Counted from the stretch's first letter, positions 1 through 64,000 are shown. The stretch: DNA of 64,000 nt from Opitutales bacterium (GCA_965226885.1 CBDDEL010000016.1:640001-704000), one strand, 5' to 3'. Notes: generated from the letters alone by a model not told the origin. Made by a program: numbers and translations.

Positions 1-3000
1 GCCATTTGCTCGCTCTTGTTAAAACAAAAACTGGCGCCGGTCACATTTATTTTGGCCAAAGACCAGAGCCAGTGCGAGCATTGGATTGAAGATCTGATTT
101 TTTTTGATCGAATTTCCAAAAAACAGCTTAACATTGAGACGCACCTTCTCCCCGATCTTACTGGTGGGTCGAGGGACGATCCGCACTATTTTAACCAGGA
201 ATGCGATCGACTGGCCGCCCTTACGCGACTAAACGACTGCCGCCTATTAACGGAGCCACAGCATCCGCTGGTCATTTTGGCCACTCCGCGCGGCTTGTTT
301 CAACCGTTTCCGCACCGAAAAAACCTCGCGGCGCTGGAAATTCGCCTTCGGTCGGGCCAAGAATTTCCATTTGGAAAGCTGGTGAAAAAACTGGAATCGA
401 GTCTGCGCTACGATTGCGAGGCACTCTGTGAAACCCCCGGGCAATATGCCGTGCGAGGAGGATTGGTCGATGTTTATCCCGTTAATGCCGATCAACCCTA
501 CCGCATTGATTTTTTCGGCGATGAAATCGAGGAAATCCGGGCTTTCGATCCAACCACCCAGCTCTCTCTGGAAAGTGTTACGGAGGTGGTTGTGGCGGCC
601 TTGCCCAAAGGGGTGCAACAGGAAAGGGAAAATCATTTTTTCGATTATTTGGGGGACGCCGTCCACTGGATACTATGGGAGCCAGCGGTCCTGGCAGAAG
701 CATTCCCTGCCTATTTTCCCGAAACTCAGGTGGCCATGGCGGCCATTTCGGGATTCCCTCAACTGCAGGAAAGGCGCGAGGCATTTCCGGATCGTTGGAC
801 TGGCTTGACGGAAATCGATGCGACGAATCCACTTTTCGGGCCCGATTGCCCACGCAATACCTGCGAGACGGAGCCATTAAGCAGTTACCGGACTTTTATC
901 CCGGAAGCGGATTTCGGGCTGGGAAGAGTCGAGGCCGAGCAGGAGGCGCGCTTGCAATTTCTGAAACAGGCGCTCGATTGGCAGCAGGAGGGGTTCAACA
1001 TCCTCTACGCGGCGATAAACGATGGCCGGGAAAAGCGGTTTAAATCTATCCTTGAATCGGAACCGGAATTGGCCGAGTTGAAACCGCGGTATGTTCGTGG
1101 TGAAATCAGCGAAGGATTCCTCCTTTTTTTTCCCGAAGCTAACAACGCATTTGCACCCGAAAGCGAGGAGACACCCGCTAGCAAAGGCATCGTTTTTTTA
1201 AGCGACACGGAAATATTCGGACGTTTCCGCAAACGTCCCGTAGGGTTGCGGCGCAGGCGACTTCCCCACCGCGCCCAGGTCGATCAAATGCTGAATTTTT
1301 CCGATTTGGCGCAAGGCGATCTACTGGTCCATCTGCAGCACGGCATATGCCAGTATGGCGGCCTCACCCAGCTGAACATAGAAGAAAAAGACAGGGAGGT
1401 CATTTCGCTCGAATTTGAAGACGGGATAATCCTGCATGTGCCTTTGCACGAATCACACCTGCTTACGCGATACGTCGGGTTGACCAAGGCGAGGCCGAGA
1501 TTGGGCCGGTTGGGGGCCGGCGCCTGGAACAGAACCCGCCGGGCAGCGGAAAAAGCGACCCTTGATTATGCTGCCGAAATGCTCCAGTTGCAGGCCCGGC
1601 GTGAAACCATAAAAGGGCATGCCTTTCCCCCCGACGGTCAATGGCAGCAAGAGTTCGAGGAATCGTTCCCTTTTCAGGAAACGCCCGACCAGGCCATGGC
1701 AATCGCCGAAACCAAGGCCGATATGGAATTAGAGCAGACAACGGACAGGCTCATCTGCGGCGATGTCGGTTACGGGAAAACGGAAGTAGCTTTAAGGGCC
1801 GCCTTCAAATCCGTTATGGACGGCAAGCAGGTGGCCGTGCTGGTCCCCACAACCATCCTGGCGCAGCAGCACTGGAACACCTTTCTGGAAAGAATGGCGG
1901 CCTATCCCATCATCATTGAAATGCTCAGCCGTTTTCGCACTAAAAAGCAGCAGATCGAAATCCTCGATCATCTGCAATCCGGCAAAGTGGACATCCTCAT
2001 CGGCACGCACCGTTTATTGAGCGGCGATGTCCGGTTCAAGGATCTGGGCATACTGATTGTGGACGAGGAACATCGATTCGGCGTCAAACATAAAGAAAAG
2101 CTGAAACAGCTGCGGGAAAACGTGGATGTGTTTTCCATGAGCGCCACCCCCATTCCGCGCACCTTATACTTGTCCCTCATGGGGGCTAGAAAAATGAGCC
2201 TGATCGAAACGCCCCCCATAGACCGTTTGCCCATCCACACGATAGTAAAAAACTACGATCCGAAATTGGTAAAAGAAGCCATTGAGTTTGAAGTCTCCCG
2301 CGGCGGGCAGGTATTTTATTTGCACAACCGGGTCCAGACCATCGATTCGGTGGCCATGCGGCTGCAGGAGATGTTTCCCAAAATGAATATCGCGGTGGGC
2401 CATGGGCAGATGTCGGAAACTTTCCTGGAAAGAATAATGACCCGGTTCGTGGCGGGCGAATTCGATATCCTGGTTTGCACCACCATCATTGAATCGGGGC
2501 TGGATATACCCAACTGCAATACCATCATCATCGAGGGAGCGGACCGTTTTGGATTGTCCCAGCTTTACCAGTTGCGGGGTCGAGTGGGCCGCAGCAAACG
2601 CCAGGCATACGCCTACCTGCTCTTGCACAGGCATTCCCGCCTTGTTGAGCAGGCCCGCAAGAGGCTCAGCGCCATGCGCCAATACAATCGGCTGGGCGCG
2701 GGCTTCAAGATAGCCATGCGGGACCTCGAGCTGCGAGGGGCCGGCAACCTTCTGGGCACACGACAAAGCGGCCATATTGCCGGCATCGGCTTCGAACTTT
2801 ACTGCCAATTATTAAAGCAGAGCATTGCGCGTCTGAAAGGTGGAAAGGGCGCTGCCAGAATCCGGGCCACGATACGCCTCGATTTTGTCACCCTGGGCGG
2901 CGGTTTCAAAACGGAAAACGAAGAGACACCCATCGGTTTTGCCATCCTCAAAGAGGAGGAATTGGCCCGCGAACGGATTGGGTTGCAAGCCGCAGGCATA

Positions 3001-3384
3001 CCCCGGGATTACATCGACGAAACCCAGTTGCGGATCGATGTTCACCGCCAATTGGCCCTGGCGGACTCTGTTAAAGTCGTTAAGGCAATCCGGGCTGCGT
3101 TGAAAGATCGGTTCGGCCCCTACCCAGCCGAAGTGGAAGCCCTGCTCCTCGTCACCGAAATCAGGTGTCTGGCCGAAGCCAAAAACATTCTCCAGGTATC
3201 GAGCGAAGGAAATCGGCTCAAGTGTTTGAAAGCCAGCGGCCTATCCAACAATTACCTGAAACGGGGCAATCGTTTTCCCCGCCTGGCCCGGCGAACCCCA
3301 CTCCCCCGCCTGAAGGAAGTGCGCGATTTTCTAAAAAAACTGTCGGCACCTGAAACCTCCATCCACCCCGTATTACCTACTTGA
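1..3384 (+). CDS. mfd: Transcription-repair coupling factor Mfd (5' end probably outside the window)
   Basis: UvrB-like N-terminus (GQYAVRGGLVDVYP), CarD/RID region (GDLLVHLQHGI), RecG-like helicase motifs (GDVGYGKT, DEEH, QLRGRVGR), TRG motif (RDLELRGAGNLLG). The frame is open back to base 1. Confidence 0.97.
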   Translation, partial: AICSLLLKQKLAPVTFILAKDQSQCEHWIEDLIFFDRISKKQLNIETHLLPDLTGGSRDDPHYFNQECDRLAALTRLNDCRLLTEPQHPLVILATPRGLFQPFPHRKNLAALEIRLRSGQEFPFGKLVKKLESSLRYDCEALCETPGQYAVRGGLVDVYPVNADQPYRIDFFGDEIEEIRAFDPTTQLSLESVTEVVVAALPKGVQQERENHFFDYLGDAVHWILWEPAVLAEAFPAYFPETQVAMAAISGFPQLQERREAFPDRWTGLTEIDATNPLFGPDCPRNTCETEPLSSYRTFIPEADFGLGRVEAEQEARLQFLKQALDWQQEGFNILYAAINDGREKRFKSILESEPELAELKPRYVRGEISEGFLLFFPEANNAFAPESEETPASKGIVFLSDTEIFGRFRKRPVGLRRRRLPHRAQVDQMLNFSDLAQGDLLVHLQHGICQYGGLTQLNIEEKDREVISLEFEDGIILHVPLHESHLLTRYVGLTKARPRLGRLGAGAWNRTRRAAEKATLDYAAEMLQLQARRETIKGHAFPPDGQWQQEFEESFPFQETPDQAMAIAETKADMELEQTTDRLICGDVGYGKTEVALRAAFKSVMDGKQVAVLVPTTILAQQHWNTFLERMAAYPIIIEMLSRFRTKKQQIEILDHLQSGKVDILIGTHRLLSGDVRFKDLGILIVDEEHRFGVKHKEKLKQLRENVDVFSMSATPIPRTLYLSLMGARKMSLIETPPIDRLPIHTIVKNYDPKLVKEAIEFEVSRGGQVFYLHNRVQTIDSVAMRLQEMFPKMNIAVGHGQMSETFLERIMTRFVAGEFDILVCTTIIESGLDIPNCNTIIIEGADRFGLSQLYQLRGRVGRSKRQAYAYLLLHRHSRLVEQARKRLSAMRQYNRLGAGFKIAMRDLELRGAGNLLGTRQSGHIAGIGFELYCQLLKQSIARLKGGKGAARIRATIRLDFVTLGGGFKTENEETPIGFAILKEEELARERIGLQAAGIPRDYIDETQLRIDVHRQLALADSVKVVKAIRAALKDRFGPYPAEVEALLLVTEIRCLAEAKNILQVSSEGNRLKCLKASGLSNNYLKRGNRFPRLARRTPLPRLKEVRDFLKKLSAPETSIHPVLPT

Positions 3385-3438
3385 CCTCATTGCCTACACT
3401 CCTTTTAAGCTACAAGGTTAAAAAAAGAGTTATCGAAG

Positions 3439-4437
3439 ATGCACTTCTCAACAAACCGTTCCCTGATTCTGTGCCTATGTTCCACATTGGCGTTTTTTGC
3501 TCCGCTGGCCGGGCAAATCGCTCATAACATTTGGGAACCCCCCCTCAAGCATGGTATCGCCGCGGTGGTTGAAGACCGTATCATTACCTACGAGGAGATT
3601 CGCCGCCAAATGTCCCCCCTAATCGGGCGCATTCAGCAGGACTCCCGCAGCGCCGCCGAATTTCAGCGCAATATGGAGGAACTCTACCTCGAGGTTTTGC
3701 AAAGTCTTGTTGATAACATATTAGTTATCAAAGATTTTCAAAGCGAGGAAGAACGCGTTATTCCTCGTTCCTATGTCGAAAACGAATATGACCGCATATT
3801 AATCGAGGATTTCGGCAACGACAGGCGCAAATTTCTCGAAAGCCTGCGCAAAGAAGGCAAAAACCCACGGGAATTCCGTAGGGACCTGGAGGAACAGATC
3901 ATCGTCAGCGTGATGAGTCAACAAATGCGCAAATCCCAGTCCGAGATCAGCCCGGAAAAAATTGAGGACTTTTACAACCAGAATAAAATCCATTTTTACC
4001 AGGAAGAAAGCGTTCACTTGCGCTTGATCATGCTCAAGCCTTTTGCCGACGAAAGCAGCGACCTGCTTCGCCAAACCGCCGACAAAGTAATGGCGGAACT
4101 GGATTCAGAAGAGCCCTTCGCAAAAGTGGCGGAGAATTTCAGCCAGGATTCCCGGCGCAAAAAAGGCGGCGATTGGGGTTGGATCAACCGCCCGGATTTA
4201 CGCGATGAGTTGAGCGAAGTGGCCTTCTCGCTGAAAAAGGAAACCTACAGCCAGCCCATTCCGCTCGGCCAGCAATTTTATATTTTATATGTCGAGGACC
4301 GGCGCGATGAAGGAATCCAGCCGCTGAATGAAGTACGCGACCGCATTGAAAACATTCTTGCTGGTAAGCTGGCCCGTCAGGCCCAAAAACGCTGGAAAGA
4401 ACGCCTCCGCAAGAACGCTTTTGTCAAATATTACTGA
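3439..4437 (+). CDS. SurA/PrsA-like parvulin peptidyl-prolyl isomerase
   Basis: Signal peptide, SurA N-domain (IAAVVEDRIIT), rotamase motif (FAKVAENFSQD..KKGGDWGW); the mfd-surA order is common. Confidence 0.9.
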   Translation: MHFSTNRSLILCLCSTLAFFAPLAGQIAHNIWEPPLKHGIAAVVEDRIITYEEIRRQMSPLIGRIQQDSRSAAEFQRNMEELYLEVLQSLVDNILVIKDFQSEEERVIPRSYVENEYDRILIEDFGNDRRKFLESLRKEGKNPREFRRDLEEQIIVSVMSQQMRKSQSEISPEKIEDFYNQNKIHFYQEESVHLRLIMLKPFADESSDLLRQTADKVMAELDSEEPFAKVAENFSQDSRRKKGGDWGWINRPDLRDELSEVAFSLKKETYSQPIPLGQQFYILYVEDRRDEGIQPLNEVRDRIENILAGKLARQAQKRWKERLRKNAFVKYY

Positions 4438-4550
4438 TACCCACTGGGTAACGAAAATAGCGGGCATTCCCTGAATTTTCAGGCTTCTGTAGCCCGGCGC
4501 TTGAATTGGTTTGCCAAAAGCAAATGCCTGCACATACGCTCCCGGCGGTT

Positions 4551-5270
4551 ATGAACAAGCCGTACACCGCCTCCCTGCGCCTACGCGACCTGGCCGTCAA
4601 CGAACGTCCCCAGGAAAGATTGGAAAAACACGGCCCCGCAGCGCTCAGCGATACGGAACTACTCGCCATGTTATTGCGCAGCGGAAGCAAAGGTATGGAT
4701 GTGCTTTCACTCTCCTCCCTCATCATTTCCGAAGCGGGTTCCCTGGCCGGTCTCCTTACCTGGTCGGATTCCGATTTTAAAAAGCTCAAAGGGATCGGGA
4801 AGGTCAAGGCTTTGCAATTAATTACCGTCATGGAGATGGCCCGCCGCATCCTCACGGACGACCGGGATAATCCACCCAATTTTACCAACCCGGAGGAGGT
4901 TTACCGCCATTTTACTCCATTGACCGCGGGTCTCGAGGTGGAAAAATTCTGGGTTCTCTGCCTCAACCGCAAAAACCGCCTGATCAAACGCATAGAAGTT
5001 ACCTCGGGCACGGCCACTACCAGCCTGGCCCACCCCCGCGAAGTTTACCGCGAAGCCATCCGCCTGAGCGCTTCGGGAATTATCTGCGCCCACAATCATC
5101 CCAGCGGAGACCCCGCCCCCAGCCTGGCGGACCTGAAAATTACACGCCTCCTTCGGGATGCGGCCAAAACGGTGGAAATCGACCTGCTCGGCCACGTCAT
5201 CATCGGCCGGCCCAAAAGCGATCCGCTGGGCAAAGGCTACTACAGTTTCAACGAATCGGGAAATATTTGA
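4551..5270 (+). CDS. radC: RadC / UPF0758 JAB-domain protein
   Basis: ERPQERL..GPAALSDTELLA, HhH (LKGIGKVKA), HPREVY and HNHPSGDPAPS motifs. Start taken at ATG 4551. Confidence 0.95.
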   Translation: MNKPYTASLRLRDLAVNERPQERLEKHGPAALSDTELLAMLLRSGSKGMDVLSLSSLIISEAGSLAGLLTWSDSDFKKLKGIGKVKALQLITVMEMARRILTDDRDNPPNFTNPEEVYRHFTPLTAGLEVEKFWVLCLNRKNRLIKRIEVTSGTATTSLAHPREVYREAIRLSASGIICAHNHPSGDPAPSLADLKITRLLRDAAKTVEIDLLGHVIIGRPKSDPLGKGYYSFNESGNI

Positions 5271-5477
5271 GACGTCCCGGGGCGCCACCCGCTCCGGCTC
5301 CGGCCAAGGCTTTCCCCTCCTGCGTCCGCGGCCTGGGCCTGGGCGCTGCCTATAAACCCAACTACGCACCAACCCATCCCCATAGCGAGAATACCTTTCC
5401 ACTGTTTGAGTAACATTCTTCCGCCGCCCATAAAACGGCTCCACTGTCGTTTTTTGCTTCATGCTTCATAGGCCGCC

Positions 5478-5506
5478 ACTATACAGCAAAACGCAAAAAA
5501 CGTCAA
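5478..5506 (-). promoter_or_regulatory. Sigma70-type promoter TTGACG-N17-TATAGT
   Basis: Minus strand reads ttgacg ttttttgcgttttgctg tatagt, with an exact 17-bp spacer. Confidence 0.6.
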
Positions 5507-5658
5507 TGGATAGGTTGGCTCCGTTTGATGCGTTTGATTAAACTTCGATTTTCGGGGTATTTTTCGCCAAAAACCCAAATTTCACCCAAAATACAGCCAT
5601 CCAACAGATAAAAATCCACCAAAAGCCAAAAAACAAAAAAAACTTCAACTCCTAACAT

Positions 5659-5717
5659 CTGTACCGAGCGAAGCGACATCCTTCAACCTGACACCTGTAC
5701 CGAGCGAAGCGACATCC
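5659..5717. repeat. Two copies of the 23-bp CTGTACCGAGCGAAGCGACATCC, 36-bp period
   Basis: Identical units at 5659-5681 and 5695-5717. Confidence 0.85.
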
Positions 5718-5746
5718 CTCAATCTCCATCCAGCATCAAGCATCCC

Positions 5747-5820
5747 TGATGTGCACTGGAAAAAGTGGACACGAGATTCTCCTAAATGGAGAATCGAAGC
5801 ATCGGAAGAAGACGCTTTAG
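5747..5820 (+). mobile_element. IS3-family left-end stub truncated by IS1380
   Basis: TGATGTGCACTGGAAAAAGTGGACACGAGATTCTCC... matches the reverse complement of the IS3 end at ~57245-57333. Confidence 0.9.
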
Positions 5821-7387
5821 CCCGGATATTTCATGAAGGGTAAAGTTTGGCTCGTTATTGCTATTGGAGATGGATTTCTTTGTATTTTGAGCAGATCGTC
5901 TTGATTTTTAGGTGTTTTTCAGGGTGTAGAGACACTGCCCCCTTTCCCCCATTGGTTCGGTAGTGCCGGGGGCAGCACCAATGCACCCTTTAGGTTGGCA
6001 CCAATCGGCGGGCCGCATGGTTGAAAAGACTGGCCCAAGGATAACTCTCACTTAGGTGAAAGTGAATCGTTCGGGTGTTGCGCACGATGACCGCTCCGAT
6101 CTTGATTAATTTGAGCCGCAGGGTGTGGCATTGGGCCCGCGCCCACTTCGTCCCTTTTAAGGCTAACCGGCGCATGGCTTCCATCAAGGTGTAGGCCAGC
6201 GCCGACAAGAGCAATCGCCACTGATTGGCCCACCATTGATGGGCGCTGGTGCGCTCGCTGAACAATTGCATCTGTTCCTTGATTCGGTTCTCCATTTCAC
6301 CGCGGCCACAGTATACCTTGTCGTAAAGCTCCTGGGGATCGCCCGGCAGGTTCGTCACCACGAAGCGCGGGTTGGACCCCTGTGCGGTGTGTTCGGCTTT
6401 ATGGATGACCAACCGCAGCCATCGCCACGAATCGGCAGCATAGACGAAGTCCTGGAATAACCGTTGTTTTTTACCCCTTAGTTCGAACCATTCTTTGGCC
6501 TGCTTTTGCAACTGCTGGGCGTCTTGCTGCAAGCGTGCATTGCGAGCCATCCCCACGATGTAACTAACTTCGTTGCGGTCGCACCAAGAGAGTATCCGGT
6601 CTCGACAAAATCCACTGTCGGCGCGCCAAATAATCCGCTTACGGGGCCAGCTTTGGCGAATCCGTTTAACCAGCAATTTGAGGATGGCCCCGGCATGCTT
6701 GCTGGCATCGATCTTGCTCGGCCGCAGGTAGGCCACCAGCAGCTGATCACCGCAAAAAACATATAGCGGCAGAAAACAGTAATGATCATAATAACCGTGG
6801 AAAAAACGTCCCTCCTGGAGCCCGTGCACCGGATTGTCGGTGGCGTCAAAGTCCAGGATGATCTCTTCGGGTTCCTCGGCAAAGGAGCCCATGAACTGTT
6901 CGACCAACAGCTCGTTTACCGCAAAGGCCGCCCGCCGATCCTGCCCGTTTTCAAAACGACACAAAGTCGGCGCGCTGGCCAACGTTTCAATGCGCCCCGT
7001 TACCGTTTGCAACAATGGATCGTGGCGCAGGGTATCAAAGTCGTTCAAATCCTCATAGCCCGCCACCAGCCCGTAAACGCGCTGCCGCAGCATCCCCAAT
7101 ACCTCATGGCGTACTTTGCCCTTCTGCCGTTTGTCCACTAACTGTCGGGCCGCTCGTTCGGTCAAGCCCAACTGCCGATCCACTTCCCGGATCAAAAGCA
7201 GTCCGGCATCCGAAGTAACCTCTCCGCCCTTGAAATCAACCCGCACACGGCGGCCTTTTACCCTTGTCAACTGTAGCTTTAATTGTTTACCTTTTGTCAT
7301 CGCTGATATTGCTTTAATTATTGATCTATCCTGCTGTATATCAGCAGTTAAGCATATCAACGATACTTTTTTTACGAAATATCCGGG
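5821..7387 (-). mobile_element. IS1380-family element, variant A, copy 1 (transposase 7300..5990)
   Basis: TIR CCCGGATATTTC; IS1380 DDE motifs (TSDAGLLL, LDFDATD, RADSGF, RGEMENRIKE); 1567 bp; flanks TTAG/CTAA are not a direct repeat. Confidence 0.95.
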
Positions 7388-7519
7388 CTAATGCACAACG
7401 AAAACATTCATACGCATATTGATCATTATTTTTCGGGATCAAAAGAAATCAATGTTCATAATTCATACTTTGTCGGATTTTGTTGTTATACAGCGGGTGA
7501 AATTTTTGCAAAAATAAAT

Positions 7520-10132
7520 TTAATAACGCCAGCCGAGGAGTTTCCAGTAGTTGAGGAACCAGAGAAATTGAACTTCTGTTGCAGTGGTTAGAATTATTGC
7601 GATCAAGCCCATGAGGGTAAAAGTTTCAGGAGATATTCCGATTAATGTCAGGCGCCCCAATGTCAATAAACAGGAGAGGGCGCCGAGGATAGGCAGGTAG
7701 AGTGTCAGCCCGACTGAGATCGGCACGTCTTCGGTCACTTTATAGGCTCCTCGGGCGGTCAGGATGGTCATTGCGCTGATGAAACCCAAATTGGCCGCAC
7801 AGGTGATTAAGAGCCCCCAAATGACGGCGGATGGCAGAAAGAGCGTTTCTTTCAAGATATTGATAATAAAGAATAATCCTCCCACCGAAAACAGCGTTAT
7901 GCAAGCAACGGCATAACCGTTATGGGCCTTGCGAGATTCGAGAATGGAGATTTTTTCATAACGATCGCGGCCTCCCGCATACAGTTCGCTAATGCGGTTA
8001 GCCTGGTTGCGAATAAATCCGATGCGTGTTCGACGCTGGCAACTCGTGAATATATCCCTTTCCTCATGCTCATAATTTTCTCCAGAGATCATCAAACGAT
8101 TTTTTGCGGCATCGAATGCTACCTTTAACTCCTCGCCCTCTTTGCCGAGCATGGCCGAGCTTTTGCCGAAGTGGTGGTGAGGATACCAGGAGTGCCTATA
8201 AATTCCGCAATAGTTTTCAATACCGTTTGCCGGTTGACGCGTCGTTTTTTTACCGGTTCGCTTTTGCTCAAAAGAGTGCGAAAAGGCAAAGGAGGCGACG
8301 TTGTCAAGAAAATGGCGAAAAACTTTTTTATCGGTGTTATAATAAAGAACGATTCCGATTCCCGCATCGGGGAATATATAAAAACCGGTGCGATGACCCG
8401 GCATGTGGCCGGTATGCCAAGCCACCCTCTCGCCCTGGATTTCATCGAGCCAGAAACTCAATCCCATGCCGGGCACGCCGGGCAGGGGTGAGAATTGTTC
8501 CTCCATCAGAGCTTCCGGCCGGGCCAGAACCATTGATGTTTTTTCCGGATTTAGAAATAACAGTATTAACTGCCTCAATTCTCGAGGCGTTGCCACGAGG
8601 GAGGAAGCCGGATAAGGTTTCCAGTGGCGTAGCGGTAATTGCCGGTGGCGACCGAATATCCAGTTATATCCCGCGGCTAATTCCAACTCCGTCTTTTCAT
8701 CGGGAATGAAGGTGGCTTTATTGGTAGTGTATTAAGTAGGAATGGTGGCTAATTCTTGATTATATTGATGAATGAAAAGTCTCAGACAGGTTTCATGCAT
8801 ACTCTTAAGCTTGGAAAAGGAGAGGGTTTTGCGTGTGAAACGACCCAGTCGTTGGCGCAGGGTATTGTTCCATCGTTCCACATGGGCCGTTTCACCGGTT
8901 TCTTTTCCCACGGATCGGTTATGAGGAAAGACTTCATCATAAGTGCTCCAAAAGTCGCTGTAGGTGGCACATCTTTTGTAGGCCCGTGGCAGACGCTCGT
9001 AAAGTTCCCGGCAACGATACCAATCCCGAGGCCCAATGGCATAGGAGAGGATTTGACGGGTGCGTCGGCAAAGAGCGATCCAAACCCATTGGGCATCGCT
9101 CTTGCGCCCCACAAAAGACCACAGTTCGTCCAGTTCAATGACATCATGGCGGCGGGCCGCAAGAATCGTGCTTTTGAGCGGTCGCAGCGATTGTCGTTTT
9201 TTTTAACCAACTCAAAACGGTGTTGGGACTCACCCCGAAGGCGCGCTGTAAACCGCGTAGACTGCTGCGTTCCTGATAGACTCGAAGGATCATTTCTTTT
9301 TGCTCTTCGGTGTATTTCACTGTGGGGTTTTCGCGGCTTTGTTTACCACAATCATGGCAGCGGTAGCGCTGTTTATGGTTGGGCGTCTTGCCAAATTTAA
9401 TGATATTTTCACTTCCACAGTGCCGACAATTAATAATTTTAGTAACCATGCACTAAGAATAAACTGCCTAACGCTATTTGTACAGCTAAAAATACAAAAT
9501 AACATTCTTTTTTTATACACTCCCGCTTTATTCATGCCCAACGGGTGAAAGATTTTTTCACGGGCATAAACGGCGAAAGACTGTCCGGTTATTTTTTCAA
9601 CTGCCAGTCCGGCCAGGGAAATTCCGAAGTTGGAATAAGTAACGGTTTCATCGATTTTTGCCACCGGCGGCGGCAAGTTTTTTTTCAAATAACCGGAAAG
9701 GTCGGCAATTTCCGCAGCCCGAGGGGTTGATTGCCGGGCAAAGCGCTCGCCGATACCGGCTCGATGAGTGAGGAGGTCGCCCAGTGTAGCCTGCCCGTAA
9801 TTATAAGGAAGAGGCCAATCCAATAAATCGCCAATTTTAGTTTCCAATGTCAAATCGCCCGATTCAACCAACTGCTGCACTGCGATGGCAGTTATAACTT
9901 TGGAGATAGAGCCTGCCCTGATCGGAGTATCCAATTCAAGTTGAACGGCCGGATTGATCTTGGCCAAACCCCAACATTTCTCGAAACCTATGAGATTCCC
10001 TGGCGAAACCAACAGAACCGCCACACCGGGCGCGTGATGCTCCTCCAGAATCGCGGTTGCCTCTTTTTCCAGGAATTGACTCCACTCCTCAGGAGAACGA
10101 GTTTCCGAGCTATCATTTTTTTGCCTATCCAT
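7520..10132 (-). pseudogene. Serine hydrolase (beta-lactamase class C-like) with C-terminal membrane segments, interrupted by IS1
   Basis: SxxK (GSISK), LLTHRAG, YSNFG and HTG motifs. Removing IS1 and one GCTTTATT copy restores the frame ...PLGMNKATFIPDEKTELELAAGYNW... Confidence 0.9.
8723..9524 (-). mobile_element. IS1-family element copy 1 (insA 9449..9144, insB ~9190..8732)
   Basis: TIR GGTAGTGTAT/GGGAGTGTAT, 8-bp target duplication GCTTTATT, InsA zinc finger (CRHC..CHDC), A8C slippery site, InsB ([14 protein letters not shown]). Confidence 0.95.
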
Positions 10133-10238
10133 CCCTAATCATATTGAGTAATAAACACCTCACGGTTCAATGCAATATTCTCAAGAATAATTATTTATTT
10201 GGCCTTTATAGTATGCTGACCTATTAACGCCCCTGATT

Positions 10239-10790
10239 ATGGCTGATTTTTTTAATACTCTCAATGAATCATGGGTGGAGTTTATCAAGGCCCAGAAAGT
10301 ATTTTTCACCGCTACTGCCCCGATTGATGGCAGGATTAATCTTTCGCCCAAAGGAATGGATACTTTTCGTTGCCTGGATGAATCAACCGTAGGGTATCTG
10401 GATTTGACCGGAAGTGGAATCGAGACAACCGCTCACCTTAAAGAAAATGACCGCATGACAATCATGTTTTGCAGTTTTGACGAGAGGCCGGCCATATTGC
10501 GTCTTTATGGCCGAGGTTCCGTTATTTTCCCCGCAGAACCGGATTGGGATAATTACAGCCACCAATTTCCCGATTTGCCGGGTAAAAGGTCCATCATTTT
10601 GATGAAAATCGAGTCGGCCCAGAAATCGTGCGGCTACGCCGTCCCCGTTATGGAATTCAAAAATCAGAGGCAAACACTTATCAAATGGGCCCAGAATAAA
10701 GGTTTGGATGGCCTTCAGAGGTATCGGGAGGAAAATAACGCCATCAGCATCGATAGCGCGCCCAGCGGGTTTAATAAGACTCAGGGCTAA
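10239..10790 (+). CDS. Pyridoxamine 5'-phosphate oxidase-like FMN-binding protein
   Basis: FFTATAP..GRINLSPKG, YLDLTGSG, MFCSF...ILRLYG and SCGYAVP motifs. Confidence 0.88.
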   Translation: MADFFNTLNESWVEFIKAQKVFFTATAPIDGRINLSPKGMDTFRCLDESTVGYLDLTGSGIETTAHLKENDRMTIMFCSFDERPAILRLYGRGSVIFPAEPDWDNYSHQFPDLPGKRSIILMKIESAQKSCGYAVPVMEFKNQRQTLIKWAQNKGLDGLQRYREENNAISIDSAPSGFNKTQG

Positions 10791-12017
10791 TTGCTGTTTT
10801 ACGCACAAACTCCTCCAGCATCCTGACGGCGTTGGCTGGTCCGTTTTCCTTTTTTAATATATCCGCGACCTCTTCGGCCCTTTGCCTCATTGCGGTATTT
10901 TTTTTTATTTGATGAATGGCTTCGGGCAGGGTTTCGGGCCAGCGTTTTTTATTTACCATAATTCCAGTGCCAATGCGTCGAACCTCCCCGGCCCAGAAGG
11001 GCTGGTCGGCAATGTGCGGTACCACAATGGCCGGTTTGCCCGAATGCAGGGCCGAAGCCGTTGTACCGGCTCCCCCGTGATGCACAATACAGGAGGCATG
11101 GCGAAAGAGCTGGTCGTGGGAAACTTTACCAACGATCAGGATGTGTGATAGCCTTTGCGGATTGGAAAAACCGGCCCAGCCGCTTTGCAGAATGATCTTC
11201 TTTTCCTTGGGCCAATTGTCGATGAAGCGGCGCATATTTTCGGCATCCCGATCGGTGGTGACGCTGCCGAAAGTCAAAATCGGCGTCTCAACTCCTTGGC
11301 AAAAGGTGTTCAGCCGCCTTTCTAATTGGGCGTCTTCCTCGGCCTGCCAACGCAAATAACCTGGGTAGCGAAATCGGAGCGGGGTGCCCACAGAAATTTT
11401 CATGAGGGCCGGTGAAACGGTTACCAGGACCAGATCGGCGGGACCGAGGAGAAAATTTTTAATGCGGGGAATGGAATGGCGCTTGAGGGAATAATCGATG
11501 GTTGCGCTGGCCGTTTTCCACCACAGACGGTTCCACGTTTCACGAATCGGGCGAGGCAGCCAGGCGATTTTTTTAATCGGAAAAGGAGGCGCTTGGGGTT
11601 GGGGCACAAGGCAATGACAAAAGGCCAGCATGGCGGTCGGAACCCCCTGTCTTTGGGCCAGAAACTTGTAATAAAGGGAAATATAAGAGGTTATAAGCAG
11701 GTCGCATTCAGCCAGGGCGGTATCCATACGCTCAATCAGCTCGTCGGCAAAAGGCAGGGGCCGCCCTCGTAGATGGTCCTGAGTTGCGCCAGCGGATGCC
11801 GGGCCCGGTTGAGGAGGCGCATTTGCCCGGCCAGTTCCTCCTGATCCCAATCGGGCGGAAGATAGTGGTAATCCAGCCCGGCGCTTTCAATTTCCGCTCT
11901 GAACAATGGCATTGTGGCAAACCGCACCGCATGACCGGCCCGGCGCAAGGCCCTTCCCAGGGCGATTACCGGGTAGATGTCGCCGGTCGATCCGTGTGAA
12001 CTGAGCAATACGCGCAT
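10771..12017 (-). pseudogene. GT1/GT28-type (sterol glucosyltransferase-like) glycosyltransferase, frameshifted near 11760
   Basis: N-terminal GSTGDIYPVIALGRAL (ORF 11736..12017) and C-terminal HHGGAGTT..DQPFW (ORF 10771..11850) lie in different frames. Confidence 0.85.
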
Positions 12018-12080
12018 TTTCCCTCGCTTCTTAGATGAAAGGTTGCCTGTGCCCGCGAGTCACTGCTTAAATTGTCGGCC

Positions 12081-13019
12081 ATGAAACCCGCTTTAGTCAT
12101 ATTGGCCGCCGGTTTGGGCAATCGTTACGGTGGCCTCAAACAGCTCGACCGGGTCGGCCCATGCGGTGGATCCCTCCTTGAATATTCGGTTTACGACGCC
12201 CTGCGAGCCGGTTTTGGGAAAATAATCTTTGTCATACGGAAAGACTTTGAGACGGAATTTCGGCAACGTATCAGCTCGAAATTTGCCAGTAAGGTCCAGG
12301 TCGAGCATGTATTTCAGGAAATCGGCGACCTACCGGAAGGGTTTGAAGTGCCTATTGGCCGCAAAAAGCCCTGGGGTACGGCCCACGCGGTTTATGCGGC
12401 CAGAGATTTTATTGATGATCCTTTCGGAGTTATTAATGCCGACGATTTTTACGGGCCGTCCGCATATGAGAAACAGGTAGAATTTCTGATAAATAAAACC
12501 GGCGGCAAGGTCCCATCCTGGTGCCTTATTGGTTATCCATTAAAGAACACACTTTCTGAGCATGGGACTGTCTCCCGGGCTGTTTGTAAAGTCGATAAGG
12601 AGAGATATTTGCTCGAATTAAGAGAGTATTCCAAACTTAAGCGGGATGCCAAAGGACAGATTAGTTCAATCGAAAATATTAAGGATGAGACCCAGATTGG
12701 CCCTGTTGGGGATGCTGATGTTTATGTTTCCATGAGCTGCTTTGGGTTTACTTGCGAAATTTTTTCGATAATCGGTTCTGAATTTGAAAAGTTTTTATCT
12801 CTCTATAAGGTCAATTCTGACGGTCAATCGGAGTTTTTTCTCCCGTCTATTGTGCAGGACGCCATTCGTGATGAAAAAGCCGAATTGAAGGTTCTTCCTA
12901 CGAATGAAAAATGGCTTGGTCTCACCTACCGGGAAGACCTCCAAGATGTGCGCGCAAAAATCGCACAAATGGTGAAATCAGGCCAATATCCAAAGTCGCT
13001 CTGGGCGTCTTCGGATTAA
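12081..13019 (+). CDS. Sugar-phosphate nucleotidyltransferase
   Basis: LVILAAGLGNRYGGLKQ, KPWGTAHA and VINADDFYG motifs. Confidence 0.9.
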   Translation: MKPALVILAAGLGNRYGGLKQLDRVGPCGGSLLEYSVYDALRAGFGKIIFVIRKDFETEFRQRISSKFASKVQVEHVFQEIGDLPEGFEVPIGRKKPWGTAHAVYAARDFIDDPFGVINADDFYGPSAYEKQVEFLINKTGGKVPSWCLIGYPLKNTLSEHGTVSRAVCKVDKERYLLELREYSKLKRDAKGQISSIENIKDETQIGPVGDADVYVSMSCFGFTCEIFSIIGSEFEKFLSLYKVNSDGQSEFFLPSIVQDAIRDEKAELKVLPTNEKWLGLTYREDLQDVRAKIAQMVKSGQYPKSLWASSD

Positions 13020-13732
13020 GCTTCCACAAAGAGGGCGATTCCGGTGGCGTTGTCCGGCCCGCCCCGATCATTGGCAATCTCGATCAGTTTCATGACCAAA
13101 TCTTTGGGGTTGGGCGAATGCATGGATTCCTGATGTATTTCTTCCTCCGTCATCGTTTTGGTGATGCCGTCGCTACAGATCAGGAAGCGGTCCCCGGGCC
13201 GGGGGCTGAATTTATAAACGTCGGTTTTGAGCTCGCCTATTTGGCCGATACAGCGGGTCAGGGTGTGCGAAAAATATTCCGGTATGTAAACATCTTCCCC
13301 GGGGGTCAGGCGAGCCCGCATCTCTTCTTCCATGGTGTGGTCGGTAGTCAATTGAATCCATGATTTGCGGCGAAAAAGAAGCACCGCCGAATCGCCCACA
13401 TGGCCGATGACGACATGCTTGGAATTGAATCGCAAAACCGTCAGGGTGGTTCCAATTCCGATCTCCTTGTTTATCTTTAGACCTTCCTCGCAAACCTTCT
13501 GGTTGATGGAGTCAAAGAGGTTTTGATAATCCATATTTTTGGGGAAATTATTCGTCTTAATGGCTTCCTCAAGGTATTGGATGGCCAAATTGCTGGCCGT
13601 TTTCCCCGCCGGTAAGCCGCCCAGCCCATCGGCCACAGCATAAATACAATAGCGGTCGTTAACGAGATACATGTCCTCGTTTTGTTTCCGTACTTTACCT
13701 TGGTCGGAATGCCCGAAACTGGATATATTCAT
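13016..13732 (-). CDS. PP2C-family Ser/Thr protein phosphatase
   Basis: RKQNED, VADGLGG, GTT, HVGDS, TDH, CSDG and GGPDNAT motifs. Confidence 0.95.
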   Translation of the reverse strand: MNISSFGHSDQGKVRKQNEDMYLVNDRYCIYAVADGLGGLPAGKTASNLAIQYLEEAIKTNNFPKNMDYQNLFDSINQKVCEEGLKINKEIGIGTTLTVLRFNSKHVVIGHVGDSAVLLFRRKSWIQLTTDHTMEEEMRARLTPGEDVYIPEYFSHTLTRCIGQIGELKTDVYKFSPRPGDRFLICSDGITKTMTEEEIHQESMHSPNPKDLVMKLIEIANDRGGPDNATGIALFVEA

Positions 13733-13974
13733 ATAATAGACGAGTTGGGACAAAGCCAATGCTTCCCAATCCCTGTGCCGATTTCTTCAACTTCAATGAA
13801 TAAAAATAATAAACAATCCCCATAGAGGGATTCGACAATCGGCCTTTAAAAAGATAACACATGCTATCAAATTTTTTTTAAATCTCAATTCAAATCTACG
13901 CCTCAACAGCAATTTCTTTTGCACCTCTTTCAAACCCCCACTCAACATCGCCAACATCGGTTTTGGGATAGATC

Positions 13975-16041
13975 CTAATCCACCTGCAAGGGCCGAAAAA
14001 CGGCTTCCTTGTCGGTCCGTCGAAAGGTGATGTAGTTGCTTCGCGGTAGGACGGCTAAAAACCGCCTCCCATACTCCCGCTGCAAGAGTCGCGAATCAAG
14101 CAGTGTGACAGTTCCCTGGTCCGTTTTTTTACGGATCAAACGGCCGATTCCCTGGCGGAATTTTATCAAGGCTTCCGGCAAGGTTATGTCTTTGAAAGGA
14201 TGGCCTCCCCGCGATCGAACCCATTCGGATTTGGCCTCGACCACAGGATGGGAAGGGTTTTCAAAGGGAAGCCGGGTCAAAATAACCTGGGAAAGCGCCG
14301 GTCCGGGAATATCGACGCCCGTCCAGAAACTGTCCGTCCCGAAGAGGACACCATTTCCGGCCTCGTAAAAACCCTTCGCCAGATCCGCCCTGGAACCATC
14401 CCTGCCATGGAGGAAAAAGGGACGTTTCTGTTTCATCAGAGAATCTTCCACTTTTTGGGCAACCCGGCGCATGTCGTTGTGGCTAGTAAAGAGAACCAAG
14501 CTTCCACCCTCTACTTTTAGAGCGCAAAAGGCAATCATGTCGGCCAGGTAATCGATGTCCAGGCGGGCATTTTCCCGCGATGGCGCAGGGGCGTCGGCAG
14601 CGACGAATATGCGTATGCATTTTTCATAATCGAAGGGTGAGGCGACTCGTTCGGCCGTCTGCCCGTCGGCCCCAACTTTTTCCATAAAATGGCCCATATC
14701 CTCACCTTCGCCCAAGGTGGCGCTGGTCAAAAGGACGGATGTCCGACGGGTAAACAAATGCTCCCGGAGTACCTCGCCCACGTCGACGGGGGCGGCCCTC
14801 AAGGCGAGATTGCGCCTTCGTTTACCCCGGTCTTCCATCCAGTAAACATGGTCGTTCTCTTCTGCCCGGAGACAAACCTCCAGAGCCATGCGGCATGAAT
14901 TGAGGCGGTCCCGAAGGTCCAGCAAGTCGTCCCGCTGCGGTCCTGTATCCAGTCTGTCGGCCGCCCCTGCCGTTCGTTGGGCTAAGTTCTGCAGGTTTGG
15001 GGCCAGAGAATTGGTTTTCAAGGCATATTCTCGAATCCGCACCACTTTTTTATCGCCCAAATACTTATCCTGCAGATCATCGAAAAAGATTTTTGCCAGG
15101 GGAATGGTTTTTTCCACCGTTTTGCAGTCGTCTCCCCGTCCATAAAGACTGAAAAGACCTTTTCTGCGGCGAGGGTTGTAGAGGCGTTTAAGGAGTCTGT
15201 CTATGGCGATCTCGCTGATGTGCCAGCCGAATTGTTCCGAAGCCACCTTGGTCAGGGTCTGGGCTTCATCAAGCACGGCAAAGTCGTCGGGGAAAAGGAT
15301 GCCTGGGGCTTTATTTCCAGCCCCGGCCCCGGCGTTGAGCAGGGAAAATAGCAAACTGTGATTGACGATGACGATTTGGGCCTGCCTCAGCCGGGACCGC
15401 GCTTTTTGAAAAAAACAGGTTTGCGGGTTGCAATTGCGGGGATTGCAGGCGGCCGATTCGGCGCTTACCCATTCCCATACTTCCGGCGAGAGAGCCGGAT
15501 GCAATTCGTGTAAAAGCCCCGTTTGGGTCTGCCCGGCCCAGTGACAAACCCTTTCCAATTCCTCTTGCGCCAAGGATCGAAACAAATCCGCCTTGCTGGC
15601 GATAGCCTGCGCCAATCGCGTGCCGCACAAATAATTCCCGCGCCCGACCAGCAAGGCCGATTTAAAATTCCGGTATTTTTCCAGTTCCGGCACACAACTA
15701 AAGAGTTCCCGGCAAAGGGGGAGGTCTTTATTTTGGATTTGTTCCTGCAGGGAAATGGTGTGGGTGGATACGATGCATTGGCGTTCGGCATCGGCGGCCC
15801 GCAGAATTGCCGGGACCAGATAGGCCAGGCTCTTGCCCACGCCGGTGCCCGCTTCAAAGAGGAGCGGGTTGTCGGTGGCAAAGGATTGGGCGGCGGCAAC
15901 GGCCATCTGTTCCTGCTGCGGCCGGTGCTCCAGTTCCAGGGCGGTGCAAAGCCAGCCGTCGGGACGAAAAATTTCTTCCATCCGCCTGGGCAGCGAGCTT
16001 GCTTTTTCTCCGCTTTCAAAAGCCTCTTTAAGCGCAATCAT
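13975..16041 (-). CDS. DinG/YoaA-family ATP-dependent DNA helicase
   Basis: EAGTGVGKS, Fe-S cysteines, DEAQ, TSATL, SFWTGVD and QGIGRLIR motifs. Confidence 0.95.
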   Translation of the reverse strand: MIALKEAFESGEKASSLPRRMEEIFRPDGWLCTALELEHRPQQEQMAVAAAQSFATDNPLLFEAGTGVGKSLAYLVPAILRAADAERQCIVSTHTISLQEQIQNKDLPLCRELFSCVPELEKYRNFKSALLVGRGNYLCGTRLAQAIASKADLFRSLAQEELERVCHWAGQTQTGLLHELHPALSPEVWEWVSAESAACNPRNCNPQTCFFQKARSRLRQAQIVIVNHSLLFSLLNAGAGAGNKAPGILFPDDFAVLDEAQTLTKVASEQFGWHISEIAIDRLLKRLYNPRRRKGLFSLYGRGDDCKTVEKTIPLAKIFFDDLQDKYLGDKKVVRIREYALKTNSLAPNLQNLAQRTAGAADRLDTGPQRDDLLDLRDRLNSCRMALEVCLRAEENDHVYWMEDRGKRRRNLALRAAPVDVGEVLREHLFTRRTSVLLTSATLGEGEDMGHFMEKVGADGQTAERVASPFDYEKCIRIFVAADAPAPSRENARLDIDYLADMIAFCALKVEGGSLVLFTSHNDMRRVAQKVEDSLMKQKRPFFLHGRDGSRADLAKGFYEAGNGVLFGTDSFWTGVDIPGPALSQVILTRLPFENPSHPVVEAKSEWVRSRGGHPFKDITLPEALIKFRQGIGRLIRKKTDQGTVTLLDSRLLQREYGRRFLAVLPRSNYITFRRTDKEAVFRPLQVD

Positions 16042-16087
16042 GGACAGAGAAACTTTGCCCGGAAGGAAAAAAATACAACAAGGTTTT

Positions 16088-17620
16088 TTAAAGCAGGTAG
16101 CTGAGGGCTCCCTGGTAGAAGCCGAGGAGGAGGGTTCCTGCGGTCAGGCAGCCCAGGACAATGCGGTGGTCACTGGAGTTGGCGGGGTTCAGACTGGCGG
16201 GTTGATCTTCTTCTATTTTCATTCCTGTTTCTGTTACCAAACGCGGCACGAGGTAGGCTTCCATAATCCAGCCGAAATAATAATAAATGGACATGACCAC
16301 ACCGATTACGGCCACACCCAGCAATCCGTAAAGCCCGGCCTGAAAAGCGGCGATAAAAATGAGCAGTTTCCCTATGAAACCGGCCAGAGGTGGTACTCCG
16401 GCCAGAGAACCCAGCCCGATAACGAGAACCGTCCCGTTAAAGGGATTCTGGCGGGCGAGGCCCTTGAAGTCGTCGAGCGTCAGTTCGGCATCTTCGAGGG
16501 GCCCTATATTGTTCATCACGCCGAAGACGGCGAAAGCGGCCATCAGGTAGGTAAAGAGGTAAAAAATAACTGCGTTGGCAGCCCAGGGAACTTCGAATGA
16601 GGCGACCACCCCGATGAGCAGATAACCGGCGTGGGCGATGCCGGACAATCCTATCAGCCGCTTTACATTTCTCTCGGAAAGAGCGCCCAGATTACCGAAC
16701 AAAATGGTCAATATGGCGATGGCCCCGAGCATAGGAACAAGGACGCTGCCCAGGGGCGCGAACGGGCCTTGCACGAGGTTGATCAAAACGGCGAAGCCCC
16801 CGGCCTTGGAGGCTACGGCGAGAAATGAAGTGATTGGGGTGGGAGAGCCTTGGTAAACGTCGGGAATCCATATTTGAAAAGGAACCGCGCCGATCTTGAA
16901 GGCAACTCCGCACAGAACGAGGACGGCACCGGCCAGAACCAGCAAATTATTGGGATTGGCCTCGATAAAACCCTGGAGGGAGGCAAAGTTCATGGGATCC
17001 CCGCTCGATCCCGGTAGCTCGGGATTCCCACCTGCTCCGTATAATAGAACGATCCCGAAAAGTAAAATGGCTGAACTGAAAGCGCCCAAAATGAGGTATT
17101 TCAGCCCTGCTTCGAGGGAATAAAGGCTGTCCCGCGAATAACTGACCAGGATGTAAAAACCGACCGTGACGGTTTCCAGGGCGACAAAGAGAAGGATAAA
17201 GTTATGGCTTTGGACCAGTAACATGAGGCCGGCCGTAACGATCAAAATCAAATGGAAAAGCTCCACCTTTGGGAGCCCCCTGCGCTCCGCGTATTGGTTG
17301 CCGAAATGGCAGACCAGCAGCGAGCACAGGAGAAAAAAGAACCGCATGGCGTCCCCACGTATCGAATGTATTAAAAGCCCGTTAAAAGTAATCTGATCGC
17401 CCAAACCGCTAAAAATCGAGGTATAAGCGACTCCCAAAATGAGGATGCCCGCCTGTCCCCAAAGGGCGATCCTGGGAATGAGCGCCCATCGCTCCCGGGG
17501 AAGGATCAATTCCATCGCCAGGAGCAGCAAAGCCAATACCCCGAGAGCTATTTCGGGCAGAATCGACAACCAGGTATTATCCCGGGCGATCTCCGCATAG
17601 ACTGCCATTCGATCATTCAT
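16088..17620 (-). CDS. nuoN: NADH-quinone oxidoreductase subunit N
   Basis: EAGLKY and FKIGAVPFQIWIPDVYQG motifs; last gene of the nuo operon. Confidence 0.95.
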   Translation of the reverse strand: MNDRMAVYAEIARDNTWLSILPEIALGVLALLLLAMELILPRERWALIPRIALWGQAGILILGVAYTSIFSGLGDQITFNGLLIHSIRGDAMRFFFLLCSLLVCHFGNQYAERRGLPKVELFHLILIVTAGLMLLVQSHNFILLFVALETVTVGFYILVSYSRDSLYSLEAGLKYLILGAFSSAILLFGIVLLYGAGGNPELPGSSGDPMNFASLQGFIEANPNNLLVLAGAVLVLCGVAFKIGAVPFQIWIPDVYQGSPTPITSFLAVASKAGGFAVLINLVQGPFAPLGSVLVPMLGAIAILTILFGNLGALSERNVKRLIGLSGIAHAGYLLIGVVASFEVPWAANAVIFYLFTYLMAAFAVFGVMNNIGPLEDAELTLDDFKGLARQNPFNGTVLVIGLGSLAGVPPLAGFIGKLLIFIAAFQAGLYGLLGVAVIGVVMSIYYYFGWIMEAYLVPRLVTETGMKIEEDQPASLNPANSSDHRIVLGCLTAGTLLLGFYQGALSYLL

Positions 17621-19256
17621 TGTTTAAATCCATAGTCAGTTGGCGCATGTTTTCAGAAGAGATAATTTCAGTTACGGTCATGGGAGCGTTTGCCTCATAG
17701 AGCGAGTGAAGGGCGTCATTAAGACTGTCGGAAATCGCCCGGGGCCAAAATCCTATCAGGAGCAGCGCCACCAGCAGAATCAAAGCGGGCAGGCGCTCGC
17801 ACAGCCGGATGTCGCTCATCCGTTCGAAACCGTCATTTCCTTTAACCGCCTCCGAGTATTCGCCAAAAAAAATGCTGCGGGCCGCCCTCAACCCATAGAG
17901 AGCCGATATTAAGATTCCCGTCACGGCCGGGAAAATGAGCCAGGTTTTAAAATTCCAAATCCCGATGAAAATTCCGATTTCACCCCAGAAATTGGCAAAA
18001 CCGGGCAGCCCCGCATTGGCCATGACGGCCATGACAAAGAAGCAGGCCAAGAGGGGCGTTTTCCGGCAAAGGCCGCCCATTTCGTGCATCTCGCAAGTTC
18101 CGCTCCGCTGATATATACAGTCCGACAAGAGGAAAAGAAGGGCCACCGAAAGTCCGTGGGCAAACATCATGAGGACCGCCCCCCCCACGCCGATAACTGA
18201 CAAACAGGCAATGCCCAGAAACGCGTAGCCCATGTGCATGACCGAGCTGTAACCGATCATTTGCTTGAGGTCCCGCTGCCCCACCGTGGCCAGGCCGATG
18301 AGGATGATATTTCCCAGCGCCAGCCAGATGAGCAGCCCCGTCCACTGGCTCGCCCCAAGTGGCAGTAGCGGTGCGCCGATCTGAATGAGCCCGTAAAGCC
18401 CGAATTTCTTAAGGACGCCCGCGTGCATCATGGCTACGGAGGCGGGGGCGGCCCCATACGCTCGCGGAGCCCAACTGTGAAAGGGCCACAACGACACCAA
18501 TATACCAAAGCCAAATAGCAGGAGGGCAAATATTTTATCCTGGATTATGGCCGTAAATGGTTGCTCCTGGAAATAGGCCCGTAGCGAGACGATGTCGAAG
18601 GACTTTAAACCGCTGCCGCTGTAGTAAAGAGCCAGCAATCCGAGGAGTGAAATGAGTGCCCCCAAAGTCAGGTAAATGGCCATTTCCATGGCCGCCGGGC
18701 GTTTGCCTTTGCCCCCCCATACGGCGATCGTTATGAAGGTCGGGATGAGGGCGATTTCATGAAAAAAATAGAAGAAGAAAATATCGATGGAGGCGAAAAT
18801 CCCCATCAGGCCGCCCTGTATGAACAGGAGCAGGATGAGGTAATGGCGCAGGCGCTCCAGGTTGGAATAAATAGCGTAAATTCCGGCCGCCAATCCGACG
18901 ATCCCGGCCAACAGATAGAGCGGCAAGGAAATCCCGTTGAGGCCCAGCTTGAGGCTGATGCCGAAGTTTTCCAGGCCCGTCGCCGTGTCAGAGACAAAGG
19001 CAAAGCCGATATACCGGGCGCTCGAATAAACATACCAGAGCCAAACCGAGATGACGAATGGAACAATGAATCCGGCCAGCGCCAAAGCCCGGTAGTATTT
19101 GCCGCTCAATCCACCCGCCGCCAGGAGGACGAAAGCGATTATCAAGGGCGTATTGATGGAAATTAGCAATAGCGAGGCATTGAGGGCCATACCACGAAAA
19201 ATCACGAGGTCGAGGAGGCCGTCCAGGGCATTGACGATATATTGAAGAATTTCCAT
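17613..19256 (-). CDS. nuoM: NADH-quinone oxidoreductase subunit M
   Basis: Antiporter-like subunit (PFHSWAP, GVLKKFGLYG, YSSVMHMG); operon order. Confidence 0.95.
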   Translation of the reverse strand: MEILQYIVNALDGLLDLVIFRGMALNASLLLISINTPLIIAFVLLAAGGLSGKYYRALALAGFIVPFVISVWLWYVYSSARYIGFAFVSDTATGLENFGISLKLGLNGISLPLYLLAGIVGLAAGIYAIYSNLERLRHYLILLLFIQGGLMGIFASIDIFFFYFFHEIALIPTFITIAVWGGKGKRPAAMEMAIYLTLGALISLLGLLALYYSGSGLKSFDIVSLRAYFQEQPFTAIIQDKIFALLLFGFGILVSLWPFHSWAPRAYGAAPASVAMMHAGVLKKFGLYGLIQIGAPLLPLGASQWTGLLIWLALGNIILIGLATVGQRDLKQMIGYSSVMHMGYAFLGIACLSVIGVGGAVLMMFAHGLSVALLFLLSDCIYQRSGTCEMHEMGGLCRKTPLLACFFVMAVMANAGLPGFANFWGEIGIFIGIWNFKTWLIFPAVTGILISALYGLRAARSIFFGEYSEAVKGNDGFERMSDIRLCERLPALILLVALLLIGFWPRAISDSLNDALHSLYEANAPMTVTEIISSENMRQLTMDLNNE

Positions 19257-19300
19257 TGGGAAAACGTTATCTCTTTAATTCATAAAAATAATACCAATAC

Positions 19301-21184
19301 CTATAGCCAGCCGGCGGCCAGAGCCCAGAAAAGGAGAATTCCGGTAAAGAACCAGTAAACATAACCATGAAGACTGCCAATGTGGGTTGCCCGCACCATC
19401 AATCCCGCCAAACCGGTTATAGCGGCGGTTCCGCGCACCATCAGGCCGGAAATGAATAACTGGTCGAATAACCCGAGAAGTTCCACTGCGGGCTGCTGAA
19501 TTTTATCGATATACCACTCGTAAATCTCGTCGAAATAGAGTCGCGCCTGCAAGAAGGCAAAAGCTCGTGGGAGAGTTTTGGCCAGCCGGTCCTGGGCCGC
19601 CCCGGGTTTATAGTAGAGCATTGCCCCCACCAATCCCAGAATTGAGCAACTCGCCGAAAGGATTACCATAAGCGTGTGATCGAAACCATGCGCCTTCGGC
19701 AACTGTTCCAGCAAGCTCTGGACGACTGGCGGGTAAAGCTGGACCATTCCCCCTATAAAAGTGGACCCCAATCCGAGGACGGCCAGGGGAAGGAGCATGA
19801 CAAAGGAGCTTTCTCTGGCATTTTTCGCCGAATCCGATTTAGCCTCCCCGAAAAATACGATGAACCAGAGCCGCCCCATGTAGAGGGCGGTAAGGACGGC
19901 GGAAAATCCTAATATCCCGTAGATGGCCCCATTGCTCTTCAGGGTCAGGTAGAGAATGGGGTCCTTGCTCCAGAATCCGGCCCCGATCCAGGGAATGCCG
20001 GAAATGGCAATCACGCCGATGGTGAAAAAGAGAAAAGTCAGGGGCATTTTCCGGCTGAGGCCGCCCATTTTGAAAATATCCTGTTCGTGATGACAGGCAT
20101 TGATGATGGAGCCGGAACCGAGAAAGAGAAGGCCCTTGAAAAAAGCGTGGGTGGTGAGGTGAAACATGGCCGCCGCCACTCCCGCCAGGATGCCGAAATG
20201 CGAAGACTCCTCCAGCCCGGCCAGAGTTCCCACCCCGAATACCGCCACCATAAAGCCCAATTGGGACAGGGTGGAAAAAGCCAATATCCGCTTGATGTCG
20301 TTTTGGGCGATCGCGCAAAAGGCGGAAAACAGGGCAGTGACCGCGCCAACCCAGGCAATGACAACCAGCGCCTCCGGGGTGAACATGAAAAAGACCCGGC
20401 ACAGGAAATAGACACCCGCCGCCACCATGGTGGCCGCATGGATGAGGGCGGATACCGGTGTAGGGCCTTCCATGGCATCCGGCAGCCAGATGTGCAAAGG
20501 CATTTGGGCCGATTTTCCAAGCACCCCGCAGAGCAGGCAAAGGCCCATGCCGGTGACCAAAAGGCTCGGATTCAAAGCGAGAAGTTCTTTCAACTCCGCC
20601 AAATCGACCGTCCCGTATTGCCAGTAGCACCAGATGATGCCGATGAGGAACCCGAAATCGCCGACCCGGTTGACCAAAAAAGCTTTTTTGGCCGCCTCGG
20701 CCGCTGAATTTTTCTCAAAATAATGACCGATCAGCATGTAGGAACTGAATCCCACCAGCTCCCAGAAAATGAACAGCATGAAGAGGTTGTCGGCCAGCAC
20801 GATGCCGAGCATAGAAAAGAAGAAAAACGAGAGCCCGCCAAAATACCGCCCCTGCGCTTTATCCTCCCGCATGTAGCCGACACTGAACAGGTGTATCCAG
20901 AAACCGACAAAGCTGACCACGAACAGCATAAGGGCGGAAAGCCGGTTGAAGAGAAAACCCATCGAAATGGTAACACTGCCCAGGGTCAGCCATTCTCGGG
21001 ATACATGCAGTTCCTCAATGCCTGAAATATAAACCGCATGGAGTGACAGCAGCATGACTACACCGGCAGCACCGCCCGATAGGATGGAGGCGATCTTTCC
21101 CTTTCTTCGGAAAAAAAGAATGGTCAGCATGGCCGAAACGAGAGGCGCCAGCAAGATGACCGAGAGTATTGGAACGAGGCTCAT
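19301..21184 (-). CDS. nuoL: NADH-quinone oxidoreductase subunit L
   Basis: KSAQMPLHIWLPDAMEGPTPVSALIHAATMV motif. Confidence 0.97.
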   Translation of the reverse strand: MSLVPILSVILLAPLVSAMLTILFFRRKGKIASILSGGAAGVVMLLSLHAVYISGIEELHVSREWLTLGSVTISMGFLFNRLSALMLFVVSFVGFWIHLFSVGYMREDKAQGRYFGGLSFFFFSMLGIVLADNLFMLFIFWELVGFSSYMLIGHYFEKNSAAEAAKKAFLVNRVGDFGFLIGIIWCYWQYGTVDLAELKELLALNPSLLVTGMGLCLLCGVLGKSAQMPLHIWLPDAMEGPTPVSALIHAATMVAAGVYFLCRVFFMFTPEALVVIAWVGAVTALFSAFCAIAQNDIKRILAFSTLSQLGFMVAVFGVGTLAGLEESSHFGILAGVAAAMFHLTTHAFFKGLLFLGSGSIINACHHEQDIFKMGGLSRKMPLTFLFFTIGVIAISGIPWIGAGFWSKDPILYLTLKSNGAIYGILGFSAVLTALYMGRLWFIVFFGEAKSDSAKNARESSFVMLLPLAVLGLGSTFIGGMVQLYPPVVQSLLEQLPKAHGFDHTLMVILSASCSILGLVGAMLYYKPGAAQDRLAKTLPRAFAFLQARLYFDEIYEWYIDKIQQPAVELLGLFDQLFISGLMVRGTAAITGLAGLMVRATHIGSLHGYVYWFFTGILLFWALAAGWL

Positions 21185-21189
21185 TTCTC

Positions 21190-21510
21190 TCAGTTCTTTA
21201 AAGCGTTCATCTCACTCACCAAAACGGTTCCCCGCTTGCGGTAGAGGGCCACGATAATGGCCAGTCCAACGGCCACCTCGGCGGCTGCCACCGTGATGAT
21301 AAAAAACACGAAAACATGCCCATCCATCATGGGATGATCGGGCGTCGCGTTGTAGCGGGAAAAACTGACCAAAGCCAGATTGACGGCGTTGAGCATCAAT
21401 TCCAGCGACATGTAAATAATCAAGGTGTTTCGACGCGCCAGAACACCGAAAACCCCGATCGCAAAGAGCAACCCGGAAATGGTCAAAAAGGCGTTCAGTC
21501 CTACCGTCAT
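21190..21510 (-). CDS. nuoK: NADH-quinone oxidoreductase subunit K
   Basis: ELMLNAVN and [10 protein letters not shown] motifs. Confidence 0.97.
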
Positions 21511-21538
21511 TATATCAAATTTTGCAATTGGTTTTCGA

Positions 21539-22063
21539 TTAATCCCCGGATGATGTTTCCGTATTGGAGGGTTCTTTTTTGCTGATGTAAATCACCCCCA
21601 CCATGGCGGCCAGCAGCAAAAACCCGATCAGTTGGAATGGGAGCATGTATTTGGTAAATAATTCATAACCGAAATGACGCGACAGAGAGGCCGCCGTTCG
21701 CAAGGGAAGATCCGGTTCGGGCCCCCCCCGGCCCGATGCAAAGAGGCTCAAAACTCCCAGCGCCAGCAGGACAAAGGCCATCCCCGCCGCCACAACGCTG
21801 ATCGCCTTGGGCCGAATTTTGCCCGATCCCTCGACATCCAGCAGCATGATGATAAAGAGAAAGAGTACGACCACGGCGCCGGCGTAAACCAGAGTCTGGA
21901 TAACTGCCAAAAAATAAGATTCCAACAATACGAACAGGGCCGCTATCCCGACAAGAGAAACGATGAGGGACATCGCTCCATTAACAGGATTGCGACTTAC
22001 CACCACGAAAAAAGCGGAAACGAGGATCCCGGAAGCAAATAAATAAAAAAGAATGTCTTCCAT
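21539..22063 (-). CDS. nuoJ: NADH-quinone oxidoreductase subunit J
   Basis: RNPV and [12 protein letters not shown] motifs. Confidence 0.95.
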
Positions 22064-22103
22064 GAATAATTAAGAACTGAAAAGGCTTTTTAACCGGGCC
22101 GGT

Positions 22104-22631
22104 TTAGTCCTGCGCGGCCTGTTGTTTTTTCTCCCATTTATAATGTTGATCGGGCAGTGTTCCTCCCAGTTCGTAGAGTTTGGATTTGGAAAAGACCATT
22201 TCTTCCCGGCTGTAGCCCGAAAGTGAGAACACATTTTGCAAAAATATAGCCTCCTCCGGGCAAACTTCCTGGCAAAACCCACAATATATGCACCGCAGCA
22301 TGTCGATATCGAATTCCTTGGGCGCCTTTTCGACATGAGCATTTTCAGCATCTTCGGGAATCTCTCCCGGCACTATGCGTATGGCTTTGGGCGGACAGAC
22401 AAATTCGCATAATTGGCAGGATACGCATTTCTCCCGTCCCGCCGGGTCTTTGACCAGGGTGGGGATTCCGCGATAACCGTTGGGTATTACCGGCCGCACA
22501 TCGGGGTATTCTAGGGTCACGTTTCTTTTGAACATATTCCACAGGGTAATCTTCAATCCCATGATAATCTGTGGAAGATAGGTTCTTTCAGCCCAACTAA
22601 GGGGCTTTCGCTCTAATTTTTTATAGGCCAT
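22104..22631 (-). CDS. nuoI: NADH-quinone oxidoreductase subunit I
   Basis: Two CxxCxxCxxxCP ferredoxin motifs. Confidence 0.97.
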   Translation of the reverse strand: MAYKKLERKPLSWAERTYLPQIIMGLKITLWNMFKRNVTLEYPDVRPVIPNGYRGIPTLVKDPAGREKCVSCQLCEFVCPPKAIRIVPGEIPEDAENAHVEKAPKEFDIDMLRCIYCGFCQEVCPEEAIFLQNVFSLSGYSREEMVFSKSKLYELGGTLPDQHYKWEKKQQAAQD

Positions 22632-22670
22632 GCCGGACGAAATTTAAAATGACTCATGATTCACTATGGT

Positions 22671-23756
22671 TCAAACGATCCAATATTCAAATAAAGCGAT
22701 GAGAATGGCATTCAAAATCAGATTGCCTAGGGCCAGCGGAAGCAGGATCACCCAACCCAGCCGCATGATCTGGTCGTAACGGAATCGGGGCAGGGTCCAT
22801 CGAATCCAGATGAAGAAAAACACGACGGTTAACACTTTGCCCAGAAACCAGAGGGTTGAGAGGAGTCCGCCCAGCCAGCCCTCCGGCCAGGGGGAAGGAA
22901 TACCGGGCAGAAAATTCCATCCACCGAAATAAAGAATGACCAAAACCCCTGAACCGATGACAATGTTCGTATATTCGCCCACGAAAAAGAGGCCGAACTT
23001 CATCGACCCGTATTCGGTATGGTAACCGGACACCAACTCCGTTTCCGCTTCCGCCATGTCGAAGGGCATACGATTGGTTTCCGCGAACAAGGCCACCAGG
23101 AATATCAGCGCGGACAAGGGCTGCCAGAATACCAGCCAGACCTGATCCTGTGATTGCACCACATTGAAAAGGCTCATCCCCGTTTCCGTTCCCGGCGCGT
23201 TGGCCCACAAAAATGCCGGCAGGATGGAAAGCCCCATGGCCAGCTCGTAGGAAATCATTTGCGCGGAGGCGCGAATACCTCCCAGAAACGGGTATTTGCT
23301 GTTCGCCGACCATCCCGCGAGGATGATGCCGTAAACGCCCAAAGAGGACACTGCCAGGAGAAAAAGCATCCCGATATCGACGTTGGCCAGCACCAGCGGC
23401 GCTCCATCCATCTCCCCGAAAGGCAGCACCACCATGATCGTCATGGCCGGTATAAAAGCCAGGCAAGGAGCCAGAAAATAGTAAAACAGGTTCACATGGC
23501 CGGGCACCGGGTCTTCCTTGAAGATGAATTTCAACCCATCCGCCAAGGGTTGAAAAAGTCCCATTCGGGTGAGGAAATTTCCCAAAATGGGGATATGGCC
23601 CAAAAAAGGCAGTCTAGTGCGGTTGGGCCCGGGCCGCCCCTGGATCCACGCGGCGATTTTGCGCTCTGCCAACACCGCGTAGGCGGCAATTCCCATGACA
23701 ACGGAAATCATGATGACCGCCTTGAGCAAAGCTATTAATACGGGCTGGTAAATCAT
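22671..23756 (-). CDS. nuoH: NADH-quinone oxidoreductase subunit H
   Basis: ERK..QGRPGP, AQMISYE, AETNRMPFD and RFRYDQ motifs. Confidence 0.97.
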   Translation of the reverse strand: MIYQPVLIALLKAVIMISVVMGIAAYAVLAERKIAAWIQGRPGPNRTRLPFLGHIPILGNFLTRMGLFQPLADGLKFIFKEDPVPGHVNLFYYFLAPCLAFIPAMTIMVVLPFGEMDGAPLVLANVDIGMLFLLAVSSLGVYGIILAGWSANSKYPFLGGIRASAQMISYELAMGLSILPAFLWANAPGTETGMSLFNVVQSQDQVWLVFWQPLSALIFLVALFAETNRMPFDMAEAETELVSGYHTEYGSMKFGLFFVGEYTNIVIGSGVLVILYFGGWNFLPGIPSPWPEGWLGGLLSTLWFLGKVLTVVFFFIWIRWTLPRFRYDQIMRLGWVILLPLALGNLILNAILIALFEYWIV

Positions 23757-25465
23757 CCCACCTCCTCCGTAGTTTTACTCTTTTCGCTCAGGGGGTCGTA
23801 GTGAAGGCTTTGGCCTTCGATAAACGGCAGATGCTCCCACTCGGAACCGTCAATTAAAAGACCTGTTTCCGGGATGTTTGCAAAATCCACCCCGGCCATT
23901 GGTGGAATTTCGTTTTTCATTTTCGCCCAAACATCGTTTGGACAAGTGGCCGCATCCGATTCGAGATGTAAACGGCAAAGCAATTCGCTCAAGGGAATAA
24001 TATCGACGGAAACTCCCGCTGGTCCCGGCACACAGGTATGAAATTTCTGGAGGCGAAACTGCTGGTTAATGAACGTGCCGGACTTTTCGAAAACGGTCAG
24101 GGTCGGAAAGACCACATGGGCAACTTCCCCAGTTTCGTTGCAGTGGGTTCCGAAATAGATCAGGTTGGTTTTCTCCAGGAGGTCCCGCCCTATGCCGCAC
24201 CGAGTGAGGTCCTCTCCAAAAGACAGGATGGTCTTTACCTCACCGGTTTCCAAGGCCTGGGCCAGGTTTGTCAGGTTTGGCTGAGGCAGAGTTTTTATCA
24301 ATCCCGTCAGGAGCGCCCCCCGCACATTGGGATTTCGATCCGCCGATATGAGAAGTCCATCCCCCTCTTCGGTCCGGCTGACCAGCGAAACGGAAACCGC
24401 ATCGACCGCCTGGGCCGTTTTCCTCAGCAGGTATTGTTCCTCCACACTGGCCCGGCCGGATCCCACAATGGCCACCGGTCCCTTTTCCAATAGAACCGCC
24501 GCTTCCTCCACCGCCTCCTCCGCCGGGGTATGTCTTCCTCCGATCGTGTAGTGGACCAGACGGTCCTCGGAATCGACCGATTTGTAGAGATTGCGTCCGC
24601 TGTCCGGCATCCAGGTATCATTCACCTCATCATTGCGCCGGGGTTTGATGCGGTAAATTATTCCCTCCCTGCTGTCGACCACGGTATTTACGCCCACACT
24701 GCTCTCGGTGCAGATGCTTGGCCTCTCCTTGAGAAACCAAACCCGCATCTTAAATCGAAAGTCGATGCTCGTGAGCGCTCCCACCGGGCAAATATCGACC
24801 GTGTTGAGGGAGTAATTGTTTTGCAGGGTCTTGCCAGGAAAACAGGTCAAGGTTGAATAACTGCCGCGGTCGATAAACCCGAGAACGTCGTCCTCGGCCA
24901 CCTCTTTGCAAAAACGTATGCAGCGCGAGCACAGGATGCATCGCTCGTCATCCAGCATGACCCGGGGCCCCAGGCGGGTCCGCTTGGGTTTGACATTTTT
25001 GTCTTCAATGAACCGGCTGTATCCGCGCCCGTAATCGGCGGCATACTCCTGCAAACTGCATTCGCCCGCCTGGTCGCAAATGGGGCAATCGAGCGGGTGA
25101 TTGATGAGGAGAAACTCCATCACTCCATTGCGGCAGTCGCGTACGAGTTGGGAATCGGTTCGAATATGAATACCGGGCAGCGCTTTGGTGGCGCAGGCAA
25201 TGGCCGGACGCGGCAGCCAGCCGATTTTCTGCAAACCCCGCCGGTCAAGGATCGGTTCCCCTGTTGCACGGTCCTTCAGCGGCATGCCGTACTCCATCAG
25301 GCACATGCGGCAGTTTCCCGGTACGCTGAGTTTGGGATGGTAGCAATAGTGCGGCACCTCTTTCCCGGCCAACCGGGCCGCCTCGATCATGTTCGTGCCG
25401 GTGGGAACATGAATTTCCTCTTCGTCGATGAAAACGCTGATCAAGTTATTGTCCTTCTCCTTCAT
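23753..25465 (-). CDS. nuoG: NADH-quinone oxidoreductase subunit G
   Basis: CYHP..GNCRMC, HPLDCPICDQAGEC and CILCSRC motifs. Start placed at MKEKDNN (25465) to avoid overlap with nuoF. Confidence 0.95.
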   Translation of the reverse strand: MKEKDNNLISVFIDEEEIHVPTGTNMIEAARLAGKEVPHYCYHPKLSVPGNCRMCLMEYGMPLKDRATGEPILDRRGLQKIGWLPRPAIACATKALPGIHIRTDSQLVRDCRNGVMEFLLINHPLDCPICDQAGECSLQEYAADYGRGYSRFIEDKNVKPKRTRLGPRVMLDDERCILCSRCIRFCKEVAEDDVLGFIDRGSYSTLTCFPGKTLQNNYSLNTVDICPVGALTSIDFRFKMRVWFLKERPSICTESSVGVNTVVDSREGIIYRIKPRRNDEVNDTWMPDSGRNLYKSVDSEDRLVHYTIGGRHTPAEEAVEEAAVLLEKGPVAIVGSGRASVEEQYLLRKTAQAVDAVSVSLVSRTEEGDGLLISADRNPNVRGALLTGLIKTLPQPNLTNLAQALETGEVKTILSFGEDLTRCGIGRDLLEKTNLIYFGTHCNETGEVAHVVFPTLTVFEKSGTFINQQFRLQKFHTCVPGPAGVSVDIIPLSELLCRLHLESDAATCPNDVWAKMKNEIPPMAGVDFANIPETGLLIDGSEWEHLPFIEGQSLHYDPLSEKSKTTEEVG

Positions 25466-25502
25466 CTGGTTTTTGAATGCGACATAAAATTCTTTAGCTC
25501 TG

Positions 25503-26852
25503 TCAGATAAGCCGGTTTTCGTTCTTGTTTTTGGGAGAATGATTTTCGGTGGACTTGGCCGCAAACTCGTCCTTGAATTTTGCCACAAAACTTTGCGTCG
25601 GCCAGGAACAGGCCTCTCCAAAGGCGCAAATTGTGCGGCCCTCGATCTGGTGGCTTATGGAGACCAATAAATCCGCATCTTCTGCCCGCGCCTGCCCTTG
25701 GCACATGCGTGTGGTTACTTTCTTCATCCAGAGCGATCCCTCCCGGCATGGGGTGCACTGCCCGCAGCTTTCATGGGCGTAAAAGGCATTCAGGTTGGCC
25801 AGGGCCTGCACCATATCGACCGTATCGTCCATCACAATGACTCCCCCTGAACCGGACATGGTGCCTACCGCCATGAAGCTGTCAAAATCCAGCGGAATAT
25901 CCTTGATCCCCCAGTCGAAGGCGGTTCCATCCCGCAGGTGGCCTTCAAAGCGCTCGTCGGCCCGCAGTATTTTGGCCGAGGAACCGCCCGGAATAACTGC
26001 TTTTAATTTTCTTCCCGGGAGCATTCCGCCGCAAACTTCATAAATTAGGTCCCCAAGCGTAATGGCGCTGCCCTCGAATTCATAATAGCCCGGTTTTTTC
26101 ACCTGCCCGCTCACACACCAGATACGGGTTCCGGTGGCGCCAGGCGTTCCCGTACTGGAATACTCCTCCCCGCCAATTTCCACGACGCGCTTGATATTGC
26201 ACAACGTTTCCACGTTATTGACAATGGTGGGGCACTGGTAGAGGCCGAGCACGGCGGGAAAATAGGGTGGTTTGATCCGTGGATAAGGCCGCTTCCCTTC
26301 GAGGGATTCAATGAGTCCGGTTTCTTCCCCGCAGATGTAAGCTCCGGCCCCGCGATGGACCACGATTTCACAGGAGTAATCGCTACCTAGTATATTGGGG
26401 CCGGTGAAATGGGAAGAACGCGCCTCCTCAATCGCCTTTTCGAGTATGCGGGCGCCCTCCGGAAATTCCTCCCGGATATAAATGAAGGCCAGCTTTGTGC
26501 CCGTGGCATAGGCGGCAATCATCATGCCCTCGATCAACTGGTGGGGGTCCTTGTGGATGATTTGCCGATCTTTGAAAGTGCCCGGTTCGGACTCATCGGC
26601 ATTGCAAATCAGGTAAATCGGCTTGCCCGACTTGCGGTCCAGAAACTTCCACTTCATGCCGGCCGGGAAACCGGCCCCACCCCGGCCCCTCAATCCGGAA
26701 AGCTCCACCTCATAGCACAGATCCTCCGGCTGCATGGCAAATGCCTTGCGCAGCGCCTCGTAGCCGCCGTTGCGCACATAGCAATCCAGATCGTTACTGT
26801 AACCGGGCTGGTCAACGTGTTTTAAAATTACTCTGGTTTCGGCGGGAGGCAT
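25503..26852 (-). CDS. nuoF: NADH-quinone oxidoreductase subunit F
   Basis: GRGGAGF, NADESEPG, GAGAYICGEET and ESCGQCTPCREG motifs. Confidence 0.97.
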   Translation of the reverse strand: MPPAETRVILKHVDQPGYSNDLDCYVRNGGYEALRKAFAMQPEDLCYEVELSGLRGRGGAGFPAGMKWKFLDRKSGKPIYLICNADESEPGTFKDRQIIHKDPHQLIEGMMIAAYATGTKLAFIYIREEFPEGARILEKAIEEARSSHFTGPNILGSDYSCEIVVHRGAGAYICGEETGLIESLEGKRPYPRIKPPYFPAVLGLYQCPTIVNNVETLCNIKRVVEIGGEEYSSTGTPGATGTRIWCVSGQVKKPGYYEFEGSAITLGDLIYEVCGGMLPGRKLKAVIPGGSSAKILRADERFEGHLRDGTAFDWGIKDIPLDFDSFMAVGTMSGSGGVIVMDDTVDMVQALANLNAFYAHESCGQCTPCREGSLWMKKVTTRMCQGQARAEDADLLVSISHQIEGRTICAFGEACSWPTQSFVAKFKDEFAAKSTENHSPKNKNENRLI

Positions 26853-26863
26853 GGTCGTTTCTA

Positions 26864-27346
26864 TCACTCTCCGATTTCAGCTTTAATTTCCTCGGCGATG
26901 GCCATTGCTCTGGATTCGTCCACATTTTCATAAAAAACTTCATCCACCATGACCACCGGCCCTGTGCCGCAACCGGCCAGGCATTCCGCGAACTCAATCT
27001 GCACCTCGCCGTCCCCGGAGGGATTTTCCAGAGTGCAGCCCAACTCCTTTTGCAGCGTTTCGCAAATTTTATAGGCGCCGGACAGTGCACAGGGAAGCGT
27101 CCGGCAGACCCTGACCAGCCGCCGGGCGCCGGGCTTCTCTCTGAAAAAGGGATAAAAAGTAACCAGCTCGTAAACGTGGATGGGCTCAATCTCCAGTTTT
27201 TCCGCAATCCACTCCATAGATTCTCCCGAAATATAACCCTGATCAGCCTGGACATAATGCAGCAAGGGCAATACCGCGCTTCGCTTGACCGGATATTTGG
27301 GTATCACGGCCTCAATTTGCTCAAGTGTCTCCGGTTTCAGTTCCAT
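26864..27346 (-). CDS. nuoE: NADH-quinone oxidoreductase subunit E
   Basis: C-x4-C ... CLAGC 2Fe-2S motif. Confidence 0.96.
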   Translation of the reverse strand: MELKPETLEQIEAVIPKYPVKRSAVLPLLHYVQADQGYISGESMEWIAEKLEIEPIHVYELVTFYPFFREKPGARRLVRVCRTLPCALSGAYKICETLQKELGCTLENPSGDGEVQIEFAECLAGCGTGPVVMVDEVFYENVDESRAMAIAEEIKAEIGE

Positions 27347-27448
27347 GTCAGTTGGTAATTTTTAAGTCAATGGTGTCAAAATGAGAAAAGACGGATACCG
27401 TCAACTTTTGAATTCTGTCATCTGTCTCCTGATTCCTGACACCCTCAA

Positions 27449-28690
27449 TCATCGATCGCACTCCCCTAGAACAAAATCGAAACTGCCCAGAATCACCGGG
27501 ATATCCGCCACCATGCAGCCTTTCAAAAGCCGGGAAAGGATGCTCAAATTACAGAAACTGGGCGCCCGGATTTTCAGCCGGTAGGGAACCCCTCCTCCCT
27601 TGGAAACGATGTAAAACCCGAGAGCCCCCTTCGGGTTTTCCGCCTCGAAATAGACTTCGCCGGGTGGAATTTGCGGTCCTTCCGTTACAAGCATGAAATT
27701 CTGGATAAGCTCTTCCATGCTGGTGAGAATCCTGTCTTTGGGCGGGGTGTAGATTTTTCTCGCTTCCTCGGCATACCAGGGGCCGTCCGGGATCTGGTCG
27801 ATGGCCTGCCGGACAATCCCAACGCTCTGCCGTATTTCCTCCATACGCACCAGCCAGCGGTCATAACAATCGCCTGTGCTGCCTACCGGCACATCGAAAT
27901 CGTAATTTTCATATCCGCTGTAAGGATTGGTTTTACGCAGGTCGATAGTCACCCCGCTGGCCCTCAGGTTGGGCCCGCTCAACCCATAGCTTATGGCATC
28001 TTCGGGCGATATGACGCCAATGCCAACGGTGCGGTCGTAAAAAATGCGGTTGCGGGTCAGAAGTTTGTCGATATCCTCAATGACTGGCTCGAACTGGTTG
28101 AGGAAATGGATGACATTTCCAAGCCAGCCCTCCGACAAATCCCGGGCCAGGCCGCCTATGCGGGTGTAGCTGGTGGTAAATCGGGCCCCGGTCAACTGCT
28201 CAAAAAGGGTGTAGAGCCTTTCCCTTTCCGTAAAAGTGTACATAAACACAGTGAGCGCGCCAGTATCCATGCCGTAAACCCCGACCCCGAGGAGGTGCGA
28301 CGATATCCTGGCCAGTTCGCAGCAAATTACTCGAATGGCCTGGCAGCGCGGCGGCACTTCCAGCCCGGCCAGTTTTTCAACCGCCAGCACATAAGCGACA
28401 TTGTTGGCCAGCGGTGCAATATAATCGAGCCGATCGGTATAGGGCACAAACTGGTTGTAGGTCATGTTTTCGGCGATTTTTTCATCACCCCGGTGCAGGT
28501 AGCCGATAACCGGCTCGATCTCCGTTACCACCTCCCCATCCAGCTTGACCTTCAGACGCAATACTCCGTGGGTGCTCGGGTGGGACGGCCCCACATTGAT
28601 GTTCATGATCTCTCCCTTGAGATCCTCTTCAAATGCAACGGCGCGGTTGACCACATCCCCTAGGGAAACTTCTTTTTCCTGATCTGCCAT
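27449..28690 (-). CDS. nuoD: NADH-quinone oxidoreductase subunit D
   Basis: GPSHPSTHGVLR, GYLHRG, RLDY and C-terminal GECDR motifs. Confidence 0.97.
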   Translation of the reverse strand: MADQEKEVSLGDVVNRAVAFEEDLKGEIMNINVGPSHPSTHGVLRLKVKLDGEVVTEIEPVIGYLHRGDEKIAENMTYNQFVPYTDRLDYIAPLANNVAYVLAVEKLAGLEVPPRCQAIRVICCELARISSHLLGVGVYGMDTGALTVFMYTFTERERLYTLFEQLTGARFTTSYTRIGGLARDLSEGWLGNVIHFLNQFEPVIEDIDKLLTRNRIFYDRTVGIGVISPEDAISYGLSGPNLRASGVTIDLRKTNPYSGYENYDFDVPVGSTGDCYDRWLVRMEEIRQSVGIVRQAIDQIPDGPWYAEEARKIYTPPKDRILTSMEELIQNFMLVTEGPQIPPGEVYFEAENPKGALGFYIVSKGGGVPYRLKIRAPSFCNLSILSRLLKGCMVADIPVILGSFDFVLGECDR

Positions 28691-28745
28691 TGGTCGTTTC
28701 GGTCTGCGCGTAATGTCTTGTCTGTTTAAAAATACTGATAAGACA

Positions 28746-28829
28746 ACGGATTACACGGATGAGCTTGGATTATTAAAAAGAGTATCCATCCCTATTAAAA
28801 AAATACCTGTGTTTATCCGTGTAATCCGT
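28746..28829. repeat. Intergenic perfect 15-bp inverted repeat (REP-like)
   Basis: ACGGATTACACGGAT (28746-28760) and ATCCGTGTAATCCGT (28815-28829), 54-bp spacer. Confidence 0.8.
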
Positions 28830-28851
28830 GGTTGAAAAATTGGAGAGTGAT

Positions 28852-29469
28852 TCATTGGCCGGAGGGTTTTTTCCTTTTTTCTGACCAGCTTTCATCGTTC
28901 CCTCTGGGTTCGCTTTCACTCATGCGTCCTCCCGGTGTGGAATGGAACGGCCCCCCCTCCATGGGAGCGGGTCTCACTTTTTCCTTCGTTGCCAAGGCCA
29001 CATCGGCAGCTGGCAAATCGGCCTCTTGGCCGGCCAGCGGGAAATCTTTGCGCAAAGGGTGGTAGGGGTAACCGTCCCACATCAATATCCTTTTCAGATT
29101 GGGGTGGCCGCTAAAATCGATCCCAAACATGTCAAAAGCCTCGCGTTCATGCCAATCGGCGCCAGCCCACAATCCGGTGGCCGAAGGCATGGTCGGGGGC
29201 TCACCCTGGGGGCATTTCGAAGCCACCCGGAAGTAGGTGTGCTTTTGAGTATTGTATAAATGATAAACCACCGTAAAGCGGGGCGTTTCGCCCATATTGT
29301 CGATCGCGGTTAGGTCCGAGAGCATGTCAAAACCGCGCTGGTCCTTCAACATTTTCAGAAATTCCAGCAACCGGTTAGATAGACAATTGACCGCAGGCCA
29401 ATCCGCACTGGGCCGGTTTTCCAGATAGTCGAAACTCTCCACGAGCCCATTCAAAAATTCATCCTGCAT
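28852..29469 (-). CDS. nuoC: NADH-quinone oxidoreductase subunit C
   Basis: ADWHEREAFDMFGI.F.GHP.L.RIL..HPLRKDFP motif. Confidence 0.97.
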   Translation of the reverse strand: MQDEFLNGLVESFDYLENRPSADWPAVNCLSNRLLEFLKMLKDQRGFDMLSDLTAIDNMGETPRFTVVYHLYNTQKHTYFRVASKCPQGEPPTMPSATGLWAGADWHEREAFDMFGIDFSGHPNLKRILMWDGYPYHPLRKDFPLAGQEADLPAADVALATKEKVRPAPMEGGPFHSTPGGRMSESEPRGNDESWSEKRKKPSGQ

Positions 29470-29484
29470 GAGGCCGGAGTGGGT

Positions 29485-29994
29485 TTAGCTGGAAAACAGT
29501 CTCCGGGCCGATTTTTCGCGGCCGATTTTTTTCTGCAGAGCCATCAAACCGTCCAGAAGAGCTTCCGGCCGGGGCGGACAACCGCTGATATAAACATCCA
29601 CCGGGATGATGCGGTCCACCCCCTGCAATACGGCATAAGAGCGGTACATACCTCCCGTGGAGGCGCAGGCCCCCATCGCCACCACCCATTTGGGAGCCGC
29701 CATTTGGTCGTAAATTCGCCGCACTACCTCGGACATTTTGTAGGTAACCGTCCCGGCCACGATCATGCAATCGCTTTGCCGAGGAGAGAAACGCATGACC
29801 TCCATGCCGAAGCGGCTGATGTCAAAACGCGACCCCCCGGCGGCCATCAATTCAATCGCGCAACAGGCCAGACCCATCGGCATCGGCCACACGGAGTGCT
29901 GGCGCACCCAGTTAACCACAGCATCAAGCCGCGAGACGATCACGTCTCCCTCAACTTTGCTATCGTAAGTATAAACCGTGTCAGAGTTGCTCAT
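29485..29994 (-). CDS. nuoB: NADH-quinone oxidoreductase subunit B
   Basis: [14 protein letters not shown] and GCPPRPE motifs. Confidence 0.97.
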
Positions 29995-30092
29995 CCGCCC
30001 ATAGCCAGCCCATTTTTAGATCTTTTCCCATGCTCTCTATATGGCAAGCTATTTGGCAAGCTATTCAGAAAAATTAAACAAGACCTAATGTA

Positions 30093-31933
30093 GAGGCTGT
30101 CCCAAAAATATAAAGATTTTATAGTCAACTGGATGACGTTGATAAAAAGAGCCGGAAAGAGCAAGTTTTTGCTCGATCCGGCCAAAAAAGGGTTCTATAA
30201 TTGAGTTAGCGAAAATCAATATAGCCCTTTCTATGAAAAATATAGCCATCCAATGCCTCCTGCGTCCAGCTTTAACTGTGGTCGACCGGTGCCTCGATTA
30301 CGATAACTTCCGCGCCACCATTGATCGAATCGATCGGCTGCTGATCGACTCGGAGGTGGAATCGCAGGCCATTGAGCTGGCCTTGGAGGGGTGGCCGCCA
30401 ATGGGTCTAAAGGCCCGGCGGCAGCGGGCCAGTTTTGCCATCAAGGCACTGCGCATGGATACGCTGGGCCGTCTGCTCGGAGGGATTTCGTTTCGGCATT
30501 TGTCGCGGGCTCTGGGCAGCAGCGATCTGTTGGCCGACTTTTGCCGTGTCCGGCAGATCGATGGCATCAGGGGCATCTCCAAAAGCACCCTGGAGCGGGC
30601 CTCGAAGTTTTTCAGCGAAGAGCAGTTGAGGGCCTTGCACCGGACCTTGACTGAGGTGGTGGGCGATGCCCTTCTGGCCCGGCAGGTGGGATTGGACAAG
30701 CCGATTGACACCACCATTTGCCTGATCGACGGCACCTGTTTGGAGGCTAACATTCATTGGCCGACGGACTGGGTATTACTCAAGGATGTAGCCGGCACGT
30801 TGCTCAAAGCGATCCGGCTGATCCGCGAGAAGGCCGGTTTGCGCCATCGCATGCCGATCGAACCGGAGCCCTTGGCTCGGCAGATGAATCGGCTGTGCAT
30901 ACAGATGACCCACAGCCGGCGGCGAAAGGACAGCGCGCGGCAGCGCAAGGGTATCTTGAGGCAGATGAAAAAGCTGCTCAAACGGATCGGGGAGCATGCC
31001 CGCAGTCACCGGGAATTATTGCAAGCCTGCTGGGAGCAAAGCGATTACAGCGAAAAACAGGTCCAACAGATCCTCGCCCGGATGGAGCGCATGAGCGAGC
31101 AAATCCCGGTGGTCATCAAACAGGCGCACGAGCGGATCATTGGCGGCCGCCAGGTGAAAAACGCAGAGAAAGTCTTGAGTGTTTACGAACTCGATGGGCA
31201 GGTGATTGTGCGAGGTAAAGCGGGCCAAGAGGTCGAGTTCGGCAACACCCTGTTTTTGGGAGAAAGCGTTGAAGGGTACCTGCTGGACTGGAAACTCTAC
31301 GGCAGCCGAACTCCAAGCGAAAATGAACAAATGCAAGAGAGTTTGCAAAGACAGAACCGCTTCAACCTGGAAGAACCCATAGCGGCCATGTGCGCGGACC
31401 GGGGATTTGCCTCCCAGCGGGCCCGCCGGCAGTTAGCCCAGGAGGGAATCTACGACGCGCTCTGTCCACGCGATCCGAAGCAGTTGAAAAAACGGATGGA
31501 GGAACCACTGTTCAGACAATTGCAAAAGCGCCGGGCCAGCACCGAAGGGCGGATCGGGGTATTGAAGAATCGCTGGCAGGCCGGGCGGTTGCGCAGCAAA
31601 GGCTTTGCCAACCGCTCGATCAGCGTAGCCTGGTCGGTACTCTCGCACAACCCCTGGTCGGTACTCTCGCACAACCTATGGAAAGTAGCCAAGATGCTGG
31701 CCCAGCAAGACGAACTAAAAACCAAAGCGGCGGCCTAGAGAGCGGAAAAGCAAGGACAATACTTTTTCACAGCCTTACTGTCGGCTCATACAAAGAAAAT
31801 CAGGCAACCGGACCCCAAAACCAGTATCCTAACGTCATAGGAGAGCAAAGTTGATACTCTCCCAAATGCAAATACCTCTAAAATGAGCGCCTATCAAAAG
31901 CCCTCGCAAAAATCACCCTTTTGGGACAGCCTC
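30093..31933 (+). mobile_element. ISNCY (ISDol1-like)/IS5-related element copy 1 (transposase 30233..31738)
   Basis: TIR GAGGCTGTCCCAAAA, AT-rich target duplication TAATGTA, DDE motifs (DGTCLEANIHWPTD, ADRGF, RASTEGRI). The family label is an inference. Confidence 0.88.
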
Positions 31934-32067
31934 TAATGTAGCACAGTTTTAAGCAAAGTAATCAGTAAGCTCTCTTTTTCTTCCCATCCTGCATCTGCAG
32001 CGAATTTTATGCGATACGAGGGCCTGATACCTGTCTCCAGGATCCTGCGTTTTTGGATGAGAAATTT

Positions 32068-33351
32068 TTATATAACGGTATTATCCGGTATTACGGCATT
32101 TTTGCCGACAATGAGCACTTTATCCCGCACATAAACATCGCCTTTTTCGAATAAGTCGGGTTTGCCTAGGGGGGAGAGGCGCACATTGTTGCCGATGCGG
32201 GCGTTTTTATCGATAATGGCATTTTCGATATGGCAGTTTTTGCCAATGCCGATATTCGGAATATCGTAGTCGCTATTGAGCTTTTTTTCGTCATCGGATT
32301 CAATCTGGTCCTGTCCCAGCAAGATCACGTATTCCAATGTTGTGCCTTCGCAAACAACGGAACGCACCCCGACCACACAGCGTTTCAAAGTTACCTCGGT
32401 GAGGTTGCAACCGTCGGCTATGATAGCCTCGTCGATGTTGCATTGGTTCAATTTGGAGGCGGGTAGGTAGCGGGCATGGGTGTAGATGATGTGTCTGGAA
32501 TCGAAAAAATCAAAGGGAGGGTTTTTATTGGTAAGCCTGAGATTGGCTTCAAAAAAAGCCTTCACGGTGCCGATGTCTTCCCAATAACCACCGAATATGT
32601 AACTAAACAATCCCACTTTTCCGAGCAAGTCGGGAATCACCTCTTTGCCGAAATCGTCGGCTTGGGTGTTTTCCAAGGCGTCGAAGAGAACGCGCTGGTT
32701 GAACACGTAGATGCCCATGGATGCGAGGCAATATTTCCCACTTTGGGAATCATTCAAGGAGGCCGACAATTTCTCGCTCAGGGTCAGCGATTGGATTACT
32801 TTTGGGTCACTTGGTTTTTCCACAAATTCAGTTATGGAGAGATCGTCTTCGACCCTCATGACGCCGAATTCGCTGACTTCAGTATCGGGGATCGGTTTGG
32901 CGGAGATGGTGACATCGGCTCCAGTTCGTCGGTGCTGTTCAATAATATCCCGAAAATCCATGCGGTAGAGCTGGTCGCCCGATAGAATCAGAAAGAGGTC
33001 ATTTTCCTCGGCATTGAAATGATGACGGTTTTGCCGCACCGCATCAGAGGTTCCCTGGTACCAGTGCTCCCCGGACTGGGTTTGCTCGGCTGATAAAATA
33101 TCGACAAAACCACCCCCGAATGGATCGAATTTGTAAGATTCCTGAATATGACGGTGCAAAGAGGCAGTGTTAAACTGGGTCAGCAAGTAAATTCTGTTGA
33201 GCCTGGAGTTGAGACAATTGCTGATAGGGATATCGACCAGCCGGTATTTTCCTGCGAGGGGAATAGCAGGCTTGCAACGCTGTTCAGTCAAAGGGTATAA
33301 ACGGGACCCTCTTCCCCCTCCCATGATGACGCAGATTACCTTTGATTTCAT
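32068..33351 (-). CDS. glgC: Glucose-1-phosphate adenylyltransferase
   Basis: GGGRGSRLYPLT..RCKPA, WYQGT.DA, FVEKP, ASMGIY and YWEDIGT motifs. Confidence 0.97.
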   Translation of the reverse strand: MKSKVICVIMGGGRGSRLYPLTEQRCKPAIPLAGKYRLVDIPISNCLNSRLNRIYLLTQFNTASLHRHIQESYKFDPFGGGFVDILSAEQTQSGEHWYQGTSDAVRQNRHHFNAEENDLFLILSGDQLYRMDFRDIIEQHRRTGADVTISAKPIPDTEVSEFGVMRVEDDLSITEFVEKPSDPKVIQSLTLSEKLSASLNDSQSGKYCLASMGIYVFNQRVLFDALENTQADDFGKEVIPDLLGKVGLFSYIFGGYWEDIGTVKAFFEANLRLTNKNPPFDFFDSRHIIYTHARYLPASKLNQCNIDEAIIADGCNLTEVTLKRCVVGVRSVVCEGTTLEYVILLGQDQIESDDEKKLNSDYDIPNIGIGKNCHIENAIIDKNARIGNNVRLSPLGKPDLFEKGDVYVRDKVLIVGKNAVIPDNTVI

Positions 33352-33421
33352 CAGTTACCTATATTATTCCGTAATTATTTAATATTACAAACAACATTTA
33401 ATCTTAAAACGAATTTTTCTG

Positions 33422-35272
33422 ATGTGTGGTATATTTGCTTATGTGGGTAGGCATAAGGCAGGGGGAATCCTTCTGGAAGGCCTCAAGCGATTGGAATATC
33501 GGGGTTACGACTCCGCCGGCCTGGCCGTGGCCGAAAAGGATAAACTGCGGATTATCAAAAAGAAAGGGCGAGTAAAAGTCGTCGCGGCGAAAGTCCGCAA
33601 GGCGCGTTTAACGGCAGTCATGGGCATCAGCCACACCCGATGGGCCACCCACGGCGATGTCAACGACGTAAACGCCCACCCCCACCTCAGCGACGACTCG
33701 AAAATCGCTCTGGCTCATAATGGGGTGATCGAGAATTACGAATCAATAAAAAAATTCCTGCTCAGCCGCGACCACAGTTTCCAATCCGAAACCGATACCG
33801 AAGTGCTGACCAACTTGATCGCCTACCATTACGCCAAAGAACCTCGCGAAGAGGGCAAAAACCGCTTTTTGGAAAGTGTGCGCAAAAGCCTTCACCACCT
33901 GGAAGGGACCTACGGAATCGCCGTGATCTGCGCCGATTGCCCCCATCAAATTGTGGGGGCAAGAAAAGGCTCCCCCCTCGTCTTAGGCATCGGCAACGGG
34001 GAAAATATGATTTCCAGCGATGTCTCCGCTTTTGCCGGGCGAACCCAGAATGTCGTTTATCTAGATGATGGACAGGTGGTTTCCATTACGCGGGACGACT
34101 TTTCGGTCACCACCATAATGGACGAAAGCGTCCAGCCGATCATCAACCGGGTGGATTGGGAAATCGAAGAATCCGTCCTGGGCTCATTTTCCCATTACAT
34201 GGAAAAGGAGATTTTCGAGCAGCCCACATCGCTCGAAAACACCATGCGAGGGCGCTTTTCCGATGACGGTTCGACAGCCAAATTTGGCGGATTGAACATC
34301 GAAGCACGCGATTTGCGGCAAATCGACCGCATCCTTTTCTGCGCCTGTGGGACCGCCTGGCATGCCTGCCTGGTGGCCGAATACCTGATCGAACGCTACG
34401 CCCGTCTGCCAGTGGAAGTCGAATATGCCTCCGAGTTTCGCTACCGCAACGCCCCTCTGGATAGAAACACCCTCATATTCGTCATCAGCCAGAGCGGCGA
34501 AACGATCGATACCCTGGAGGCCCTGCGGGAGTCCAAACGAAAAGGCTTTCGCACCCTCGCATTCACCAATGTCGTCGGCTCGACCATTGCCCGGGAAACC
34601 GATGGTGGCATTTACCAACACGCCGGACCCGAAATCGGGGTCGCCTCCACCAAGGCATTCACCTCGCAAATCCTCCTCGCCGCGATGGTGGCGCTATACC
34701 TCGGCCGGCTCCGAGATCTCAGCTTCAACGACGGGGTGGAAATCGTCAATGCCCTCAAAAAAACGCCCGGCCTGGTCAGCCAGATACTCGATCAAACGGA
34801 AAAAATCAAAACCATCGCGGAAAAATACGCGGATTGCCGGGATTTCCTCTTTCTGGGACGTCAACTGATGTTTCCGATGGCCCTGGAAGGCGCCCTCAAA
34901 CTGAAGGAAATCTCCTACATCCACGCCGAAGGCTACCCGGCGGCGGAAATGAAACACGGCCCCATCGCCCTCATCGGCCCCCAATGCCCCACCGTATATA
35001 TTGCCCCGAAAGGTGATATATTTAAGAAAAACCTGACCAATATCCAGGAGATCAAAGCCCGCAAAGGACCCATCATCGCCATCACATCCGCCCGAGAAGA
35101 ATTTCCCCAGGATCTGGCCGACGATATCATATACATCCCCCAAAGCCATGAATGCGTAACCCCCATTCTGGCCGCAATACCCCTGCAATTACTGGCCTAC
35201 TACATCGCCCGCCACCGAGGTTGCGACGTGGATAAACCCCGCAACCTGGCCAAATCCGTCACCGTGGAATAA
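33422..35272 (+). CDS. glmS: Glutamine-fructose-6-phosphate aminotransferase
   Basis: MCGI start, HTRWATHG, SQSGET, C-terminal PRNLAKSVTVE. Confidence 0.99.
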   Translation: MCGIFAYVGRHKAGGILLEGLKRLEYRGYDSAGLAVAEKDKLRIIKKKGRVKVVAAKVRKARLTAVMGISHTRWATHGDVNDVNAHPHLSDDSKIALAHNGVIENYESIKKFLLSRDHSFQSETDTEVLTNLIAYHYAKEPREEGKNRFLESVRKSLHHLEGTYGIAVICADCPHQIVGARKGSPLVLGIGNGENMISSDVSAFAGRTQNVVYLDDGQVVSITRDDFSVTTIMDESVQPIINRVDWEIEESVLGSFSHYMEKEIFEQPTSLENTMRGRFSDDGSTAKFGGLNIEARDLRQIDRILFCACGTAWHACLVAEYLIERYARLPVEVEYASEFRYRNAPLDRNTLIFVISQSGETIDTLEALRESKRKGFRTLAFTNVVGSTIARETDGGIYQHAGPEIGVASTKAFTSQILLAAMVALYLGRLRDLSFNDGVEIVNALKKTPGLVSQILDQTEKIKTIAEKYADCRDFLFLGRQLMFPMALEGALKLKEISYIHAEGYPAAEMKHGPIALIGPQCPTVYIAPKGDIFKKNLTNIQEIKARKGPIIAITSAREEFPQDLADDIIYIPQSHECVTPILAAIPLQLLAYYIARHRGCDVDKPRNLAKSVTVE

Positions 35273-35295
35273 AAGAAATACTCTTCCGGTGCTGG

Positions 35296-35390
35296 TGTAG
35301 ACGGACAATAAAGTAGTATCCTGGACAATATAAATGTAACCTGGACAATAAACTTGGAAACTGGCCACTCTGCGCCGGACAATAAAGTCT
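35296..35390 (+). repeat. Tn7 right-end-like terminus with TnsB-binding repeats
   Basis: TGTAGACG followed by GGACAATA(AAGT) at 35303, 35323, 35343 (20-bp period) and 35377; closely resembles Tn7R TGTGGGCGGACAATAAAGTC. The preceding GCTGG (35291-35295) is the predicted 5-bp TSD. Confidence 0.92.
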
Positions 35391-35434
35391 GCCCCCGTCC
35401 TCGCCAAATCGCGGAATGAACGCAACTTGTTGAA

Positions 35435-36097
35435 TCATAAAGGATTCCGATGATCTCCCAGGATACGTTCAACCTCTGAGGAATCCCCGACTCGGTAGTC
35501 AACGGCCAAGTTTGCAACCGCCGTCTGCCATTCCATCCCGAAGACAAGGGCCATCGCCGCATCGCGGAGAGATTCCTGCGATCCGATGTCTAGTCGCTTC
35601 AAATACTTCCTGCTGCGCAGCTTCGGTTCCAAACAAGCCAGCAATACGATATCGAAATCGAACGATTTCGCCACGATGACACCCAACCGACGGATTGCCT
35701 CGGGCTGCGGTTTCCTCAATTTGACGTTTTTTGGAAGTTCTCCTTTCGGTGCATCCGGAACGTAATCTGGCTGAAGCTGAAATGACCCCTTCTCCACGTC
35801 ATCGATGGTAATCTCTGGGCGAATCGGGCGCAATTTACGCCCTAGTTCTCTGGCTGCCTCGCTGATCTCGGACTCATCTCTGAACCCGGCTTCCACTTCT
35901 GCCCACTCCAATCGCACCATAACCTTTTCCGTTAGCTGGCGATCGCCTCTGTTTACCAACATAAGTAAGGATGTGCTGACCCTCAGTTTCCTCGCCATTT
36001 GAGGCCATGTTAGTTCTTCCGTTTTCTTAAGTCGCCTCAATCGCTCGGAATGGTTGGAGGGATTTTTTTTCCGTATTTCCATCTTTTTATTTGACAT
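35435..36097 (-). CDS. Xre/Cro-type HTH protein with uncharacterised C-terminal domain
   Basis: N-terminal RLRRLKKTEELTWPQMARKLRVSTSLLMLVNRGDRQLT fits HTH_XRE; about 150 further residues are unassigned. Confidence 0.75.
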   Translation of the reverse strand: MSNKKMEIRKKNPSNHSERLRRLKKTEELTWPQMARKLRVSTSLLMLVNRGDRQLTEKVMVRLEWAEVEAGFRDESEISEAARELGRKLRPIRPEITIDDVEKGSFQLQPDYVPDAPKGELPKNVKLRKPQPEAIRRLGVIVAKSFDFDIVLLACLEPKLRSRKYLKRLDIGSQESLRDAAMALVFGMEWQTAVANLAVDYRVGDSSEVERILGDHRNPL

Positions 36098-36188
36098 TTG
36101 ACATTTGACAATAGCTATAATATATAGTTTTATACAGCTTATAACGGGTAAATTTATACTAATTTATATATATTCTGTAGCTATTATA

Positions 36189-37993
36189 GAGGCTGTCCCA
36201 AAAATATAAAGATTTTATAGTCAACTGGATGACGTTGATAAAAAGAGCCGGAAAGAGCAAGTTTTTGCTCGATCCGGCCAAAAAAGGGTTCTATAATTGA
36301 GTTAGCGAAAATCAATATAGCCCTTTCTATGAAAAATATAGCCATCCAATGCCTCCTGCGTCCAGCTTTAACTGTGGTCGACCGGTGCCTCGATTACGAT
36401 AACTTCCGCGCCACCATTGATCGAATCGATCGGCTGCTGATCGACTCGGAGGTGGAATCGCAGGCCATTGAGCTGGCCTTGGAGGGGTGGCCGCCAATGG
36501 GTCTAAAGGCCCGGCGGCAGCGGGCCAGTTTTGCCATCAAGGCACTGCGCATGGATACGCTGGGCCGTCTGCTCGGAGGGATTTCGTTTCGGCATTTGTC
36601 GCGGGCTCTGGGCAGCAGCGATCTGTTGGCCGACTTTTGCCGTGTCCGGCAGATCGATGGCATCAGGGGCATCTCCAAAAGCACCCTGGAGCGGGCCTCG
36701 AAGTTTTTCAGCGAAGAGCAGTTGAGGGCCTTGCACCGGACCTTGACTGAGGTGGTGGGCGATGCCCTTCTGGGCCGGCAGGTGGGATTGGACAAGCCGA
36801 TTGACACCACCATTTGCCTGATCGACGGCACCTGTTTGGAGGCTAACATTCATTGGCCGACGGACTGGGTATTACTCAAGGATGTAGCCGGCACGTTGCT
36901 CAAAGCGATCCGGCTGATCCGCGAGAAGGCCGGTTTGCGCCATCGCATGCCGATCGAACCGGAGCCCTTGGCTCGGCAGATGACCCACAGCCGGCGGCGA
37001 AAGGACAGCGCGCGGCAGCGCAAGGGTATCTTGAGGCAGATGAAAAAGCTGCTCAAACGGATCGGGGAGCATGCCCGCAGTCACCGGGAATTATTGCAAG
37101 CCTGCTGGGAGCAAAGCGATTACAGCGAAAAACAGGTCCAACAGATCCTCGCCCGGATGGAGCGCATGAGCGAGCAAATCCCGGTGGTCATCAAACAGGC
37201 GCACGAGCGGATCATTGGCGGCCGCCAGGTGAAAAACGCAGAGAAAGTCTTGAGTGTTTACGAACTCGATGGGCAGGTGATTGTGCGAGGTAAAGCGGGC
37301 CAAGAGGTCGAGTTCGGCAACACCCTGTTTTTGGGAGAAAGCGTTGAAGGGTACCTGCTGGACTGGAAACTCTACGGCAGCCGAACTCCAAGCGAAAATG
37401 AACAAATGCAAGAGAGTTTGCAAAGACAGAACCGCTTCAACCTGGAAGAACCCATAGCGGCCATGTGCGCGGACCGGGGATTTGCCTCCCAGCGGGCCCG
37501 CCGGCAGTTAGCCCAGGAGGGAATCTACGACGCGCTCTGTCCACGCGATCCGAAGCAGTTGAAAAAACGGATGGAGGAACCACTGTTCAGACAATTGCAA
37601 AAGCGCCGGGCCAGCACCGAAGGGCGGATCGGGGGGATCGGGGTATTGAAGAATCGCTGGCAGGCCGGGCGGTTGCGCAGCAAAGGCTTTGCCAACCGCT
37701 CGATCAGCGTAGCCTGGTCGGTACTCTCGCACAACCTATGGAAAGTAGCCAAGATGCTGGCCCAGCAAGACGAACTAAAAACCAAAGCGGCGGCCTAGAG
37801 AGCGGAAAAGCAAGGACAATACTTTTTCACAGCCGTACTGTCGGCTCATACAAAGAAAACCAGGCAACCGGACCCCAAAACCAGTATCCTAACGTCATAG
37901 GAGAGCAAAGTTGATACTCTCCCAAATGCAAATACCTCTAAAATGAGCGCCTATCAAAAGCCCTCGCAAAAATCACCCTTTTTGGACAGCCTC
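36189..37993 (+). mobile_element. ISNCY/IS5-related element copy 2 (transposase 36329..37798) in the xre-tnsA intergenic region
   Basis: Near-identical to 30093-31933; same TIR; flanked by (T/C)ATTATA. Confidence 0.88.
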
Positions 37994-38053
37994 CATTATA
38001 GGACTTTTGCGAGCTTAATTTTTAATCATCCAAATTTTAAACCTTTAAACCCC

Positions 38054-38906
38054 ATGCCCAAACGCAAAAGAGAGACCACCGCTACGACTATAGAGAAACG
38101 GATTTCCGAGGGGCGCGGGCAAGGTCGGGGAGCCGCTTACACGCCGTGGCTCAATATCCACGATGTCGGCTCCAATGGAGTGTCTAGTCGAATCAACGGC
38201 TGGACGACGTCCTGGATCCACCATCTCCTCAGTCGGGGGGAAACTGCAAACTTTTATGTTTTCGACTACGCGAAGCAAGTTGTCGACATTCGGGAGCAAT
38301 TTCCCCTTTTACCAATTGAAAAAACGATTGCCATCGCTGAACGATTGGGAGTTCGACACCCATCCGACCCAAAAACTCGAAGTCCGGTGGTGATGACGAC
38401 GGATTTTTTGCTCACGATCGGGAATGGACTAAATGAGACTGAAGTGGCGCGCACCGTGAAACCTTCCAATGAGCTCGCGTCCTCTCGGGTTCGCGTCCTC
38501 TCGGGTCATTGAAAAGTTTGCCATCGAACTGGAGTATTGGAAGGCCAGAAAGACCAATTGGGGCATCATTTGTGAAGATCGGGTAACCCAGACGGTCGCC
38601 CGGAATATTGAATGGGTGCACAATTTTCGCGATCTTCCAGAAGGCCTGTCTCTGGCTGAAAAAGGGCTCGAGCAAATCGAAACCTTCCTCATTCCATTGA
38701 TATCTTCTAAAACGGCACCTTCACGAGCTACTTCAGAATGCGACGACAGACTCGGATTGGAGCCGGGAACGGCCCTCTCAGCCGTCCGGCATTTTATCGC
38801 GACTCGTCGCTGGGCTGTGAAGATGACCCGGCGCATCGATCCGACCTCTCCACTGATTTTCACTAAAACGCCCGTGCCAGCCAAGAATACTGCGGCTGCA
38901 GCCTGA
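38054..38906 (+). pseudogene. tnsA: TnsA endonuclease, frameshifted by a 16-bp tandem duplication
   Basis: EGRGQG.G..Y.PWL, HHLLS..E, DIREQFPL, VMTTDFL and EKFAIELEYW motifs; TCGCGTCCTCTCGGGT occurs twice at 38475-38506. Confidence 0.93.
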
Positions 38907-38913
38907 TTGCCCC

Positions 38914-41900
38914 ATGAATCTCATCGTTAACATGACACTCGAATGGTCCGATTCCGAGGGCGAAAAACATATCGATCGGGTACTAGAGATCACGCCCGAC
39001 CGAGTTGTTCTGTTCGAAATCTCCGATCCAAACGCTTTTCCTAGATTTCATCCAAAATCCGAAATTCTTGATGCAATTGAGCGCAAGTATTGCACGCTTC
39101 TGCCCCCCGTTTCGTCTCCACAATTACTTCGCCGTGAAGAGTCAATCCCAAAACATCATCGCGAGCGTCGCGACCTTGCTTGGGAGATCATCAAAGTTAT
39201 CATCGAAGCTCCAAACTATGGGACGTTTGATGCCGAAATTCGTGGGAAAATAATTCGTGAAGCTGTGGCGCGTACTGGTAAATCGAAGAAGACAATTTAC
39301 AAGTACTTAAGGAAATACTGGCGCTACGGTTGCGCGAAAAATGCTTTGCTTCCATGTTTCCACAAATGTGGAGGAAAAGGGAAATTACGGACTCCCGGTG
39401 AAAAAAAACGGGGGCGGCAGAACCAGACCCGAAGGGCCATGGGAGTTCAGGATGGGATTAATATTGGCCCAGAAGAAAAGGACAAAATTCGTCAAGGCAT
39501 CAAACGGTTCCATGACAATCCCAGATTAAGAGGGAAATACACGTTGGAAGAAGCTTACAATCGGACGTTGGGAGACTTTTTTCATATTCGTTATGATTTA
39601 ATCGATGATCTAATGGTCCCAGTATTACCGCCTGTTAATGAGCTTCCTTCGTTCCGACAGTTCAAGTATGTATATTACAAGGACAGAGACCTTTCGATTA
39701 CTTTGATAGCTCGTAAAGGCCAAAGGCGCTTCAACCTAAACCGTCGAGCCGTCATTGGCGATTCCTCTAACCCGGATATTTCATGAAGGGTAAAGTTTGG
39801 CTCGTTATTGCTATTGGAGATGGATTTCTTTGTATTTTGAGCAGATCGTCTTGATTTTTAGGTGTTTTTCAGGGTGTAGAGACACTGCCCCCTTTCCCCC
39901 ATTGGTTCGGTAGTGCCGGGGGCAGCACCAATGCACCCTTTAGGTTGGCACCAATCGGCGGGCCGCATGGTTGAAAAGACTGGCCCAAGGATAACTCTCA
40001 CTTAGGTGAAAGTGAATCGTTCGGGTGTTGCGCACGATGACCGCTCCGATCTTGATTAATTTGAGCCGCAGGGTGTGGCATTGGGCCCGCGCCCACTTCG
40101 TCCCTTTTAAGGCTAACCGGCGCATGGCTTCCATCAAGGTGTAGGCCAGCGCCGACAAGAGCAATCGCCACTGATTGGCCCACCATTGATGGGCGCTGGT
40201 GCGCTCGCTGAACAATTGCATCTGTTCCTTGATTCGGTTCTCCATTTCACCGCGGCCACAGTATACCTTGTCGTAAAGCTCCTGGGGATCGCCCGGCAGG
40301 TTCGTCACCACGAAGCGCGGGTTGGACCCCTGTGTGGTGTGTTCGGCTTTATGGATGACCAACCGCAGCCATCGCCACGAATCGGCAGCATAGACGAAGT
40401 CCTGGAATAACCGTTGTTTTTTACCCCTTAGTTCGAACCATTCTTTGGCCTGCTTTTGCAACTGCTGGGCGTCTTGCTGCAAGCGTGCATTGCGAGCCAT
40501 CCCCACGATGTAACTAACTTCGTTGCGGTCGCACCAAGAGAGTATCCGGTCTCGACAAAATCCACTGTCGGCGCGCCAAATAATCCGCTTACGGGGCCAG
40601 CTTTGGCGAATCCGTTTAACCAGCAATTTGAGGATGGCCCCGGCATGCTTGCTGGCATCGATCTTGCTCGGCCGCAGGTAGGCCACCAGCAGCTGATCAC
40701 CGCAAAAAACATATAGCGGCAGAAAACAGTAATGATCATAATAACCGTGGAAAAAACGTCCCTCCTGGAGCCCGTGCACCGGATTGTCGGTGGCGTCAAA
40801 GTCCAGGATGATCTCTTCGGGTTCCTCGGCAAAGGAGCCCATGAACTGTTCGACCAACAGCTCGTTTACCGCAAAGGCCGCCCGCCGATCCTGCCCGTTT
40901 TCAAAACGACACAAAGTCGGCGCGCTGGCCAACGTTTCAATGCGCCCCGTTACCGTTTGCAACAATGGATCGTGGCGCAGGGTATCAAAGTCGTTTAAAT
41001 CCTCATAGCCCGCCACCAGCCCGTAAACGCGCTGCCGCAGCATCCCCAAGACCTCATGGCGTACTTTGCCCTTCTGCCGTTTGTCCACTAACTGTCGGGC
41101 CGCTCGTTCGGTCAAGCCCAACTGCCGATCCACTTCCCGGATCAAAAGCAGTCCGGCATCCGAAGTAACCTCTCCGCCCTTGAAATCAACCCGCACACGG
41201 CGGCCTTTTACCCTTGTCAACTGTAGCTTTAATTGTTTACCTTTTGTCATCGCTGATATTGCTTTAATTATTGATCTATCCTGCTGTATATCAGCAGTTA
41301 AGCATATCAACGATACTTTTTTTACGAAATATCCGGGCTAAGACTGTATTCGGCCCCGGTTGCGTTTACCAAATCGATGCCACTAATTCGGATATATACC
41401 TTGTCGGTTCCTTGGACCGAAAGAGAATAATCGGCCGCCCGACTCTTTACTTTCTTGTGGATGTATTTTCCCGATCGATCGTGGGCTTCAATGTTACCAC
41501 CGAAAATGCAAGCTATTTAGCGGCGGCACTGGCCATCGAAAACGCGGCTTCGGACAAAGTCGGATTCTGTGAACGTCACGGTATCACGATTTCGAGGGAG
41601 GATTGGCCCTGTCAACATCTACCAGAATGCATCGTCGCCGACCGGGGTGAATTAGAGGGTCCCAAGGCCGATACTCTGATAAACAGTCTGAATATAAAAT
41701 TGGATAATACCCCGCCTTACCGAGCCGATCTTAAGGGACTCGTGGAGAGAAACTTCCGAACAGTGAATGATAATATCATTCATTGGCTTCCCGGTCACGT
41801 AAAGAAAAACCGCGAGCGAGGGGATCGAGATCACCGACTCGATGCCGTTTTGGATCTCCAGCAATTTACCAAACTCATTATCCACTTTATCCTCGATTAC

Positions 41901-42662
41901 AATCGGTCTTGGTTGAACAACTATCGTCCAGACGAGCACATGATAGCCGACCAACTGGAACCGAGGCCAACAATGCTTTGGGAGTGGGGGATTATAAATC
42001 GTTCCGGGTATCTGCGCCAAATGGATCCAGACCTGCTGCGAATGAACCTGCTGCCCTCGGCAAAAGCTACGGTCACACCAAAAGGTATCCGTTTCCAAAA
42101 AGTTTTCTACGCCTGCGAAAGGGCCATTAAAAAGCAGTGGTTTGTTCGCGCTCGTACCACTGGTACATGGAAAGTCGACATTGCCTATGATCCCAGGAGC
42201 GTGGACTTTATCTATCTCCGCCCGGACGGCAACACACCTCCCGAAGCATGCAAACTTGTGGATCCTGACCAGCGTTTCCATGGCCGTGCCTGGATCGAAC
42301 TCCACGAGCAGGTTCAGGTCCAAAAAATACAAAAGGAAATCGCAGCAACGAGCGATCGCCAGTCGGGAACTGAATTTCGCGCTAAGGTCAATGTCATCGT
42401 CTCTTCGGCTGAAGAGCAAACCGCAGCCGATCAGACCGGACAGAGCAAACGTGCCCGTGTTGGTGGAATTCGTGCCAACCGGAAGGCGGCGCGCGAACAT
42501 GAACGCCGACTCGCTGTTGCACCAGGACCGTTAGAGAAAGAAGAGCTGAGCGAAGATATTGACCCAGAGGAGTCGCAAGAACCGGGCGACGATTCTTACA
42601 TCCCGCCTCCGTCACAACTGAAACTGCTGGTAACCCATCAGGAAGAACAATGGAAAAAATAG
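38914..42662 (+). pseudogene. tnsB: TnsB DDE transposase interrupted by IS1380
   Basis: YLRKYWRYG..NALLP; GPG..YQIDAT, VDVFSR, ADRGE and KGLVE motifs. Removing the IS and one CTAA gives the in-frame junction GDSSKTVFGPG. Confidence 0.93.
39771..41337 (-). mobile_element. IS1380 variant A copy 2 (transposase 41250..39940)
   Basis: 1567 bp, TIRs, 4-bp target duplication CTAA. Confidence 0.96.
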
Positions 42663-44227
42663 TGAGTATGCCGATCGATCCTCCGCCATTCGAAGTTTTC
42701 TCTGGCCACCGCGAACCGGCTTCCTACCGCGATCCACTCATTCCCATCTATAAAGGCAATCCCCTGATTGAAGCGCTTCCCCCAATCCTCAGTCCGGACG
42801 AGATCTGCCGCGCTCTGGCAAGTTATCCTGAGTATTCAGATGCAGATCGAAGTTATCCGGGACATTTGCGTCTACACATGATTTCAAATACGCTCCAATT
42901 CTTCGCTCCACTGTCCATCCATATTGATTTGGAACAACGAATTTCGCGAATGATCCGCTCCGGTTACCAGGCCCGAAATCCATTGGCACGGAATCATTGG
43001 AAAGAGCTGGATGGTCGAGTTCAGGCAATTCGCCAGTCATCAATACCAAAACCTGTTTATCGATCAACTGCCACCGGCTTTGCAATCATCGGAATTTCAG
43101 GTGAGGGTAAGACAATTGCCATGGAGCAAAATCTGAATCTTTACCCGCAAGTTATTGACCACAGCAGTTATCACGATATTTCGTTTAACCGTACCCAGGT
43201 CGTATGGCTTAAGTTGGCTTGCCCGTTTGATGGCTCGATCAAAGGACTCTGCCTTAATTTTTTTCAATCGTTGGATTTCATTCTCGGAACCGACTATTAT
43301 CACGAATATTCCAGTAGCCGGAGAAAGACAGTTGATGAGCTTCTACCCGCCATGTCGCGAATCGCGTCGATCCATTCTATCGGCGTGCTCGTAATTGACG
43401 AAATCCAACATTTGTGTGTAAGCAAGTCCGGCGGTGCGGAGAAAATGCTGAATTTCTTCGTCCAGCTGATCAACACCATCGGATTGCCCGTCGTTCTTAT
43501 CGGCACATATAAGGCCGAGCCCATGCTGTCCGCTGAATTTCGTCAGATTCGCCGCGGTTCTGGCCAGGGAGAAATGCGCTGGGACCGGATGCGCAATGAC
43601 GAGGAGTGGCGGTATTTTCTGAAAGCCTTATGGCGTTACCAGTACACGCGAGAAGTCGTCCCGCTAACCGAGGAACTCGGTTGCGCATTGTATGAGGAAT
43701 GCCAGGGAATATTGGATCTCGCGGTCAAGATGTACATGCTGGCGCAGGTTAGGGCAATTACCACCGAAAAAGAACGCGTAACGCCCGGGATAATCCGTTC
43801 GGTGGCCATTGATTCTTTCAAAATGGCTCAACCCGTTTTGAAAGCCCTCCGTACCGGAGACACCATGGCCCTGCGCTTATTAAATGATGTTTATCCGGTT
43901 GAAATCGACCGTGAAATTCAGAGGGAACAACAAAATGTTGCGACTACTAGAGCAATAGCATCAGCCAGTCCAAACGGATCCCATACAGCCAGAAACCCGG
44001 TCCAAACCGAAACCTCAAGTGCTCGCCCCGAATCACCAGTTAACCGTTCTCCCAAGAAGCCTCGACGCATATCCAAACGCGCCAAGCGAAAGAAAAAGCC
44101 CGTTCCGCCAGGTAGTCTAATGGCGATTGTAGCCGACGGCGAAGCAGAAGGTTTATCTCCATTCGACGCGTTGAAAGCAAACGGCTTCATCAAATCAGCA
44201 ATTGAATTCCTCGACGACGTGGCATGA
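42650..44227 (+). CDS. tnsC: TnsC AAA+ regulator (intact)
   Basis: GNPLIEALP, GYQARNP, Walker A GISGEGKT, Walker B LVIDEIQ, RQIRR; Lys-rich linker and C-terminal FDALKANGFIK resembling the TnsA-interacting tail. Confidence 0.93.
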   Translation: MEKIVSMPIDPPPFEVFSGHREPASYRDPLIPIYKGNPLIEALPPILSPDEICRALASYPEYSDADRSYPGHLRLHMISNTLQFFAPLSIHIDLEQRISRMIRSGYQARNPLARNHWKELDGRVQAIRQSSIPKPVYRSTATGFAIIGISGEGKTIAMEQNLNLYPQVIDHSSYHDISFNRTQVVWLKLACPFDGSIKGLCLNFFQSLDFILGTDYYHEYSSSRRKTVDELLPAMSRIASIHSIGVLVIDEIQHLCVSKSGGAEKMLNFFVQLINTIGLPVVLIGTYKAEPMLSAEFRQIRRGSGQGEMRWDRMRNDEEWRYFLKALWRYQYTREVVPLTEELGCALYEECQGILDLAVKMYMLAQVRAITTEKERVTPGIIRSVAIDSFKMAQPVLKALRTGDTMALRLLNDVYPVEIDREIQREQQNVATTRAIASASPNGSHTARNPVQTETSSARPESPVNRSPKKPRRISKRAKRKKKPVPPGSLMAIVADGEAEGLSPFDALKANGFIKSAIEFLDDVA

Positions 44228-46199
44228 TAGGATACTTCCCAAGCCCTTACCCCGACGAGCTATTCTACAGCGTCTGCGCACGCTTTGGCGATCGGATGCA
44301 ATTCCCCACCACCGGCGGGGTAATGCATGCGCTGTTCGGACGTCGCCATGCCGTGGCCGTTGTCGATCTGCCTAACCATCTGAAACAAATCGTAACCTCG
44401 CTTCCTCCGGGTAACCCCTACACCGTTGAAGGTATCATTTCAAATCACACCCTCTTCCCGTATTACGCGCCATTCATCAACTCGAACGCGAGGGAGTCCA
44501 TTCGAGGGTTCATGCGAACAAGTGATGATGCCTCCGTACGCGCACGGTGCGGTATCTGCACCAATCGCGTAAAGCCGCCCCGACATTTCCGATCCTGCCC
44601 CCTTTGCGACGCTGAAAACCTGGAAAAATACGATGAAACGTATTGGCACCGGCTCTTTCAGGTAACCGGTGTCGAGATTTGTCCGAGACACGAAATCATT
44701 CTCAATACCTCCGACATCCGCTTTCATCCCCAAGCCACTCGGCACCGATTCTTTTCAGCGGAAACCGCTGGACTGATGACCGCGACGAAGTCGATCGCTC
44801 CCACCGATTCCATCCAACAAGTCTTATTGCAACTGGCCAAAGACATCGAATGGATTTTGTCCCATCCCGATTTAGTTTCCGACCTGGATTCCATTCGTAA
44901 TCGCTACGTCGAACTGTTGCAACAGCGATCACTGGCGACAAAAAGCGGATACATCCGCCTCCGTGAGTTGATTTCCCAATTCCGGGCGCACTTCTCACCG
45001 GAAATATTGGATTTGCTTCAGTCTCCCGTACCCCAGGACAAGTCCAATGTCTGGCTCGCCCGTATGCTGAGACCTTCGAGAAACATGATGGCTCCATTGC
45101 GCCACCTGCTTTTGATGAATTTTCTGCAGGTCTCCCCAGAACATTTCTTTTACCCCGACCGCGCCCGTTCATTGGGAACGGCGAGGCGAGAAAAAAAGGG
45201 TCCATGGCTATGCTTGAATCGCGTCTGTCGGCATTTCAAGCAACCGGCCATCACGAAATATGAGCTCCAATACGATCGCAAACGGCGCATTGACATCGGC
45301 ATTTTCACATGTCCTGAATGCGCATACACTTATGGCCTGCACCATTGGGAGAAACCGGCAGTCAAACCAGATTTTGTCCGCACTCGCGGGAAGAGGTGGG
45401 ATGTACGATTGAAGGAGCTATGGCGCGACAAACGCCTCACACTGCGTCAGATCGCCGCCACCCTCGGCGTTGACCCGAAAACAGTCAAACAGCACGCTCA
45501 TTTTCAAGAATTGTCCTTTCCACGCCCGGGGGTTCGCCCGACCAAGAGAGAGGGAATCTATACGCCTCGGGCGCGAAAGAAATATACGCCTCGGGCGCGA
45601 AAGAAAGGGCGCGAAAGAAAACTTATACGGTAAAATCCCAGCGCGCCGCCTGGTTAAACCTGCGCAAAGCAAATCCGGACAAGGGTACGAAACAGCTTCG
45701 AACCATCGACCGCGGGATCTACTCTTGGTTATACCAGCATGACCGCACCTGGCTGAAAACCCACTTGCCACCGCACGCTCAGACCTTCTCTCCTCGATCA
45801 ATGGTCGACTGGGCCGCGCGCGACGAAAAACTCGTCATCAAGGTTGAAAAAATTGCCCAAATTGCCCGTCAGCTAAGCATCCGCCCCGGAAAACTCCGCC
45901 GTATCACCCGTAATGCAATCGGGCGAGAAATGGGAGACTGCGCTCTCCTCTCAAATGCCCTGCACAAAATGCCGCTCACCAAGGCGATGATTGAAACAGT
46001 CACCGAAACCTCGGAGACATTCGCCATCAGACGGATTCACCGCGCCGCTCAGCAATGTAACGGGACAAACGGCAAACTCGAGCGCTGGGAACTCGTCCGC
46101 GCCGCAGGTCTGCGCAAGGTGATCGAACTCCTGCCAACCGTGCAGGCCGCTCTGGAGGATGCATTGGCGCGTAGGGCCGGTAATCTCAGTTTAAACTAG
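44224..46199 (+). pseudogene. tnsD: TniQ/TnsD target selector, frameshifted by nested 24-bp and 14-bp duplications
   Basis: PYPDELFYS..AR, CPLC..YWHR..Q..GV..CP.H, PLRHLLL, second Cys cluster CLNRVC..CPEC, HTH, then YSWLYQHDRTWL..DW..RD in the shifted frame. Confidence 0.9.
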
Positions 46200-46495
46200 A
46201 GGCTGTCCCAGATTTGTAAGCAATTGGTATTTAGATACTTAAAGTCTATAAAAAACTGTTAACTTGACCGTTTTTAGACGATTTTCAGAAAAAAAGACCT
46301 CTATAACGACTTCATCCGCCTAAGAAGATGCAATGTTTGTTGCCATTATACCAAATTTTGCTTCCTGACGCGATCATGTTTATTACTAAAAGATGCCTTA
46401 TACAGCGCTTTTTGACGGGGTTGATGATTTACGCTCTCTTCCAATGCTGGGTCGAATATCTCATTTCTCAAAAATCACCCTTTGGGGACAGCCTC
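46199..46495. mobile_element. 297-bp non-autonomous MITE-like element with the ISNCY-type TIRs
   Basis: Ends GAGGCTGTCCCA ... AAAATCACCCTTTGGGGACAGCCTC match the ends of the elements at 30093 and 36189; AT-rich interior with no ORF in the track. Confidence 0.8.
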
Positions 46496-48718
46496 TAAAT
46501 TACAGCGGGCACGAAGAAGCCAGCGATCTGGGGGAGATCGGGACCGAGGCAGCAAAACCAAAGGAATGATCGTACACGATACGATGGCCTTTGATACGGA
46601 GGGATTGGCCCTGGGGCTGTTGGATGTGCAAAGCTGGGTGAGAGATCTCCAAGAGCCTCAAAAAGCGCAGAGAAAGAACAAGCCCCTCGAAGAGAAGGAG
46701 AGTTACAAATGGCTGCGCAGTTACGATGCGGTGGTGCAGGCGCAAAAGCAGGATGCGGGGAAGTTGTGGGTGAGCGTAGGGGATCGAGAAGCCGATATCT
46801 ATGAGCTCTTTGCCCATGCCCAAAAACAGGGAGAAGAGGGACCGAAGCTCTTAGCCCGGATATTTCGTAAAAAAAGTATCGTTGATATGCTTAACTGCTG
46901 ATATACAGCAGGATAGATCAATAATTAAAGCAATATCAGCGATGACAAAAGGTAAACAATTAAAGCTACAGTTGACAAGGGTAAAAGGCCGCCGTGTGCG
47001 GGTTGATTTCAAGGGCGGAGAGGTTACTTCGGATGCCGGACTGCTTTTGATCCGGGAAGTGGATCGGCAGTTGGGCTTGACCGAACGAGCGGCCCGACAG
47101 TTAGTGGACAAACGGCAGAAGGGCAAAGTACGCCATGAGGTCTTGGGGATGCTGCGGCAGCGCGTTTACGGGCTGGTGGCGGGCTATGAGGATTTGAACG
47201 ACTTTGATACCCTGCGCCACGATCCATTGTTGCAAACGGTAACGGGGCGCATTGAAACGTTGGCCAGCGCGCCGACTTTGTGTCGTTTTGAAAACGGGCA
47301 GGATCGGCGGGCGGCCTTTGCGGTAAACGAGCTGTTGGTCGAACAGTTCATGGGCTCCTTTGCCGAGGAACCCGAAGAGATCATCCTGGACTTTGACGCC
47401 ACCGACAATCCGGTGCACGGGCTCCAGGAGGGACGTTTTTTCCACGGTTATTATGATCATTACTGTTTTCTGCCGCTATATGTTTTTTGCGGTGATCAGC
47501 TGCTGGTGGCCTACCTGCGGCCGAGCAAGATCGATGCCAGCAAGCATGCCGGGGCCATCCTCAAATTGCTGGTTAAACGGATTCGCCAAAGCTGGCCCCG
47601 TACGCGGATTATTTGGCGCGCCGACAGTGGATTTTGTCGAGACCGGATACTCTCTTGGTGCGACCGCAACGAAGTTAGTTACATCGTGGGGATGGCTCGC
47701 AATGCACGCTTGCAGCAAGACGCCCAGCAGTTGCAAAAGCAGGCCAAAGAATGGTTCGAACTAAGGGGTAAAAAACAACGGTTATTCCAGGACTTCGTCT
47801 ATGCTGCCGATTCGTGGCGATGGCTGCGGTTGGTCATCCATAAAGCCGAACACACCGCACAGGGGTCCAACCCGCGCTTCGTGGTGACGAACCTGCCGGG
47901 CGATCCCCAGGAGCTTTACGACAAGGTATACTGTGGCCGCGGTGAAATGGAGAACCGAATCAAGGAACAGATGCAATTGTTCAGCGAGCGCACCAGCGCC
48001 CATCAATGGTGGGCCAATCAGTGGCGATTGCTCTTGTCGGCGCTGGCCTACACCTTGATGGAAGCCATGCGCCGGTTAGCCTTAAAAGGGACGAAGTGGC
48101 CGCGGGCCCAATGCCACACCCTGCGGCTCAAATTAATCAAGATCGGAGCGGTCATCGTGCGCAACACCCGAACGATTCACTTTCACCTAAGTGAGAGTTA
48201 TCCTTGGGCCAGTCTTTTCAACCATGCGGCCCGCCGATTGGTGCCAACCTAAAGGGTGCATTGGTGCTGCCCCCGGCACTACCGAACCAATGGGGGAAAG
48301 GGGGCAGTGTCTCTACACCCTGAAAAACACCTAAAAATCAAGACGATCTGCTCAAAATACAAAGAAATCCATCTCCAATAGCAATAACGAGCCAAACTTT
48401 ACCCTTCATGAAATATCCGGGTTAGTGCCCGCGACCCATAATCGCATTCTCAAAGAAGAGCAGGAAAAGCTCTGGGAGAGCCTGCAGAAGGAGGAGGTGG
48501 CGGGAACCCTACAGGTGCAAGTACCTCGAAAACCCGGACAGCCAAAGCGACGGGCCAGCCTGCAGATCCGCTATAAACAGGTCCTCCTGCAGGACCCGTG
48601 CAGGGGCGCGGGCAGAGCGTGCCAGTGTGGGCCGTCTATGCCCATGAAAACAATCCCCCCAAAGGGTGCAAGGCGCTTTCGTGGATGCTCCTCACCACGG
48701 TGCCTGTAAACGGTTTAG
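46496..48718 (+). pseudogene. IS4-family (IS50-like) transposase remnant, truncated at both ends and split by IS1380
   Basis: NYSGH, KGMIVHDT, EEKESYKWL, VGDREADIYELF; after the IS, HNR..VQVPRK and LSWMLLTTVPV; additional frameshifts. Confidence 0.85.
46855..48421 (+). mobile_element. IS1380 variant A copy 3 (transposase 46942..48252)
   Basis: 1567 bp, TIRs, target duplication TTAG. Confidence 0.96.
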
Positions 48719-50285
48719 CCCGGAAATTTCATAAAAAAAGTATCGCTGATATGCTTATCTGCTGATATACAGCAGGATAGATTAAACATTAAAGCAATAT
48801 CAGCGATGACAAAAAGTAAACAATTAGAACTACAGTTGACAAGGGTAAAAGGCCGCCGTGTGCGGGTTGATTTTAAGGGCGGTGAGGTTACTTCGGATGC
48901 CGGGCTGCTTTTGATCCGGGAAGTGGATCGGCGGTTGGGCTTGACCGAGCAAGCGGCCCGGCAATTAGTAGACAAACGGCAGAAGGGCAAAGTGCGCCAT
49001 GAGATGCTGGCCATGATCCGGCAGCGCGTTTACGGGCTGGTGGCGGGCTATGAGGATTTGAACGACTTTGACACCCTGCGCCGCGATCCTTTGTTGCAAA
49101 CGGTAACGGGGCGCACTGAAGCGTTGGCCAGCGCGCCGACTTTGTGTCGTTTTGAAAACGGGCAGGATCGGCGGGCAGCCTTTGCCCTGAACGAGTTGCT
49201 GGTCGAACAGTTCATCGGATCCTTTGCCGAGGAACCCGAAGAGATCATCCTAGACTTTGACGCCACCGACAATCCGGTGCACGGGCTCCAGGAGGGACGT
49301 TTTTTCCACGGTTATTATGATCATTACTGTTTTTTGCCGCTGTATGTTTTTTGCGGCGATCAGCTTCTGGTGGCCTACCTGCGGCCCAGCAAGATCGATG
49401 CGAGCAAGCATGCCGGGGCCATCCTCAAATTGCTGGTTAAACGGATTCGCCAAAGCTGGCCCCATACGCGGATTATTTGGCGTGCCGACAGCGGATTCTG
49501 CCGGGATCGGATTCTCTCGTGGTGCGAGCGCAACGAGGTTTATTTTATAGTGGGAACGGCCCGCCATGCACGCTTGCAGCAAGCGGCCCGGCAGTTGCAG
49601 GAGCAAGCCAAACAATGGTTCGAGGGTAGCGGCAAAAAGCAACGGCTGTTTCAGCACTTCGAGTATGGGCCAAAATCGTGGCGGCGCCAACGCCTTATCA
49701 TCCACAAAGCCGAACACACCGCACAGGGGTCCAACCCGCGCTTCGTGGTGACGAACCTGCAGGGCGATCCCCAAGAGCTTTACGACAAAGTATACTGTGG
49801 CCGCGGTGAGATGGAGAACCGGATCAAGGAACAGATGCAATTGTTCAGCGAACACACCAGCGCGCATAAATGGTGGGCCAACCAGTGGCGATTGCTCTTG
49901 TCGGGGCTGGCCTACACCTTGATGGAAGCCTTGCGCCGGTTCGCATTAAAAGGGACGAAGTGGGCGCGGCTCCAATGCCACAGTCTACGGCTAAAATTAA
50001 TCAAGATCGGAGCGGTAATCGTGCGCAACACCCGAACGATTCACTTTCATCTAAGTGAAAGTTATCCATGGGCCAGTCTTTTCAACCATGCGGCCCGCCG
50101 GTTGGTGCCAACCTAAAGGGCGCATTGGCGCTGCCCCCGGCGCTACCGAACCAATGGGGGAAAGGGGGAAGTGTCTCTACACCCTGAAAAACACCTCAAA
50201 ATCAAGACGATCCGCCCAAAATACAAAGAAATCCATCTCCAATAGCAATAACGAGCCAAACTTTACCCTTCATGAAATATCCGGG
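48719..50285 (+). mobile_element. IS1380 variant B copy 4 (transposase 48806..50116)
   Basis: 1567 bp, diverged variant (MTKSKQLEL); flanks TTAG/CTAG do not match. Confidence 0.96.
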
Positions 50286-50962
50286 CTAGCTCGCTCTTAA
50301 TGCTGGGGAACATGCTGGCCAGACCATAGGGGATGGGCCGCGCAATATCCACCTGGTTGCTGCTGACGATGAGGATGTTGGAATTATCCGGGGTGATTTC
50401 CAATACCAGGGCCGGAAACCGGATTTTCTTCCATTCCAAATAGCTTTTCACCCCCCCCCAGGCCATTCAGGGAGCCGACTTCCAGAGTAAGCGGGTAAAC
50501 GCCCCACTCCACTATGCGTTCCTGTATTTTGGCCAGCTCTTCCAGGCTCGCACCGCAAAAAATCAGCTCTTTCTGGGCTTGCAGGTTCTTTTCTGGATCG
50601 AACTCCATGCCATCGACGGCATTGACCACGGCCACTCCGTTTTTGGTCGGATCGATCCGAAACTGTTTGGTCAGCAATTCGATCAGAAATGCGGGATCTT
50701 TGGCTTTGGCGGGCGATTCCAGGGTAGTCCTGCGTATAAATCGCGACTTCGGGTAAATTGAGCAGTGCCCTGACAGGAAACCGCGCGCCTTCACTTCCGC
50801 CAAACCGTGTATAAATTCCTGAATTTCCTCCAATTCGACATCTACGCGGCACTCTTGCAGGCTTTCGATGTGATACGGGGCATTCAGGTTGGAGGTGACG
50901 GCGGCAAGGATAGAAAAATCGCTAACTTCTATAAAGATCCCCTTAGTCTTTGTCACTAGCAT
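50286..50962 (-). pseudogene. PilM/GspL-like pilus or T2SS assembly protein, frameshifted and truncated
   Basis: N-terminal GIFIEVSDFSI and downstream LVLEI...RPIPYG resemble an actin-like PilM fold; frameshift near the C8 run (~50452-50459); cut by IS1380. Confidence 0.55.
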
Positions 50963-51314
50963 TGGATTAGCAGATTGCTGAAACGATTAATTTAATCTGG
51001 AACGTGGGTACTAAAGTTAGCCTGTTGAATCTCAGCAAGTAGCGGTACAAGCATAAATGCTGCCTCTATTAAAAATTCAATGGTTGGGTTTTACAAGCAA
51101 AAAATACTTCTGACCAAGCATTTAGGTGAAAGGCCGCGCGTTTGGGTCTCTTCTACCGCCTCATGCCTCAGAATACCAGTCTGGCCTCAAGACCTGCCTA
51201 ACCCGTTTGCTTCCGCCCTTCGGCAAATGCTTTGCCCTGCGGGCTTTCCAAACCACCCTCCACCCTCCTTGACGGTCCCCAAGGACCGTCTGGGGTATCA
51301 TTAAAAATGCGCCA

Positions 51315-51413
51315 TCAACTCCACGTCCGCTTCTTGTGACGATTCGATTTCATCCGCTTGCGGCGTTTGTGCTTGGCGATTTTGCGAGCTCTTTTTTTTC
51401 TCAGGTTTCCCAT
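51315..51413 (-). CDS. bS22/AURKAIP1-COX24-like small basic protein (32 aa; not in the ORF track)
   Basis: [32 protein letters not shown]; MGxxxKKRxxxxxKxKxRK pattern; directly downstream of rpsT. Confidence 0.8.
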
Positions 51414-51518
51414 GTATGCTGATTGAATGGATGGCTGGAAGGTAGATTCCGGTCCGAATGGTTTGGATTGTAAATCTATTTACCCTACGGTTTATTTATT
51501 TATTCAAAACTTCGGGGC

Positions 51519-51773
51519 TTATTTAAGTTGTTGAGCGCAGGCGGATTTTTGGCGGCTCGCCTTGTTGGGGTGGATGATGCTTCTCTTGGCCGCCTTGTCC
51601 AGAGCGGACACATAGACCCGGGCCGCCTCTTTGGCCGCCGCCGGATCGTCTCCGCCGCTGACCGAATTCCATTTTTTTTGCAAGGTTTTCAATCGGGTGC
51701 GGACCTGCCGGTTGTGTACCGTGCGCTTGGCGATGCGCCGGGTATCTTTCTTCGATGATTTTAAATTGGCCAT
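51519..51773 (-). CDS. rpsT: 30S ribosomal protein S20
   Basis: MANLKSSKK..N...LDKAAKRSIIHPNKASRQKS. Confidence 0.96.
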   Translation of the reverse strand: MANLKSSKKDTRRIAKRTVHNRQVRTRLKTLQKKWNSVSGGDDPAAAKEAARVYVSALDKAAKRSIIHPNKASRQKSACAQQLK

Positions 51774-52024
51774 AAAATGTTGGTATTGCTACTGTTTTAA
51801 TTAATTGAACTAGGTGGCTCCCTCGCCTGCATAGGCGGGAAAATGGCGGTTGCCTAAAAAATGGAAAAGGGAAAATGGGTCGGCTCCAGCCCCGCTGTCA
51901 ACAAACAAATGCGCTATTCCGTCATCCTTGTGCTAATGGAGCATGCTCGGAGCATGCTCAGGACAATGGAGCGCGGGAACCTAGCTTCATTTTCCATAAA
52001 AAGTAAAAATAGTCGGGCCGGTTT

Positions 52025-52445
<421 letters not shown>

Positions 52446-52636
52446 AACCGGCCCTAAAGTTTTTCCCTGTTGAAAATTGATATTAAATTAAAGAACTGGC
52501 CCCAATCAACTCCCTTTAAAGCAATAGAGCAAGCCCCGAATGGGTATAAAACTTATCCATTTCAAGTACTGCTCTCACATTCTCTTGCCTCGATCCTTTT
52601 TCGCCCACAGTTTCCATCCGGCAGAAACCAATCTAC

Positions 52637-52778
52637 ATGAATAAGCTATGTATCTTTATCGGGTTGGTGGCTGGGTATGCGTTTGGAAGGATTCATGACG
52701 GCGTTGATCCTCAGTTCCGTCGGTTCTATTGCCGGCATCGTCCTGGGCTGGAAAATCAATCGCAAGTATTTTAGTTAA
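52637..52778 (+). pseudogene. Possible small two-helix membrane protein, frameshifted
   Basis: MNKLCIFIGLVAGYAFG, then in another frame GFMTALILSSVGSIAGIVLGWKINRKYFS*. Confidence 0.4.
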
Positions 52779-53192
52779 GCTAAACAAAGGCTGGCGCGAC
52801 GCTGGCGCGACTTGCTAAAATCATGAAAACGGTTGGCCTGATCGGCGGCATGAGCTGGGAATCCACCGCCGTTTACTACCGGCTCATGAATGAAGGCGTG
52901 CAAAAGCGCCTCGGAGGGCTCCACTCCGCTCAAATTCTCATGATCAGTCTGGATTTCGAAAAAATCGAACCCTTGCAAAGTGAAGGCCGTTGGGCGGAGG
53001 CGGCAAAAATATTGATCGACAGCGCAAAACGCCTCGAAGATGCCGGGGCGGATTTTCTGGCTCTATGCACCAACACAATGCACAAACTGACCGGAGAAGT
53101 CGCCGCAGCCGTCAATATCCCGCTCATTCACATTGCCGATGCCACGGCCGAGGCAATCCAATCGGCCGGCATGGAAACCGTCGGCCTTCTAG

Positions 53193-55569
53193 CCCGGATA
53201 TTTCATGAAAAAAGTATCGCTGATATGCTTATCTGCTGATATACAGCAGGATAGATTAAACATTAAAGCAATATCAGCGATGACAAAAAGTAAACAATTA
53301 GAACTACAGTTGACAAGGGTAAAAGGCCGCCGTGTGCGGGTTGATTTTAGGTAGTGTATTAAGTAGGAATGGTGGCTAATTCTTGATTATATAGATGAAT
53401 GAAAAGTCTCAGACAGGTTTCATGCATACTCTTAAGCTTGGAAAAGGAGAGGGTTTTGCGTGTGAAACGACCCAGTCGTTGGCGCAGGGTATTGTTCCAT
53501 CGTTCCACATGGGCCGTTTCACCGGTTTCTCTTTTCCCACGGATCGGTTATGAGGAAAGACTTCATCATAAGTGCTCCAAAAGTCGCTGTAGGTGGCACA
53601 TCTTTTGTAGGCCCGTGGCAGACGCTCGTAAAGTTCCCGGCAACGATACCAATCCCGAGGCCCAATGGCATAGGAGAGGATTTGACGGGTGCGTCGGCAA
53701 AGAGCGATCCAAACCCATTGGGCATCGCTCTTGCGCCCCACAAAAGACCACAGTTCGTCCAGTTCAATGACATCATGGCGGCGGGCCGCAAGAATCGTGC
53801 TTTTGAGCGGTCGCAGCGATTGTCGTTTTTTTTAACCAACTCAAAACGGTGTTGGGACTCACCCCGAAGGCGCGCTGTAAACCGCGTAGACTGCTGCGTT
53901 CCTGATAGACTCGAAGGATCATTTCTTTTTGCTCTTCGGTGTATTTCACTGTGGGGTTTTGCGGCTTTGTTTACCACAATCATGGCAGCGGTAGCGCTGT
54001 TTATGGTTGGGCGTCTTGCCAAATTTAATGATATTTTCACTTCCACAGTGCCGACAATTAATAATTTTAGTAACCATGCACTAAAAATAAACTGCCTAAC
54101 GCTATTTGTACAGCTAAAAATACAAAATAACATTCTTTTTTTATACACTACCGATTTTAAGGGCGGTGAGGTTACTTCGGATGCCGGGCTGCTTTTGATC
54201 CGGGAAGTGGATCGGCGGTTGGGCTTGACCGAGCAAGCGGCCCGGCAATTAGTAGACAAACGGCAGAAGGGCAAAGTGCGCCATGAGATGCTGGCCATGA
54301 TCCGGCAGCGCGTTTACGGGCTGGTGGCGGGCTATGAGGATTTGAACGACTTTGACACCCTGCGCCGCGATCCTTTGTTGCAAACGGTAACGGGGCGCAC
54401 TGAAGCGTTGGCCAGCGCGCCGACTTTGTGTCGTTTTGAAAACGGGCAGGATCGGCGGGCAGCCTTTGCCCTGAACGAGTTGCTGGTCGAACAGTTCATG
54501 GGATCCTTTGCCGAGGAACCCGAAGAGATCATCCTGGACTTTGACGCCACCGACAATCCGGTGCACGGGCTCCAGGAGGGACGTTTTTTCCACGGTTATT
54601 ATGATCATTACTGTTTTTTGCCGCTGTATGTTTTTTGCGGCGATCAGCTTCTGGTGGCCTACCTGCGGCCCAGCAAGATCGATGCGAGCAAGCATGCCGG
54701 GGCCATCCTCAAATTGCTGGTTAAACGGATTCGCCAAAGCTGGCCCCATACGCGGATTATTTGGCGTGCCGACAGCGGATTCTGCCGGGATCGGATTCTC
54801 TCGTGGTGCGAGCGCAACGAGGTTTATTTTATAGTGGGAACGGCCCGCCATGCACGCTTGCAGCAAGCGGCCCGGCAGTTGCAGGAGCAAGCCAAACAAT
54901 GGTTCGAGGGTAGCGGCAAAAAGCAACGGCTGTTTCAGCACTTCGAGTATGGGGCAAAATCGTGGCGGCGCCAACGCCTTATCATCCACAAAGCCGAACA
55001 CACCGCACAGGGGTCCAACCCGCGCTTCGTGGTGACGAACCTGCAGGGCGATCCCCAAGAGCTTTACGACAAAGTATACTGTGGCCGCGGTGAGATGGAG
55101 AACCGGATCAAGGAACAGATGCAATTGTTCAGCGAACGCACCAGCGCGCATAAATGGTGGGCCAACCAGTGGCGATTGCTCTTGTCGGGGCTGGCCTACA
55201 CCTTGATGGAAGCCTTGCGCCGGTTCGCATTAAAAGGGACGAAGTGGGCGCGTCTCCAATGCCACAGTCTACGGCTAAAATTAATCAAGATCGGAGCGGT
55301 AATCGTGCGCAACACCCGAACGATTCACTTTCACCTAAGTGAAAGTTATCCATGGGCCAGTCTTTTCAACCATGCGGCCCGCCGGTTGGTGCCAACCTAA
55401 AGGGCGCATTGGCGCTGCCCCCGGCGCTACCGAACCAATGGGGGAAAGGGGGAAGTGTCTCTACACCCTGAAAAACACCTCAAAATCAAGACGATCCGCC
55501 CAAAATACAAAGAAATCCATCTCCAATAGCAATAACGAGCCAAACTTTACCCTTCATGAAATATCCGGG
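53193..55569 (+). mobile_element. IS1380 variant B copy 5, interrupted by IS1
   Basis: Target duplication CTAG; length 2377 = 1567 + 803 + 7. Confidence 0.95.
53350..54152 (-). mobile_element. IS1 copy 2 nested in IS1380 (frameshifted)
   Basis: TIR GGTAGTGTAT, 7-bp duplication GATTTTA; small indels relative to copy 1 break insA and insB. Confidence 0.94.
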
Positions 55570-55990
55570 CTAGGCACCCGCTTCACCATGGAGGAAGATT
55601 TTTACAAAGGCCGATTGGCTCGAAACCACGGATTAAAAATCCTCGTTCCGACAAAGGAAAAAAGGGAAATCATTAACCGGGTCATCTATAATGAGCTCTG
55701 TCGCGGAAACATTGAGCAGGAGTCGAAAAAAGTTTTTCAGGAAATCATGCAAAATCTCCTCGATAACGGGGCCGAGGGAATTATCCTTGGCTGCACGGAA
55801 ATAGCGTTACTGGTCCCGCCGGATTCGTCAACCGCCAGATTATTCGACACCACACTCATTCACGCAAATAAGTTGGTAAGCAAAATATTAGAGGAATAGC
55901 CATTATCCGAGTCCGAAATCGAAGATGGTTCAATCTTTGACAAAAGCGGAAGACGACTCCGGAAATTCGGCCTGGGACGCCCCCAAAGAC

Positions 55991-57333
55991 TGACGTGTAC
56001 TGGATTTGTTGGACACGGGATTCTCTTATATTCATTGTTTATTGATTAGTGTGTCAGGCGGCTTGTTTTGGTAAAGGGTTTTGTTTTCTCGTTGCCCCCC
56101 ATGGGGGGCAAATATTTTCCTCGAATTGGACTGGGCTTTGGTAACTCAGAGAGGAATGTTTGCGATATCGGTTGTAGAAGATTTCCACGTATTCGAAGAC
56201 AGTTGATCGCAGTTCGCGCTCGTCGGCAAAGTGGCGGCCTCGAATCGTGCTGGTCTTGAAGCGGCCGTAGAACGATTCCATGGCCGCGTTGTCGTAGCAG
56301 TTGCCTTGGGCGCTCATGCTCGGCTTCATGCCTAGTTCAGAGACCAGCCTCTGATAGTCGTCGCTGGCGTAGGGGCTGCCCCGATCGCTGTGATGAATAA
56401 TCCCGGTGCGCAGTGTGCCGCGGGTCATGGCCGCGGCTTTGAGGGCCTTGCCAACCAGCTTCGCGTCGTTGTGGTTGGAAACGCTCCAGCCCAGCAGGCG
56501 TCGGCTGAACAGGTCCATCACCGTGGCCAAGTACATCCAACCGGCCAGGGTCCGTAGGTAGGTCGTGTCCGCCACCCAGACCTCGTCGATATGGGTCGGC
56601 TGGCCATGCTTTTTAAGCACATTGGGGCTGTAACCATAGGGATGGTTACTGTTGGTTTTTAATGGCTTAAAGCGTTTACTCTGGGTGCTTTTGATTCCCA
56701 TTTCACGCATCAGACGCAGAGCCCGGTCACGGCCGCAATCGATGCCCTCATCATCCTTCAGATGGCGGTGCATTGGCCGATGCCCATAGCGGCCCTTGGC
56801 CTCTTTGTGTACCTTCAGGATCGCCCCCTTGATTCCCTCGTCCTCGATCCGCCGGGCCGAGGGCGCTCGGTGCCTCCAGCAGTAATAGCCACTGCAACAA
56901 ATCCCCATCGCCGAGCATATTTCCTCGATCTTGAAGCGCCCCTCGTTGTCTTTGACAAACTGGTACTTCATTGTTCGTCCTTGGCAAAGTAGCCCACCGT
57001 TTTTTTTAGTATCTGGTTGATCCGCTCCGAGCGGCGCAGCTCTTTGCGAAGACGATCTATCTCGGCCGCCATCTCCTTCGGACTGCTCTGTCGCTTTGAG
57101 GTGGCTTCGCCCTGCTGATCGTCCAGATAGAGCCTCTTCCACCTATACAATTGGTTGGTGTTGACCCCAAGTTTGGTCGATACCTCGGTGGCGCTCAGAC
57201 CATCGAGTATCATCAGTTGAACTGCCTCATTTTTGAACTCTATACTAAAGCGTCTTCTTCCCACGCGCCTTCTTCCCATGCTTCGATTCTCCATTTAGGA
57301 GAATCTCGTGTCCACTTTTTCCAGTGCACATCA
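55991..57333 (-). mobile_element. IS3-family element (orfA 57294..56968, orfB ending at 56054)
   Basis: TG...CA ends with imperfect TIR (TGATGTGCACTGGA/TGACGTGTACTGGA); A8C slip site; WVADTTY, HSDRGS and DNAAMESF motifs; no target duplication. Confidence 0.95.
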
Positions 57334-58759
57334 CTATCGCTCGAAAAAGGACAGCTGTCTTTATACTCGACCCTTGTAGGGGCTTATAAACCAGATGTAG
57401 GAGTATGCGCATAAGCGTTGTTTTCCCGCACCGCTTTTCGGGCGACATGATCGCCAGGATGGGCGAGAAGTCAAATGCGTCGTAAACATAGGAATGCATA
57501 ATCCACAGAGCGACCACCGCCGCAGCGCCCTCGGGAAGGATGCAATGTCGGGTGAGAATGGAGGTTAAATCGGATAAAAGGTCGGTTCCATTCACCGGTT
57601 CTGGCCAGGGCTCGACCTTTTCAAACATTGCCTGTTGCCCGTTTTCGCCATCTTGGGCCGCGCTTTTTTTGCGCAATTTTTCCACTTCAGCATCCAGGGT
57701 AACCTCCCGGATATCCAACCGTTTAGCTTCCGCCTTCCGGCATTGATCATACTCAATGGGCGAGAGGGCCGCCAGTTTGCCTAGAACCACACTAAGGGGT
57801 AGGGATGGCTCATTGGCTTCCGCGAGTAATTCCCTCACCTTTTCGGCCCCCTCAAGCTGATTCAGGTCGTTGAAATCGGTTGGGTTGCTGGACGTATTCT
57901 TGAACTCAGGAACGGCCACTTTTCCCCCAACGGCCAGGGCTGCTTCCTGGGCCTTGGCCAGGCCGGGATTCCTATCTGTTTGGGTGTCGTTGTCGGCGGC
58001 AATGATTATATCGGTGTCGGGGAACTTTTGATGAATTGCCTCCGCTACCGCCGGAAGGTTTCCAGAATTGAAAGCGACTACCGCCGCCGCGCCCATCGTT
58101 TCATAGATTGTGGCTGCAGTTGCATACCCTTCCACAATAAAAATCTTCCCGTTCGGTTCACCGATGATGTGGTGACCTCCCTTCACTCGGCCGCCAGACA
58201 GGAATTTCTTGCTGCCATCTGGCCCGATGAATTGCAAGGATTGTAAGGCGCCCTCAATATTTTTCACAGAAATGACCAGCGAGCCTCCATTTGCGCGAAT
58301 ACCATGCGCGCCTACGCCCTTATTTTTGAGGTATGGATGGCTCGTTACATCAGAAGCTTTCTCCCATGTATCCCTGGCACGCTCTCGCGCTTCAGCGTGA
58401 ACCTTGGCCGCCTCTGCCTCGCGAAGTTGCTTGGCCTCGTTGAGCCGCCAGGTGAGTTTTTTTCGCTCGCTAGGATTCATCTGATTCCTGTTTTTTTGGC
58501 TCCAGGTCCCGCTGATCCCGCGCCGCCAGCACCCGAAGGCCCCGGCGGGAACTTCGCCATCGAAAAGGACATACCACCCGTTTCTTGACTCGGTCTTGTC
58601 GCCCTCTACGTGGAACCGGTGCAATCTGCCATCGGCAACCAGGTGGGCATCGGTGTCGATCCCCGCATCCCGCATTGCCTGCCGAATATTTTCGGTCCAG
58701 TCGCGCCCCTGTAAAGTTGGCTGCCGCCCCAGTTTGAGCGGCGGTGTCGATGTTTGCAT
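57334..58759 (-). pseudogene. Toprim primase of satellite/ICE type, C-terminally truncated by IS3
   Basis: VEGYATA, IAADND and TDFNDL toprim motifs; P-loop SPEKRCGKT; the reading frame runs into the IS3 end. Confidence 0.85.
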
Positions 58760-58775
58760 TGCTGTTTTTCTCTGG

Positions 58776-58994
58776 TTATTGAATCGTTAGAAAGCGTTCA
58801 ATTTCTTGCCGGGGAATCAACTTGTGGCGCAACGTATTGTTGCAGCGCAATTCGCCTCTTTTTATAAGTCGGAAGACCGAGTGATAAGAGACGCCGAGGG
58901 TGGCGGCGGTTTCTTTAATCGAAAAGGCCATGCGCTCCACGTGTGGCGGCTGAAGGCTTCTGTCATTAGCTGGTTTCTTTATATTGGTCACCAC
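58776..58994 (-). CDS. Excisionase-like HTH DNA-binding protein
   Basis: AFSIKETAATLGVSYHSVFRLIKRGEL..LIPRQEIERFL; lies between integrase and primase. Confidence 0.82.
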   Translation of the reverse strand: MVTNIKKPANDRSLQPPHVERMAFSIKETAATLGVSYHSVFRLIKRGELRCNNTLRHKLIPRQEIERFLTIQ

Positions 58995-59208
58995 ATTAGC
59001 ACAAATACGATTTTGAGCGAGAGCAGAACTTGGGGGTTTATTTTTACTGCCCCTTTTTTCAGCTTTTACATGGAATCACATGTTCTTAATCATTGTATGA
59101 CAATACTTTGGATCATAGTAATCGACTCCATGTTCATCGTGGTATTTTACACAATAGGAAGTTGAGGGTATGTAATCGGATGTCCAATTCCTATGTAGTG
59201 ATTGCGCA

Positions 59209-60405
59209 TTATCCGCTCCTTTCCTGAAACCCGACTACTTTTTCGCTCAAATCTCCCTTATCGAAACTCACTTTCCTTGCCGCCGCCAGGCTATGTTCAT
59301 CGCGGAGGTGTCCATATCGCCGCATAAGCAGCGCACCGCCATCCTTGTGGCCTATCCAGCGGCTTATAGTTGGAATATCGACCCCGCTCTCTATGCACCT
59401 GGTAATGAATAGGTGTCTCAGGTCATGGTGTGTTATGCGTTCAATCCCGATTACGCCGGCGGCGCGGGTCATTGACTTCTGACATTCCCTTATCCTGAGA
59501 ACTCTCGAATTCAAGGAATCAAATTCCCTTTCGGCCCGCATTCGTTCCAACAGCTGTCGGAGGGCCGCGACCATCGGAAAGGTGCGATAATCGTCTGTTT
59601 TCTCTCCATAAACCCGCACTTGTCCGCTGTCGAAGTCGATGTCGCGCCATGTCAAAAGCCGGGCCTCTCTTATGCGGCAGCCACTAAAGGCCAGAAATTT
59701 TACCAGATCGGCGCAATCTCTTGCCTGGGGCGCGCCGCTTTCGGCAATCTCTTTAACGAAAAGGAAAAACTGTTTTCCACTGGGAAGCCTTAATTCCTTT
59801 GGCTTTTCACGGGCACGCTTAATGCCTCGAACCGGGTTCTCATAAATGGCGCCGGCCTCAACGGCGATGTCAAAAAGTCTTCTCAGTGTGTCCTTGGCTT
59901 TGTTAAAACTGGAAGCGGAAGCTCCCTTCGGTATTGCCCGTAATGATCCAGGGGGAGTAAAGCCAGTCCCGTTTTTCAGGTAGCAGCTGGCCCACTTTCG
60001 GCAGTGAATAGTCGTAACCTTTCGCACGTCCATCCTGGATAGTTCAGGCCAGCTCTTCCTTATCTTCTGGATGGCGTCGATGCGGGCCTTTATGGAACCG
60101 GGCCGCAGGTTGGGGTCAACTTCCACCATTGCCCTGTAGGAGGCTATCGCATCTTCAACGGTCATTCGCCCAACATCGCGAGCATTTACCCGTTCAAGCC
60201 TTTGCCGCTCCCTTTTAATTACATCGGAGAGGCGTAGCTTTGCGACGCTGTAAACATCGGTTTTTAAAGTCAGCCATTTTTGCTTGCCACCTACCTTGAA
60301 CCGGGCGTAATACTTCCCGCTTTCAGAATTTCTGAGGAGGTTTTGGACCTTGGTTCTTTTCCACACAGTTTTAGCTGAATTGCTCTCATTTTTGCTCTGT
60401 TTCAT
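59209..60405 (-). CDS. Tyrosine recombinase/integrase
   Basis: Catalytic residues R (GCRIRE), K, HDLRH, GH and Y (RRYGH); N-terminal arm-binding-like region. Confidence 0.93.
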   Translation of the reverse strand: MKQSKNESNSAKTVWKRTKVQNLLRNSESGKYYARFKVGGKQKWLTLKTDVYSVAKLRLSDVIKRERQRLERVNARDVGRMTVEDAIASYRAMVEVDPNLRPGSIKARIDAIQKIRKSWPELSRMDVRKVTTIHCRKWASCYLKNGTGFTPPGSLRAIPKGASASSFNKAKDTLRRLFDIAVEAGAIYENPVRGIKRAREKPKELRLPSGKQFFLFVKEIAESGAPQARDCADLVKFLAFSGCRIREARLLTWRDIDFDSGQVRVYGEKTDDYRTFPMVAALRQLLERMRAEREFDSLNSRVLRIRECQKSMTRAAGVIGIERITHHDLRHLFITRCIESGVDIPTISRWIGHKDGGALLMRRYGHLRDEHSLAAARKVSFDKGDLSEKVVGFQERSG

Positions 60406-60486
60406 GGGTTGAGTGTAGAAAAGGGGGTTAGAAAAAGTCAAAAAGAAAAGAAAACTCCATCATAAGTTTTTGAGTACCAACAAGAT

Positions 60487-60561
60487 GGGTCGGTAGCTCA
60501 ATGGTAGAGCAGTGGCCTTTTAAGCCATTGGTTCTGGGTTCGATCCCCAGCCGGCCTACCA
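60487..60561 (+). tRNA. tRNA-Lys (UUU)
   Basis: Cloverleaf GGGTCGG...CCGGCCTACCA, anticodon loop CTTTTAA, T-loop GTTCGAT. Confidence 0.96.
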
Positions 60562-60654
60562 TTTTGCCTCCTACACGTCCTCGGCATGGGCGTGCCTTTC
60601 TAAGTCTATTAGGTAGACAAATGAGGAAGAATCCGTCATCGCCATGAGCCGTTT

Positions 60655-61629
60655 ATGAAATATCACGAAAATATTCTCGAAGCCATCGGGCATACACCCT
60701 TGATCAAGCTGAACAACTTGGTCGATGATTCCATGGCGACCATCCTGGTGAAAGCCGAATTCCTGAACCCTGCCGGCTCGATCAAGGACCGCATGGCCGC
60801 GCATATCGTGCGAAAAGCGGAGGAGGAGGGACTAATAAAACCGGGGGGTACATTGGTTGAAGGGACATCCGGCAACACCGGGCAGGGTCTGGCTATGGCG
60901 GCGGCAGTTAAAGGCTACAAGTGCATATTCACCATGCCAGACAAAATGAGCCAGGAAAAGGCCGATATGATGATGGCTTTTGGGGCGAAGGTAGTCGTCA
61001 CCCCGACCAATGTGGCCCATAACCATCCCGACCATTACTGCCAAAAAGCCATCAGTATCGCCAGGGAAACCCCCAATTCCCTGTTCACCGACCAGTATAA
61101 CAACCCGGCCAATATCGAAGCGCATTACCTGACCACCGGCCCGGAAATATGGAAGGACACCGATGGGCTGGTCGATTATTTCGTGGCCGGGGCAAGCACG
61201 GGGGGCACGGTTACGGGGACCGGAAAATACCTCAAGGAGCAGGCAGCCAAAGGCGGGCGGCAAGTCGAAGTGATTGTCTCGGATCCGGAGGGTAGCATTT
61301 TTTACGATCTCTTTTACAAAACGGGCAACATCAACTCCCACCCTTACAAGGTGGAAGGGATCGGCAATGACGTGCACTGCGATTGCCTGGACCTGAGCGT
61401 TCTCGACCAGGTTATCCGGCATTCGGACAAAGATGCATTTCTCACCGCCCGTCGTTTGACCCGCGAAGAAGGCATATTTGCGGGTGGTTCCTCAGGGGCC
61501 AATGTTTTGGTCGCGCTGCAGGTGGCCAAGGAGGCCGGACCGGGGAAAATCGTTGTCGCCATGCTGCCCGATTCGGGCAGCCGCTACATTAGCAAAATTT
61601 TCAACGACGAGTATATGGACAGCCTGTAA
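60655..61629 (+). CDS. PLP-dependent cysteine synthase / cystathionine beta-synthase family protein
   Basis: IGHTPL, NPAGSIKDR, TSGNTG, TGGT, EGIG and PDSGSRY motifs. Confidence 0.93.
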   Translation: MKYHENILEAIGHTPLIKLNNLVDDSMATILVKAEFLNPAGSIKDRMAAHIVRKAEEEGLIKPGGTLVEGTSGNTGQGLAMAAAVKGYKCIFTMPDKMSQEKADMMMAFGAKVVVTPTNVAHNHPDHYCQKAISIARETPNSLFTDQYNNPANIEAHYLTTGPEIWKDTDGLVDYFVAGASTGGTVTGTGKYLKEQAAKGGRQVEVIVSDPEGSIFYDLFYKTGNINSHPYKVEGIGNDVHCDCLDLSVLDQVIRHSDKDAFLTARRLTREEGIFAGGSSGANVLVALQVAKEAGPGKIVVAMLPDSGSRYISKIFNDEYMDSL

Positions 61630-61645
61630 TCGGCGGTCTGAAGTT

Positions 61646-62451
61646 TTGTTAAACGAAATCGCGGCCCTGCAATTAGCCCATCTGCATTTCGAAGGAGAGG
61701 GGAAACCTCCTCTGGTGATTTTACACGGGCTGCTGGGCTCATCACGCAATTGGCGATGGATTGGCAAGAGCCTGGCCCGGGATTTTAATGTTTTCGCTCT
61801 GGACCTTCGCAATCACGGATTGTCCCCAAATAACGAGTCCATGACATTTGATGATCTCGTGGCCGATGTGCGACTCGCTTTGAGAAAATGGAAATTGGAG
61901 CAAATCATTCTGATGGGTCATAGCTGGGAGGTAAAGTGGCCATGAGACTGGCCTGCCGGCACAGTTCGACCATTAACTCCCTCATCGTGGTAGATGTAAC
62001 TCCCAAACAGTATCCGATTTTGCATCGTAAGATCTTTCAAGCCATGGCCTCGATCAATGCGTCGAAACTATCCAGCCGGACAGAGGCGGATCAACTACTG
62101 GAACCATTAATTGGCCATAAACGACTTCAGCAATTTATTTTGACCAACCTCGCGCGAGGCGCTGAAGGAAAATTCCACTGGCAGGTCAACCACCAAATCC
62201 TGGCCAAAAACCAGGATACCCTGGCCAGAAATCCATTATCTGAAAATGACCAATACGGAGGCCCGGTCCTGTTCATTCGTGGAGAAAATTCCCCTTTTCT
62301 GACGGAGAGCGATCTGCCACTCATCACCCGCCATTTCCCCAAGGCCACCATGACAACGATCCCCGGGGCCGGTCACAATCCGCATGTGGACAATAAGTCC
62401 GGTTTCCTGAGCGCAGTTCGGCAGTTTCGGAAAGTTTCAGAGATTTCATAA
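61646..62451 (+). pseudogene. Alpha/beta hydrolase (YbfF-like esterase), frameshifted at the nucleophile elbow
   Basis: LHGLLGS and DLRNHG motifs; GGTCATAGC-TGGGAGGTAAA is GHS(L)GGK missing one base near 61925; GHNPH near the end. Confidence 0.85.
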
Positions 62452-62660
62452 ACGGGCCAAACCGCAATAGGGGTTTCTTCTCCGAATCACATTTTGATGT
62501 TTGCGGGAGAGAATAGCTGTTTCTGCAAAGAGAATATTTATGGTGCGCGCTTTTTAAATTGAGTTTTGGGTAAATATCTTTATTAAAGGTTAAATCTGGC
62601 GTTAAATCTGGCAAATACGTACTGCTTAGTACGTTTGGATATAAAAGGGAAAGGGGAAAA

Positions 62661-63674
62661 ATGCTAAATTTTCGAGTGGTTTTTCTAGGAAATCTGCTAT
62701 TCGCGGCGTTCTTCCCAGGGAGTTGCTTCCTGCAGGCAAGTATTCGGGAAAGCGGCGGCGATCCAACAATCGCTATAACAGTGGAAACCGTAAATAGCGG
62801 GGGCGGCCTTTTGCGGATCGATTCCAATGTTGGCGGGATCGCTGGCGATCTCAGCCGAAGTGTACCGGAACCAGCCCAGTTTACTTCAAAAAATGGCTAT
62901 TTAGGACAGCTTTTCGATTTAACGGGGCTCGTCATCGGGCTGACTCCGGCAACGGTTAATGAGGAAGGTTCGGTTTAGTTGGAAGTTGCAGCCGCTTTCG
63001 ATGATGACACCCAACTCCCATTAGACCCCTCCGATGTCGATTGGAATGTGCAATCCGGGCCAATCATATACATTTTGGAATCTGGCTTGCTCAATGCGGA
63101 TACGGTCGAATCCGTGAGCATGCCTGCCGTTATCGCCGCCGCATACCTGGGAACCGACGGCACGCTTAATATCACTGTTTTAAATGTTGAGGACGGCAGC
63201 TTTACTGGGGATGGGCTACCGGATGCCTGGCAGATCATGTTCTTTTCGCCATTCGACGACAATACCGGCCCGGATGACGACGCCGATGGAGACGGCCTGA
63301 GCAATTTTTATGAATATGCCTTCAATTTTAACCCGATAACCACCGACAGCGGGTCGAGCCGTCAGCCGCCGCCAGACATTTTTACGGATACGGGACCGAC
63401 GTCTCAGAGCCCCAAATCATCAATCAACACCACTGTGGGTGACGAGCAGTTTTTAGCGCTCACCTTCCGGAAACGGCCCGACTCGGCGGGCCTTGATTAT
63501 ATCGTCGAGGTAGCCTCCACACCGACGGCTTCCGCCTGGGAAGCGATGACCACATTGGTAGGGCCTCCCGTTGGTCCCGACGAGGACGGAATGTTTACGG
63601 TGACCTACCGGGACAACATCCCATTTTCGGCCAGCAGCGCCCGGTTTATCCGCATCCGTGTGGTTAAGTTCTAG
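62661..63674 (+). pseudogene. Secreted protein with Asp-rich Ca-binding-like repeat, in-frame TAG at 62976-62978
   Basis: ORFs 62661..62978 and 62979..63674 are contiguous in one frame; signal peptide; DGLPDAWQ..DADGDGLSNFYEY. Confidence 0.7.
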
Positions 63675-63720
63675 CACTTTAAATTATTCTCCAACCCCAT
63701 CCACATTGGAATAAATCATT

Positions 63721-64000
63721 ATGAAAATAATCATAGCGAAAACCCCTAACAAACTATTCTCGCGCCTGGGCCTCGGTGTTACTGCCGCCGCAAGTGTCCT
63801 TTGGCTTTCGGCCATCACCCTTCAAGCAGTTCCCGGTATTATTAATTATCAAGGGAAAATCAGTGAGGACGGTGTGATTTTCGACGGCACGGGCCAGTTT
63901 AAATTCGCCCTCGTCCACGGCGGGGAAACAGTTACCGATTGGAGCAACGATGGAACCAGCACCAACGGCAACGAACCGACCACCTTCGTATCCCTGGAAG
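63721..64000 (+). CDS. Secreted protein, partial (runs off the window)
   Basis: MKIIIAK...signal peptide...VPGIINYQGKI..GTGQFKFALV..WSNDGTS; open to the window end. Confidence 0.7.
   Translation, partial: MKIIIAKTPNKLFSRLGLGVTAAASVLWLSAITLQAVPGIINYQGKISEDGVIFDGTGQFKFALVHGGETVTDWSNDGTSTNGNEPTTFVSLE

Follow-up and report, generated by a model that had tools for sequence, protein, structure and literature searches.

A decayed and probably immobile remnant of a Tn7-like transposon downstream of glmS in an Opitutales bacterium

Introduction

Downstream of glmS in the genome of an Opitutales bacterium lies a row of tns genes, some of which are visibly broken. This raises the question of whether the locus holds a complete, recently inactivated transposon or only what is left of one. 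A sequence-only reading of the window, i.e., the whole 64,000-nucleotide stretch analysed here, had proposed the former: a glmS-targeting Tn7-like element spanning 35296–46199 that could be fully reconstructed in silico by removing three precise lesions. The locus was compared with other copies in the same genome (G000), with related genomes and metagenome loci, and with contigs of four public runs (X19, X20, X22, and X23). With a probability of about 0.9, it is a decayed, immobile, glmS-proximal remnant of a Tn7-like cut-and-paste transposon.

Results

Target Site and Right End

The attachment-site gene glmS (33422–35272, plus strand) encodes a 616-residue protein with Pfam SIS (4.3e-51) and GATase domains and ends at a TAA stop codon (35270–35272). 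In a 3'-end alignment of five same-genus genomes, the last ~36 nt of glmS are near-invariant, and the sequence diverges immediately after the stop. A spacer of 23 bp (35273–35295) leads to the transposon terminus; its last 5 bp, GCTGG (35291–35295), form a putative target duplication visible here on the right-end side only. The right end (35296–35390, plus strand) begins with the terminal TGT (35296–35298) and contains four GGACAATA-containing sites within about 90 bp, at 35303, 35323, 35343, and 35377, giving spacings of 20, 20, and 34. The window has eight matches to GGACAATA against 1.5 expected, a number attained in none of 100 shuffles, and arrays with identical spacing are found in the same genome at C4:22076–22164 and C17:873211–873299. 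Since the alignment of two other genome copies with the window begins exactly at TGT, the terminus is fixed.

Insertion past glmS is orientation-specific and occurs at a fixed distance, which is 23 bp here, 26–27 bp in two other genomes (G003 and G004), and 24–25 bp in two metagenome loci (L098 and L101). Same-genus genomes bear related elements at glmS, and glmS lies upstream of tnsA in 24 of 66 loci encoding TnsD relatives. When synteny with an apparently empty site in genome G001 was sought, glmS alone aligned.

The tns Genes and Their Products

tnsA (38054–38906, plus strand) is frameshifted by a 16-bp duplication and, as it stands, ends at 38512; its two fragments match the Pfam TnsA_N and TnsA_C domains (PF08722 and PF08721). 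Read through the lesion, it encodes 278 residues with no internal stop, 266 of them identical to the C4 copy, and the sister-copy TnsA matches E. coli Tn7 TnsA in the PDB (3e-36). One substitution, R54W, is unique to the window copy: among 34 relatives, at least 95% have Arg in this column, as do all three sister copies.

tnsB, starting at 38914, i.e., just after the tnsA stop at 38906, is split in two. The 5' part, codons 1–285 (38914–39770, plus strand), was recovered by tblastn with the TnsB of relatives (41% identity, 1.5e-67), while the 3' part (41338–42662, plus strand) contains a Mu-transposase C domain (Mu-transpos_C, 6.7e-08) and matches E. coli Tn7 TnsB in the PDB (2e-77). The candidate catalytic residues D298, D386, and E421 fall in this 3' part. 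The rve profile scored below its cut-off for the window TnsB, as it did for an intact relative. The read-through protein has 725 residues, no internal stop, and all 48 conserved columns.

tnsC (42650–44227, plus strand), which overlaps tnsB at 42650–42662, is an intact ORF of 525 codons with an AAA_22/TniB domain. Its product matches E. coli Tn7 TnsC in the PDB (2.9e-87) and keeps 49 of 49 conserved columns, including G151, G153, K154, D250, and E251. tnsD (44224–46199, plus strand), overlapping tnsC at 44224–44227, has TniQ (PF06527, 7.3e-21) and TnsD (PF15978, 5.2e-51) domains and is broken by 24 + 14 extra bases. Its read-through gives 645 residues, the length anticipated for the restored gene, with no internal stop and with all 41 invariant columns; the sister-copy TnsD matches E. 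coli Tn7 TnsD in the PDB (1.9e-31). Since every conserved column is kept in TnsB, TnsC, and TnsD, these genes look recently functional apart from their lesions.

Thus far, the sequence-only reading holds: the TGT, the four right-end sites, and tnsA-B-C-D are all present, the overlapping or short gene junctions are borne out by the ORF coordinates, and the genes match TnsA_N/C, Mu-transpos_C, AAA_22/TniB, and TniQ plus TnsD profiles. Both the PDB matches and the position support a TnsABCD element of Tn7-like type that occupies the glmS attachment site, its right end adjoining glmS. A Pfam search of the genome for TnsE gave no match, a weak test, as control genomes gave none either. Between tnsD and the chromosome, no ORF resembles a cas gene; those present match transposase families or nothing.

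An Additional Gene between the Right End and tnsA

ORF220 (35435–36097, minus strand; likely true start 36082) is divergent from tnsA and encodes an XRE-type helix-turn-helix protein. A Pfam search with ORF220 found nothing above cut-off. The N-terminal domain of its model weakly resembles XRE regulators (E of at least 0.03), and a Foldseek search of the PDB returned nothing at E ≤ 0.001, leaving the 120-residue C-terminal domain without a structural match. Five homologues were found, and ORF220 adjoins tnsA in four of eight metagenome loci. Three tandem copies of a 7-bp unit (36090–36110) are located at its 5' end; 14 bp are absent at 36089 in contigs of three of the four runs (X20, X22, and X23).

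Lesions and Their Age

The tnsA lesion is a perfect 16-bp tandem duplication (38475–38490/38491–38506). A further perfect tandem duplication of 8 bp (TTTAAACC twice, 38036–38051) ends 2 bp before the tnsA start codon. These 8 bp are absent at 38036 in contigs of X20, X22, and X23, and the C4 copy lacks both duplications (24 gap columns, i.e., 8 + 16). Contigs of X22 (2 differences) and X23 (10 differences) likewise have neither. The 16-bp duplication named earlier is real, and these near-window alleles lack it. An X19 contig of 1735 nt has 1 difference and 0 gaps across 37995–38863 and so carries both.

tnsB is interrupted by an IS1380-family element of 1567 bp (39771–41337, minus strand) with a 456-residue transposase (39940–41310), flanked by a CTAA target duplication (39767–39770 and 41338–41341). 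The assignment is firm (profile NF033539, 414.6 bits, cut-off 180; NCBIfam IS1380, 3.6e-124), the terminal inverted repeats are 85% complementary over 20 nt, and the genome contains 227 near-full copies. The proposed insertion with its CTAA duplication is real. An X22 contig shows the empty site: 39766 is followed directly by 41338, and precisely 1571 bp are absent. This contig has 6 differences in 606 nt, a stretch in which the paralogue has 77.

A second insertion sequence, IS-A (36190–37994, plus strand), is tentatively ISNCY/IS5-like and encodes a 489-residue transposase (36329–37798), scoring 193.9 bits with NF033593 (cut-off 325) and 108.8 with IS5 (cut-off 275), both below cut-off. Its ends are present, and it is flanked by 7-bp direct repeats, ATTATAG (36183–36189 and 37995–38001). 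The insertion lies between ORF220 and tnsA, 52 bp before the tnsA start codon. There are 114 near-full copies in the genome. The C17 transposon copy lacks IS-A, and contigs of all four runs join 36182 to 37995 without it. Since an X19 contig is identical to the window yet lacks IS-A, this insertion may vary even among members of the source lineage.

In tnsD, the 24- and 14-bp duplications described earlier were found as a 24-bp repeat (45559–45582/45583–45606) and a further 14-bp copy (45593–45620), the extra bases being 45583–45620. A joint at 45568–45607 that skips 38 bases in X19, X22, and X23 was considered as a duplication-free tnsD allele and rejected: all 28 variant letters listed for the tnsC–tnsD region equal the C4 copy, so these contigs represent the paralogue and are uninformative on the window tnsD allele. 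The native tnsD stop has also been lost, through a 1-nt loss near 46182, and the frame continues to a TAG completed by a MITE.

In related-strain contigs, neither the IS1380 in tnsB, nor the duplication in tnsA, nor the IS upstream of tnsA is present, so these three lesions are, to judge from the contigs, recent. The idea of a recent inactivation by the named lesions is borne out by the contigs without the tnsB IS and the 16-bp duplication and by the complete identity of the tnsB IS1380 to a second copy downstream. Features beyond those listed earlier comprise IS-A, the 8-bp and 7-bp-unit duplications, the MITE, the lost tnsD stop, R54W, and the absence of a left end. The shares of words in metagenome runs from marine, sponge, and sediment sources were small, and no habitat conclusion was drawn.

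The Region beyond tnsD and the Missing Left End

Homology to the sister copies ends 1–3 nt past the tnsD stop position. Homology reaches 46177 against G004 and 46168 against C4, and base-level comparison puts the last shared bases at ~46183. The MITE (46199–46495), which has IS-A terminal repeats, the flanks TAAACTA and TAAATTA, and 16 near-full genome copies, sits where homology to the sister elements stops. It is followed by an internal fragment of an IS4-family transposase gene (46503–46847, plus strand; NCBIfam IS4, 5.5e-26, profile positions 55–155 of 405), by the second IS1380 copy (46855–48421, plus strand), which is 100% identical to that in tnsB over 1577 nt and has a TTAG target duplication, and by a third, about 90% identical, IS1380-family copy (48719–50285, plus strand). 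Chromosomal genes then resume; RNase P RNA is located at 52020–52445 (minus strand). Position 46199 is not a transposon end; homology to the G004 and C4 copies stops at ~46183 and gives way to IS debris.

The left end was sought by motif and BLAST searches on the 17-contig assembly, which is 96% complete. Within the window, the sole match to the left-end motif with up to 3 mismatches falls inside the right end. A genome-wide search with the 18-mer terminus and up to 4 mismatches turned up no left end flanked by GCTGG; hence the inverted array ending in ACA and followed by GCTGG, for which the sequence-only reading had suggested a search, did not come to light. Neither exact GGACAATA clusters genome-wide nor BLAST of a 1.5-kb left-end region revealed a left end for this copy. 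Left ends with three spaced sites do exist elsewhere in the genome, at C4:22175, C17:873310, C12:98053, and, partially, C12:398444, with flanks other than GCTGG. The C4/C17 left end was considered as the lost partner of the window right end; the flanks disagree (GTAGT versus GCTGG), so this pairing is possible but unsupported.

Other Copies in the Genome

The genome contains two further copies (C4 and C17), 84–98% identical, together with further remnants, and only three TniQ/TnsD loci. The C4 copy has open tnsA (278 residues), tnsC (525 residues), and tnsD (637 residues) and a tnsB with two frameshifts; the C17 copy has the same tnsB with two frameshifts and a tnsC cut by an IS. As none of the three copies contains an intact tnsB, the other copies, judged by their reading frames, cannot rescue the window copy.

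Discussion

The ancestral element would have comprised a TnsA + TnsB transposase, the AAA+ adaptor TnsC, and the target selector TnsD. By analogy with Tn7, TnsD would have bound glmS at its conserved 3' end and steered insertion to a point 23 bp beyond the stop, the right end turned toward glmS. Decay probably followed, against a background of hundreds of IS copies and numerous short tandem duplications: tnsA, tnsB, and tnsD were each broken, a further IS would have parted tnsA from its upstream region, and the left end, with any cargo, was presumably lost or relocated in a rearrangement that has its breakpoint at the tnsD stop codon.

The reading with which the analysis began, a complete element from 35296 to 46199 that carries three precise lesions and suffices by itself for rebuilding a working integrator, draws on real features. 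Removing those lesions does open frames of 278, 725, and 645 residues, the conserved columns of TnsB, TnsC, and TnsD are kept, and the IS-free tnsB junction occurs naturally in X22. It is nevertheless very unlikely, because the window has no left end and homology to the sister copies stops at the tnsD stop; moreover, further changes are seen in IS-A, the 8-bp duplication ahead of the tnsA start codon, the R54W substitution, and the loss of the tnsD stop, and a left end would have to come from another copy that is 84–98% identical. Full reconstruction in silico, as claimed, thus fails on the absent left end, both in the window and, with a GCTGG flank, in the genome, and on the extra lesions.

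Mobilisation of the window copy by proteins supplied in trans from the two other genomic copies would draw on the open tnsA, tnsC, and tnsD of C4 and the intact tnsC of the window. With tnsB broken in every copy (an IS1380 in that of the window, two frameshifts each in C4 and C17), with only three TniQ/TnsD loci in the genome, and with a copy that is one-ended, such mobility is extremely improbable. Finally, the small duplications and IS insertions might be errors of assembly, as the absence of IS-A from the contigs of four runs, and of the 8- and 16-bp duplications from those of three, could suggest. This deserves almost no credence: the X19 contig bears the 8- and 16-bp duplications (support of this kind does not extend to the 24 + 14-bp duplication), IS-A and IS1380 show proper target duplications of 7 and 4 bp, and the duplication-free contigs differ elsewhere by 2–17 letters, which points to other alleles or strains.

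On the preferred reading, that of a decayed and immobile remnant, the element is an unremarkable, dead representative of a well-known family, where "dead" refers only to the present copy in the present strain. Tn7-like elements that home to glmS are plentiful and already well understood, so the locus carries little general biological weight. It does show IS expansion and short tandem duplications dismantling a mobile element within the divergence time of sister strains. A site-specific integrator for a poorly tractable phylum is still a reasonable aim; it needs a borrowed left end, the removal of more lesions, and a check of R54W. A broader picture is tentative and rather doubtful: a genus-wide subfamily with a conserved XRE gene, maybe its own repressor, which stacks head to tail at glmS, whose stacks are scattered by IS elements, and from whose variants a working element could be assembled. 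If this were true, lesion-free alleles of individual genes in sister strains could yield a working Verrucomicrobiota element, and stacking would imply 9–10-bp spacers and a second insertion 4–5 bp upstream of the resident right end despite target immunity.

Comparison with Known Systems

Islands of tandem Tn7-like elements at glmS are said to have been described by Parks and Peters in J Bacteriol in 2007. Similar stacks are seen here, with left end–right end junctions 0–10 bp apart in G000 (C4, C17, and C12) and G003 (C430 and C393). In G003, the same 6-bp sequence, CTAATT, precedes the right end on the glmS side and follows a left end. The stacks in G000 no longer adjoin glmS. Target immunity is expected to counter such stacking of Tn7-like elements, according to passages of PMC11014353.

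Type I-F3 CRISPR-associated Tn7-like transposons reportedly also encode an HTH (Xre) regulator (bioRxiv 10.1101/2020.07.02.184150), to which any kinship of ORF220 would be hypothetical. Here, no cas genes are present, and ORF220 lies between the right end and tnsA and has an unmatched C-terminal domain.

Closer relatives are the TnsD-family Tn7-like elements of Verrucomicrobiota, Cyanobacteriota, Chloroflexota, and Acidobacteriota, annotated as "TnsD family Tn7-like transposition protein". At E ≤ 1e-5, 178 proteins with TniQ and TnsD domains were found, mostly of 620–680 residues, and many of their loci are glmS-linked. A quick IQ-TREE analysis places TnsD of this genus together with those of a Limisphaerales MAG and of an uncultured Verrucomicrobia contig. 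However, outside the genus cluster the closest protein shares only 46% identity, barring one 74% fragment, and in most glmS-linked relatives tnsA begins about 180–330 bp after glmS, leaving no room for ORF220.

The agreement with Tn7 of E. coli extends to TnsA, TnsB, TnsC, and TnsD, to the gene order reading inward from the right end, to the TGT terminus, to the four clustered right-end sites and the three spaced sites at the left ends of this family, and to insertion at a short, constant distance from the glmS stop, the right end lying on the glmS side. For Tn7, the binding of TnsD to the 3' coding end of glmS is well established, as PMC10293859 and PMC11014353 restate. In comparison with Tn7, no tnsE was detected here by the weak test available, an extra XRE-type gene stands between the right end and tnsA, and TnsD is longer (637–645 residues), with residues 4–299 alone matching the 318-residue Tn7 TnsD chain in the PDB. 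Above all, the window copy is broken and one-ended.

Organization of the Element Downstream of glmS

The window holds a real Tn7-like element at attTn7, correctly recognized in the sequence-only reading; it has been broken recently and repeatedly and is truncated after tnsD. Its attachment site is glmS (33422–35272, forward strand, stop codon 35270–35272), which encodes a 616-aa protein with SIS and glutamine amidotransferase domains. As had been claimed, the terminus TGTAGACGGACAATA starts at 35296, 23 bp past the glmS stop, and is followed by four GGACAATA sites (35303, 35323, 35343, and 35377). In the window, GGACAATA occurs eight times versus 1.5 expected, and at least eight copies were reached in 0 of 100 shuffles. 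The same array with equal spacing is present at two further sites of the source genome, in contigs C4 and C17. For both, alignment to the window begins exactly at the TGT, and the preceding sequence is unrelated; thus, the terminus is fixed better than by the motif alone. The last ~36 nt of glmS are near-identical across five same-genus genomes and divergence begins immediately after the stop, a pattern that fits a selector reading the coding end.

Between the right end and tnsA lies a 220-aa gene missed in the sequence-only reading, ORF220 (35435–36097, reverse strand). A gene of this type (212–220 aa) is conserved at this position in this Tn7-like subfamily (the window and loci L098, L101, L102, and L103). 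A search of 5.8 billion proteins returned only five homologues, with identities of 97, 61, 48, 46, and 45%, one of them named an XRE-family regulator. Among eight metagenome loci found with an ORF220 profile, tnsA is adjacent in four, two of which are flanked on the opposite side by a Tn7-like end and glmS; in the remaining four contigs neither tns genes nor glmS were matched, three of these contigs being shorter than 2 kb. The AlphaFold model of ORF220 (pLDDT 75.6) has an N-terminal helical domain whose best matches are weak (E ≥ 0.03) and are all XRE-type regulators; a search with the model gave no structural match for the C-terminal domain. Xre regulators are already known from CRISPR-associated Tn7-like elements.

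Tns Proteins

The fragments matched the expected Tns families, namely TnsA_N and TnsA_C, Mu-transpos_C, AAA_22/TniB, and TniQ with TnsD. For all four proteins, the best solved-structure matches are the E. coli Tn7 proteins, with E-values of 2e-77 for the 3′ part of TnsB, 2.9e-87 for TnsC, and, using sister copies, 3e-36 for TnsA and 1.9e-31 for TnsD. When the lesions are removed in silico, TnsA has 278 aa and TnsB 725 aa, both free of internal stops, and TnsA is identical to the C4 copy at 266 of 278 positions. The repaired TnsD likewise has no internal stop and is 645 aa long, as predicted, while tnsC is an intact 525-aa ORF that needs no repair. Every column conserved in at least 95% of 34–39 relatives is kept in TnsB (48/48) and TnsC (49/49), as are all 41 invariant columns of a 21-sequence TnsD alignment. 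The true tnsA start, common to the sister copies, is at 38054; the ATG that opens the tnsA ORF as it stands (37943) falls within an insertion sequence, IS-A.

Lesions in the Window Copy

The lesions described in the sequence-only reading are genuine and precise. A perfect 16-bp duplication (38475–38506) interrupts tnsA. An IS1380-family element (39771–41337; NCBIfam 414.6 bits, cut-off 180) splits tnsB and is flanked on both sides by CTAA. In tnsD, a 24-bp unit that is single in the sister copies is doubled at 45559–45606, followed by a third, partial copy that consists of its final 14 bp and ends at 45620.

Several further lesions had been missed. IS-A (36190–37994), a 1805-bp ISNCY/IS5-like element bounded by the 7-bp duplication ATTATAG, lies 52 bp ahead of tnsA, within a divergent intergenic region that measures 122 bp in the IS-A-free C17 copy. 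An 8-bp tandem duplication (38036–38051) ends 2 bp ahead of the tnsA ATG. Position 54 of TnsA is W in the window and R in at least 95% of 34 relatives and in all three sister copies (C4 and the same-genus genomes G003 and G004). Three other seemingly lost TnsA columns were rejected as lesions, being shared with at least one sister copy or variable among them. Loss of 1 nt has removed the native stop codon of tnsD, which is TAA in G004 and C4, and the frame extends five codons to a TAG that a 297-bp MITE with IS-A termini completes.

TRF detects eight perfect tandem repeats of two or three copies in the 64-kb window, and four of them fall in the 11-kb element (36090–36110, 38036–38051, 38475–38506, and 45559–45620); the others are at 31629–31676, 51938–51959, 52790–52811, and 62589–62612. 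The 5.48-Mb source genome has undergone massive IS expansion, with 227 near-full IS1380-family copies, 114 of IS-A, and 16 of a 0.3-kb MITE sharing the IS-A ends (BLAST). IS copies in the window lie at 36190–37994, 39771–41337, 46855–48421, 48719–50285, and 53550–55400.

Lesion-Free Alleles in Related Strains

Four public sequencing runs contain 39–87% of sampled words of 38000–46250, and their contigs were compared with 34800–47000. A 606-nt contig of run X22 joins 39766 to 41338, omitting exactly 1571 bp, i.e., the IS and one CTAA. It shows six differences to the window versus 77 for the C4 paralogue across an equal stretch, and by its sequence it is a window-type tnsB without the IS. The 14-, 8-, and 16-bp duplications are absent from related strains; contigs lacking both the 8- and 16-bp ones come from X22 (two differences), X23 (10), and X20 (17), while the paralogue differs at 34 positions. 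A join of 36182 to 37995 free of IS-A occurs in a contig of each of the four runs. Apart from this join, the X19 contig matches the window exactly, and it carries the 8- and 16-bp duplications. These contigs support the proposed recent inactivation for tnsA, tnsB, and the upstream IS. For tnsD, contigs skipping the 38 bp were considered as duplication-free window alleles and rejected, since all 28 listed variant letters match the C4 paralogue; the 24 + 14-bp duplication is therefore known from the window sequence alone.

Truncation after tnsD

Homology to the sister copies ends in BLAST at 46177 (G004) and 46168 (C4), and base-level comparison puts the final shared bases near 46183, 1–3 nt beyond the tnsD stop position. 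The G004 and C4 copies still resemble each other past this breakpoint. In the window, tnsD is followed by the MITE, then by part of the interior of an IS4-family transposase gene, an IS1380 that matches the tnsB insertion exactly, and a third, ~90% identical IS1380. Ordinary chromosome returns with a class A RNase P RNA (52020–52445, reverse strand; 196.8 bits) and then the glutamate racemase gene. A short ORF at about 51540–51780 (reverse strand), read by eye as a putative ribosomal protein S20, also marks this return. The racemase gene (52823–53239 and 55339–55899) is interrupted by one IS1380. Further along, a cluster at 56054–60441 on the reverse strand comprises an IS3-family transposase, a 504-aa Toprim-domain protein, and a 410-aa tyrosine integrase and is possibly another integrated element.

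No inverted left-end array was found within the window. In the source genome, left ends, identified from a terminal TGT and three spaced ACAATAAAGTTTGATAC-like repeats, are located at C4:22175, C17:873310, and C12:98053, and C12:398444 has a partial one. A genomic left end followed by GCTGG had been proposed as a search target, but none of these carries that flank. Since homology stops at tnsD and the left end is absent, 46199 is a gene end and not a transposon end. The claim that the transposon can be fully reconstructed in silico thus fails for this locus, which has no left end of its own and bears extra lesions. Its application as an integrator is viable only if a left end is borrowed and more repairs are made than had been listed.

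Other Copies and Related Elements

The source genome contains only three TniQ/TnsD loci. Besides the window copy, elements are located at C4:12610–22164 (on a 29.9-kb contig) and C17:864412–873299, and a right-end remnant with part of ORF220 at C12:98054–100300, none of them beside glmS. The C4 and C17 copies are 99.2–99.98% identical to each other. Their identity to the window falls from 97.6% across the right end and ORF220 to 89% across tnsA and the tnsB start, and to 84.4% across the remainder; this mosaic suggests recombination between copies. C4 has open frames for tnsA (278 aa), tnsC (525 aa), and tnsD (637 aa), and its tnsB requires two frameshifts; C17 has the same twice-frameshifted tnsB and a tnsC interrupted by an IS. 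No intact tnsB was found among the copies of the source genome; hence, the family appears to be immobile in this strain.

In G004, glmS is followed by a right end 27 bp past the stop, an ORF220 homologue, tnsA, a disrupted tnsB, tnsC, and a 637-aa tnsD whose product is 94% identical to the repaired window TnsD. At this locus (L089, G004:C4:8288–10680), tnsB carries ~290 additional bp and changes frame at the spot of the frameshifts in the C4 and C17 copies of the source genome; the window, the allele common to C4 and C17, and G004 hence each have a different tnsB lesion. G003 has a single-site right end 26 bp after glmS, then an ORF220 homologue and tnsA. The right-end array was not found after glmS in G001, and the G002 contig ends at glmS. 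In none of these four same-genus genomes does the array follow glmS without tns genes.

Left and right ends also occur back to back, at C4:22164/22175 and C17:873299/873310 (10 bp each) and C12:98053/98054 (0 bp) in the source genome, and in contigs C430 and C393 of G003 (L093 and L095; spacers of 10 and 9 bp). The hexamer preceding the glmS-side right end of G003 is identical to the hexamer that follows one of its back-to-back left ends. Such sequence arrangements fit stacked insertions at glmS that later moved.

Comparison with Known Tn7-Like Systems

The element belongs to a large known family. A search with TnsD gave 178 proteins at E ≤ 1e-5, nearly all of 620–680 aa with TniQ and TnsD domains; named relatives are called “TnsD family Tn7-like transposition protein”, “TnsD family transposase”, or “TniQ family protein”. 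Beyond the genus cluster, the closest TnsD is 46% identical, except for one 74% fragment. In a quick tree, the genus TnsD proteins form a fully supported group neighboring a Limisphaerales MAG and an uncultured Verrucomicrobia contig, within a larger cyanobacterial/Chloroflexota/Acidobacteriota group. In a TnsD profile search, glmS is upstream of tnsA in 24 of 66 genome loci, usually 180–330 bp away.

The gene set, end architecture, position, and orientation of the element were observed directly. In Tn7, TnsD recognizes the conserved 3′ coding end of glmS and recruits TnsC, and TnsA and TnsB carry out cut-and-paste transposition to a fixed distance downstream (PMC10293859, PMC11014353). By analogy with this paradigm, TnsD of the present element would read the conserved 3′ coding end of glmS and recruit TnsC, and TnsA together with TnsB would excise the element and insert it at a set distance downstream of glmS.
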